A stretch of DNA of 64,000 nucleotides from Podarcis filfolensis (GCA_964270895.1 OZ185448.1); one strand, 5' to 3'; positions 1 to 64,000 are shown, numbered from the stretch's first letter. A program made the numbers and translations. Notes: generated by a model not told the origin, from the letters alone.

Positions 1-264
1 TTTCTCCTTCCATTTGGAGACTTGATAGTTCTCTGTTCTCAGCCTCCTCCCTTTTGTTTCTTCTAGGCTACCTCTATGGTGTTATGCTGATGATATCTAA
101 ATTGATCTTTCCACCCTTCTCTCTTTATTCCTACAAGGCCAAGGGCCTTTTGGCACCATCCTGAAGGATGCCCAATTTCAGGCTGCATCTTGGGGCAGGG
201 AGAGCACTGACCAGGGCAGCAGCTTCAGCTTTATTTAGAAAAAGAAAAAAAGAATAGTTGTAGG

Positions 265-373
265 CAGTGCTATTTTTCTAGAAAAAGAGGTGCCGGAACT
301 CACCAGGAACACCTCCCCTTGTTCTCTTATAATGGCAATGGGCCCACCTGAGAGGTGCCAGAACTGAGCACTG
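265..373. mobile_element. hAT-type MITE (109 bp)
   Basis: TIR CAGTGCT...AGCACTG; perfect 8-bp TSD GTTGTAGG (257-264 and 374-381). Confidence 0.8.
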
Positions 374-697
374 GTTGTAGGAGATGTTGGCTCAGAAGAA
401 GCTGCCAACACCCTGCTTCCGTCTCCTCAGGATGCCTACCATGACCCTGAACCCAAGCCGTTACCAGGAATCTTGAAGCAGAAGTGGAGAAGCCTGCTGC
501 ACCAGGCATAGCAGGAATACAAACAGAAAAGGGGCTAAACTTCAATTCCCAACAATGAGCCTTAGTCTGTATCTGACCGCCCTGTCACAGACAACTCCAC
601 AAAGATGGCACTTCCGGAGCCTGATTCCCACAAGGAACCCTTGACACCCCACCCCTACCCCACTCTCAAGCACGGGCGATACAGAAAGCGGGAGAGG

Positions 698-797
698 ATG
701 ATGATGATGATAATAATAATAACAATAATAATAATAATAATTTATTTATATGCCACTCATCTGGATTCGGTTACCCCAGCCACTCTCAAGGTAACAG
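698..797 (-). mobile_element. L2 LINE 3' tail with (GAT)n/(AAT)n microsatellite
   Basis: Same tttatttata...ccccagccactct motif as the copies near 10000, 10390, 55100 and 63765. Confidence 0.6.
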
Positions 798-899
798 GGG
801 TGATAGGTGGGATCCAGGCCAAAGGACTGGCTTCAGGGAGTCTCCACTCTTGAGGATCTGGGGGAGAGACTGAAGGAGTGTGGAGATCTGGCCCAAGAC

Positions 900-1847
900 C
901 AGGGGTCCTCAAACTACGGTCCATGGGTCAGATCCGGCCCGCCAGGGTCCTAAATCCAACTTGCCCAGCCATTGCAGAACCCAAAAGAGAAGAGGAAGCA
1001 GCGGAGGGGAGGGAAGGAGGGTGTTTATGAGGCACCTGCTGCCTGCTTCAGCCCTCCCACTCCTCCTCAGCTGGGCTGCCCTCCTCCTGCGAACGGTGGT
1101 GGGGGCACAGTGGGGCCGGACCATGCAGTGGCAGTGGAGCCTCCTTCCTGTGAGGAGAAGCAGGGGGGGGGCTCACCTCCTCATCCCCCCCTCACTTGAA
1201 TGGGCAGGTGTTTTATTTTGGGGGGGTGGGGGAGGAAAGGTGAGGAGGGTTCTCCCCCCTTCCACAACCACTTCCCTCCTAACGGTCAGGAAAGGGGAGG
1301 GGGCGAGCCGGATGTTTAGGGGGTGCTGTTGGGTGGGAGGTTGTGTGGAGCAAACACCCCCCTTCCCCAATGCTGCTCAGGCCCCCTGCTGACAAGCTGC
1401 GTGGTCTCCACTGTCAGCCCTCGACTGCCATAGCCTTGGGGTGGAATAGCAGGCATCTCTTTCCCTCCCTCTTGCTCCCACAGGGATATCTCGCCCTTTC
1501 CCCTTCAAAGGTGTGTGTATTGAAATGGGAGTTTGTGTGTAACAGCACATTTTCGTAGCCTTCGGTGGCCTAACCCCAAAATATTATATGCAAATGCAGG
1601 AACTTCGAGAGGGGATCCCTCTACCCCACCTCACCCCCAGCTTGGGCCTGGCTTGTTTATGTTGATTAAAATTGTTCTTCATTTTAAATATTGTATTGTT
1701 TTTTCCTGTTTTTTGTGCACTACAAATAAAATACTTGCAGTGTGCATAGGAATTTGTTCGTGTTTTTTTCCAAACTATAGTCCGGCGCCCAACAGTGTCT
1801 GAGGGACAGTGAACTGGCCCCCTGTTTAAAAAGTTTGAGGACCCCAG
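900..1847. mobile_element. Non-autonomous hAT-Charlie element, OposCharlie1 (OC1)-like ends
   Basis: TIR CAGGGGTCCTCAAACT / AGTTTGAGGACCCCAG; degenerate 8-bp TSD CCCAAGAC / CCCTATAC; 3' end TGAGGGACAGTGAACTGGCCCCCTGTTTAAAAAGTTTGAGGACCCC matches my recollection of OC1. Confidence 0.72.
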
Positions 1848-1901
1848 CCCTATACAAACATAAAATGTCAGTGGAGTGCAGCATCTCCAAGCTGCCAGTT
1901 T

Positions 1902-1922
1902 GGAGCTGTCCATGGTGCTGCG
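1902..1922 (-). promoter_or_regulatory. RE1/NRSE (REST) site in MAP1A intron 2
   Basis: Minus strand reads CGCAGCACCATGGACAGCTCC against consensus TTCAGCACC(A/G)CGGACAGC(G/T)CC, with both half-sites and the 2-nt spacer present. Confidence 0.7.
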
Positions 1923-2205
1923 ACTGCAGCCTGAGGCTGCTTCCTAGCCCCCAACTTGGATTCCCTCCCCCAACTTGGAGGAGCCCATTGTGCCCCATAG
2001 ACTCTCCCTTGGAGCTGGGTCAGATGCCACTAGCATCCCAGTGCACTCTAGGAAAGAGTAAGGATGTCAGCAGGCAGAGCTCTGCTCCTATTTCTGAAGC
2101 CACCAGGAGACAGCACATCACCCCAGAAGCCTCCCTCAAGGCTGACAGTAGCTCTGGGCACAAATGCAAATCTCAAAAATTAAGATAAACAAGGTGGGCA
2201 CTGAC

Positions 2206-5200
2206 CTTTGACCTCTGATGAAAAATGTGCAAGATGACGTGTAACAAACAGTCTCAGTTGCTGATTAAGGTCACAGGAAGAGAGGTCAATGTCCCATGAG
2301 CGAAGACCTGTTGAGAGAAAGGGAGAGAGGAATGAGTTCATGTGCTCTCCTGGAAGAGACCAAAGGTGTACACTATGATTCTGAGGAACACAGGCCTGAC
2401 TTGTACCTTGGGTGAGGAAGTGGGTTCGACCACCCAGTAGGAACAAGAGTCCTTTTCTGTGCATTGGATGCTTTGCTCCTTGGATGAGAGTCCAACTCTA
2501 GCCCAATCTTCTACTGCCTAATCACTTTCCCAAAGCCCCTGAGCATCCTGATAGCCTCAGTGTTCACTCTTTAATCCACGTAATCTATGAGGGCTAATCA
2601 CCTTCCTATCCCAGCAGGGTGCTCAGTCTGTCCTTCCAAACAGAAGTTTAGCCTCTCCAGGTAATCCATGTGGCTTCCCCATCGTGGGGTGGGAGTCACC
2701 TTCAGGTCCATGAGGTGAGTTTCTTCCACACTGTCCAGAGAATATTCCTTCATAGGGACTGTTTGCCTCAGCCAAATGGCACTATGGAAAGCTGAAGAAT
2801 GGGCTTGTGTATGTCCTATTACATTTAGCACAGATTTATACTACACTGCAGTGATGCACACTGCACTGACCAGCTTCATCAATGCTGATCAGCTTCATCG
2901 ATGTTGCCTTGCTGACCAAAGCAGTTTTAGTCCTAAAAATAGGTCAGAAGTGAGATGAAAGAAGTCCATAACATCAGCACCATTTAGAAATATTTGGAGC
3001 CGGGTCCTTACCACCAATTCAAGCACCTGTATCAATGAGTAAGGCTGGACACACAAAGAACTGGAAGGTACCTCAGCTCAGCCCCATTTGTCAGTCTACT
3101 GCTAAAGCATTTATGATGGGTGAGCATACAACTTGCACTAAAAAATCAAGGAGAGCCTTCCAAGGCAGTCTCTTCCACCACTGAAAGCTCTTTCTAACGG
3201 TTAGTAGAAATCCTGTTTCCTATAATTTTAACCTATTAGTTCAGGTCCTATTCTCTGGAGAAATAAATTGCTCCATTATCTATGTGACACTCTTTAAGTA
3301 TATGAACATAGTTTTGTCTCATCTCACCTCTTAATCGTCTCTTCTCCTGGCTAAACATACCCACCTCCTTCATCTTTTCCTCATAGGATGTGGTTCCCAG
3401 GGGCCTCACCATCTTTGTTGCCCATTTCTGGGCACATTCCAGTTGGGCACTCCTTCAGCTGCTGTGCCCACCACAGCTGGACACAGGTAGGTCTAGATGA
3501 GGTCTGACCAAAGCAGAATAGGGTGCCATCATTAGTTTTGTGGTGTGGACATTTTATACATTAGTTAATGCAGTCTAGAACTGTATTGGCTTTTTTAGTT
3601 ACTGCATTGGATTGCTGATTTATATTTAGCTCATGGTGATGGTCCAAGGAAGGTTTATTTGGCAGCAGCTTCCAACAGAGCACAGAAGTGGGAAACTTTG
3701 TCTCTCCATGCATCTGTCTTCACCCTCTGGCTGCAACAACTGAAACTCATCCAAGCAAGTGCTACCAGATGCAGCCAAGGCAGCAGCCCATATTTTTACA
3801 GTATTCAAAGCAGAACCCAATTTGAAGTTATTTGCAAGTAAATTACAGTGGACTACTGAAGATTTATGACCACAAGCTCCCTGGAGTACCAGGGGACTGA
3901 CCTGGAGCTAAAGTATTTGTTTTTTCTAACACTATTGGGCTTAATTTGTTTGAATAGACCGGGGGGGGAGGAAGGGGGGGAGAACACCTTTCAGTGCAAT
4001 GGGGCACCCTGAATGAAATGCATCTCTTCTACCCTGGGCTATCCAGCCTCAGGTTCTGGTCAAAATTGTACACAGAATATTCCAATTTCAATAAAGACTA
4101 AATGAACTGGGATAATAAAGAATGAAACTGAGACCACCCAAGTCAGGCTCTCTAGTGGATTGTAGTTTTTAAGGTTATTTAAAATGTACAAGACATACAC
4201 ACAAGAAGCAAGCATGTTCAATTTGATAATGACAGAACAATTTAAGACCAAACAATATGCACTAATTTCAGTTGCATACATTGTAATCTACACTCCATAC
4301 AAAACAGATTTCCTCATTATGTTCCCTAACATTCAGTTTATCATGGTGCTGCTGGAATGAATGAAGTGAAATAGTGGGAATCAGGAAAACGTCCCTCAAG
4401 GGCCTTCAAGTCTTCCTTGAATTTAGGAGAGGAGCTAAAAGTTTTTTGTTTTTTTTAAAAAGCTATTTTTATTAAAGCTTGAAAAACAAACAAGGAATAA
4501 ACAATATAAAGAATTCAACATTAAATTTCCAGCATTTTTAAACATAAACACTAAAATAAATAAGTTACAGAAAAAGAAGGAAAAAAGAAAAGACTTCCAA
4601 TTCTCCAGCTATTAGTTTTAAAAGCTTGTGCAAAAACTTACTCCATCATAAACCAACTTTTTTCAGTCTTCAAAATGTCAACAATGATTTTTCTCTAACA
4701 TGTCAACTTTGCAATCTCAGCCAAATCCATTAATTTCAATAACCATTCTTTCATAGTAGGTAATAGTAAGTTCTTCTGTCTTTGTTGTGCTTATTAAAAT
4801 CTCACTGCTGTGATCATATATTGTATTCCATATTCTTTTTCTAGTTGTACAGCCATTAGTCCCAGCAGGAAGAGTTCTGGTTTCAGGTGAACAAGAGGAG
4901 CAAGTAGTTCTGAATAGGTGTCAGAGGTCAGTAATGGATTGGATGGGGGCTTATATACTATGTGAGTCCAGGCAAGGCAGAACTGCTGTGGAGAGGAATT
5001 TCATCTAAGCCAGAATGGTATAGAAGTTAGAGTGTCAGAGTAGGACCTGGGAGACCAGGGTTCAAATCCTCAATTGGCCATGATGCTCACTGGGTAACCA
5101 GGGGTCATCACTGCTTCTCAACCTAACCTATCTCACAAGGCTGTTGTGGGAATTAAATGAAGAAGGAGGGGTATGATGTAAAAGGTAAAGGTAAAGGTAC

Positions 5201-8200
5201 CCCTGCCCGTACGGGCCAGTCATGACCGACTATGGGGTTGCGTGCTCATCTCGCTTAAGAGGCCGGGAGCCAGCGCTGTCCGAAGACACTTCTGGGCCAC
5301 GTGGCCAGCGTGACGAAGCTGCTCTGGCGAGCCAGCACCAGCGCAGCGCACGGAAACGCCATTTACCTTCCCTCTATAAAGCAGTACCTATTTATCTACT
5401 TGCACTTAGGGGTGCTTTCGAACTGCTAGGTGGGCAGGAGCTGGGACTGAATGACGGGAGCTCACCCCGCCACGGGGATTCGAACTGCCGACCATAGGAT
5501 CGGCAAGTCCTAGGCACTGAGGTTTTACCCACAGCGCCACCCGTGTCCCTGGGGTATGATGTACACCACCTCAAACTCCATGGAGGAAATGGAGAGTTAT
5601 AAATGCAATAAATTAATAAACAAATACAATGTGGCTAGGAAGACAGTTTTGGCCTGTTCTGAATGGGATTATACACCCCTTAAGGATCAAGCACAGAATT
5701 TTGGAGTGCTGTTAAATCCTTCTAATAGTTTGGATATCCTGGGGCATCTGCATCATCAGACTAGTCAGGTTCACTAGCTGTGACCCCTTGCCACTATTGC
5801 CCATCTATCTTTAGATTATGTTTGAAGACAATGCAGAAATGTAAAATGCTGCAGTTTAGGTTACTGCTAGTAATGAGGAACACACCATTATGTTCAAAAA
5901 TAGCTCCAGATTTCCTATTTCCCCAGGTAAACTGCTAGTCTTAACCTTTAAAATCATTTATGCCTTAGAACCTTGGTGTCTGGAAGACCACCCACTCCTA
6001 TGCAAACCTTCCTCTGCCTATAGAAGCAAGGCAGGTGGTAGCTGGAGAGATTATGTCCCATCACTGCAATGCCCTCCATATACAGCTGCTCCACACGTTT
6101 GCTAAGTTTTCATTGCCAGATAAAGACTGTTTCATTTGTAGGAGCTTTTCATGAGCAACATTTTAATTTTATTTGCTGAATTGTGTACAGCCTGTTTTAT
6201 CTTCCTTGTTATGCTGTCCAACTTATTTTATTTCCACTGATCTTTTGAGTTAAAAATTAATAATAATGTGCTATTCCATTTACAGTACATTGTGCTCTGT
6301 TTTACCAGCATTGTGCATTGCTTTAGAAATTATTTAAATTTAAAAACAAGAGATATGCATTTTTGAAATTAAATAAGAATAAAGCAATGCCCTTCCAGAC
6401 TTACAAAGACAGCCCCTCTCCAAAAACCCTGCAGTGTAAGACTGCTTTAAAAGGATTCAGCCAACCACAGGGGAGGAAAATAAAAGAAAAGGAGGTGATT
6501 TCCATGTGTCCAAAGGAGGAGTCAACCACAGTGGCAATTCCTCTTTCATTCCCTTGAAATGACCCATTCACATTGACAAGGTGCTACAAATATCACCCTA
6601 AGGAGAGACAAGAGGGCTGCCTTTACTCCATTCCTGGAAAATGCCAGGTAAGAAAAGAGCCCTCACCTACTTCCTGCTCACTAAGGAGGCACTTTCATGC
6701 TGCTCCTGCTTCACACTCACTGCAGAGACAAAGTCCAGGAACTAGCAGGAAAGAAAGCTGCACTGCAGCACCAACTACACACCACAGCAGCAGCCGCAGC
6801 AGCAACAGCAGCAGCCACTACCTGCCTCTTTCCAAGCTTGCCAGCTTGCTTCCATCTGCTCCCCTTATGTGCAGCAAGAAAGATGTGGGTTTCCCATAAG
6901 TTGCTGAAAATCAGAGCTGCAACTAGGAGGTCCTTGAATAGCACTGCAGTGTCAATCCCATGACACTGATTTGCATTCTTGGGGGAGGGCCAATATGGGA
7001 CATTTTGCTGGCAGCAGCTGGGCAAGCACCAGCCACACCCTCCAGGCTGCAGAGAAGGGGAACCTTCCTCACTTACCTGGATACATGGTCAGTGGGGTTG
7101 CATGCCTTTCCCCCCTGCCAGGCTGGAGTTCCTGAGGAGAGAGGGCATTAAGGGTTCCACCCCAGCTGTAAAGCCTTATTGGGAGTGCACTTACTGTCTC
7201 ATTCCTTATGCCCTTTGCAGGAATGGTTACAGTATATGCTTTGTATTTGTTTACTCCTAGCTTTATACTCCATCATTCCCACCAGTTCAAGCAGCAGCAG
7301 CATTGTGCCAGATAAAAATACAACTACAAGTCAGTTTTCTTAAGAAAAAATTATTCAGGACGAACTTCATCTACCTCCCCGTTTTTACAGCTAACTTGAT
7401 AGAACAGGGGGATGGTACAAGATGTAGTTTAGCTTGTTTTCAGCAAGGCTTCCAACAAGCTCCTCCACAATATTCTTGTTGACAAGCTGCTAAAATGTGT
7501 GATAGACTAAGCTTGGGGACTCTCGGATTCAGGGACAGAATAGAGACTTCCAGAACTCCTTATCCAACTCTTTAGACTTTCCCCAAGCCAAAACCCTCAA
7601 GAGCTCTGGATCCAGTTCCTCCTATAGGGCTTTTGCCTGGCTGAAATGTGCCCTTGAATTGTGTCAGTGGATGGAGAAGGGTATGTGGGGAAATCATTGT
7701 GGCAGGGCTGTAGTCTATTGTACTAAGAAGAGTCACATCTGTTGCTCATTTTGCTTCTAGTCCTGCCCACCTTTGGCAAACAGTTCCCAGAATGCTGCCT
7801 ATGAAGGTTCCCCACCCCCACATGAAAGACACTGCTACTGTTAGGCAGATGTGTAGCTAGTGGCTCAACAACTTTGTATAAAAGACTTGGACACAAAAAG
7901 TAGAGAAAATGTTCATCAAATCAGTAGATAACACCAAACCAACAAAATTCAAGGTGAGTCTAGCATGATGAAGAACTGGATCAAAGTAACAAATTTAATT
8001 TCAACACAGATAAATGCAACATTATGCATTTAGGTAGGAGAATCAAGACACACAAGTGCAGGATGGAAAGCACCTGGCTCGACAGTAGAGCCAGGTTTCT
8101 TAGCACACCATGAGCTAAAAATGAGCCAGCAATGTGATGCCGCTACTAAAAGGGCTAATACAATTCTAGGCTACAAGGCAAACATAGTGTCTGGATCAGG

Positions 8201-8931
8201 AGAAGCTATGGGACCGCTAAATTCTGCTTTGGTCAGTCCTGTACTACTGTGCACTGCAGCAGTTTAAGAAGAAAGGACTAATAGACGAAAACGATGACAG
8301 TTCCCGGGCTCTCCCATAGATGACAGAGCAAATTTGTCTTCAGTTACTCTCGAACCGGCAAGATCAAAATAGCAAGAAGACTGACCGCCAGGTGGATCTT
8401 CCAGGGAGCGGCGCCTCGGGGGCTCCTGCCCAGGCGGTAGCGGACAAGGAGAAGGGTCCGGCCAGAAGAAGCCGCCCCGCTCAGCGAGCTCCCTGGGCAG
8501 GTCCAGCGGCGGCGGCTTATCCTTCCTCCTCTTGGCGGTCAGTGTCCCGCCCCCTCCCCGCCACGGACTCTCCAGGGATGGGGACGCCGCCGCTCTGGGG
8601 AATTCCGGTCCAGGGAGCGCCGCGCCAGGGCCAGATCCAACCGGTCACGCGCCCCTCAGGTGCTCCCAACGGCGGCGACACGGCAGGCCCTCTCCAGGGT
8701 GCTGAACGCGCAGGCGGCGGCGGCTTCCGGCAGGCCTCCCCCTCTCCCTCCCTCCCTCCGCCCGTCCTTACCGCGCTCGAGGCTCCGGCGCAGCGTTTCC
8801 CGCTCTTGCTCGGTGCCGACCTCGCCGATCACGGCAAGCACCGCGTGGCCCCGCCGCTGCCTCCCCCGCCTCCCGCTGCCGGGCGCCGCCGGCGTCTCCA
8901 TGGTGACAGGACCGGCCGCCGGCGTCCCCAT
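2206..8931 (-). CDS. MAP1A: Microtubule-associated protein 1A, 5' part: exon 1 8772-8931 (ATG at 8931, second in-frame ATG at 8901) and exon 2 2206-2307; the gene continues beyond the left edge
   Basis: Exon 1 (MGTPAAGPVT)METPAAPGSGRRGRQRRGHAVLAVIGEVGTEQERETLRRSLERG ends G|GTAAG. Exon 2 (102 nt, CAG|...G|GTCAGT) encodes LRSWDIDLSSCDLNQQLRLFVTRHLAHFSSEVKG, matching the recalled long MAP1A N-terminus (ILSWNIDLSSFDLNQQLRLFITRHLAHFSSEVKG). Phases agree (1/1). Head-to-head with TP53BP1 as in human. Confidence 0.93.
3140..3625 (-). mobile_element. Degenerate CR1 LINE fragment
   Basis: Typical CR1 ORF2 3' antisense text (ctggctaaacatacccac..., gaggtctgaccaaagcagaatag). Confidence 0.6.
4445..4885 (-). 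mobile_element. L1 LINE 3' fragment (ORF2 C-terminus plus 3' UTR and poly-A)
   Basis: Minus translation KPELFLLG...LPTMKEWLLKLMDLAEIAKLT is a reptile L1 ORF2 C-terminus, now interrupted by stops; T-run at the left end. Confidence 0.7.
5008..5610 (+). mobile_element. Old tRNA/CORE-type (MIR-like) SINE split by a Sauria SINE
   Basis: B-box ggttcaaatcc at about 5060, ctaacctatctcacaaggctgttgtg core; the sequence resumes after 5563. Confidence 0.6.
5181..5550 (-). mobile_element. Sauria SINE, full length
   Basis: (ACCTTT)n tail, taccatttatctacttgcac core, tRNA-like head; perfect 13-bp TSD GGGGTATGATGTA (5168-5180 and 5551-5563). Confidence 0.9.
7330..8290 (+). mobile_element. Fragmented old CR1 LINE (reverse transcriptase region)
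   Basis: Remnants resembling FSKAF..HNILVDKL, KCNIMHLG and MSQQCDA.TKRAN.ILG. Confidence 0.6.
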
Positions 8932-9620
8932 AGCAACTGGTTCCCAACTCCGCAGATGCTGCAGCAGCCTCCTGCGCGCGCCTCTTAAGGGGAGAGCCGG
9001 CCGCGCGCGGATTGGCTCCTCAGAACGCACGTGCCCCACGAGGCGCTGGGGCGGGGATTCCCGTGGCCCCGCCCCCCGAGGGTGTCCCCGCCCACCTACC
9101 TAGGCGTGCTTAGAATAAGCAGGGCGTGAGCGGAGTCACAGAAGGGGCGGGGCTCTTTCCACTCCCCGCGTCGAACGGGCTGGGAGGGGCGGGGCGGAAT
9201 TGCATCTTCCTTCTCCTCTCCTGGAGAGATATACACGCTTCTTCCAGGACCCGAGGCGATCACAGCCGCTGTCCTGCAGCCCAACAGGCGCTTATCTCTG
9301 TTAGCGGAGCCCCCTCCCCTACGCGCCAGGGTTTGATCCAGCTTTTGCTCCTGCTGCTGGGCTCCGGTGATGTACCCCCAGCCGGCACCGAAGAATGAGG
9401 GCGACCCTTCCCTCTTTTCATCGGGTGGGGCAAGGGAGAGCTAACCCCTTTGCCTGCCGCGAAAAGGCGATCCCTCCCTCCGGCCCGAGGTCTGCCCCCC
9501 CAGTCAGGCCAGCGGCCTCCAAACGAGCGGAGGTGGGGAAGCTGCCTTGGCCCCCAGCTGCAGCGCCTGTCTACAATGCAGAGTGAGGGGCGGCAACCCG
9601 CGGGGCCCCTGCAATGCTGG
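8390..9620. promoter_or_regulatory. CpG island / MAP1A promoter
   Basis: Dense CpG. CCAAT on minus at 9011-9015, E-box CACGTG 9028-9033, GGGGCGGGG boxes near 9049, 9146 and 9187. Confidence 0.8.
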
Positions 9621-9864
9621 TGACCCTATAGCCCTCCTCCCTCAGAAGGGCAGCCCTGCCAGCCAGTTCCCCGACCTTCCTCTTTTACTTCCACGCTAGC
9701 AGCTGGTGTCCATCCCCAAGGGGCTGCAGGTTCTTGGCAGGGCAGAAGGTGGTGCTGAGCATTGAGGGCTTCTTAGCTTAGAAAGAAGAAAGGCAGCAGA
9801 GGAGTGACAGATAATTATACATGGTGTGGAGAAAGGGGACAGCTGCCCTTTGCCTTCTTTCAAA

Positions 9865-10520
9865 ATGCTAGATCCTAGGGACATACAGTGAAGCTGAACA
9901 TTGGAAGATTAAGGTCAGACAAAAGGAAGAATTTTTCACATGGCACGTAGTTAAATGATGGAATTCACTTCCACAACAATAATTTAATTTAAAAAATATT
10001 ATTTATATTCCACCCAACTGACTGGGTTGCCCCAGCCACTCTGGGCAGTTTCTAGAAAATTATAAAACCACAGTAAAACATCGCACACTATAGGTGTGGC
10101 GATGGACCAGAACTCAGATGCCTTTGAAAGGGAATAAGAAAATAAGAAAATATGGAAGACAATCACCTTGTGTTTTGCCTGTTGTCGGACACTCCTTGGG
10201 GCACCTGATGGGCGACTGTGGGAAATCAGATGCTGGACCAAATGAGTCCTCAACAGGGCACTTCTAGCTCTTTTTCTTCAAAGAACCTGAAGTGGGCTGC
10301 TAATTTAAGCCGGGAAACAGCACTGAGGGGAGAGCTTTTAATTCTCTCCCCCTGCCCTTTCCTCAATTGTAAGAATATTCCTAATAATAATAATAATATT
10401 TTTTTTTGTACCCCGCCCATCCGGCTGGATTTCCCCAGCCATTCTGGGCAGCTTCCAACAAAGATTAAAAATACATTAAAATGTCACACATTAAAAACTT
10501 CCCTGAACAGGGCTGCCTTA
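9865..10520. mobile_element. Cluster: CR1 fragment (9865-9970, +) and two L2 3' tails (about 9975-10090 and 10383-10520, -)
   Basis: CR1 ggacatacagtgaagctg...cagacaaaagg; L2 tail ccccgcccatccggctggatttccccagcc. Confidence 0.6.
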
Positions 10521-12290
10521 TGCTGGCATATGCACCACTGGAGAGGAGGGTAAATACCTGTTGCCCCACACCTTTTGCCAGAGGGAGACGACTTGGGACA
10601 GGTACAAATAGCATATGTCCACCAGTGCAATTTCAGTCAAAGTGGCAGCTATTCTGAAGAAAATAAAAAGACACCAGGTGATTGGATTATACACCTCCCA
10701 TTTACCATCTTTGTTGTAAAACAAGGAAGCAAAGGAAGGGACAGCAATAGAACTTGCAGGACCAAGGACAGTTCCCAACAGCAAAGAACTTGCTCCAAAT
10801 GGTTTCAAGAGCTAAGTACTCCTGATTTTCCATCTCCCAATCTTATTGCTTTTCTCAGTCTTTTAGACAGTCCATATCTATATAGTATCTTTACTGCTAT
10901 ATCCTAGTTTGTTATTAACCAATAAATTATGTTCTGTATCAGGGCACCCAGCTCCTCTGGATGGGTGACCATGGGGCCTCTGGTGTTCCCTTGTGATCAG
11001 TGTCTGATCAGTGCATCAGACCAAAGACAAGACAGGGGCCTCCAGTTATAGATTATCTATCTGGTATTGATCCAGGATTAAATCCCTGTTCAGGGAGCTG
11101 GAGTACAGCATCATATGAAGGGGCAGAGGTTGTCCACCTCTGGTGGTATGAGGAGTCTCAAACTTGGCCTGAGCTCCTTAGAGAAAAAGAGGAGAGGAAG
11201 GAAATAATGTGAAATAAGTAAAAATCCACAAATGTCCATATATCTCTATCTCTCTCTATCTATTTGACAGTCACAGTTCAAGAATCTCCATTCCTGCAGT
11301 GTGTAAGTTACTAACTGGAATACACTGAGGCTAGACCAATTAAGGCTGTGCTCATGTGGACATTTACCTGCACACAGGTTCCACTGATTTTAGTGGGTTT
11401 CAAAGTAAACATGCCTTTTATCAGGCTGTATTTATTCAACAAATCTCTTTCTCTTACCCAACAAAACTCCTTAGTGAGCAAACAAAATGTGATTGAACTG
11501 GAATTCAGCAGCAATTGAATACGAGCCTAACTATATTTCTTCCAAAATCTAACTGCTTCAATTTTAATTGGAAAAACAAATGCTTTTTCTTCAAAGTAAT
11601 TATTTATGGAGGCAATGTACAAAGACCAGTATTTCCTGTTTTACCTATCATGCAGGACCTGGTTCCAGAGCCATCTCTTTCTCTTCCAGGAGTAAATGGC
11701 ATCATAGAGAATTAATGCTTAGAAGGAAGGCAGTTCCTGCCCAGCTCTGCCTCTTTTAGTTTTGGAATACCAGCATTTATTGCAGGAGAAACCAACTATA
11801 GAACAAAAATGTCATCTCTTAACAGGTAAAGAACATTCTATTTATTTTAAGAAACAGACTAACTTTTCTTCTTTCTCCTTCAGGTGTTTTGTTTAAAGGG
11901 AACAGGCTGCAAACTGGTCTCCGGAGCAGGGTGGGCAAGGCTTCTTCCTAGGATGCAAAACACATCTCTGATGACAAAACCAGACATAGCCCTTCTCCTC
12001 CCCGTGTAGCACCTCAGCACTTTAAAATGTGACACAGTAGGGAGGGGCAATCATCTGGTCCCTCTGGCTCAGAAACAGGCAACTACGTAGGAAGAGCCTT
12101 GCTGCTGGATGAGGCCAAAGGCCCACCTAATCCAACATCCTGTTTTCACAATAACCGACCAGTTGCCCCAATGGGAAGCCCACAAGCAGAACTTGAGGGA
12201 AACAGGATTCTCCTCACTTGTAATTCCCAGCAATTGGTATCAAAAATCATATAGAAGAGCATTACAAAGCATAAAAAATAATAAGTCTTG

Positions 12291-12424
12291 CTGAAGATGA
12301 ATCAGCATGGCTTCTCCATGCACACGAAAGCTTATACCCAGAACAAACTTAGTTGGTCTCTAATTTTTTTATTTTATATATATATTTTGACTGCGTCAGA
12401 CCAACATGGCTACCTACCTGAATC
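12291..12424 (+). mobile_element. Penelope-like element terminal remnant
   Basis: catgcacacgaaagcttatacccagaacaaacttagttggtctctaa...gactgcgtcagaccaacatggctacc resembles my recollection of reptile PLE termini. Confidence 0.65.
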
Positions 12425-12559
12425 ATTAACCTTTTAGAGTGTCAATAACTACATTTTTGTTTATGTTATTGACACTCTAACGGTGTTATCTGGTAGACAT
12501 TGTGTACTTGGAAGAAATGGGATTCCCCAGATATCTTTACTGGGACCTGTGCTATTTAA

Positions 12560-13200
12560 CTGGTTCATAAGTAATACGGAGTCAGGATGAACATTGAGGA
12601 AGTCAAGTATGCTGAGGACACCTAGTTATTCAGGATGTTAAAAACAAAACGGGATAGTAAAGAGCTCCAAATGGATATTTTCAATCTGGGGGAAGGGGCA
12701 TTAAATTTGCAACACTGGTTCAGTGTAATCAAATGTAAAATGATGCACATGGGTAAAAAATCCTATCTTTACATCTATATATTTTGGAAAGTTGACTGTT
12801 TGCTGTGCGTTTGGACACCTCTTAAGATATCATGACCAAATTGTTTGTTCCTGAGATGGAGGTTTTTGTCTATGTTTGGATACAACTGGATGCCATTTGG
12901 AATCAAGATTTAAATAGCACCAATTTGATGGGCATGGCTTGAGGAAAAAGGCCTTGTGACCAAAAGTAGAATCCCTGCCAGGTCTAATTTGGCCTGGAGG
13001 ATCAGAGGCTCCCCTGCCAGCTCTGTCATGTCCCATCTTTCCAAACTAAAACGTCCCAAATGTTGTAACCTTCTTCTTGCAGGGGAGTTGCTTCTGCCCC
13101 CCAAATTGTTGCTTGCCCCGTTGTGATCCTGTACCAGATCTACACCATCCTGTTCCAAATATCCCATGTGTGGAATTATGACCCCATAGAGAAGGGCTGG
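12560..13200. mobile_element. Old CR1 fragments (12560-12780 +; 13040-13200 -)
   Basis: Remnants of KYAEDT.LFR.VKTK.D.KELQ.D and KCKMMHMGKK. Confidence 0.55.
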
Positions 13201-13248
13201 AAGGAAACATGAAAGACTCAGCTCCACCTTTGTGGCAGGGGCATCCCT

Positions 13249-13405
13249 CATGGGTGTAGCCAGGGGGGTGCACCTGCCCTTCCCCAAATCAAGTAAATAA
13301 ATAAAAATACTTAACTAACTTACCGACAGCATCACAGATAACTCAGTTCTGCCCCCCCCCAATAATGCCTGCCTCCCTCCAAAATAAATCCTGGCTACGC
13401 CCGTG
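13249..13405. mobile_element. hAT-type MITE (157 bp)
   Basis: TIR CATGGGTGTAGCCAGG / CCTGGCTACGCCCGTG; 8-bp TSD GCATCCCT / GCACCCCT. Confidence 0.75.
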
Positions 13406-13619
13406 GCACCCCTCCTTCCTCTGTGGGTTCTGCTATGCCCTTGCACAAAGACAGTTCTAGGAGTGTGCCCTTGGTATCTCAGGTGTGCGGCCAGCCAGAT
13501 AATGCCAAGTGTCTTTCCATCAAAATCCCCCTTCGTCATCTGTGCCATCTTTGACAATCCACCTGGTGGAGCTGCATCTATTATATTATTATCGTTCCCT
13601 GTTCTAAAGGTGACCGGGC

Positions 13620-14780
13620 ACACGTGACCCTCGCTTTGGGGAGCTTGTGCACTGCTGCCTCCTGGCGTGCGCTGCTGGCGACCGGGCCTTCAGAGCCAGC
13701 TTGGACTCCCATCAGCGTCACCACCCGCGACCACAGACCATTCTCTTGCTTATTTATGTTCAGGCCTGGCATTGGAAGCGGGGAGGTGGAGCTTTCCGCG
13801 AGCCCCGCCCCCTCTCTGGCCTTGGCCGGGGCATGTGGCGCCGCGTTGTCACGGCAACCCCCGCGCAGCGCGGAACGCGTGGGGGCGGGGCCTGCAGCGT
13901 GGCCGGCCGGAGCCGCCGCGCGAACGCCCGAGGGGGCGGGGCAAGGCGTTCTTCTCGCGCGTGCGCTCGCTCCCCGCCTTTTTTTTTTTTTGCCTGTGCG
14001 CGCGCGCTCGCTCGTCTCTGTGTCTGTTGGGGGAGGATTCACAGCTCACGCGACCCCCCGTCCTCCCCTCCGAGAGGCCTCCTTCTCCGCCTGGCGCAGG
14101 ATGGACCCCGCGGGGAGCCCGCTGGACTTGGGCTTCTGCCCGTCGGCGCCCTGCCTGCTGGTTGAGGACTCGCAGCCGGAGCCGGACTCCGCCCAGGACG
14201 ACGGCGAGGAGCCGCAGGCCCTGCCCGGCCTGAAGAGGAGGCGGCAGCGACCAGGGGCGGAGGACGAGACGGATGGGCCGCGGGTCGTTCCGGGAGCGAA
14301 GGCGGCAGGAGGAGGCCCGGAGGAGCAGCAGGAGGAGGGCCGGGGCTGTGAGGGGGCTGAGCGGGGTCCCGCAGGGGGCTCTGGGCCCGCTCCCTTGCCG
14401 CCTCCGCTGCCGGCCTCCGACTCGCCCCGCGCCCTCCTCAGCCAGGTCTTGGAGCAGCTGCCGCCGCCGCTCGCCAGGAACACCAGGTGAGCACCGCCAT
14501 TCCTTCTCCGCGGGCGGGCTTTCGGCCTGCTTGACCCCTTTGAGACGTTGCTTGTCTCCCTTGCAGGGCGGCGGACGACCCCCGCGGCGGCGCTGCTGCT
14601 GCACCGGGCTCGCTCTGCGCGGAAGGTAAGGGGCCTCCTCCGCCTGCTGCTGGGGACGGCCCTTGGGGGCTGCCCCTTCGCCATTGCTGAGAATCCAGCC
14701 CCGTGGGGGGGGGCTGCACAGGCCGTCTCTGGAGGCTGTCCTTGAACGGTGGGTGGGGGGTCGGGGTCCCCTCGTGACTG
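13620..14780. promoter_or_regulatory. CpG island / proximal TP53BP1 promoter
   Basis: Dense CpG over the ATG exon. CACGTGAC at 13621, GC box at 13803, X-box-like GTTGTCACGGCAAC at 13845-13858. Confidence 0.8.
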
Positions 14781-17700
14781 TTCTGCAGCCCTCTTGGTTT
14801 CCCGAGTAACCTTGGCGGGGTGGGAGAGGGAGGGGTTGTTTGCCGGACCCATTTCCTCCCTTTGGATGCTGGAGCCCTTCCACATGTGCTGAGGAAGTTC
14901 TTATCTTCTGATGCTAGAATCAGGCATGTCGCAGCTGGGCTTCGGTGTTTTGGAGCTCTCCCAGAGCCAGAACCTTGAAGGAGACTCCACAGCTAGTGTG
15001 GTTAGTGATAAGGAGCAGCTGCAACCCAAAGTGGCCTTGGAAGAAGAGGAGCAGGAGGAGGATTCCAAAGGCGGTAGGTGAAGTGGGTCTTTAGCTGAGC
15101 AGCCCTTTTCTCTGGGATAGGAAAACTTCACTCCAACCCTTCTGCGAAACTACCCACACTGCCTCAAAAGGACTTTGGGCCCAAACAGAACCTTCTTTCT
15201 TTTAAATCATCCTTACTTGTTCATTCATTAATTTGAAGAACATTTTACCCAGTTTACAATGTAGATGGCAAAAGCTTCCAGAATGGTTTACAAAGCAAGT
15301 GGTCCCTTCCCTTGGGCATACAGTCTAAAAGACATGCACTGGGCAGCAGGGTGAGTGGGGGAAAGCAAGCTCAGGCACCAGGCTTTAAACATATTATTTT
15401 TACAACAAGCTGGGATAGAGACAGGCCAGTTACTTCCCCTTCCTGCTGTTCTGCAGCTGGATGGATTGGCTGCCTCTGGGTGGCAGATGGGAGCTTTACA
15501 GTTCTGTTCTCCTAGTACTTACCAATAAACTGAGTCTCTGGAGTAACAGTACTTTTGTATACAGTATCCCTGCAAGGCAATTGAGGGACTGTAGCTGCCA
15601 GCGGTAGAGCATGTAGTTTGCAGGCAGAAACAAGGGAGCCTGACTGAGCTTGAGCCCTGGGAAGCTGCTCTCAGAATAGACTGTCCCAGACTCGGGGGGG
15701 GGGGGGGGCAAAAAATCTGATCACATATCAGGCAGCTTCTTATGTTCCTAAATCTTTTGAAGATAGTAATGCTGCTTGGATTGCAGTTGGATGTGATGTT
15801 ATAAGTATCTTTTGGGTTGGCACTCACTGCTATCCTGTTGTCTTCTCCATTAGAGATTGTCTTCTAAACTAACATTGAGTTGTATACTCTGAATAGACCC
15901 ATTGAAATTAGTAGACATGAGTGATCTAGGTTCATTAATTTAAGTTAGGTGCAATCTTAGCTGTGTACATAATAAAATTACCAATAAAATACATATAAAA
16001 CTAGCAAAAAAACCAAAGCCCATAATAGATAATAGGTCATACAGGGAATGCCAGCAGCCCTGAATCCAGGCAGATTTTGACTTGGCACCTAGATCGAAAT
16101 CAGATTTAGTAATTCTCTGGAAAAGTCCTTAGAATGCAACATAGTGCAGTTGTGCTCTGGTATTTCAAGTGAAGCACCAATTCCTGATGCTTTTTCTGCT
16201 CTGCATGCAGATCCAGATGAAGTGACAAAGTCTGGGAGTGACTCTCCTGATAGGTAAATATCTGCTTTCACCTCTCATACTTATTGGCTAACTTGTTGCA
16301 TGGTTGAACCTTCAGGAAAGGGGGTATGGAGAGCTTGCCCTCTCTGTAGGGGGTGCAGTTTCTTTGCCCATTAAACCAGCTGTGAAGCACATGTGGTTCC
16401 ATGAAGTCCTTCTTGCTGTCACACATGTGCCGAACATTCCTGCTGCTGGTAGGAGAGAAGCTGCTACTACTTTTCTGCCTTGTTCTTTGTGAAGGAAAGA
16501 TATTTTCATTCCTGTTAGTTGGGATTCGGCTAAAAGTATCGGAGGTGCCTTGCTGTTGCCTCCTGGCCAAAAAGGAAAGAAAGAAGGGACAGACCTTCCC
16601 ATTGGGATTTTGCAGGAGGGGGTTGCACCAAGGTGCTGCTGGCACTTTTACTAAACCTCATTTGAATGAGAAAAAAAGTTCCTTGACTCTTTTCTCTTCT
16701 GCATAACCTAAAGAAATGGTGGAGTAGCTTATATCCACACCCACTGGGATTTTTCAGGCCCAACAGCAAAGTTCTGTTTGCACCTTTGGCAAAGCTCAGC
16801 ACAAAAGCAAACATTCCTCCACTCCCCAAGTTCTGTGCATGCTTTGTGTCCTGTTTTTAACCCCCAGGGAAGCTATCAGCTTGTTTGTGTGGCATTCTTT
16901 CAGCTTGTCGTATTGTTTTTCTCAAGATGTAGTCCACCCTGGGGCCTTACAGTGAAGAGCAGGCAACAAATATAAACAATGACACCCTGGGGAATATTGA
17001 TTACACTTATGTTCCCAGCAGCACCCCAAAAATTCTGCAGTTCCATAAAGAACCTGCAAGGAGTCCAACTTCTGCCTGCCATCCACTTGACAGAAGGCCA
17101 CAAGGGACGGATCCCTCTGGGTGGCATACACAGGATGCTGATGTCTTATCTACTCAGGAGGACATGTTTGGCCAGAGCAGCACAACAGGTGAAAACAGAC
17201 TGCATGCCTGTGCCGTGGCCCCTGCGACCCATGAGGGGGAAGCAGGTGCAGTTTGCTGAAGCTCTGCCTATCCTGATAGCAAAGGAAGGTTTTCTACTTG
17301 ATTACTATATAGATAGTGCTACATAGGTTCATGGGACCACATAGACAGCTTAGGGTATGTCTCCTATGCACGACACACAGTTGCTGTGGTAGGAATGGTA
17401 GGCAGTTGCTTTGTGGATGATGGGAATTCCAGTGGCACTGATAAAGTTGCCTTTTCAATGGATGTGTTTCTATGTCACCCTTTGCTGTTGCTGCATTTTG
17501 AAAATGTCTTAGTGTTTTGAATTCTTCAAATTTTGCCTCTTTTGTTTGTGCAGATGGTTTTGAATATGTAGTGGCACAGATAACCAGTGCTGAACAAGTT
17601 GTACAGGGTTGTCAGATTCTAGCATGGGCTGCTCAAAATGTAGCTCATCAGTTGCATTGCTGACTTGCGTGCAGCACCCTGAGAGTTCTAGTTTTCAGGC

Positions 17701-20700
17701 AAATATGCAAAATCATTCTTTGGTGACAGCATTAAAACCTGCCAGCTGCCACTGTGGCTGAAGGACATACATACCATTTGCCCTTCCAACAGTGGACAAT
17801 CAGGTGCCCAGGAATAAATTTCTCTAGATTTAGAGATAACAGCTCTCTGGGAAAATCTCAACCGATCATCAATATTTGATGGTGTTGCTGAGGAATGTAA
17901 ATCATTTTCCATCCATGTTGGGTTTACTTAAATTTACAGTCATATTTTTGCACACCACAAATTGTGGGTGGTCTTCTGCAATTTTGAGTAGTTGCAACAA
18001 GGAATTAAAATTGACTCTGATATAGGGAAAAGATCAGTGCAGCTGGGAAACAGATTTTCAAGGCAGTGTCCACTGGGTTGCTTGACAAAACTGCTAAATG
18101 GTTTTGTTAACTTTAATTGCCCTTGTTCCAGATGGTGACAGTGCTGTGTCCAGAGTGGAAGCAGCAAATTCTCCAGTGTGCACTCCTGCCGATTCTCTGC
18201 ATGTCCTTCATCTCTCTGGACAGGGACCTCTTTCCATGTAAGTAACAAGCCTGCTCAGGTTGCTTTTGTTACCTGTTTCCCTGAATAATTGCTTCTAGGA
18301 AGCTGCCTTACACTGAGTCAGGTCCCTTATACTGAGTCAGGTCCATCTAGCTCAGTATTGCTCACACTGACTGGCAGCAGCTTTCTAGGATTTCAGATGG
18401 GGGGGGGGCATTCCCAGCCCTGCTTGGAAATGCAACCCGGAATTGAACCTTGGGCCTTCCTCATATGAAGAAGGTGCTCTACCACTATGACCTTTTTCCT
18501 TCTCAGCTATTTGATGATCCACTTGTTACTTTCTTGCCAATTCAGTAATTGAGTCAGTTGCGCAGTTGGTTATCCCTGCATTGATTGGCTCTTATGCTTT
18601 CATTGATAGTCTCTTAATTGTGTCCACCTTTCAAAGTAACTGTGCTTTCTTTGCCTCTACTCCTCCTGCGCTCGTTGGTCTTTGTTGCCTTCCTTTTTCT
18701 CCTTTCTGTTCCCTGATGAGACACACAACTGAGTGCTGTTTGTGTTTCATGTTCCGTGGGAGGTACAAATGTGGTCTGTGCCTGGGAGCTGAGCCTTGGC
18801 TTTGGCCTTCAGATCTCCGGAATAGATTAGCTCATTTGCTTTTTTCTTGTGACCTTGCATATGCAGACAGTGAGGCAACTGAGTGTTCTCTTTTTCTCTG
18901 TAGTTGTGCTTCAGGCCTTCCTACGCCATCTCCTGGTATCTCACATTCTGTACCCCTCATCATTCCAAGAAGCCCAACAGAACAGGGAACAGAAGGTATG
19001 TCAACTCTTTCTGCTGGAGGCCTCGGTAGCCCATGGCCCAAGCTATGGTGTTCAAAAAGACAGCTTAGTAATGGTGACCCTGGTTTCTTTTCTTTTATTT
19101 CTGAGCGAATGTGGAGCCCCCTCCTCTTTTTGAGCACTGAAAGAGGGGTGCAGAGGGCCAGTTGGTGCCCTTCAGCTTTTTTGGCAGTGAGGTGTTCTGC
19201 TCCAGCAGCAGGAACAAGGCTGTCCTCCTCTGCTAAGACAATAATGTTAATTTATCCACATCTTCTGTTGCAGCAGTAGCAGCAGCAGGAGGAGGAGGAG
19301 GGAAGCAAGAAGAAGAGCCAAAGGAGACTCGGACTCCAGGGCTTCCTCAGTCCTCTACACCTGTTGCTCAAGATGTGCCAGCTTTTACTCCATCATTCAC
19401 TCCCATACCATCACAACCAGAGTTCTCCCATGTGAGTGGTCAGAAGGTGCCCAGCACTGAGACTGGTCTTCTCTGTGCTGTGTTCATCCTTAGCAGAAGT
19501 AGGGAGGCCCCCACGCCTCTTGCCCTACAGTTTGACAATCCTTTCCTTCACTTGTGCCTTTTTGTCATAGGAGGATTTTCGAGACATTCACAAAGCGTTA
19601 GCCTGGCTTTGTGTATAGAAGGGCAAATCTCCTGGCCACCATGTTGGTTGTGGAAAACAGGAAGCAATACTTTATGAAGCATCTTGCTTTGTGATTGCCC
19701 TGCTGGTGTGTCTTGGTTGCAGTGTCAAGAATTACTTCTGGTTCTCTTGAGAGCTGGCCTGGTTGCAGAATCTCAGGTGTGGAGCTGTCATATGCCAATC
19801 TGTTTGTGTTTCCCCCTGTTTTAGGACACTTTCCTCCCAACTCCAAGCTTAGAGAAAGGGCCTGAGGCACAGACAGAGAAAGGAGATGATTGTGGTATCA
19901 GTTTGCCAGCAGACAGCTCTGAAGTCCCTGAGGCATCTGCATCTGTTGTGGAGGGCCCCTTGTCATGGCCCTCGGGTGAGGCCTGCCTATTGGCGCTGTC
20001 TGCTAGTGAGTGCAGCCAGTCCATTGAGGCTGTGCAGCCTGAGGAAACAGCCATGGAAGCTCATGGTCCTCCAGTGGAGAAGCTTGGCTTGGATGGTAGA
20101 TGTAGCGAGCAGCAGCGGTTTAATGAGGACAGCCATGCCTCAACTGGGCAGCCTGCAGGAAGAGGTTCCACTGCCCAAGTTGGAGATGACCTTGGAAGTC
20201 AGGGCCACCTCTTGTGCCAGGGGTCTCAGGAGCCAGAATGTGAAGCTGTCCCAGAAATGCCTGGTGAAGTGCAAGAAGAAGCTGAGCTGCTGAGAGACGA
20301 AAGGTCTTGCCTTCACTCGACTCACTCTCAGGAAGAAAAGGTGGACCAGCATGTGGAACCTGCTGCAGCCAGAGAAGACTCTGAGAATGTGCTCCAGGCA
20401 GCTGGAGAGCCTGCACACCCAGATCCAGGAAACTTAAAAGAAGACCCCTTGGAAGACTCCAAGGAGGAGGCTTCCCTGAGGATCGGCCCTGGGGTGACAC
20501 TGAAGCTCTCTGACTCCCAACCAGAGCTGGAGGGAAGCAGGTCCCAGGGGAGGTCCAGTGTTGCCCCTGGAGTGGGGCTGCCTGCTGCCATCTCTCCAGG
20601 CAGAAGCAACTTGGGAAGTGTGCTGGAGGAGGAGGAGAGCTTGCCGCTGCTGCCCCCCCAGGGGGAAGGGAGCGGTGTGCCAACAACAGCCAAGGAGGAT

Positions 20701-23700
20701 GAAACTGCAGAGAGCCAAGCAGCAGCAGCACCTCCAGAGCAAGGCAGTAGGAAGTCTGCTGCCCTTCCAGGGAGCCCATCAGTTACTGCAAGGGAAGATT
20801 CAGAGCTGGGGCCCTTGCCTGGGAAGGAGAAAGCACCAGCAGTGACTTTGGAAGAGGGATCCCATCCTGGGAGTGCAGAGGACCAGAGGGAGATCCAGCA
20901 GAAGCCATGTGGGCTGGAGAGAGAGGTGCAGCTGTGCCAGAGGGGTCCTGAGCCACCTGCTAGCCTGCCCAGCGGTAAGTGGTTCTGGAGCGTAAGAGCA
21001 GCAGTAGAATTGCATCATTGGAAAGCATCCCTGTGAAGTGACCCAGGCTGCCTAGGCTTGAGCCAATGTGGCTGAGAGAGAAAGGAGAGTAGCCTTTTGC
21101 AGCTTAAGAAGATAATTTCTCTTCCCCCTCCTCTCCCTATCCCTCTGCTCTATTGCGTGAGTTCTTTCCTTGAAATACTCTCTAGTGGTTGCCAAAGGGC
21201 ATGATACACATAGACTGAGATGGAGGCTGTTCCCTTCCTGCCTCTGTGCCTGTCTGGTGTGTGAAGGGTGCATTGCATCTGTTCTCACAGAGGCTGCATT
21301 GGCCTGTTGGCTTTTAAATGCTACCTTATTTATTGCTTATTAAGTACATATGTGGACTGCCTAATAGCCAGAGCTCTCTGGGCAGTTCACAGAAGAGAAA
21401 TGGAAGTACAGGCATAATTCAGATCAGCTCAGACTCCTTTGCAGCTGCAGTGAGAGCCTTCCAGGCTGTTGGAACAGCGTTCTAGCGCTCTCTGTGGCTT
21501 GATGACTGGCAAGGTCTCACCCTCCACCCTGCTATCTTTCAGCAGTTACTGTTATCTGTTTTCGGTGATTACATTGTTAGAGAAGCACAGCATGTTCTGT
21601 AAGTGCCTGTCTAGAGTACAATATGTTTAGCGTAGGTGGGAGGAGCTGGGATGTTTGTGCACTGGGGACTTGGGCTTTGCTCTGCCCATGGTTTCAACCT
21701 TCTGGACTAGAAACTAACCCCCCCCCCCCAAAAAAAACAACATAAAACAGACTTCTCCTGTATCTGTGCCTTGTACCAGCCTCTATGCAGCACATGGCAG
21801 GAAGTAAGAGGCCTGGGCACAGGATTTACAAAGGAATCTTCTTGCCTGGTCTCACTCTCTGGAACTATTGTTAAAACTGTGTTTATGGAAGACAATCTTA
21901 CTCGGCTACGAGTGATCACCAAAGAAGATGACCTTGCCTGGTAGTGTGATGCCATGCTGTTTTCTTCCAGTTGGGGCCCTTGGCTGATCATTTAGCTGCC
22001 GAGAATTTGTGTCAAGGAAGGTGCCTAGTAGCAGAATGTGAGCTTACCACCTGTCTGTTGTAATACCTTGTTCCAGGAACCCCTTTTCATCTCGCCCTGC
22101 TGAAGGAGAAGCATGTGATTGAGCCTCTGACAGGCATCACACCACCTCACATTGGCCAGCTGAAGAAAGGCCCCAGGCGACACAGCACTCCTATTGGTGA
22201 GTAGGAGACGTGGGGTGGGGTTTCTGTGAGTGATAGAGATGGGCACCGGCTGCCTTCCAGCCTTCCCAAAGTGGCCATCTTTCGTCCTTCTCTTTGCCTT
22301 CAGAAGGTGTGTGTGCTGGTGGAGAGCAAGGAGGAGACTGATCCAAGCAGCCATCAGTATAGCAAAACCCCAGTGGGAGGGAGGCCCTGTGGTAGCTGTT
22401 TACATATTGCCAGAATGGTGTGAGCCTGGAAGATACGACCTTACATTGTGCCATATTGCCTGTTCATTTTGCTCTATTGTCATATCTGACTGGCAGCAGC
22501 TGGGGCTTCAAGTGTGAAGAGGATCTCACAGCACCAGCTGACTGATCCCTCTAACTGGAGGGACTGCTAAGGATTAAACCTGGGACCTTGTGCATACAAA
22601 GCAAGTGCTCTGCCACTTCCTCTGCCATTTGGAAGCAGCTACAGACCACAAAGGGAATGACAGACTCTGCCCTTGGAGCAGCTGAGAAGTGTGGACAGTT
22701 GCTGTCTACACTGTTATAATCTGAAGCAAATCTGGATGCAGCTCCAACTGCTGCTGTGGCTTCCTCCACAGAATTCCAGAAGGTGCAAGGTTTCAAGAGC
22801 CCAAATTCTTCTTGGTCCCTTGCAGAAGTACAACCCACATAGCTTGGATTGGGAGCCCAGCTCATTCAGTCTCTTTCTGATATTAGAGCAGTTGGCCCAA
22901 GGGCTAAGGCATATTCTGGTGCTGCAGAGCTGCGATCTGCTTGGGGGTGGCCAAGAGGCTTTCTGTGCTGGTTCTTTCCAGTAAGCCTGGGTGGCTGTTG
23001 GTGAACCTGCCATCTTGCTTTGCTTTTTTCAGAGGCTGGAAACTGCCCGGACAATACCATAGCAACCAGCGATGTCACAGCTGAGGGCACCAACAATGTG
23101 ACAGTGGAGAGTGCTCTGACCTCTGTTGAGATGGAGGAGAGTGGCAAAGGGAGTGCTGAGGCCGCCTGTGAGGAGCAGGGGAAGCTGTCCTTGCGCATGA
23201 ACCTTGTGACCCCTGTGACAGAAGAGAGTGACGAGTCCCTGCCCTTCAGCCTGGACAGTAAGAGATTCAGTGCAAGAGCAGTTGCGGAGCGATGGTCCCC
23301 TGCCCTGGACTAGTGATTCCAGACAGTACTGACTACTTGACTAGCAGTCTTTATAGTTCTCATGATTCCATCTCTGCCTGGGAAGGGCTGATTTGGCAGT
23401 GCTGTTGGAAACACTTGCAGAAACCTGGCCCTTTAGGCAAGGAAGAGGTGGTCCTTGTCCTGGGCAAGTTGTGAAGAAGATGGCAAGGCTTTCTAACTGG
23501 GTGGTGACTTTTGATCCAAAGTGTTTGGGAGGGGGTGGAATGCTTCTAATGCCTTCCTCTTTGCCCCCAGAGCCCACATCCAGTGAAAAGAAGAACGGGT
23601 CTGTCACAGGAGTTGTTTCCAGGTAATAGGCAGGTACTGGTACTTAAGCCCTTTGTGACAGAGCTGAATGGCATCTGCTGGGAAAGGGGTGTGTGTGCTT

Positions 23701-26700
23701 ATGTGCCATCCTCCTGCCATCCAGTTTAGGCCCAACTGGGCCAGACTGACAGTATCTCTAGGGCTGCTTTCATCAGTTTTCCCCATGCGTGGGTGAACTG
23801 CCCATGTCAGAGAGGGCTGAGCCCCAGAGAGGTATTTGGAGGGGCAGGAAAGCGTGTCTTGCTCCCTCCATCCTTCCAGATACTCGTAGCTGCTGCCAGG
23901 GAGGTGAAGGATGTTGGTATTTAATGGCATCTGAGGGGTTTTCTGAACTAGAGGTCCTTGTGGGTGCTTGAGGCCCCAGCATTCTGGGGCCACCAAATAC
24001 TGGCCAGGTTGCCTCACTGCTAGCAGGCTCATAGGCCTTAGCTATTTCTTTGGCAGGATTGATACTTTCTGAGCCTGTCTCTCTCTTCTGCCTATAGCTC
24101 CCGGAAGGTGCCATCCGTCTTCACTCGAGTCTGTGAAGTACAGCGTGAAGAAGACAAGGCTCAACGCCCTGAGCTGCCTTGTCCACTATTCAGGCAAGTC
24201 CATGGAAGGCCTCCCCTGGTGCTGTCTCTAGGGCTGTCTCTGCGCAACTTCCCTTCCACATGAACTAATAACTCATCCCAGTGTGGGAATGTTCAGGGAT
24301 GCAGGAGAGGATATATTGTGTGATTATATCCTTATCCAACTTGTGTTAACAAGTTCCCAATATCAGCAGAGTAAAAACATTCCCCTTTATCTTAAGTTTG
24401 CAACGGTAGCGTCTGCTCAGGTTCGCTAGAACCTCTATAATAATTACTCTGGTAATTTCCCCTTTATTCCCTCTTAAAATACAAGACATGACACAGTCCT
24501 TTACAAAATATAAAAAGAGTTTACTCACATTCTGTTCACAATCGGATCCCAGAAGGCAGACAGGCTAATAAAGAAATATACGTTTGGTATCTATCTTATA
24601 AGAAGATAGTCTCTTTCTCCTCTCTTGGTTGGGAGCCAAGAGGGCATCTTTAGCATAGCAGATGTTGCTTCTTCGAAGGAAGAGAAGAGAGAGAGAGAGA
24701 TGGCTGCCCCTGCCCTGTGCTTTTGTTGTTACCTGCACAGGTGAGGCCACAACCACCTCTAGTCACATGCAGAGGAAGTCTGTCTCAGGAAGTTTACCTG
24801 CTGGCTGGACAAACATCCCTCCCCATGTCTAAACATGTACACTCTAGGAATGTTGTAATTGACTGCTCCTGTGTTTTACATCCCACACCCAGGCCATGTG
24901 CTGCTTCCCTCTGTGTGCAGTAGATACTCCTGGGAAATCCCTCCCCTAGCTAAGGTGCGTCTTGGCTTTGCTGAGCCACCCCAAGTTCTGCCTGTTGGAA
25001 TCATATGCTTGTGCCAGGCCTGTTGCCAGTTGTGAGGCAAGCAGGATACAACTAGGACATGCTCAGTGGGCAGTGTTTGTCCCAGGGCAGCTGGTCTTGC
25101 AGGGTGAGGGCTATAAAACAGCAGCAGTTGAAAGATCCTTTTTCTGAGCAGGTCTCCTGGACAGCCAGGCAGCTTATTGGGACAGTTGGCATCACACAAA
25201 TGCGATAGATTGCGGGATATTTTTCTGAATGCTGTGTCCCTTTGTGTGTGTTCATATGCATGCATGGCTTGTTTAGTCATTGGATATACCTGTCAACAGC
25301 AAAAATACACCTAAAGTAAAAATATGCCTATTCAGTCTCTGTACAATATGAAATTCTGCGTACTTGATGGTTTATGTACAGGGATTAAAGGGAAGACTCC
25401 AAATCACAGACCCTTTTAGTCTTAAATGGGTAGCCATGGACAAAGCCATGGACAAAAGGTCTTTCAACACAGTTATTCCAAATGGGGCTGCAGGCTGAGA
25501 ATCAGCTTATCTCTTAGTAAGGCAGAACTTTGCCTTTGTATCTGCTTCTGGGTTCCCTAGGAACATCTGACTTGCCCCTGCTGGTAACAGAAGACGAGAT
25601 TTGGGTGGACATTCATTGTGATCTGGCAGAGCTCCTCTCATGCTTTTCTGATTGCTTTCAGGGGTGACCTGTTCAATTTCCCAAGTTCCCAGGAGGAGCA
25701 GGAGCCACCTGCAACCTGGCAAAGCCAGCGAAGGCTTGTGCCCCTGGGTTGTGGACCAGTCCAGGACTCTGGCTTGAGCGCTAAGCGGACAGTGGGTTGT
25801 GCGGAGGAGGGAGAGGACATGGAAGTTGAAACAGCAGGAACTCAGGAGCAAAAAGAACAGAGGGCCCCCCAAAAGGCAGCTTCCGTTCTGGTGGCTGCAG
25901 GGAATGATGGAGCTCAAACGCCAAAATCTGGCACCAGCAGCAAGGGGACGCAGGCTGTGGCAGAGTTCCTTCGAGGGCCAGCGGAATTCATGTCAGCAGC
26001 CACACAGACAGTGCCTACTGGCCAGGTGGAGGTGGGGACCAGCACGGCTGGGTTGTGGCCTGGACAGCAGGACACTAAAGTGCAGGTGGAAGAGGACCAT
26101 GGATCTAGGCCTGCCAGGGCTGGGCATGCGCCAGGGACCCAGCACAACCAGGTGAGAGGGAGTTGGATCGTGTACTTGGAAAAGGGGGAGGGGGGAGAGA
26201 GGTGCTGCTGCCTGTGGCAGGGGCGAAGGATTATATACTACCTCCTGGTCCCAGCTTTTAGAGTGGGAGGTGGCCATTGCCACATGTGCCTCCCCCAGAC
26301 TTTCCAACTCTGAGCAAGGTGGGAAGAAGCAACCTCATCAAGAGAAGCACTTTGATTGGTCAGCCCAAAGGTCCACCAAGTCCCCCTCGCAGTAGTGACC
26401 AGCCAGATGCTTGCTAGTGAGAAGCCCACAAGGGTGGCAATGGCTATCCTGCCTCTGAGCGTATTTTGTTTGTTTGTTTATATTTAAATACAGTCAAACC
26501 TCTGTTATCGAACATAATCCGTTCCGGAAGACTGTTCGACTTCCGAAAATCATTCAAAAACCGGAGCAGTTACTTCTGGGTTTTCGGGAGCCGAGGTTTG
26601 GCTGTATGAGATTTATATTTAAATATATTTATAAACATTTATTTCATATGTCACAACATGCTATACAGGTGAAAACCGCACAATTACAATAAAAATGTCA

Positions 26701-29700
26701 AACAAATCAGGCAGAGCTGTCTGACAAAGAAATCTCAAACTATTGCCATCATAGGTGAATGGTTTCTGCAAGTTCATGTGATAACCCTGTCCTGTGACAG
26801 TGAATTTCAGGAGGGAATGATTGTCCAGATTCATTTTGGGGCATGTCCTGCATTTGCTGCCAGTTGCTTGTATTGGATAATTCTGGTGCTGCAGGAGGCC
26901 TCTTTTGTCACCAAGCCATTTTTAGTTGCCCTTTTATGTGCCATTTGCAGCTCTGTGAAAGCCGTTCCTGCCTCTAATAGCAAGCTCAGGTGGTGAGTGC
27001 TGATGGGATTGGAGCTAAGAAACAGTGGAGAGCTGCTGTTGCCTGTTAGTGTCCAGATGGTACTGAGCTGGATTGACCAGTGCTGTATAATTCTGTATAA
27101 TGCAGTCTCCTTTTCCTCTGACAGTGATGTTCCCCTTTCATTCCAAACAGCAGTGTGCTGTGGAGGAATCTCTGAAAACTTTCTGCCTTTTTCTTTTCTT
27201 CAGCACGAGGAAGGGTTTGATTTGCCTCGCCCGCCCCCAGGCAGAGCCCTCCGGCGTCATATACGCACCATCCGCGAAGTACGAACTGTTGTCACACGAC
27301 TCATCACAGACATCTACTACAAGGATGGGGCAGAAGTGGAACGCAAGGTAGTGGAGGTAAGGCGAGAGATGTCAAGGCCAGGACAATTCAGAAAACTGTT
27401 TCTGCGTTTTTTAAAGAGGATTTTTCCTACTTTTCCCAACCAATAATTTTGCTGTTTTGGAGAACACTGAATAAGACTCAAATAAAATGCTTTCTCCTTT
27501 GGATTAAATTAAATACGCAAGACAAACCTGTTACTCAAAATGAGTTGTCAAACACCAGCAGTTGTCAGTTGGCCACCGTAGAGGTATTGCGAGCACTACC
27601 TACTCCTGTACAGGACAATTCATCATTAAATCCCCACAAGTTCATTCCCCTAGCGGACAGGTCATGCTTGCCCTTGTTCCTTTGTGCTGCCGGATGGGTG
27701 TGTGAACCTCAGAAAGGGAAATCTCTGACCGTAACCCAGGTGATCTTGGGACAGTCACTTGTCTCTAGGCCTCCATCTCCTTCTCATTGGTTTCCTAGGG
27801 CTTCTTGTGCTTTGCCAGTTGCTTCTCTGAGTTTGTCATATTGGTCCCCTACTTGATAATATACACTATATCATGTGCATGCATATGGTATGCCCAGGCC
27901 ATTTTGGAGCCACAAATCCTGCTTCCTATCTTGCACCTTTGAGTGTTGGACCTGTGAACCTTAAGGCACTGTGATCACAAATTACCTATTTGGTGCTGGT
28001 TGGTGACGTGTGAGCATCTACTCTTGGGTTGTATACTTTTTAAGACTTACAGTAGAGTTTCTTTTACAGAGAATCTTTATTATTTACAAAAAAATTACAC
28101 CAGTCAAATAAAACAATATAATTCCTTCTCCTCTAGCCATCCGGCCAGAGACTCAATTGCTGACTCATTTACAACTCTGTTCATTTAAACACTGACTGAC
28201 CTTTGTTGACCACATGACCTTAATAAAGGCACCTGTTGCTGGGGAGATTTTTCTGTTGCCTAGCAACCTGTTCAAGACCAATTCTCAAGTTCTTTCTAGA
28301 ATATTCCCACAGCCCTCCTAATTTGAAATTCTGCCTTGAACACCTGGTAATTTTTTTCTGCTTTTACTCAGTAAGACCCAATTCCATAGTCAGCATTTTA
28401 AATTTAAAGGCCTTGTAAAAATATATGCAATCATAAACCCTGTAGAACAATAACTAACCTTGATCCACCCTTTTAAAATGCAATCTTTTACATGTGCATA
28501 GTGTATATCTAAGTCTTTTGGTTTAGGTTTACATTTTTCTGTCTTTCCTGCAACTGGACTATACACTCCAGAGTTTCCTGCAAGACTCTTTTCAAGATCA
28601 GGCAGGCATTGTGTGGGGTGTTTTCACCATCAGCTTATTTATTTCTCTGGGTTTTCTCTGGCTGCTAATACTGTCAAGGCAGGTTTTATTTTTAAATTGC
28701 TTCTTGAAAGTTTAAAGGAGCTTTGGGGAGGTAGGGAACCTTGGAGGCGGCAAGCTTTTGTCAGGGTTTGCTGCTGCAGTTCAGCTCTGCTCTTTTGAGA
28801 TGGGCGCTTGAAGTGCCTTCTCCAGCGAGAAGAACATCATTTTGCCTGTTCTGACCTTACAGGTAAGTATTTATTTTGTGGAGCGGAGGAGAGTGGAATA
28901 AAATGCCTTGCGGCTAAAGGGTGGGGCACTTTCTCTTTTGCTGATAGAGCTGAGCATCAACAGGATAGATACCCAAAGAGTTTCCTGTTTAGAATGTTAG
29001 AAAGTAGATCTGTTGTGAGAAGAGCGCTGCTCTGGGAGCTCTGCCCTGCCCTACATGTATCTGGCTGAGAGCAACTTGCCTGTGGATGGATCCCTCTTAG
29101 GATCTGAAAGCGCTGGTCCTAAGGCATCTCTCCCCTTGTACCTGGTACCTGGCTTGGCTTTCCCTCCCTCCCTTGAATCCCAGCCTGCTTTTCTTTCAGG
29201 AGAGAGAGGACCCCATCATGGAGTGCCAGGAGAGCGAGGTGGACGTCTCCCCCTCTCGCACGGGAGGCTCTTCTTCGCTTGCCTCTGGAGACCTTGGTGA
29301 CATCAGCTCCTTCTCATCCAAGGCCTCTGGCCTCCAGCGCATGTCCAGTGGAGGGAGCAGTGCCTTGTCCGTCACACACAGTGGGACAAGTTCTGGGCAA
29401 GGAGGCACTCTTCTGAGAGGAGGGAGACCTTGCCAAGGAGCCGGGCATGGAGACTTGGCCTTCCTAGGGGTCAGAAAGCTCAGGTGGGTGCAGGGCCTCT
29501 GGGAAAAGGACATCAGAGGAAGGCTTCACTTTGGGGGAGCAGCAGGGTGGAAGAGAGAGAGAGAGAGGCCATTTTGCATTCTTTGGAGTTTTGTTTCAGG
29601 TGGGGCATGAATATGACTCTGTCAGTGTGTTGTTTAACCAGATTCCAAACTGAAAGCCTGGGTTCTAAAACGAATTGAATTTATTCACAGTTGACCAGTT

Positions 29701-32700
29701 AATATTTTTGATGTCAAGAAGGTTTTAAATACTTGAAGGTTGGTGTTGTATTGAGTGATGTTTCAAACTGGGGAAAGAATGCGGCAAATCATGTTGGGTT
29801 GCCTTGTGAGCAGCTTTATTTGGGCTTTGCTGTTTACCTTGAAATGCAAGGGATAAATTCTTTGTGCCCACAGCTCTGTGCCATGACCCTGGGAGCATGT
29901 GTGGGGCCTCCAGGGCATTGTGGCTGGCAGGCAGGCTGGCTGTGCAGAGGTTAACGCTGCCTTTGGTTTTCCTAGCCCTAGGAAGGGGGGCAGCCAGCCT
30001 CAGTCTCCAGTCCATCCTGACCATGCAGCAGTTACTGGGGGGTGTGAGGAGGAAGTGCAAGGCGTGATCAACCAGAGGAGTGGCAGAGCCCCTCCAACTC
30101 CTCGCAGACGAGGGCGAAGGGGCCGCCTCACATCGCGATCGGCCGGAGCCAGGTAGTGTGGTGAAGGTCAGCTGATGCTGATGAGGGAGGTGACCCTGGT
30201 GGGGTGGAGTAGCAAGAGCTAAAGGCCCTTGCAGCTTCTCCAGCTATTTCTCTCCCTGGATCTGCAGGGCCAGCCTGCCAGCTGTGGAGGATCTGTCAAC
30301 CACAGCCTTGCCAGAAGAGGACTGCTACACACATCGCCCTTTGAAGGGGCAGGACCGCAGCATCTCCCCTGAAATCCCCTTGCAAGAGCGTCTGGGGGTT
30401 TCCACCAGCACAGAGCTTTCCTCTGCCACCACCTCCTCTTCTGCGAACAGCTTTGTGGGCCTCCGGGTGGTGGCAAAGTGGTCCTCGAATGGCTACTTCT
30501 ACTCTGGGACTATCACACAGGATGTAGGGGGTGTCAAATATAAGCTGCGCTTTGACGATGGCTATGAATGTGATGTTCCAGGCAAAGACATCTTGCTGTG
30601 CGACCCTCTCCCCCTGGAAACAGAGGTGACGGCCCTTTCGGAGGACGAATACTTCAGCGCAGGTAACTCGTCTGGCTGGCAAGGGACCTGCAGTGTTTGG
30701 GGTGGGCGGTAGGGGAGAGTTGGGTCCCAGGCTGTGAGCTGCCCTTATGATGCCTTCTGCCTTGGCTGCAGGGGTAGTGAAGGGGCACCGGAAGGAGGCT
30801 GGGGAGCTGTTCTATTGCATTGAGAAGGAGGGCCAGCGGAAGTGGTACCGGCGGAGAGCAGTCATCTTGTCTTTAGAGCAAGGGAATCGGCTCCGAGAGC
30901 AATTTGGGTTGGGCCCCTACGAACCCGTCATGCCCCTGACAAAGGCGGCTGACATCAGCCTTGGTAAGCAGCCTGTAGGCAACTGCCCTGTGGGTCTGGC
31001 CGAGAGAAATAGGGACCCCTAGGAGCTTCTTAATTGAGGGCTGGAGCTGCAGGGTGCTGGCCTTGGGTAAACTTCAGTTTTAAGAGGCACAAGTGACTTC
31101 CTTCTGCTACCCTGCAGAAAACATGCAGGGTGGCCTTGGTGCTGCTGCGTGTTGAGGTGGGAGCTAACAACATTCTCCTTGTGGGGCTAGATAACCTGGT
31201 GGAAGGAAAGCGGAAAAGGCGCAACCTTGGCTCCCCCAGCACCTCCAACAACACAACACCCACCCGCAAGGGTCCTGAGAGCCCCCAGACCCCGCACAGG
31301 CTGTCTAGCAAGAGGAAGCTAGTTGCCTCAGAAGAGGAGAGATCCCCTGCCAAACGAGGGCGGCGGGCAACCCCTACAAAGCCAGGTCAGACTGTTTTAT
31401 GTCTCCTTGTATTGCATCTCTTCTCCCTGGACCAGACTTTCCCTTCTTGGTCTCCTCCAGCCTTTCCTCCCAAACCAGAGGAGCTGGAGCTGAGCTCTTG
31501 CACCAGGAGGATCAAGGCTCCCCTCCCTCTCCATGAGAGAAATTCTAAGTTGAGGCTGCTGACCTGCTGTCAGGAGGCAGCCACAGGACTTTGATTTTCC
31601 CCCCTCCCTCCACAGGGGCTGCCTGTTCCAGGGAAGCAGTGAGCCCATCTGTCAGTGGAGGGGACTTGGGAGATATCCCGGCACCAGATGACCGATGGGG
31701 GCCTATGCCCCACAACAAGACTCTCTTTCTGGGCTATGCCTTTCTCCTCACAATGGCAGACCCAACAGATAAACTCGCCAGTTGCCAGGAGCCTGCAGTG
31801 AGCAGCGAAGAGGAAGGTGAGCGCTCCATTGCTCCAGGGAGGCTGTTGGGGGGGTGGCCCTCGTTGTCTGAATCTGGTTAAGCCACTGCTCATTTAGGGT
31901 GGTGAAACTCCAGCGGGTGACAGAAAAGGCAGAACTAGGAAGGGACCCAAGGGGGCCCACCTAGTTTAGCATCTTGTTCACATGGGGGCCAAAGGAAGGC
32001 AGCTTGGCCAAGGATCCCTGGTAGGGATTCTGCTAGCTGTTGTTTCTGTCCTCTTTGCAGGATAGTGGTGTGCCTACAAGGGCTAAGGACGTGGCAAGTT
32101 GCGGGGCTGCAAGAACTTGAAGTCAGCAAGCCAGTATCTTACTGCACTTTCCAAAGTTAGTTTATTGAGGGAATAGTTGAACCTGGGACCTTGCACCTTC
32201 CCAGCCAGTGTGCAGGCACATCACAGGAGGGCTGTTGGGCAACATGACAGTGTGAAATCCCTTGAAGGCTACTTGAGGAGCCATGCCAGGTGGCAGTCAT
32301 GCTTTCTGCTATTCCAGGTCCTAGAAGCCCCAAAGATAAGGAATTGTCAAGTGTGGGGCAGAACATGTTTGCCATCTTGTGGCCCTCTAAGAGAACTCAG
32401 TGATTTGGGGATGAGCTGCAGATCTCTTACAACTTTCATGCTCCTTACAGCTACCATTTGGGGCTCGCTTTAGGGCTCAGAAAATAATTTCACTAACTTA
32501 ACAGCCAATTTCTGAACATGGCTCCAAGTGTTGGTGCTTACCTTTTAAAACCCTTTGCAGCAAGGGGCTTGGATTTTTGAAGGACCACCACCTTCTGAAC
32601 GAATCAGCCCAGGTACTGAGGTCATCATTGAAGGCTCTTCTCTGGGTTCCCCCTCCTTCTCTTAATTACATGGGTGCTATCTTGAAGGTTTTCTTGGCAA

Positions 32701-34779
32701 TAGCACACCCCTTTGGGTCACTTTCCTCACCTGTTACTACTATCTCTTATGTCATCTTGGCACTAGGTGAAGACCTTTCTGCGTTTCTCTAGGCATCTTT
32801 AAATGTCTAAATAATCTTCTGCTGTGCTGCACACGCGTTCTTGTCAATTGTATTATTTTCTGTTGAGTATAAAAGCAGTTCTTAGAGAACATTACTGAAC
32901 AGTGGAGAATAATTTTTAAAGTGAATAGCTGTTCATGATCATGTTTAGTCTCTGAACTGAATTTCAATGCAGTTGTTTTAATGTTCTTTATTTAACAAAA
33001 TTCATAGTTTACAAAGAAAAATCAAAATACTAACTTAAAAATTGACAGAAGCAAGCATTTAAAAGAAGTCAACATGCAGCTTTTAAAATATAAATAAAAT
33101 CTGAGATTTTGATTGTGTGGAAATGTTTCACAGTTCTCTTGCAAGGGAAGAAGTGTAGTGCTCTATTTATGCTAAAGAATTAACTCTGCTAACTTCATCC
33201 TGTTTTCTAGACTTCTTGGAGGTAACACCTTACAACAAACACTACATTGGACTGCAGCTGCAAGCTGGCGGTGGTTTCATCCTGGAGGACTTCAATGAAA
33301 GCCAGGTCAGGAGCCAGAGCTGGGGATGCATGAAAGTAGCATCACCCAGGTTGGCAGTGGAGATTTATTTGGAGAGGGTGTTGGTGCTTTGCTGCTGTTT
33401 TCCTTTTAATGATGAAATGGATGCTTTTCTGGGTGTGGTCCAAGGGTGGCAGGTGTGTGATGGGTGGCAGCTTCACCTGCACACAGGTTGTCAAATGGGA
33501 ATTGCCAGTTGTTCTCCTTTCAAGACCTGGGATGAGAAAAGGAGGTGCCTGGCCATGATGCTTCTTGGAATGGGACAGATCTTGATAGGGGCTGCTTGAA
33601 GTAGAGGCAGAGAGAGCCTCTTTTCCTTCCACTGGCACAATTCTCAATTCTCTACTTCTGCCAGTATTGAGCCTTCCATTTTGCAGTTAGCCTGGCTGGC
33701 TAGCTGTCAAATAAGCATTTGACCACACTGGGTGTTTTATACTGAACCTGCAGCCTCTTCCAGGGCTTTGTGTTTCTATGGAAGCCCAGGTCCCAGCCTC
33801 CACTTCCTTTGTCCAGTGCAGTGCAGCCTACCAGTGCTTCCTGATAGCAGACAGACACTGCCGGAACCGGATTTACTTTCTGTGCCTTGCCCGAGGAATC
33901 CCCTGTGTGTCTCACGTCTGGGTCCATGACAGTTGTCATGCCAACCAGCTGCAGAACTACCGGAATTATTTGTTGCCAGCTGGTTATAGCCTGCAGGAGC
34001 AGAGGTTGCTGGACTGGTAAGTCCGTGAATGTTGGAGGGACCATGAGCAGCTTACCCACCTGGTGCAGGTGGAACAGGGTGGCATGCCCAGTTCCCTTGC
34101 AGTGGAGCTGCCTCTAACCTTTCCTTCTTTCTAGGCACTCCCGTGAGAACCCTTTCAGTAAGCTGAAGGTGCTTCTGGTGTCCAGTGAGCAGCAGGACTT
34201 CCTGGAGCTCTGGTCTGAGATTCTTATGATGGGAGGCGCTGCTTCTGTTAAGCTGCAGGAATCTGCCTCATGGAGCAAAGGTACAAGCCATGGAAGGCAG
34301 CCAGCTGGTTTCTGTGGCGGGTAGATTGGCAAGAGGCTCTCCATTGCCCACTGAGACATACCAATCCCCCTGTGCAGAAAAGAGGCCTGCTTTAACATCG
34401 ATTCCTGAGGGTTGCTGAGAAGTTGGATGAGGCAGGGCAAGAATTGATTGGCTGCTTCTCCCTTCACCCCTTTCCTTGTGTGGAGCTGCCATCCATCCTT
34501 TTCCAAAGGCAGCAAGATCAAGTACCTGGTGCTGTGAACAAGCAGGAGGAAAGGTTTGACCACACAGAGCAATTCTTGTTTTCTATTTCCACAGATGTGA
34601 GTCTGGCTGTGTTTGATGTCGTGGTGACTGATGCTTCGTGCCCAACAGCTTTCTTGAAATGTGCTGAAGCACTACAGCTGCCAGTGGTGACCCAAGAGTG
34701 GGCGATCCAGTGCCTCATTGCGGGGAAGAAAGTTGGATTCCAGCACCCAAAGTATCAGCTTGATTCTGTCCCCAGTTGA
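14101..34779 (+). CDS. TP53BP1: Tumor protein p53-binding protein 1 (53BP1), complete CDS, 25 coding exons, 5526 nt / 1841 aa
   Basis: Exons: 14101-14486, 14567-14625, 14918-15073, 16211-16253, 17019-17188, 18132-18237, 18904-18995, 19274-19431, 19825-20974, 22077-22196, 23033-23257, 23571-23622, 24098-24193, 25662-26151, 27204-27356, 29200-29483, 29976-30152, 30268-30662, 30772-30963, 31191-31385, 31616-31816, 33211-33305, 33817-34016, 34135-34280, 34595-34779. All phases join in frame; all introns are GT-AG except one GC-AG (24194-25661). Recognisable motifs: [32 protein letters not shown] (LC8 site), oligomerisation region [22 protein letters not shown], tandem Tudor ([21 protein letters not shown]...FDDGY), UDR ([17 protein letters not shown]), NLS and tandem BRCT. 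The 43-nt exon 16211-16253 is the least certain. Confidence 0.96.
18300..18495 (-). mobile_element. tRNA-headed reptile SINE with CR1-like tail; related copies near 15600-15755, 22455-22620, 42390-42545 and 56765-56930
   Basis: gctgcctta...actgagtcag...ccatctagctcagtattg...gaattgaaccttgggccttc...tgctctaccact (antisense A and B boxes). Confidence 0.6.
24282..24887 (-). mobile_element. Solo LTR (606 bp)
   Basis: Ends TGTGGGAATGT...ACATCCCACA (TG..CA inverted termini); perfect 5-bp TSD CCCAG (24277-24281 and 24888-24892); AATAAA on minus at about 24462-24467. Confidence 0.78.
26491..26604. mobile_element. Tc1/mariner (Tigger/pogo-like) MITE
   Basis: TIR CAGTCAAACCTC / GAGGTTTGGCTG with TA on both sides. 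Confidence 0.75.
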
Positions 34780-34889
34780 ATCTTTTTGCTTTGTGGAGGC
34801 TGTCATTGTCACCCAGGTTTTAAATGTCTGTGTCACTTGAAATGTGCATGAAGTGCTGTATATAGTTTTAACTTCTGGACTTTTATGAT

Positions 34890-34895
34890 AATAAA
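34890..34895 (+). terminator. Poly(A) signal AATAAA of TP53BP1
   Basis: About 110 nt after the stop, followed by a U/GU-rich stretch (ttttcttgttg). Confidence 0.6.
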
Positions 34896-35438
34896 CGTCA
34901 ATTTTCTTGTTGCAGTACCTAGGATTTCTCCTCTTACCATCTCTAAAGTGGCCCAGCATGATTGCTTGCAGCTGCCAGTGGAGGGAAGAAGGGAAAGTTG
35001 CTCATTTAATACGCTGACATCAATTGCTGTAGATGGCCTGTCCTTTTTATCCCTCGGTCCATGAGCGGTCTCATTCAAGGGTTCCCTAGAGTTCCTTAAT
35101 TACTTATACCAGCCTACACTCTGTGTAGATGCAGACTAGGATCTGCCAACAAACGTGGAGGTGTTTACACATTGTTGGTGTAGGACAGCTCATGAGTGGG
35201 AGGGGCAATCTCCTTGCAGAGACTCCTGCCCCTCAGATAAGAAAAAAATATATACACAGTGGATTGGGCACTAGCTAGAGTTCTTCCATGGTATGCTTTT
35301 GCTGCTTGGAAGAGTAGAAAAAAATGTGTGGGCTTGAGAAAAAAAGCAAAAATAAGGCTGATGGCAGAAGAAAATGAAACAAATAGGGGTGGAGGAGGGC
35401 AGGTTACCTGAAAGGCACCAGCAGTCTTGCACCACTTG

Positions 35439-35444
35439 TTTATT
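35439..35444 (-). terminator. Poly(A) signal AATAAA of TUBGCP4
   Basis: TTTATT on plus, about 560 nt after the stop; U-rich sequence follows on the minus strand (35340-35380). Confidence 0.5.
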
Positions 35445-36007
35445 CTCCTCTCCCTCAACGTGTGAGTGAGAGGAAAAGAAGCTGCACCAAACCCCACACA
35501 CAAAAAAGTAGAAAGAACACTTTCATTGGCAGACTCAGCCCAGAATGGAAATATACAGTATCTTCTCCCTGCTTCCGTATTTAGAGACACGAAATTACAT
35601 TTTCAAAAAAGCAACTTTCCTGCAGTTAATCGCACTTTTCCATTAAGAGTAGGTCAACGCTCGCCCTGATTTGCACAATGTGGCTTCTGGATGACGAGGG
35701 CAATGGGAGAACCTCCTTTGCTCACAGCCTTACTTGCAGTGCTAGCAGTAGAAAGAGCCAAATTCGCTGACAAGTGACAGCAGCATTTGAAAAAATTCAA
35801 AGTCAATGCTAAGCAGCACTTTCACTTCCAGAAAAACATGCAGCATAAGGAGAGCAGCACTAGAGACACATATAATGAAGCACACACTGACGGAGTCCTT
35901 TCTGAGTACCAGGATGAGGTCCCAATATCTCTCAGCACCTTCCCCTCCAGAAGTCAGGTTTGCTTCCCAGAAAAGGTGGCAACGGCCTTCATTGTGAGAC
36001 TGGTGGT

Positions 36008-39000
36008 CTATTCTAATCCCACACTGTAGAGAAAGAAGGGGCAGTTAATTAGAGGAAGGGCTCTGTGGCTGCAGAAGGGAGAAGGGTTGTGTAAATTGGG
36101 CACAGTAGCCAAAACTGCATGATGTTAGAGATGCACACACATATTATTTACAGACCACACAGCTGGTTATAAATACATTTATATCCCACCTTCTGGCTCC
36201 CAAAACAGAAACAGCAGAAAGTCTAGATGATGCCTAATCACATCCCTCTCACCAGCAGCTCTCAAATAGGCTTAAGACCTTGTGTGTTTCTTGGTTAGTA
36301 ACAGGCCTGTGTAATTAAAGATTCCCAGTCCTTGGGAAACCTTAAGCCCAAGAAGGCAAGGAAACGCAGGCTAAGGATGGCTGTAGAAGAGTCCACATTC
36401 AGGCAGAGCCTCCCAGCACCAGCAGGAATATAAATAAAGGGGCTTGTGTGGTTTCCTGGCACTCGCCAAGGCCTACCTGCCCAAGGTGCCTCCAGCCTGG
36501 GTATAGTATTTGTTGTAGTCAAGACGTAACAGCAACTGAGCCAAGTCTGAATTGATCTGGTGATTGTGAACACTGGAAAGGATCTTGAAAAGGAGTGAAG
36601 ACTGACAGCTGAAGCCCTGCAAAGGTAAACAGCACCCATGAGCCATAAATTGAGGGCTCTGCCTTAGCAGAAAGGGCTGAACAGAGAGCACTTGAAGGCT
36701 ACTCGAACCCATATGGGGAGGAAGCATCCCAGGCAACTGCCCCACCTCATTGCTCACCCTTTGGGAATTGCTGTCCTGGAGGAGGAAAGGCTCCAGCTGT
36801 TGCTGCCAGTATGCCACAAGGGCCTGACCAAGGCTGTTTCTGATGAGCTTCATGGAAGAGCAATGGCTAGACTTCTTGAGTCCCCCCCCCTCCCCCACCC
36901 CATGCTGAATTCATCAGAGAGCTGCCTGCTCTGAGTTTCCAAAATGCTTCCACAGGAGAGATGCCCCAAAAGCTTTGGGCGATGTTTTTCAGGTAGAAAA
37001 GTGCAAGGCCCACCTTGGCCAGGATGCTCAGCTGGGCCGTCCCCCGCTCATCCAATGGTCCCCGGTTCTGGCTGACAAGTGAGCAGAAGCTGTGGCATAG
37101 ATCCAGTATTTCATTCAGACAGTGGAAAGCCTGCAAAACCAAAGAGCAGAAAGGAGATGAAGGCCCAGAGGGCCTCACCAGAGCAGATGCTTCTTGTCTT
37201 GCCCTTCCGCAGCCTGAGATAATGACAAGATTCAGCAGGATTATTTGTGGACTGGTTTACTCAAACCATTTCACTTCTTGCTTAGTAGAGCAATTCTTAA
37301 GGTCTAATGGAGCTGATGCAAACAAACAAAACAAAACAAAAATCTTCATACACTGCACAGCAGCTACCAAAGCCTGAAATTTCTGTTCAAGCATCATAAG
37401 CTGCTCTAAACCTGAGTTTCCAAGACCAATGAACATACCTCCTTGCCTGGTGCTCTGGGGAAGGACTTTGACAGGCTTCTCCAGATTGCCAAATGCTACC
37501 AAGTCACCAGGAAGACACTCCCTCCAAAAACACATGAAGGCAAACTGACACACTTGCAGTTCATTTATTTTCTATCCTGCTTTTCTATACAGACCTGTAC
37601 CTCATAATTCACTTTAGCAGGTAAGGGCTTTGGTTGTGCTCATGGCCAAGCAACACAGCCATGTTCACAAGGGTCTGGCTTTTGCTTTAGTTCCTTCTTG
37701 CCATGTTTGCATTGAAGTGAGCTAGGGGTGCTGCACTGGATGGGCATTTGGACTATTCGAACATGACCAGTTCTTCTCCTGGGGACACAAGGCAAACAGA
37801 CTATGGGGATCACTCACTGGTTTCAGCAGAATGAAGGACTGTGCTAGGAGATTGCTCAAGAAGTGATCATGCGCCAGTCGAATGCTCTCAAAGTCACGGG
37901 TGGAGTTGATCTGCTGCAGAAGTTGGGAGAACTGAGACTCCAGAACATCCACCTGAGGATAAGGAAAAGTGAGGGAGAATATACTGCCTGCTGTTTCCAG
38001 TCATTTCCAGCCATCAATTTTTGGTGGGAGATTTAGGGTATCTCTGGGAGAACTGGCTGGTGCATATCCCTTGGAGGAGCAGCACCGAAGCCTCAGAGTT
38101 AGCCCCTGAGACCTGTGTTGCTGCTCACCTGCAGGTAGTACTGCAGATTGTCTACAAGGAAAGTCATGTGATGGCGCAGTTGCCATTTGATGGCATCTGT
38201 CCTGTTGGATTCCAGGCGCTTGCACCACATCTGTAGAGCCCAGCAGTGCTGCAGCTCAGCCTGGACTCGACGCACACTTAGCAGGTACTTGAAGACCACA
38301 TTGTACCTGCAAGCCAAGAGGAAGGCAACAAAAGATAGCTGGGTCAGGTCTCTGGAGCTCAGACCAGGCCAGCATCTCCTCCTCCCACCCACTACAATCA
38401 ACCTTTTGACACCAAAATGCCACAGAATCCACCTGGAAACAGAAACGGATAAAGTGGCCCTCACTTTTCCAGGACGGCAGGAGTAAAGAGGATATGCAGG
38501 GGCCACTGCACTCTGTAGGAGAGCCCCAGAGCAGCCCAGCCTGATGCGGGGGATTCATGGGGAGACAGTTCCCGAGAAGGCGTATCTCGAGCTTGAGCGG
38601 CATCTGAAAAGGAAGCCAGGAGGCAGGTGGGCAACAATACGGCTGCAAGCCTTGCTGGACCCCACCCTCCTTCCCTGCCACCCTCCTTCTCATTTTATCA
38701 ATGGGCAGCCAATGCAGGTGAGAGACTTGCTCCAGGCCACCCAGGGGATTGACAAGACTGGCCTTGGGCTTTGAACTCCCAGCTTCCCAGACCTAGGGCT
38801 GCCATTCTGCCTCTATGGAACCAAATTGGCTTTGTGGCTCTGTGCTTGCAGTTGTGGTGGGGCCTAAACCTGCCCTGCTCAGGGCTGCTTAGCTCCCTGG
38901 CACCAGCACCCACCTCGGTGCTCCTTTCCATAATAGTGGATGGTCAGGTGAAGAAGAGGAAGCAGGTTGTCATCATCAAGCAGCACTTTGTGGGCAGACT

Positions 39001-41124
39001 GCTGGAAGGCCACATTCACATCTGAGGAGGAGAGCCAGACCAGAACGACTTACTCCAGAAGAGCACATAGTGAGCAAGGAAGGCACAGTCACCTGTTTCC
39101 ACTCTCCCACCCCCCATGCCCTTTTCAGAGTTTGTGCCACAACAGCTTACAGAGCCAAACTGTGCCTATGCAGGAGCCAAGAGTCTTGGTACAAAGGCTT
39201 GAGAAGCAGGGAAATATCTGAGTGGAGAGTCGTCGGTCTAATCCACCAACCTTCTCATCAGCTCAGCCTAATGGAAAAGCCAGATCCCATGAAACTCACC
39301 ATGTTCTGTCACTGCAGTGGGAGGTGTCTTCAGCATCTGCTGTGCAGTGTCAATGAAGGCCTGAAACAGTTCTCCTCTCCCCAAGAGATAAAAATCTTTA
39401 ATAATCTAGAAAGAAGGAGAGAATGACTAAATGCATCAGGATACAGAACCCAGGAGCCCCTGCAAGCAACACTCCACTGGCAGGAGTGAGTCTCCTCCTG
39501 CACAAAGAGAAAGGAACAGCTTTGGAAGCTCCATATGGAGATTTGCATGTACCTTCAGTTGTCCTATTAAATCTGATTCTTCCACCATGAGCTTCCATAA
39601 GTGCTAAGGGAGAGAAAACAGTCCATCAGCATCAAGAACCAGGGATTCTCAGCAGCAGCAGCTGCTGTGAGCACCTTCCACCCCACTGCAGCCAGGACTT
39701 GATCTGTTTGCTTTGAGTGACAGAGACTATTTGCCCATTGCTGGACAGGCTCTCATGCTCTATATGGCAGGACTGACAAACAGCCGGTCTATGGGATATT
39801 GTAACAGTTGAGGCTTTTTAAAAGCTTAATTATTGTGCAAGGTGCATTAGCAAAAGACAAATGTTAATTCTGGATCCCCACCTGTCACCCCTCCCCCCGC
39901 ACCAATTAGACTTTTGAAAAGCAGGGGAGAGGACTAATATCACCTCACTCTATGCATTGATCTGTCATTAAAATCAAATCTCCCCCACAGAGATTAGGCT
40001 TTATTAAAGCTTTTATTGTTGCTAATGGGAGCTTTTAACATAGTGAGGCTTTCTTGAGAGGGGAGAGAATTCACGGAATGGATGCTGGTGGTGGTGATGG
40101 GGTTGCTCTGGCCTGGCCTGGTGCTTTTGACTCCATCCCTGCCAGCTTCCTAGCATGTAATCCCAAGAAGGAATGTGACCCTCAGCCTGAAAAAGGTTTT
40201 CCAACAGGCTCTGGCGAGGGGTTTGCAAATGGCTCCCGGCTACCTCACAAAGAACTTAGCACATGCAACTCTAGAGCTACCGCTGACCTCCGCCACAGTG
40301 CTCCGTATCCAGTCCACCACTGTCTCAAAGTCCACCAGGTTGAAGAGAGGCTGCTGTTTGAGGCGATGCAGCTCAGCCGCAAAGGTGTCCTCCTGGTTCT
40401 TCAGGATGGAGCCTGTGAGGCAACAGAAGGCAAGGAAGGGTGGCCTAATCTGGACACAAGATGCCAGTCATGGCCTCCATCAGCAGAGCTTCGCAGAGAA
40501 CAAAGGCTGTTCAAGGCTGCATCAAGATCCAGCTTGGAAAAGTGGAGGAGAGGAAAAGGGGAAATTGCTCTCCCACTTTTTCAAGCGAGTTCTTGAATAG
40601 GTCAGAATTTAAGACTGGAGAGTGTTTGAATTGTAAGAATTTGAAGCCTTTCAAGCTCCTGAAACACACTGAGCTTCAATGAAGTTTTACATCTGTGAGC
40701 ACCAGAGCCTGTTCTCCTTTTTGCTTTGTGGCTGACAGATGCCAACAACCCGAGCTTATATAGTAGACGACCAAGATGCTTCAAATATTTTAAACAGATG
40801 GAAATGGAAAACAGCTTCACTCCAGCCCACTGAGGACTGTGCAGTGCATCTGATGGCAGCAGATGCAACTACAATTTGGGAAACCGGTAACAAAGCAGAC
40901 AATGGAGGTGGGCTGAGGACGGTCTGCCTTTGTTTTCTCCTGGAAACAGCTGGCTGGTATTAAGTCAAAAAATCTCTTGCTGTTCCAAAGTGGCCTTCCT
41001 AAGAGGAGGGCATTGTGGCTCCAAAATATTTTCAGTGCTTCCCAGTCGTTCTGTATTAAGTACAAATACCAGAGCTAGGAGGAAGCAGGTCCTTCCTTGG
41101 ACCTGTTTTAAAGTGTGTGTGTGT

Positions 41125-41156
<32 letters not shown>

Positions 41157-44100
41157 CCCCCCTTTCTCTGGCAGAGCAGAGCAACCATCAGAAAGCAGAG
41201 CAACCATCAGAGAGCTAGACCCAGCAGGAAGAAATTTTAATTCACTGTAAACATTAAAGGCACCTCCTTGGGGGCTGTATTGGTGAGGCAAAGCACCAAC
41301 AGGGCCTCACTTTTTCTTTTCTTTTTACCAAAAGCTATGGAGCCACCATAGTAGGGACACTGGTGGCGTTGTGGTCTAAACTACTGAGCCTAGGGCTTGC
41401 CAATCGGAAGGTCGGCGGTTTGAATCCCTGCAAGGGGTGAGCTCCCATTGCTCGGTCCCAGCTCCTGCCAACCTAGTAGTTCAAAAGCACATCAAAGTGC
41501 AAGTAGATAAATAGGTGCCGCTCCGGAAGGAAGCTAAATGGTGTTTCTGTGCGCTGCTCTGGCTTCGCCAGAAGCGGCTTTTTCATGTTGGCCACATGAC
41601 CTGGAAAACCTGTCTGTGGACAAACATCGTCTCCCTCAGCCAGTAAAGCGAAATGAGCGCCGTAGCCCCAGAGCCATTCGCGACTGGACTTAACTGTCAG
41701 GGGTCCTTTACCTTTACCTTTATGGAGCCACCATACTGTACCCCAAGGAAAGAGTGGCAGAGCAAGGGGAAGGGGTGGCTCAAGTGCTTTGCAGGGAGGG
41801 TCCATTCCATCTTGCGCAGACCCCTGATGACGCATCCCAGCACTTCCCTGCTGGGTGCCCTTATGAATGGACAGCCAAGAAGCAACCACCCTGCAGCTTT
41901 CAATCCTTGCTGCCCCCATGCAGAATGAAATGAGTCAAAGTGTCTCCTACCTTTTTTGGTAAGGCTCACATTTTGACTCTCAAACATCTGGACAGACTCT
42001 CCCACAAAAAGAATCTTCTCAGCAACTCGCACAGGGATGTAGGATGGCAGCATTTCAATCCGCAGAGAGAACTGCTTTGGGGATGGTGCCAACATGTTCT
42101 CCTCTTCAATCAGCCGCTGTTGGAAGGAGAGGTGAAAATGGGGGAAAGTCAAAGAACCCCACAGACAAACGTGGGGGCTCCAAGTAGAAAGCCCCACCCC
42201 CAATCCTGAGGTGTGTGTTAAGACTTAGTTGGAACCACCAAGCTGTGTCAGTGGGGAGCGGAGCAGGATTCTTGATCCATGAAACAATGGCTGAGGAGTC
42301 AGAAAAGAATACTTGAGCTATCAAAAAAGAAAGTTCTAGATCCAACTACAAAAAGATGACCGGAGGGGACTGAGCAGGTTTCACGAGGCAAGAGAGCACC
42401 TGGCTCAGTGACTAAGCATCTGCTTTGCACGCAAGCAGCTTTGCATGTCCAACCCCCCAACAACATCTCCATGTGGGACCAGGAGAAGCCTGTGAAGCCC
42501 TAGGGAGGGGCTGCTAGGCAGTGTGGACTATGCCGATCTAGAGGGATTGGGAGGCAGATTCAGATTTCTTTGTATCTAGCACCCAAACCTCACCATGTCC
42601 TGCAGCTCTCGCAGCTGTTTCCCCGTCAGCCCTCCGATCCCCAGGTCCTCCTCCTCCTCTTCTGGCTGAGCAGGGACAGACCCCGAGGAAGGGCCTTGCT
42701 TGATGAAGAACTCCTCATGTTGGTCCAGGAGCAGCCCGTGCAGCATCCAGGCAGAGAGCTGCTTGTACATGGCAGCATGGCACATGGCCAAGACCCTGGA
42801 GGGGGGCACAGCAGCAGAGGGAAGGGGGCTTGACCAGGCTGCAGCCACAATGGAGCTGGTGCCATTGGTGGCTGGAGACAGGGAAACAAGCACCATCCAA
42901 GGCAACAGTGGGACTTTAACTTATTCAGGGGGCAGGTTCCCGGGACCCATAACCTGGCATTCCTCTTTAGCGCTTGGGCAGGAGCCTCCAGGAGGGTTTC
43001 TTACTTTTCCAAAGCACGGCGCACGGGTGGCAGGCCACCTCGGCTGTGTCTGTGAACCACCTCCAGGATTTGACAGCCATGAATCTGCAAAGGAAAAGCA
43101 GATCCCTTGCAAGAGCTGATGTTGCCATATGTTCCTACAACACTGGCTGGCAGCTGGATTATGGAAGGTCCAGAGACCAGCTAGCCTAGATGGAGGAAGA
43201 GGAGCCCATCTTAAGCTCCTCATCCACATGCAGGCAGCATTTCCAGCTCCCTGCTCTACTTTTCTGCAGATGATGGTACCAGAACTCCTACTTCCCATTT
43301 TTCACCTCCACTGAGGTGAGAGAAATCAGCACCATCTCAGTTACACACAAGATTTGCCCTCTCTTTTCAAATCAAGCCAGGCAGGTGCCTATAAAAAGAG
43401 GGCCACCACCAAGGGAGATCAGGATTCTCAACTGTACCTTCTGGGTCTTTATTTGCTCCACCACAGTCATCAGTGAGGGGAAAAGGAGCTGGAACTGCAA
43501 AACAAGAATCAGCTGGTGAGGAATGATTTGCTAGTTTGAGACAAGGATGTGGAAAAAGAGAACAGAGTGTTGTACTTAATGTGACAGACAAGATCTTTTT
43601 CTAATGTGGGTTGGGAATCCTTCTATGAGCTGCTCCTCCCACTCACTGCAATAGGGAAGGCTATGCAGAACAGCCTGTGTGGTAAAGTGCCTTTCCTAAT
43701 TTCAATGTCACATAGCAAAATGGAAGTATCTTCCTTCTTGCACAGGGGCTTCATTTGTGTGTGGCCTTCATGCTTTGTCCCCCCCCCTGCAGTTGGGGCT
43801 CCCCCCCCCGATAGTCTACCTAAATAAGTAGACATCTACTAAGATGACCTCCCTAACTTCATTAATTCTTCAAGGAATGTTATTTGCCCCCTTTTAAGGT
43901 GCAGACACTGTACCTGCTGTGTAGGAGACACTCAAAGATAAAAGTGTCAGATTTCTCTTGCTTAGGACATCAGAAATTGGAACTGGCTGCCAAGATTCTA
44001 CTCACAGAGATTCACTCTGCCAAGGTACATTTCCTAAACCACACACAATTACTTGCACCACACTTTAGGTTTTTGCAAACTTTCTGTGTGATCAGGATCA

Positions 44101-47100
44101 TGTTCCTTAAGATAATGCCTGTGCAAGCCTTTTTCTCGAAACGAGAAAGGAAAGGCCTTCCATGTTGCCTATTGAACATCAGGCAAGAATGCAATAACTA
44201 ACAAGGATCAACATCAATGCAGGCTATAAATGCAATTCGGAAGACTAAGCTTCCCTTCAGACCCAAAGTACATATTAAATACTGCACAAAAGATGTGCCA
44301 CCTTAATGAACCTGTTGGAAGAGGCATGTGGATTGCAGCCTTCTAGTTTCTCTGTGTGTCTACAGAGTTTCCTTGTGAAAAGCTCTGATGCTGCTGCCGC
44401 CACCTGGGCTGGGTCCAGAATTTTGCTATTATCACTGAAAATGGGCATCTGCCTAAACTAATGTTACCTTTCATGAGCAGGCCCTTTGCTCATAGGATGG
44501 GTACTCTAGCAAAAACTTGAGCTTGCCTAGGCAGCCCCCTGCCCCACAAGAATGTGGTCTGATTAACCCCCTTGTCTTCCTTCAGTGCAGCCTGCAATGT
44601 AGAATAATTTTCAGTGGAAGGCAGCCAACAGGAGTTAAGAGTGATGCATACATAATCATCCCTAGGCAGCTCTCCTTTCTCTTTGGCGGGAAGAGAGACT
44701 GAGTCCCCTGTCAGGATCCGGCCTCTCCAAACTGACTAGTCCCTTAAGCAGGTGAATAAAGGTGCTCTGGGGGAAAGCTGGTAAGTGGCGCCTCAGATGG
44801 AGCCAGAGCTCTTGTATAAGACCCTCCATTCTCATATTCTAGTCACTCAGGATGATAAACCTTGTATCTCTATTTCCAAGCTTCCTGTGTCCCAAGAGCC
44901 TCTCTCTGAGAGACTCAAGAAAGTACTCACCCATTGCTCACACTGGCAGTTCACAGGATGTCCCTTGGGGCAGGAGGGACCTTACAGAGATTGGGATAGC
45001 CAATGAATCAGACTGAGGGAAGGAAGAGAATCCTTGCCTTTATGGAGGTTGTGTCAAGGCTTGCTCCTGCCTCAGATTTTTTTATTTATTCCACTGCAGG
45101 AAAAGGATCGGAGACAGGAAAGTGGCCGTGGAGCCCCATCCCTTGTGCTAGAGCTCCAGGGCTCAGCCAGACAAGAGCAGTTGAGGTCCTGCCCTTCAAA
45201 ACAGACCTCCAGACCTTATTCAAGTCAGTGTGAACTAATACAGCTCACTCATATATATGAGCCTCTTTTCAGCAGGCAACCATGAAGAGAAGGCACCATC
45301 CAGAGAAGGCAGCTCCTCTAAAAGAAGAGAGGTATGGACAGGGAGAACTCACTTGATCCAGCGAATAATTGACATGTGAGATGGTAAGGTGAGGATCGGC
45401 CAGGAACTGCAAAAAATGAAAGGTGGAGGTGAGAGACTGGAGTAAGTCTTTGTTTTGACTTGTTGTTTTGCAATCCCTAAGTTGCACAAGCAGAGAAGGA
45501 GCACTCCCTGGAGCTTTTTTAATATAGCAGTTATGCGGATGGCACTGTTTTCTACAGAGATCCAACATACATGGGTAGTATAAGCAATGCATGACACTGG
45601 CTGGCATGTCAAGAACTGTCTGTGTCCAGACCTTTTAGGTCAAAGCAGTGGGATAACAAAGCAAGGTTTATTCAGTATATTCGTTACCTACACTGGCCTG
45701 TTGCTTTTAAATTACAAATTGGTAAGCGCTGCTTTGAGGCATAATCTTTGGCTATGGAGCCCTATGCCCGAAGCCAGGGAAAATACAGAAACTTGGTGCA
45801 GGTTGGCTTGTCAGGTAAGGACCTGCTGGGTCTGGAACCACCTCCAGGCTTAGCACCTGCTTCTGTGGGGAAGGGAGCCTCCTCCACCCTGAGCTTTCAA
45901 TATTGCATTAAGCTCCTCTTGCCCATTTTCTCAACTAGCCTTTTCTCACCTCCTCCTTCTGCTCCTTGCCTGCTCTTCCCCCCCCAAAAAAACCCCATGT
46001 TGCTGCCTGTTTGGGAGATTCCTTCATCCTCTTCAACTGTGCTTTCCCTGCTCTTGCCTTCCAGGACTGTGCACCTGGGAACTCATGAGTTGGTGCTTTG
46101 GGCATCATGGTCAATGAGTTGCCCCAGCCCTGCACTCACTCTGGGCTCATTTTGGGTCTGTGGCTGCTGCCGACCCTTGACTTACACCCAGAGTACTAGG
46201 CTGGAACTGATTGGCTGCCAGTAACCAGATCCCCTGGGACGTTTTAGAGCTTGGTGTTAGAAATGCTGTCCTTTTATAGCCATGTCTCTCTTTCCGTGCC
46301 CCCCACCCCCATCCCCAAAGCTCAGGAGGTAGCTGCAACCAGTTCTTCTCTCTGAGCTTCAATTTTGCAACTGGCTCAGATGGGTGGATGCTGTGACCCT
46401 GCTGCTTACCAGAAGAGAAGCCTGTCTTCTGTTGCTTCAAGGGACCAACACCTCCTCTGTGGTTTAGCTGCTACAGAGCTACGCAGCCATAGTGCTGGAA
46501 TTTAATGCTCATCAGCATTTTTGTCTGCATGGCTAATGATTTTGTCTCTGTTTATAATGAAGGACATCATCAACAGATGCAATTTGATTGGTACTCTCTC
46601 TGCTAAGCAAGCAAGCAGTCATTTATGCTCTATTCTTGTACAATGTCTAGTTGTGGGGTGGCTTAGTGAAAAGCTGTCATGAATACAGATTAACAAACCA
46701 CTATTAGTGGCAAAAACCTGCAGTTGGATTTGATGGGCAGAGCATCATGCAATATTTACTACAGAAACCCACTGTGTCCTTACCTCCTGCTCCAAGTCAA
46801 GCAGGGCCTGCCGGTATGGACGCAGCACGGCATCAAGCCCAGTGCAGAAAGCCCGCAGATAAATCCCTTGCTGGGAGGGGTGCAGATCCTGAAAGTGGAT
46901 CAAGGAAGGGTTAATCTCCTGGCATGCATAAGGCTCTAGAACCACATCTATTCCCATGAGTGGAAGCGACCCAAAGGCAACGCAACCCCCCGTCCCTCCA
47001 TTGTTGTGGGACTGCATCCTGCCTCAAAAGCCCTTGCACAGGAGGTGCAATTAGGAGAAGGGCTTGTTCAATAAATGAAAGCCTTGCTTTTCAAGAAAGC

Positions 47101-47927
47101 TCATCCGCAAACATCACTGTTTTTTGACAGCAGTATTACAGTATAACGTTCTTCCATAAAAGTAGCCAAAACAATGAACACCCCCAAGGCCCAGCAATTG
47201 AAAAAAGAAAGCCAAGGGAAAAATAAACCTCGGAGGATCTCATGGACAGGGATGTGAGGCCCTTCTAGGCATTGAGGGGCAGGAGGGAGAGAGATATGGA
47301 GGCGGCCGGCTGCAGCCCTTGATGTTCTGGCTCTTTGGGGACTCGAGAATGGACGGAGAGAAACAGCCTGTGAGGGAAAGGGCCGAGTCGCTTCCGCAGA
47401 GGGTCACTGCCCATAAACGGCCGGAGAAGGGACAGGCAAGCGGGCAAAAGTGGGGGCCTCGCTTGCCTACCTCTGCACATGCTCAGGGGACCGCTCACCT
47501 GCGGCTGTACGGGCAGGGCTGCTGCTGCTGCTGAAGGGGCTGACGGGGCGCCGGGGGGAGGCTGCTGCTGCTGCCCGCCCTGCGAGGGGCCTCCTTGCGA
47601 GGGCGGCGGCTGGACGTGCTCGGCTGCGAACTGCTCGACGAAGTCGCTGAAGCGAATGTAGAAGGCGCCGAGGCGGCAGACGCGGGCCAGGAGGGCGGCC
47701 TCGCTCGGGTGAAGGAAGGGCGGCAGCACCGGCTCCTGAGGCACCTGCGGGAGGGGAGGGCAACGAGAAGCCGGTTAGGGTGGGAGGCGGCGGCGGCGGC
47801 CTGGGGCGCCTCTTCCCCAGGGGCCGGAGCGGGAAGCCACCTGCAGGCAGACGCTGCCGCCGCCTCCAACGGCGACGAAGAGGCCTCCGGTGTAGCCGCG
47901 CAGCGCCAACAGCAGCTCGTGGATCAT
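36008..47927 (-). CDS. TUBGCP4: Gamma-tubulin complex component 4 (GCP4), complete CDS, 18 exons, 2112 nt / 703 aa
   Basis: Exons in transcript order: 47841-47927, 47499-47744, 46784-46888, 45353-45406, 43438-43494, 43005-43084, 42594-42795, 41951-42116, 40288-40412, 39553-39603, 39300-39405, 38914-39021, 38465-38603, 38129-38306, 37818-37952, 37014-37130, 36477-36616, 36008-36023. All GT-AG and in frame. Starts MIHELLLAL; contains [61 protein letters not shown] and [19 protein letters not shown]; ends SVGLE* (last exon less certain). Confidence 0.96.
41124..41156. repeat. Compound (CA)n(TA)n microsatellite
   Basis: Read directly from the sequence. Confidence 0.85.
41354..41720 (+). mobile_element. 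Sauria SINE, full length, in a TUBGCP4 intron
   Basis: gggacactggtggcg head, (ACCTTT)n tail; 15-bp TSD TATGGAGCCACCATA (41336-41350 and 41721-41735). Confidence 0.9.
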
Positions 47928-48373
47928 CGCGGCGGCCGGCGAAGAGCGAACGGCGGCGCCCCGCAAGGCCCGACGGGAAAAGTAGGGGGTGCGCGCGCCT
48001 ACCGCCTCCGAGCGCATAGAGCTAGCAAAAGGTTGGGAAGGGCGGGCGGCCCTCACCGCGCGTGGCTCCTTGGCCGGGCACTGCAAAGCTGAGCGGGACA
48101 GCGCTTCAAACCGCGAGGAGCGCGGCAGCAGGAGATCTGTGCGCGGAGTTGCAAAAAAACGAAACACGGGCGAGGAAGCCAATCGTAGCAGGCGCTGTAG
48201 GGAAGATTTTGGGGGCGAGGCGGGGTTGTGCTTTCAATGCATTGCTTGTACGTATAGAGCTAGCAAAAGATAGCAGAAGCAGGAGGCTCTCGGCTGCGGG
48301 GCTGCGTTCAAACCGCCCGCGACTTTGGATGGAGGAGACGCGGGTTTCAGAATAGAATTCGTAAGATGCCACG
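47370..48373. promoter_or_regulatory. CpG island / TUBGCP4 promoter
   Basis: CpG-rich over exons 1-2. CCAAT at 48179-48183; two TTCAAA (TTTGAA on the gene strand) at 48105 and 48307. Confidence 0.78.
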
Positions 48374-48901
48374 CGTGGGCGTAGCCAGGATTTGGGGGGC
48401 GGGGGGAGCAGGACGCTCACCTGTCATCATCCTCTGTCTGGCTCTGTCTAGCAGATTCGGAATTAAATGTCCCAACTACAGTTGTTTTAAATTACTTTCT
48501 TTTGGCCCCAAGTGTTCAGGAAAATCTCAAAATCTTCAGTCATTTGAAAACTAGAAAGTTAAATTAAAAAATTAACATCAGAGAGTACCTTTCTTGCGGT
48601 TAACGAGTATATTTTGCAAAATTACAAAGCACTCGCTTTTTAGACACTAGGGCATTTACCGCAGGTTCCGATAAAGCAGAATATTTGGCTAACAGAGCGG
48701 CAGCAAGGATGAATTGAGCTTTGGTGGCAGCAGAATCTAGCTGGAGTGTCCATTTCCTCGTGTTGCCATTTCCTTCTAGTGATAATCTCTCCAACCCTTC
48801 AATGATGCTCATAAAATGCTCTTTAAATTGCTCTTTGAAAACTGCAATACTTTTAATTATTTGATTTGGGGGCAGCAGCTGCCCCCCTGCCTACACCCAT
48901 G
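48374..48901. mobile_element. hAT-type MITE (528 bp), same TIR family as 13249-13405
   Basis: TIR CGTGGGCGTAGCC / GCCTACACCCATG; 8-bp TSD ATGCCACG / GTGCCACG. Confidence 0.75.
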
Positions 48902-49402
48902 GTGCCACGAGGGGTGGCAGCAATGACATCCACAGCCACAGGTGAACTGCACGTGGCTATGTAAAAAAAAAAAAAAACAACACTTTCCAACCGCTAGACA
49001 GATATATAGGGGACTCCCATTAGTGGAGACACGATGTTGGGGGGGGGGCAGGCTTTTGTGTCCGGATTTTCACTTTTTGAAATATGGAAACTCTAGAGAG
49101 CTCTCAGTCGGAGAACAATGGTGGACTGGCTGCATTTGCAGGGTCATTTTAAAAACGTTTGTAGCCTGAAATAATATATCCGGAGGTTTAAATCAGAACT
49201 AAGTTACAAAGAGCAGGAACTCTGATATTGGCTGCTACACGCGCATGTGTTAGTGTGTGTGTGTGTGTGAGAGAGAGAGATTGCTACCCAGCGCTTTTTT
49301 TCTGGGGAGATGCATACCCCTAAACGTTTTGTGAATCTAAGTTTGGCCTCATTGAGGGGCAGTATTTCAATATGAGTAGGAAAATGAGAGTACCCCTTAA
49401 AA

Positions 49403-49761
49403 ACACACACATTTATTTAAGGCAGATAAGGACAAGATGAAATTATACAATTGAATATAAATATAGATGGGAAATGGCTATGTATTGTGAGTACTTATCT
49501 ACTTTTAAAAATTTTCACTTATGATCTTTTTCTCTTACTCCTTTATTCTTTCTTTGTTCTTTTTTTCTGATATCTTTCATTTCACTGCTTTATTGTGAAT
49601 AGCATTTTATAGAGGTATAAATAACTGTAAATATGAACAGAGACAAAATATTCTCTATTTTTTCCCCTTGGTTAGATGCATTTTCTTTTTCTTTTGTATT
49701 TTCTTTTGTTGTGAATATGTATGTTTTCTAATTTGTACTTAATAAAAATATATTAAAAAAA
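49403..49761 (+). mobile_element. 5'-truncated L1-like 3' UTR with poly-A
   Basis: AT-rich, ends AATAAAAATATATTAAAAAAA; flanked by TSD-like GAGAGTACCCC(T)TAAA at 49386 and 49762. Confidence 0.62.
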
Positions 49762-49849
49762 GAGAGTACCCCTAAACATTTTTTAAAGAAAAAAAGCACT
49801 GTTACCTAATAAAAAAAAATCTGAATTTTTCTTATGGTTTCCAGTTGGC

Positions 49850-50230
49850 GGCAGGGTTGCCAACTTGAATAAAATATGGGAGGGCAGGCAAGCCCCGCCC
49901 CGCATAATCGATCACATGACAGGGTGCAGGCACACAATTTGAATGGCAATGACCATCAATGGGGGGGGGGGGGCATAGTTGTCAACCTTCCCTTTTTTTT
50001 GCGAGAAATTCCCTTATTCCAGCGCTGTTTCCGGCTGCTATCCCGGATTGTTAGATAGTCCGCAGGCTGTCCCCGGGACAGGTGAGGCTGCTGATCGCTT
50101 ATTTTTGAGGCTGCTGATCCCTTATTTTCAAATCTGAAAGTTGACAGCTATGGGGGGGGCTGGACCCCTCAAATATTTTATTGGGGGGGCGGCGAAGACT
50201 CCTCGGCGTGACTCCTATGAGGGCAGGAAA
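49850..50230. mobile_element. Nested MITEs; inner element 49974-50152
   Basis: Inner TIR CATAGTTGTCAAC / GTTGACAGCTATG inserted in a G-run; internal 23-bp tandem duplication at 50083-50128. Confidence 0.6.
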
Positions 50231-52050
50231 AAAATTCCAGCAAACCGAAATACGGCCTCGTTTCTTCGTGGGCTCGCCAAAATCTGCCATCTTTAAAGGA
50301 AACGAACCTTCTTCGCCCCACTTTTATCAATGTGCCCCGTTGTGACTTTGATTCCTCCCGCTTTGAGGTGCCATCCCCACCCCCGAGCATGCGCAGAATG
50401 TCTCCTCTTTCCTCAGGGAACAAGCAACCGATTTGCTACCAAGCAGGGCTGAAGCCATCCAATGCCTCTCATTCCCGCATAGTATAGCTAGATCGCCCTG
50501 GAGCTGCCCTTATATCGGTGGGGCTCCCTCCTTCCCGAGGAAGCGGAGGCAGCTCGCTCCGTGGTGGCGTCCGCCTGTTTCCTGCAGATCCTTCGCGGTT
50601 GCACTGGGCGAGGAGTCAGCAATGCAGAGTTGCAAACTGCAACCGGGCAGAACACCACCCCCCCTTTCCAAATGGGTCCCTTTGCCCCAGTGTCCTGTTT
50701 CCAACCGCAGCTAGCCCGGAGCCGCAACAAGGAGGCGGAAAGCGGGCAATACGAAGGCAAGACCTTCCTCGTCGGCAACAGCGGGGTATCCTGCCTCTGG
50801 ACATGGAGGTTCTCCGCGGAGTCGCGCGTCTTCAGGAAAGGGACCGTGCATCGCCTCTCCGGCTCTTCTCCGGTGGGAGCCCTTTCCCCGCTGCGGCGCT
50901 CCCCGGAGAGGCTCCAGCCGCCGCTTCTTCCAGCAAGTGCCCGCTGGGCGGGGCGACCTGGCGGAGGCTCCTGCCAAGCTGGTTGGGCTGGGAGGTGCAG
51001 CCGGAGACACACCCCGCTGGGCTGGCCCGACAGCGCCGCCGCCGCCGCGCCAGGAAGGAGAACGGGCGGCCGCTCCCTACCGCCTTCCCCTCCGCCTCCA
51101 CCTCCTCGCCGCCGCCCAACGGACGGAGCGGACACTCCCCTCCCGCGTTCCGAGCAGCCGCCGCAGCCTGAGAAACAGCAGCAGCCTTCTCGTCCCGGCC
51201 GGACGACCGACGGGCTCCGACTCGACGGAACCGCCGCTGCTCCCTCTGCCTTGGCTCGTCCTCATGGCCACCCCGGAGGAGATCGACGGGGCGGGCGTGG
51301 CCCGGCCCCACTACGGCTGTGAGTCTCGGGCCGAGGGAGGGAAGGGCGCGTTGCTTGCGGCTTGAGAGATGCCTCGGGCCGTCGGTTTGGTGCCAGCGTC
51401 TCCTCCTCCTCCGCCGGGGCCGCTTTGTTGGAGCTGGCGCCCAGGCACAGCCCTTACCGGGCCCGGAGGAATCGTTCCGCCTGGCTCGCTTGGCCCGGGG
51501 CTGTGGGTTTATTTGGCCGAGCAGGAAGCCGGGCCCTCTGTGAAAGTCTCGGCGCCCCCTGCCTCCCCATCGCCCCCTCAACATGGCGGGCAGGAAGCAG
51601 CGCTCCCCGGATTGCTCGTGTGAACGGCCTGCCTCGCCGAGCGGCGCGCGTTTCTCTCGGGCTCGTTTGCACGCGCTGTCGCTTTTCGCGGGGTCACGGG
51701 CCGGGTCTCCTATTGGGCATCTTTGAGCGAAGCAGCCGCTTTCTCTCGCGCTCTTTCTTTTCCCGGGAGGGCCGGGGGGGTGGGGAGAGAGGAAGAGGAG
51801 GAGGCCCGATTTTAGGGGCCGTGGAGCGGGGTAAGGACCGCTCCCCTCCCCGAGCAGGAAGGGCGGCGACGTGCAGCTCCTGGGGCGGGTCCTCGGCACG
51901 AACTGCCCGTTCTCCCAGCTCCATGGATGCCTCGTTTCACCAAGCGCAGGAGGCTTGGCTCCCACCGAGCAGGGTGGCAGCCTTTGAGCGAATCAAACCT
52001 CCATGGTTGAGGGCAGTCTACCTTTCCACGTGGGCGTCAGCGGATAACTC
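50150..52050. promoter_or_regulatory. CpG island / IQGAP1 promoter
   Basis: CpG-rich over exon 1; NRF1-like GCATGCGC near 50387. Confidence 0.78.
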
Positions 52051-55000
52051 GCTGGTTCCCGTGAGGAGGAGTTTCAGGGCTGGACTAGATGCAAAAGATG
52101 TCATACCAGCTAGGCAGTGCTTAGCCACCCTCACATTTTGTAGGAGACACCTTGGCATCCCAGGGAAGTATTGAGAGCCTCCCACAGAAAACATTGGAAG
52201 AGTCCCAATATTTCAGTGTTGCTGGGCTCAGGCAACTGTGTGTTCCCTATTTCTTGTGAACTTTGTGGATGACACCCCTTTATGCAAGTAGATGAAGCTC
52301 AAGGTTTTACCCTGCAGCTGAGTGCTGGGCTTAGGCTGGAAATGGGTCTGAGTAGGGGGGCGGCAAGTTAAAGAGCTGAACCTTTGCTATAACCTGTTGG
52401 ATTTCTGCCTGCTAATCCAAGCTACCCTTTCCATGTAGAAAGTGGGGGAATTGAGCCGTCCATTTTGCATTGTTTACCAGCATTCCTGCAAAGACCTGAA
52501 GGTTCTCCCTACCCCATTTCGTCCTCCCAACAACCCTGTGAGGTAGGTTAGGCTGAAAGACAGGGCTGACCAGGGATCAGCCAATGAACTTTTGGGCTGA
52601 TGGGCATTTGAACCTGGATCTCCCCACCCCTAATCCAGCAGTCTAACTATTACATCAGCCTGGCTCTCTGTATTGGTGGTAGCAGGGGGATTTTAAAAAA
52701 TGTCAAAGTCTTTAAAACCCACAGTCAATGCTGCTACTTTTTGTGGGTGGGCTGCATGAATAATGCTGCTGCCAAGTTCCTGCTGTGTCAAACTGCCAGG
52801 AAATGGCAGCATCGAAAACAGCCACAGGATCTGTCTACAGGCAATAAGGATGGTGGCTCTGTCCTTTCCTATCTCTCCAGGCATAGTTTCAAAGCTGGCA
52901 GCAGGAAGGGATTCCTCTTTGGCAGTTCTGGAACTGCCGTCTATAGAATCAGGCCTGGCTGGTGAGGTGCAAAAGAGGCTATTACTATTATTTATTAAAT
53001 TTGTATACTACCCTTCATCCTTAGGCCCTGGAACAATTCACAGACAGTGGGGTTTGTCTGTTGCAGGGAATGTTTATGAGCATCACCAGTTTTTCTTCTG
53101 TGAAATGGGTACTTCGTGGTGGCCCTGACAGATTTTTAAAAATATATCCCTGGGTCCAGAAATTCTGGGGACCCCTGCTTTAGGGAGAGTACAGCCCTTC
53201 CAGAGCATGTGGAGCACCACCATCCTATCAGATGGTTCTTCTACCATGTCAGGTTGGCTTTTCAGTTTATTGGGCCTCATCCAGTCCATTATTGTTTCCA
53301 AACACTTGCCCGACAGATCTGGCTTTCACCAGTGGATGAGCTCATTCAGTGGCTTCACATAAAGGCTGAAAAACATGGGGGCAGAGTGGCAAATGTCACG
53401 GGACAGAAGTACAATCATACCTCGGGTTACAGCCGCTTCAGGTTGCGTTTTTTCAGGTTGCAGACCGCCGAAACCTGGAAGTACCGGAATGGGTTACTTC
53501 CGGGTTTCGGCGGTTGCGCATGCACAGAAGCGCTAAATTGTGCCTTCGCAGAAGCGCTGAATCATAACCCGCGTATGTGCAGACGTGGGTTGCGAACGCT
53601 GTGGGTTGCGAACGTGCATCCCGCACGGATCACGTTCGCAACCCAAGCGTCCACTGTATCCACAAACCTCTACCTGGAATTGGCCCAGTAGGTAGGAGTG
53701 GATGACCCCGTTAGAGGCAGTGAGGCATATGTGGGTGTATATATACTATTCATTTAAATACACCCCATAAATAATCCCAGGAACTGTAGTTTACTATTCA
53801 CTGAGCTACAGTTCCCAGCACTCTTACCAAACTGCAGTTCTTTGTGGGGTGATTTAGGAACGTGCTGTCAATTACAGCGTGCAGCTGTAATCTGAGCCAG
53901 GACTTTTCAGCTCCAGGGTTGGAACTGGAGCATCTTGTGTGCAAGTCTTGCTCATCCTGGCTGCTCAAGGGGTGTCAGGATTGTCTCATTCGGATGACTG
54001 AAGCAATGAGTGTCTCTTGAACTGAGGATCTTCTCCCAAACCACTATGTTAAAGGAAGCTATTTTAGGATCCTCTGATTTAAATAGTTGCCTGGGAATAT
54101 AATGTGCACTTGTAAAATATAATAGAATTGTGGAGCTGGAAGGGACCCCAGTGGTCATCTAGTCCACCCCCTGCAGTGCAGGTATCTCAGCTAGAGTATC
54201 CATGACAGATGGCCATCCAACATCTCCTTAAAAACCTCCAAGGAAGGAGAGCCCACAACTTCCCAAGGGACACCTTTCCACTGTCTTAACAGCTCTTATC
54301 TTGGGTCCTGCAGCACTGGTTGTGAGGAGCAGGGCCTTTCTGGTTGTGGGGCTGGTGCTGTGAAGTAGCCTCCCACTGGAGGTCCTCATTACCCCGCCAT
54401 TATAGCCTTATCTCTCCAATTAGATTTGATAGAGACTTTTTAAGATGTGGAGCATGGGACTGTTACCAAAGTCACCGAATTAAAGCTGACTTTCCTATGC
54501 AAAGGGAATCAGTGGGGATCTTACACCTGAGGCAAAGTGTTACCATCTGTCAGATATATTTCTGTGGCAAATTATGAATATTTACCACTCACAACCAAAC
54601 AGCATGGTATTTTTAGATGCAGGGAGGGAAGGTGCCCTTCGCGCTGTTCTCCCAGAGGAGTCAGCAGAGCGATCTCATGCCTCACTTTGGCTGGACCGTT
54701 CCTTTTCTGACTCATGGAGAAATGTGTTTCTGCTCACAAACTATCCTCCCATGCTTCTGGAAGGTTCTGGGCACTGACTGGTCAAGATCTCAAAGTTTTA
54801 TACAGAAAGTGCCACTGAGAAGCCCTGCCCATTTCACAAAAGCTCACTTTGCCTCAAATCAAGTAGTTCTGTAGTGCAGAATCTCAGACGTTGGTCTTTA
54901 AGGTGTCGCAAGACTTCTTGTCTGATGCAAAAGGCATGTGGGCTCCAGGGCCCAAAGTCTGCTTTTTGGATTTGGATTTGGAGTGGCTCTGTTTCATGGC

Positions 55001-56044
55001 AAACCAGGATGCTGTAATTATTATAACGTTCAGTTAGTAAGCTGGCTTGTTCAGCAGAGAGAGGAGGATGGTGATGATGATAATGATGATGATGATAATT
55101 ATTATTTTATTTGTACCCTGCCCATGTGACTGGGTTGCCCCAGCCACTCTTGCTGCCTCTGCAAGAGTCACTGATTTGTGTCTTGTCTCCCCCCCGCCCC
55201 CAAGGCATGGGGTTAGTTTGTCTATTTCTTGTGAATGGTTGTGAGCATAGTCAGGAAGTCTCAGAAGAACTTTCAGTTTTGGGCAGTGCAGTGGCTTTAT
55301 GTTGTCATCGCCTTGTTTTTTATTTGTGGAGGGGGGGAAGGGAGCACGCTGAATGTAAACTGTTCACCCTGTTGTCACAGCAGGTGTGTGCACCTGGCAA
55401 GTCTGTCCTTGGACTGGCTATCTGGATTAGCTTCCTCCTCTGTTGGAGCCTGGGGCCTCTGCTCTGCATGGTGGAGCCTTATTTTAGTACTTTCTGCTAT
55501 GTGCTTTCGGTTGGCGAGTCTCTTCCCAGGGGAGTCTGTTAGGTGAATCTGGGGTTAAAATTCTCCTGCTCCTGGTTTTTGCAAACAAGGCAACCCTGGC
55601 AATCTTCTTGCCTAAGGGGTGAGAGGGTGGGTAAAAATGCTTTAAATTAAACACATAGTAAAGTGGTATAGGGAAGTCGACTCCCCATTTGTTGCTTGTA
55701 TTGAGGGTGGGACTTGGAGGGAACAGGTGAGCCACTCAAAAAACCAAAAACAAACCCTTGGCACTACCTGTCCTGTTTGGGGGAGTGGGTGGGGTGCCGG
55801 ACCTTGGGTGCTTCTGGGCACCCAGTGAGGCTTTGCTCCTTCAGCTCCCAACACCTCCCACTTGGGGACGACCCCCTGTTGAGCTGCACTTTGCCTCGGG
55901 GCCTTCTGGCTTCCCTGGACTGACCCTGTCCTGCCTTTTTGCAGCTGTCCTGGATAATGAGAGGATGACTGCAGAAGAGATGGATGAGCGGAGACGGCAG
56001 AATGTGGCCTATGAATATCTTTGCCACCTGGAGGAAGCCAAGAG
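51264..56044 (+). CDS. IQGAP1: IQ motif-containing GTPase-activating protein 1, exon 1 (51264-51318) and exon 2 (55945-56044); exon 3 not found inside the window
   Basis: MATPEEIDGAGVARPHYG + T|GTGAGT joins CAG|CT to give SVLDNERMTAEEMDERRRQNVAYEYLCHLEEAKR, ending AG|GTAAG. GVARPHYGSVLDNER is diagnostic of IQGAP1 rather than IQGAP2/3. Exon sizes are 55 and 100 nt. Confidence 0.94.
52455..52650 (-). mobile_element. CORE/MIR-like SINE
   Basis: caacaaccctgtgaggtaggttaggctga core plus antisense B-box tttgaacctggatctcc. Confidence 0.65.
53050..53340 (-). mobile_element. L2 reverse transcriptase fragment
   Basis: Minus translation METIMDWMRPNKLK resembles L2 RT LEAVMDWMRANKLKLNPDK. Confidence 0.6.
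53412..53656. mobile_element. Tigger-like MITE with internal hairpin
   Basis: TA-flanked; TIR ...ATACCTCGGGTTAC / GCAACCCAAGCGTCCACTG; internal stem CCGCCGAAACC.GGAAGTA...TACTTCCGGGTTTCGGCGG. Confidence 0.7.
54120..54305 (-). mobile_element. CR1 3' end
   Basis: atagaattgtggagctggaagggacccc...gtcatctagtcca, the antisense CR1 tail. Confidence 0.7.
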
Positions 56045-58858
56045 GTAAGGGGGCCCTTTCAAAGGGGTGGTGAGCCCCATGCTGCTAACATGCCCAAGGG
56101 GTATCATTGGTTCGAACCACCAGTGGTGCTCATTGCAGCTTCCAGCTGGGGTGGGGAGAGGAACAGAGCATCCCTGAGCAGTTCGACCTGCTGCTTTGTT
56201 GCCAGGCCTAGCCTTTTGCAGAAACAGCTGCCCCGTTTTCTGGCACCTAGAGACAGGCCAATTAAGCTGCTCCGTTGCTTTCTCTTTGGCTGTGCCACTC
56301 CCACCTGCAGTTCCTGGTGGATTATTTTTGACCTCTTTTTACTCCTTTGGCTTTCAAAGAAACCATATTTTCGTATCATCTGAAGCTGCTCTGGAAAGAA
56401 ATAGTATTTTAAGCATAAATCAGCATGTGATCGCCAAATTAATGAGCGCGATTACGGGGCAGAATAATAACACTGCTGGATACGAAAGCAAAAGGGTAGT
56501 GGTTAATAGCCTGGAAGATAAATCAGGTTTGTGGAATATGTCAGAAGGTGAGGGAAGCTTGGGGTTTAATAAGGAAGCTGCTTCCTGCAATGGGGGGATG
56601 TATCAAGTGTGTTTTGGGGTTGGTTATGGGTTGCGTTTGATCTCTGAACTGGCCATGGAGCTACAGGAGTGGAGAGGATTTAAGAGCAGGTTCAACACTG
56701 CTTTTGCAGATGCTTGAGGTGGATTGATGATGTCTTATGGTCCAGAGGCAGTTCAGGTTCTCTTGCTCTAGGAAGCGAGGAAGCTGCCTCATACCATTGG
56801 TCCATCTAGCCCAGTGTTGTTTACAAGGCAAGCCCAGGATTTCAGGAAGTGGTCTGTTCCCCAGTTCTGCCTGGAAGTGCTGTGGATCAAACCCAGAGAC
56901 CTTCCCAAGGTGGAGTGGAGCCACCAAGAAGCCTTTCCCTGGAGCATCTTTCTCTGAGCATCTTGCCCCCTGCCCCCTTGAGGCTTCTTGGGAGCCTTTT
57001 CTGTGACAAGGCAAGCCCTGGAACAGGAACCAGAGCAAGGGGTTATCTCCACTTGCCAGGCTGGTGTCTGGTCTCCCCTCCAAGCACCACCTGAGATTTG
57101 GGCTGATGGGGAATCCCTGGCTCTGAGCTCCCATGAGTTCACCCCCCACCAGCAACATTTGCTGCCCAAGTTTGTGCGATGTGGTTGACCCTAACCACCT
57201 CCTTCCTCTGTCTCTCTCTCTCTTCCTAATATGACACAGGAACTGTTGGGCCAAGAATGAGATGAGGAAGTGACTCACGTTTTCCTCCCTCCTTTCTTTC
57301 TTCCGGGCCCAAAGTGCAGAGCCTGCAGCCTTGCAAGAGGCTTTGCGCCTCTGCAATTTGCGAAGCCTTCCCAGTTAGAAATTTTGGTTTGGTTAGTTGG
57401 CAATAAAGTGCCCTCTAGGCCCTTCTCAGCTAGTTTCCATCTCTTAAAGCTGTTGACAAAGGGCTCTCCTCTGAAGGGTGGAGAAGTTGTGGGGAAATAG
57501 CTGGCTGGGCTCAAGTGTTTCGTGAACTTCGCCTTGGATTGAGTAAATCTGTGGAGCCTGAAGCTATGATGGTTTTTTAGCTCAGTGTTGTTGAAGTGGA
57601 TGCAGTTTGAAATCCACAGCGTAGGAAGCTTGTTGGATGGTCCGATTCGGGCAGCCAGGTGAGAGACCCTTTGATGCCGCCTGTCAACCAGTAGTGGGAC
57701 CAAATACTTTCAAAACGGGCCATAACAAATGGATTAACACTGCCCACAGAGTCATGTTGGTTTATTTCATTGGCCAATAAGAGAGAGCCTCTTAAACATT
57801 TTTCTGTGGGTCATTAATCATTCTGATCTGATGTGAGCGATGGATGTGAGAGACTCTCTGATTGGATTCTTAGTGTCTGTCTGGATTTCCTGCTGCAGTC
57901 ATAAATGTGCTTGGACATTCCTCTTTTCCCTTGTGTTCTATCTGGCTTGCTCTCGTGGTGTTTTCTGAAAAATCTGTAAAAGTAGTTTGCAAAAATAAAA
58001 CTAAACCTTTGTTTTAGCAAGTATCCTCTTGTGGTTGTTCTGCTGCTTTGCCGTGTGCAGCAAAAGGTCAGTATTTTTGGCTGGTAAGAGCATCTGCTCT
58101 GTGAAGCGTCAGTGGGCGCTGCTTTGTGGACACTGTAGTTGCGGAGCAGCAAAGGCAAAACTTCCACTCCTGCCCTCATGCTGATCCGCAGTTGATCCAT
58201 CTGGGGATGAGGGACGACAGCCTTACTTTGTGGTTGACCTTCTGTTCCTTTGGGGAATAGACTTGGCATGTACAGAACTGCTGGCAAATAAACAGCCAAT
58301 TCCAGTTTGCTGCTGTTGCAGTTCGAGGCTTAAGTTCATAGAATCCTCACAGTCCGAAGAGACCTGGGCGGCTGGCGATGATGCAGGATGTCCTCGACTT
58401 CAGCATCCTTGGTCAGAGGTCGCTGTCCGGGAAGGTGACCTCTAAGGAAATGAATCTGCCACCTTCCAGCTGCTCTATTGCCTGGACAGTCCATGCCTCC
58501 AGGAAGAACTTTTGCATAATACATGCATATTATTTATATGCTGTGTTTCCATAGTTAAAACTATGTACAAGGCGACTTACAACATGAATAAAACCCACAT
58601 AATTACAAATGTAATAAAATAATCATAAGCAATAAGTACACAACCCATTTAAACAATATTCATGTAAATCCTAATATATATCTAAAATAAAGACAGTTTT
58701 TTCTTCCCCCCGCCTCTATTTTTACTTTTTCTCTTTTTCCTTTTCTCCTTTTTTATCTTTGTTCTTTTTCTTTTTTCTAATTTTCTTTTTCATTTTTCGG
58801 TACATGTTTTTTCTCTCCTTCTTATGTGTACAATTGTTTTCTTTTTGTATGTATGTAA

Positions 58859-59189
58859 TAAACCACTGAGCCTAGGGCTTGCCGATCGGAAGGTCGGCGG
58901 TTCGAATCCCCGTGAGCTCCCGTTGTTCTGTCCCAGCTCCTGACATCCTAGCAGTTCTAAAGCACGTCAAAGTGCAAGTAGATAAATAGGTACCGCTCCG
59001 GCGGGAAGGTAAATGGCGTTTCCGTGTGCTGCTCTGGTTCGCCAGAAGCCGCTTAGTCATGCAGGCCACATGACCCGGAAAACCTGCCTGCGGACAAACG
59101 TTGGCTCCCTCGGCCTGTAAAGCGAGATGAGCCCCTCAACCCCAGAGTCGTTTGTGACTGGACTTAACTGTCAGGGGTCCTTTACCTTT
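58859..59189 (+). mobile_element. 5'-truncated Sauria SINE abutting an L1-like AT-rich tail (58680-58862)
   Basis: Near-identical to the 41354 copy from ccactgagcctagggcttgcc to ggggtcctttaccttt. Confidence 0.85.
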
Positions 59190-60204
59190 TAATATGTATA
59201 TTGCAAATAAAATTCTTTAAACCCCCCCCAAACAACCCCCCCCCAAACAGTACCCACAACTCAATGGTTGCCGTAGTTCCTTCTCCTTGTAATTTGAGCC
59301 CATGCTGGCCCTGTTCTGGTGCAACCTATGTCATAAGGGATGAAGGGCCAGCTCAGCTGATTCAGGTTCTTGTAGTACCTGGCTGTGGTGTCTTGGACAG
59401 TGCAGAGCCCTTTACTTTTCAGCTTTTGGGACATGCAAGGTTTCCACTGCTGTGCCATTCAGACGTTCTAAGCTTGTTCCCATTTTTAAATCCTCTCTCT
59501 ACAGCCTGATAGATAAAAGCAACTCCTGTGTGGAGGTGCCAGGCCCTTCCATCACATGAAATGCTGCTCTCTGCTTCCATGGCCAGGTTGGCCAGGGTTG
59601 GGAGGGAGGTGAGCTTGGTTGTGTGTGCATATTCATTCATATACCGGTACTTCATTCATTCATCTCTCAGATGTACCAGCAGGAGCCTACAAAGCAATTT
59701 TTTTTGAGCTTCTGTAATTTTTTCTTTGAATTGCTGTGGACAGGTGCTTATCAGTGTGCCGCACTTCTGCCCAGAGGTGCTGCACTTCTGCCCAGAGTTC
59801 CTCATTTCCTGGCTTGGCAGCCTCTCTTCCTTTCTCTAGCATACTTGGCATGATAGACACCACCAGCCTGCTGCAGATTCCTTTTGCCCCCCCTTCCAAT
59901 CTCACAGGGCTTCTCAGTGGTCCTTTTCCGAGACAGCAAAGTGGAGACCAGAAAATGGTAAAGTACTACTGCTAGGTTTGGTGCTGTGATAACCGTCACC
60001 TTAGCCCCAGTCTTTCTTCTTCTTCTTTAAAGCCCGCTTTTGCTTGAGTATGGAATAGCAGGTGCTTCCCCCCATGGGCCACTCTTGCCTTTCAGCTTCA
60101 TAGAGAGGTTGCTGCTTGCTTGAACAGGATGAAGTTGAGATGGAAGGAAGCACAGACCGGAGGAGGGGGGATTTCAATCTTCCTTGCCGAGCTTTACTCT
60201 CTCT

Positions 60205-60540
60205 TTTTTAAAAAATAGGTTTTTTATTAAAAAAAATCAACATAACAAGTTATCAAAAACATATCATCTTCATTCCCTCCCATTTTCCCCTTCTCCCTCC
60301 CCCCAAAAACCCTCCCTCCCACCCCACCCCCAGACTTCCCTCAATTCCTCTCTCCAGTTTTTCAACACATATTATTCTCTGCATATTATAAAATTGTAAA
60401 GATCCTTAAATTATCTATCTATTATGTTAACAATAATGAATTTGTGTACTGTATGTTTATTCAAAACCTGCCAAGGAGTCCAATTCATTTTGTTGTTTGC
60501 ACCTTTACTCTCTTAGTCTATAAAACTGTCTGTAAAACTC
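60205..60540 (-). mobile_element. L1 3' end
   Basis: T-run, G-rich 3' UTR on minus, and ORF2 end ...NELDSLAGFE*. Confidence 0.6.
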
Positions 60541-60637
60541 TCAGTGCATTGGTGTCACAGGCTCTCTGGGAAGTGGGGAAAGGGATGGCTGCCCCCCCCC
60601 CCGCCTCAATGCCTCTTCCCTGAACTTGCCTTGAATT

Positions 60638-60780
60638 CATAGAATTATAGAGTTGGAAGGGAGCTGGAGGATCATCTAGTCCGACCCACTGCAATGCAGG
60701 GATATGCAGCTGTCCCATATGGGGATCGAACCTGTGACCTTGGTGTTATCAGCACCATGCTCTAAACAACAGCTATCTAG
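60638..60780 (-). mobile_element. tRNA-Ile(AAT)-derived SINE with CR1 3' tail
   Basis: Minus: tttagagcatggtgctgataacaccaaggtcacaggttcgatccccatatggg, then ggactagatgatcctccagctcccttccaactctataattctatg. Confidence 0.75.
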
Positions 60781-63717
60781 ATTCAAGCCCCTCCTCTCTG
60801 TGTAGCTGGGAGTCAAATGGCTGGGGCGTCTCCTGGAGGCCAATACTTCTGCCTTGGCTAGCATTTGCCTCCTTGTGCCTTCTTGGTTCCTCTGCCTCTG
60901 ACTGCCTGTATCCTGCTGCTGCTCTTTGCAACACCCACCATCAAGGCTGGATAAATCCCAGCAACTATCTAAATTAGGCAGCTGGTCCCTACCACCCCCC
61001 CCCCATTAAATCTAAAACCTGATGCTGGTCCTTAGCCATTTTTCCAGCTCTGAGCCCCAGCCCTGCATGCCTGGGGGATCCTGGGAGGCTTTGCAGTCTT
61101 ATGCCCTCCACGTTACTTGCTAGGGACTTGTACATGCTTGACAGTCGGGAGTTTTCAGCAGGTGCCTGGGCTTGTTATCGGTGGGGGAGGATCCTGCGTT
61201 TTGGCAGCTGACAACAATGTGGCTCCACACACCTGGCAAGGATCCTCCCAGATGTGCCGTTGGAGATTCTGAAGCAGCAGCAGCGTGCCCAGGCTGATCC
61301 TTTTCTTCAGCTGCCGAAGGAGGGCTGTTGTCTTCTCTCTTTCTCCCCGCACTTTGACTTGCTGTGTGAAGGCTGGCCGTGCACACCAGTGCGGGTGAGC
61401 CAAGTGTGTCATGAGGATTCAGGCCACATTGACGCAGAAAAGGGATCTCCCAATTCCCCCCTCCCAGCTGCTTGAGCGCTGGCCTGGTGTTGCAACCACT
61501 GACCCTCAGTCAGCCTTTGGAACAAAGCACTCGCTGCTTGCCTGAACAGGCCCTGTGGTGTGGGAACTAGACCTTGAGGGCTTAAGGGCAGAGATCCTGG
61601 CTTTCTTTCAAGCACAGCCCGTGAAGGCCCCTTTGTGAGTACCGAGTGAGGACAAAACACCTCTTGGAAGAGGAAGTAATGTTTCCCCCCCGACATGCGT
61701 CTTGCACAAGAGAGCCACTTGCAGCAGGGTTTGCACCATGTCTTCTAGGTCGGAGACTGTCACCTTCCTCCCACCGCTGGGTTCAGTTTCAGGCTCTGCT
61801 TTGGTTCTGGGCTTCTTCAGGGCCTGGTGAGCAGTGGCTCATTTGGCCTTTGGAGTCCTTGCCCCTCTCTCTTCTTCCCTACCCCAGCTCTTGTCCACCC
61901 AGAGTTCTCAATAACCACAAAGCCTGTTGGTGTTCCGCCTCCTCTGAAAAAAATATTTATGTCGGGGTGGGAACCTGTTGTGGCCCTTGGAGTGCCCTTG
62001 GTCACCAAAGTCCGTGGCCATGATGGCACTGCGTAATGGCGTAACAAATATTGACAGGGTTGGCTGCAGTCAGAGGTGGGCTCTTTGGTTGCCTGCCCAG
62101 TCAAGTTCAGCTTCCTGGTGGGACAGCACTTTCAGTTGAGTGGGTTTTGTTCATGCTCTGTCAGGTTGGACACCCCTCTCCAGTTGAGGCACAAATACCG
62201 ATAAAATACTGCATAAACATGACTTAAAAGAACCCAGCTGTAACAAAAATTTAGCAGTGGTTTAAAACGAAATGTTTCCAGCCTATACTTCTCACCAGCC
62301 AGCCAAGATGGCACTCTGCTGCTTTCTGCTCTATGACCTTGCTCCTCTGCTTGACTGTTTTCCCCTTGCGACACTGGAGGTTCTTTGCAGTGTCAGGTTG
62401 GAGAAGGGAGGTGGGCTCATTGTGGCCCACTGTGACTTGGAAGATGGCTTGGGCAAGGGGAAGATGCTGCTGCCTGCTGCTACTGCTCTGCATAGATCCC
62501 TGCAGCTGCCAAGCAGCCATAATGGCCCTAGGGCCCAAGAACAGGTGGTGGGTTCTGCTGGTGTGCTGAGGGAGAGACCCCGCCATGCATTTTGAGAAGC
62601 TGGGTGCTGTGGTCTTCAGGGCAAGATTTTTGGGATCGTGCTGGAGGGGAGGACTTTGCTCCCTTGAACGGCTGAGAGCTGCTTTGAATCTCACGTGTCT
62701 TTGGTTTTATGGCTGTGGTTTATTTTTTCCATTGCATGCTGCTTTGAATACATGTTGGGAAAATGGAATGATAGGCAAAAAGCACTAGGAAGCCTCAGCT
62801 GAGGAAGCTTCCAGATGAGAGGCGCAGCTCAGGACTCGGGCCTCTGGTTGCCTTCACTTCAGGGCTGGCCCAGTGGTGTGCTTGTGTCTGGAGTCCCAAG
62901 ACAAAGGACCTCTTGGGGGAGATCTGGACAGTGTTGATCTTTTGGGGGCCTCAGGGCCCCTCTAGCTGTTGCCAGACTCCAGCTCCCATTGCCCCAGAGG
63001 GCGGGCTGGGAGGGCAACAGACCTGGCCAGTCACCCACAGGCAGATGGGCTGGTGGAGGTTAAGCACCTGAGGAGTGAAAGGCCAGAGGAGGTCAAGGTC
63101 CAAGGCAGTAATGGAGAGCAGAAGGTGTCAAAGAGAGGCAGGGGTCATGATCCATGGCAGGCGCTGTAGAGAGAAGGAAGTAAAAGGGCAGCCCACCTGG
63201 CTGGCTGCCAGGGTTTTTTTAAGGCCTGGCTCAGGAGGTCAGTTGCCTCCCCAAAGGATGGGGCTGCAGCAGCTGCTCTCTAAGGCTGAGGCTGCTTGAC
63301 CGCCCCTCCCCCCAGGCAGCGGCCTCAGGGCAGGGGGATGGAGGCTGCCTCCTCCTTGCAGCCGATGAAGGTGGCTGGAACATCTCCCAGAACTACCTGG
63401 CGCTCCTCCTGCCTGCACCTAGTTTTCCCGTACGGGGAGGGCCCTTCAGGGGAGGCCAAACAAGTCGGACGGGTTTGCTTTGTTCTTCTTGCCCTTCAGA
63501 GGAAACTCCTTCCCACTCCCATTTTGTCCCTGCTGTGCTGACAGAGTTTTCTGGATTTGTTGGTTTTGATTATATGATGGGCCTTGATTACCGTTGCGGA
63601 TGCCTTGCCTTAATCTGTAGATCAAGGGTTGTGCCCCGTGCTAGTCTTCCTCTGAGTATGCTCGTTGAAATTAATGGGCACAGCTAACATAGGGCTGTGA
63701 ATTTCAGTGGTGCAACA

Positions 63718-63718
63718 G

Positions 63719-63766
<48 letters not shown>

Positions 63767-64000
63767 TTATTATTTGTACCCCGCCCATCTGGCTGGGTTT
63801 CCCCAGCCACTCTGGGCGGCTTCCACAGAGACCAAAAATACACTAAAATGTCACACATTAAAAACTTCCCTGAACAAGGCTCCCTTAAGATGTCTTCTGA
63901 ATGTCAGGTAGTTGTTTATCGCTTTGACATCTGATGGGAGGGCATTCCACAGGGCGGGCGCCACTACTGAGAAGGCCCTCTGCCTGGTTCCCTGTAGCTT
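63718..64000 (-). mobile_element. (AAT)n microsatellite plus L2 LINE 3' end, running off the right edge
   Basis: Minus translation QGTRQRAFSVVAPALWNALP is the L2 ORF2 C-terminus; tail ccccgcccatctggctgggtttccccagcc. Confidence 0.82.

Follow-up and report, generated by a model that had tools for sequence, protein, structure and literature searches.

Organisation of the TP53BP1 locus in the window

The window, by which we mean the whole stretch of 64,000 nucleotides that was analysed, carries a TP53BP1 gene on its plus strand. TP53BP1 proteins of Podarcis aligned to it in about 21 collinear tblastn segments between 14.1 and 34.8 kb, with 93-94% identity, and downstream of it, on the opposite (minus) strand, is a gamma-tubulin complex gene in a tail-to-tail arrangement. 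Human TP53BP1 is adjoined in the same way, by TUBGCP4. There were no N bases in the window (0), and an Rfam scan of it gave no match. The exons that encode the Tudor domain and the C-terminal BRCT pair, and the two codons on which this study centres, are listed below. X15 (record 5) and X18 (record 9) denote RNA-like Logan contigs that come from two further organisms, in two studies, and residue numbers are those of human 53BP1.

30284-30709, plus strand: open reading frame with the first 53BP1 Tudor exon (methyl-lysine reader, break recruitment), intact (Pfam 53-BP1_Tudor, E 1.2e-42)
31702-31816, plus strand: first BRCT1 exon, L-L-T-M-A with T1737 and M1738 (open reading frame, GT donor, in-frame stitching)
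33211-33305, plus strand: second BRCT1 exon (exon B), Y-N-K-H-Y with K1773 (AG/GT borders; an X15 contig joins the exon end to exon C)
33817-34016, plus strand: third BRCT1 exon (exon C; strand beta3, helix alpha2 onward), with the altered R-T-x-K motif and with N1845 and D1861, which contact p53 (PDB match, AG/GT borders, RNA-like contigs)
33865-33867, plus strand: AAC, Asn at human T1812 (codon read and translation)
33871-33873, plus strand: ATT, Ile at human K1814, the phosphate-binding lysine (codon read and translation)
34135-34280, plus strand: linker and BRCT2 exon (Pfam BRCT_3, E 8e-08; splice joint 34015>34134 in X15 and X18)
34595-34779, plus strand: last BRCT2 exon, stop codon at 34777-34779 (Pfam BRCT_3, E 2.4e-18; splice joint 34278>34593 in X15 and X18)

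Stitching of the five BRCT exons gave an open frame of 246 residues that ended in the stop codon, with AG/GT at all borders checked. The encoded BRCT pair was approximately 99% identical to that of Podarcis, as against 93-94% for the whole protein; it differed from that of P. raffonei by two residues, and its synonymous divergence from P. muralis was 0.06. By these distances the window comes from a near relative of P. muralis, P. raffonei and P. lilfordi and from none of the three. The best explanation of these data is that the window gene is the single functional TP53BP1 orthologue of a Podarcis-like lacertid lizard. Exon C matched the human 53BP1 BRCT chains 1gzh_B, 1kzy_C and 5ecg_C with E values of about 1.5e-39, and it also matched fission-yeast Crb2 (Rhp9, PDB 2vxb; E 5e-4). 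Because the BRCT pair is about 85% identical to solved 53BP1 BRCT structures, that it would adopt the same fold is not in doubt. The Tudor reading frame matched PDB 5zcj_C (E 3.8e-44) and 4cri_A (E about 4e-44), and the positions of W1495, Y1502 and D1521 were unchanged.

The phosphate-binding motif of BRCT1 is altered at two codons

The codons CGG AAC CGG ATT TAC at 33862-33876 of the plus strand encode R-N-R-I-Y, the counterpart of R1811-T1812-R1813-K1814-Y1815 in human 53BP1, within C-R-N-R-I-Y-F as the translation of 33859-33879. The Ile codon at 33871-33873, which had been reported in a preliminary description of this DNA, was confirmed by reading the window and by translation. To number the residues, we took the 249 residues of 1gzh_B as 1724-1972; R-N-R-I-Y lies opposite the R-T-R-K-Y that occupies positions 88-92 of this chain, and the numbering as T1812N and K1814I, which had been obtained by counting back from the human C-terminus, is therefore correct. 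The preliminary description had also argued that two separate codon changes make an error unlikely, and comparison with geckos and skinks, which have ACC (Thr) and AAG or AAA (Lys) where the window has AAC and ATT, shows that both codons have changed.

Two elements of the phosphopeptide-binding signature are thus absent from the window. The Lys at the start of helix alpha2 (human K1814) is Ile in the window, and in each of the six Lacertibaenia species sampled it is replaced by Met, Ile or Leu; the Thr of the T-x-K signature (human T1812) is Asn in the window and in all lacertids, and Thr in Rhineura. The other elements are present. T1737, R1811 and the p53-contact residues N1845 and D1861 were read in the BRCT1 exons, as had been claimed, and M1738, K1773 and R1813 are kept besides. 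The beta1-alpha1 loop, L-L-T-M-A, accordingly supplies both the phosphate-binding Thr (T1737) and the backbone NH donor (M1738), and R1811, the reader of the ligand's free C-terminal carboxylate, is in place, as is K1773, the second contact to the phosphate. Furthermore, the loop that immediately precedes the helix has gained an Arg in lacertids, at human Q1808.

The same motif, RNRIY, is also annotated in three separate assemblies, those of Podarcis muralis, P. raffonei and P. lilfordi, and genomic DNA of P. muralis (locus L008) has identical AAC and ATT codons. As a check by reads or RNA-seq had been proposed, we examined assembled sequence runs. Lys was not seen, and the RNA-like contigs X15 and X18 covered exon C with zero differences from the window; all 16 of the differences in the X18 contig (16/16) fell in the intron upstream of exon C. 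Both contigs contained the splice joints 34015>34134 and 34278>34593 with GT..AG ends, and therefore the exon is transcribed and spliced as modelled. Note that the DNA runs X3 and X12 gave no contigs matching the window, possibly as a false zero, and that no exact match of the window's 80-residue open reading frame was found in assembled contigs.

Loss of Lys1814 in Lacertibaenia is not a general lizard trait

We examined the motif in 53BP1 from about 25 squamate species and from alligator, mammals and many birds, gathered by scanning all representatives and by two word searches limited to regions; teiids, gymnophthalmids, other amphisbaenians, non-Lacertinae lacertids and other Laterata fall outside this sample. 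A word search with the 68-residue exon returned three short fragments (quail, pangolin and a bird Logan ORF), all with RTRKY. The states found at the motif, with the codon for position 1814, were as follows.

RTRKY, codon AAG (gecko) or AAA (skink, bird): Eublepharis, Euleptes, Sphaerodactylus, Paroedura, two skinks, Elgaria, Varanus, Phrynosoma, Sceloporus, Anolis, pythons, colubrids, elapids, vipers, alligator, marsupials, about 110 bird entries
RNRIY, codon ATT: Podarcis (3 species) and the window
RNRMY, codon ATG: Lacerta agilis, Zootoca vivipara
RTRLY, codon CTG: Rhineura floridana (amphisbaenian)
RTRQY, codon CAG: Candoia aspera (boa)

Lys1814 was absent in 5/5 lacertid species sampled, with Ile in Podarcis and Met in Lacerta and Zootoca. 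Besides lacertids and Rhineura, RTRKY was found in 17 other squamate species, as well as in alligator, mammals and nearly all birds sampled. Two geckos were altered at positions other than 1814 (Heteronotia, RNRKY; Gekko japonicus, RTQKY). The preliminary description had spoken of consequences in lizards, which is too broad: the change is restricted to Lacertidae, where the residue is Ile or Met, with a related Leu in Rhineura, and a general lizard trait is ruled out, since RTRKY is retained by geckos, skinks, Elgaria, Varanus, iguanians and most snakes.

Lacertidae and Rhineuridae both belong to Lacertibaenia in the NCBI taxonomy, and the nearest non-lacertid BRCT sequence was that of Rhineura, with 85% identity. 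The simplest account would be a single origin of the Lys loss, which takes three steps as against four for independent origins, counted by verbal one-codon parsimony and not by reconstruction. On this account, AAG (Lys) would have changed to ATG (Met) before the split of Lacertidae and Amphisbaenia; ATG would later have become ATT on the Podarcis line and CTG in Rhineura, and T1812N (ACC to AAC) would have been added on the lacertid stem. With codons taken from genomic loci L005-L011, the one at human T1812 was ACC in Rhineura, Tiliqua, Candoia and Eublepharis, and AAC in 4/4 lacertid DNAs, so that within the sampled Lacertibaenia T1812N is found in lacertids only. The Lys-less state is old and fixed in the lineage, and is probably older than the family.

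The BRCT pair remains under purifying selection

Pairwise Nei-Gojobori dN/dS over 244 codons ranged from 0.09 to 0.29 among lacertids and from 0.10 to 0.18 in the other comparisons. In a codon model, omega was 0.24 for the Lys-less clade (Rhineura and lacertids) and 0.20 for all eight sequences. The BRCT pair is under purifying selection and shows no decay. An alignment of BRCT1 across squamates and other amniotes had been suggested as a way to date the change and to examine selection; it places the change in Lacertibaenia, with an omega of about 0.2.

Pocket residues have been lost in other vertebrates

Loss of Lys1814 also occurs outside Lacertibaenia. All four tinamous in the data (4/4) have Thr at 1814, and in two Crypturellus species among them R1811 is replaced as well, by Gln; RTRKY is kept in Rhea, emu and kiwi, whose exon is otherwise identical to that of tinamous. 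The knifefish Brachyhypopomus gauderio likewise has Thr at 1814. The losses in Candoia (Gln), tinamous (Thr) and the knifefish (Thr) are, as judged from the distribution of the residues, independent of that in Lacertibaenia. Other residues of the pocket have changed as well. The cordylid Hemicordylus shares CNRKY (R1811C, T1812N) with the goby Neogobius, CNRPY occurs in the mudskipper Periophthalmus, and three unrelated birds, Hippolais, Sapayoa and Colius, have R1811Q.

Among 133 unique tetrapod BRCT sequences, position 1814 showed six residue states (K, T, I, M, L and Q), the most of any exon C column. Over half of the exon C columns were invariant in these 133 tetrapod sequences. Since most of the set consists of birds and squamates, both counts are descriptive only. 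Homologues as distant as about 40% identity still show the R/x-T-x-K-Y pattern. These data could be taken to mean that the 53BP1 BRCT pair has had its phosphate pocket repeatedly and specifically dismantled (in Lacertibaenia, tinamous, the boa, the cordylid, gobies and the knifefish) with the rest nearly invariant, that reading of gamma-H2AX or PI(3)P is not the conserved job of the domain, and that its loss may be favoured; we put this forward tentatively and hold it to be unlikely as a whole.

Function of the altered residue

Studies of human 53BP1 define what K1814 does. The pSer139 of gamma-H2AX is bound by T1737, the backbone of M1738, K1773 and K1814 (Baldock 2015, PMC4688034). With the substitution K1814E the BRCT pair no longer binds the peptide and is not recruited to laser stripes, and pATM does not become focal (PMC4688034). 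The description of K1814 as the phosphate-binding Lys is therefore sound, given these contacts and the loss of binding in K1814E; in the same study R1811 was the residue that reads the free C-terminal carboxylate (PMC4688034). K1814M has been used as the gamma-H2AX-blind mutant, in which the number of foci is normal and retention at breaks is lower (PMC7666136). With respect to lipid, K1814M by itself is enough to prevent accumulation on PI(3)P vesicles; the double mutant R1811A/K1814M has negligible affinity and assembles early foci more slowly (bioRxiv 10.64898/2026.04.18.710733).

The p53-directed functions respond otherwise. Binding of USP28 is unaffected by K1814M and attenuated by R1811A (Cuella-Martin 2016, PMC5065530), which contradicts the earlier statement that K1814M impairs it. 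K1814M also rescues Nutlin-3 sensitivity like the wild type, and both K1814M and R1811A enhance p53 binding in human cells (PMC5065530). Since K1814M keeps USP28 binding and p53-dependent function, including the Nutlin-3 response, no defect of the 53BP1-USP28-p53 pathway is predicted, and the defect in mitotic surveillance that had been envisaged for these animals is not expected.

Discussion

By analogy with the human mutants, we think it fairly likely that lacertid 53BP1 has lost, or retains in much weakened form, the reading of gamma-H2AX and PI(3)P, and that its p53 and USP28 functions are kept. Without the ammonium group of the Lys, binding of the pSer139 tail of gamma-H2AX by the BRCT pair would be lost or far weaker, and other phosphate ligands of the pocket, e.g., PI(3)P, would be lost or weakened likewise. 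53BP1 would still reach breaks through its intact Tudor domain, p53 binding would be kept through N1845 and D1861, and USP28 binding through R1811. Because Lacerta and Zootoca carry exactly Met, the lacertid protein may plausibly be regarded as a separation-of-function allele. On the same reading, purifying selection on the BRCT pair would persist because the binding of p53 (N1845, D1861) and USP28 (R1811) is kept.

The closest known system is formed by the human K1814M and K1814E mutants, which concern the same protein and the same residue; Lacerta and Zootoca have exactly Met, and Podarcis and the window have Ile. As in those single-site mutants, R1811, K1773, T1737 and the p53 contacts are intact in lacertids. 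Unlike the mutants, however, the lacertid change is natural and is fixed across the family together with T1812N and Q1808R. The lacertid domain shares its fold and pocket architecture with the canonical phosphopeptide-binding tandem BRCT domains of BRCA1, MDC1 and Crb2, but without the Lys and the Thr of T-x-K it falls, by motif, outside the phospho-binding class. In that class, the phosphate-pocket residues are S1655 and K1702 in BRCA1, and T1898 and K1936 in MDC1. The 53BP1 proteins of tinamous, Candoia aspera and Brachyhypopomus gauderio resemble those of lacertids in the natural and independent loss of Lys1814 from an otherwise unchanged exon; in contrast to lacertids, the replacing residues are polar and not hydrophobic, and T1812 is kept. 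The two Crypturellus tinamous differ from lacertids further in that they have lost R1811, the residue needed in human 53BP1 for USP28 binding. The lacertid state is a natural variant of a well-known domain, an evolutionary knock-in of the standard laboratory mutant, and part of a recurrent pattern.

The main alternative, which is rather unlikely, is that the pocket is compensated. T1737, the M1738 backbone, K1773 and R1811, together with R1813 or the lacertid Arg at 1808, could supply the charge, in which case phosphopeptide reading would be kept and the substitution would be near-neutral; phosphate binding might also persist in a partial or rebuilt form. In the human complex K1773 is likewise a phosphate contact (PMC4688034), but single changes of human K1814 (E and M) abolish binding despite the presence of K1773, R1811 and R1813 (PMC4688034, PMC7666136), although the effects of human mutants may not carry over to a background that is about 15% diverged. 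In lacertids, K1773, R1811 and R1813 are kept, and Q1808R accompanies the Lys loss in all of them. However, Rhineura has neither the Lys nor Arg 1808, and the snake Ahaetulla has both, and therefore the gain of Arg 1808 and the loss of Lys are not coupled. The residues that replace Lys are hydrophobic (I, M and L) and T1812 is changed too, which also speaks against compensation. That constraint on the domain is not relaxed would fit a working pocket, but it is explicable by p53 and USP28 binding alone (PMC5065530).

It is quite improbable, in our judgement, that loss of the pocket was selected as an adaptive retuning, for example by freeing the BRCT pair from gamma-H2AX chromatin for p53-directed signalling, and arose repeatedly in vertebrates for that reason. 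The enhanced p53 binding of K1814M and R1811A in human cells (PMC5065530) is in line with such a gain, as are the number of states at position 1814, the most variable (six) in a nearly invariant exon across 133 tetrapod sequences, and the independent losses of Lys in tinamous, Candoia and the knifefish and of R1811 in the cordylid, gobies and some birds. Recurrence is, however, equally expected if the residue is only weakly constrained, in keeping with the mild phenotype of pocket mutants (PMC5065530, PMC7666136), and the lineages concerned share no linking ecology or physiology. Finally, it is scarcely credible that the change is an artefact of assembly or sequencing, or belongs to a pseudogene or paralogue instead of the working gene, which is effectively refuted by the absence of Lys from six independent lacertibaenian assemblies, spliced RNA-like contigs from two organisms with an identical exon, the open frame with AG/GT at all exon borders checked and the constraint (omega about 0.2), and is further opposed by the tail-to-tail gamma-tubulin complex neighbour and by a word search in which a second Podarcis BRCT protein was not seen.

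The preferred reading, loss or weakening of phosphate reading with p53 and USP28 functions kept, concerns a domain whose purpose has been unclear for a long time. We found no literature linking TP53BP1 to lacertids or squamates. The BRCT pair of 53BP1 is dispensable for end-joining and class switching. Its roles include a secondary one in focus formation (PMC7666136), gamma-H2AX-dependent ATM retention and heterochromatin repair (PMC4688034), and control of p53 through USP28 (PMC5065530). A whole lizard family, the lacertids, and probably a larger clade, carries the residue change that is used to blind the 53BP1 BRCT pair to gamma-H2AX, in a domain that is strongly constrained. This evolutionary evidence points to a constrained function of the BRCT pair other than phospho-reading, most simply the binding of p53 and USP28. 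If the pocket has indeed been dismantled repeatedly, the lineages concerned would amount to natural knock-ins of the K1814M type, which would have to repair heterochromatic breaks and retain ATM without the contact between 53BP1 and gamma-H2AX. Lacertid cells, and species that are easily kept, would offer natural material for gauging what this contact contributes in an organism, with skinks and geckos as natural revertant controls.

Last BRCT exon, RNA-like contigs and neighboring gene in the window

The last BRCT exon of the window was compared with those of other lacertids, and the following features were found.

Last BRCT exon, around 34690-34695 and 34735-34740: W-A-I-Q and F-Q-H-P

Both motifs are private to the window, with W-V-I-Q and F-K-H-P, respectively, being present in all other lacertids compared.

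RNA-like contigs covering the TP53BP1 BRCT exons were obtained from two public runs, X15 (organism D) and X18 (a second organism, from another study). The X15 contigs lack, in frame, 3 bases at window positions 34189-34192, which takes out one Gln from S-S-E-Q-Q. Since exactly this state is present in the Podarcis muralis protein, organism D is likely to be that species or a near relative. The third BRCT1 exon (exon C) was spliced to the directly upstream exon B in one X15 contig. In one X18 contig (window 33300-34015), the intron preceding exon C was read through without a break, while the joint to the following exon was correctly spliced; the unspliced stretch could be a retained intron, pre-mRNA or DNA carry-over.

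Outside the BRCT exons, the window has the following features.

~36000-48200, minus strand: gamma-tubulin complex component gene (Pfam GCP N- and C-terminal matches)
8300-9100, 13600-14900, 47300-48200 and 50500-52200, both strands: GC-rich stretches with long overlapping ORFs

The gamma-tubulin complex component gene, whose start ORF lies at 47775-48182, is arranged tail-to-tail with TP53BP1 and is consistent with TUBGCP4. The four GC-rich stretches look like CpG islands, with 13600-14900 falling at the 5' end of TP53BP1 and 47300-48200 at that of the gamma-tubulin complex gene.

Changes in the phosphate pocket and p53-contact residues across vertebrates

In human 53BP1, R1811 is required for full USP28 binding (PMC5065530). 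In the protein sequences compared, this residue is changed in several lineages: to Cys in the cordylid lizard Hemicordylus capensis (P0159) and the gobies Neogobius (P0047) and Periophthalmus (P0044), and to Gln in three unrelated birds (P0297, P0262 and P0255). The iguanians Anolis (P0012 and isoforms), Phrynosoma and Sceloporus (P0165 and P0166), as well as two geckos (P0017 and P0273), have Asp in place of the p53 contact N1845. K1773 is replaced by Gln in Anolis and by Arg in the phrynosomatids (P0165 and P0166), and the T1737 position is Ser in snakes.

K1814 is Thr in the protein sequence of the knifefish Brachyhypopomus (P0042) and Gln (CAG) in the boa Candoia aspera (exon C at L010:34396-34595; proteins P0164 and P0333), whereas pythons, colubrids, elapids and vipers have Lys. 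The Candoia aspera change is an independent, single-step loss. K1814 is also replaced by Thr in all four tinamou species compared (P0181, P0232, P0256 and P0260), accompanied by R1811 to Gln in both Crypturellus species. RTRKY is retained in rhea, kiwi and emu (P0167, P0178 and P0188), in which the remainder of the exon is identical to that of tinamous. At the level of protein sequence, tinamous form the second clade in which the phosphate pocket of 53BP1 has been lost naturally throughout.
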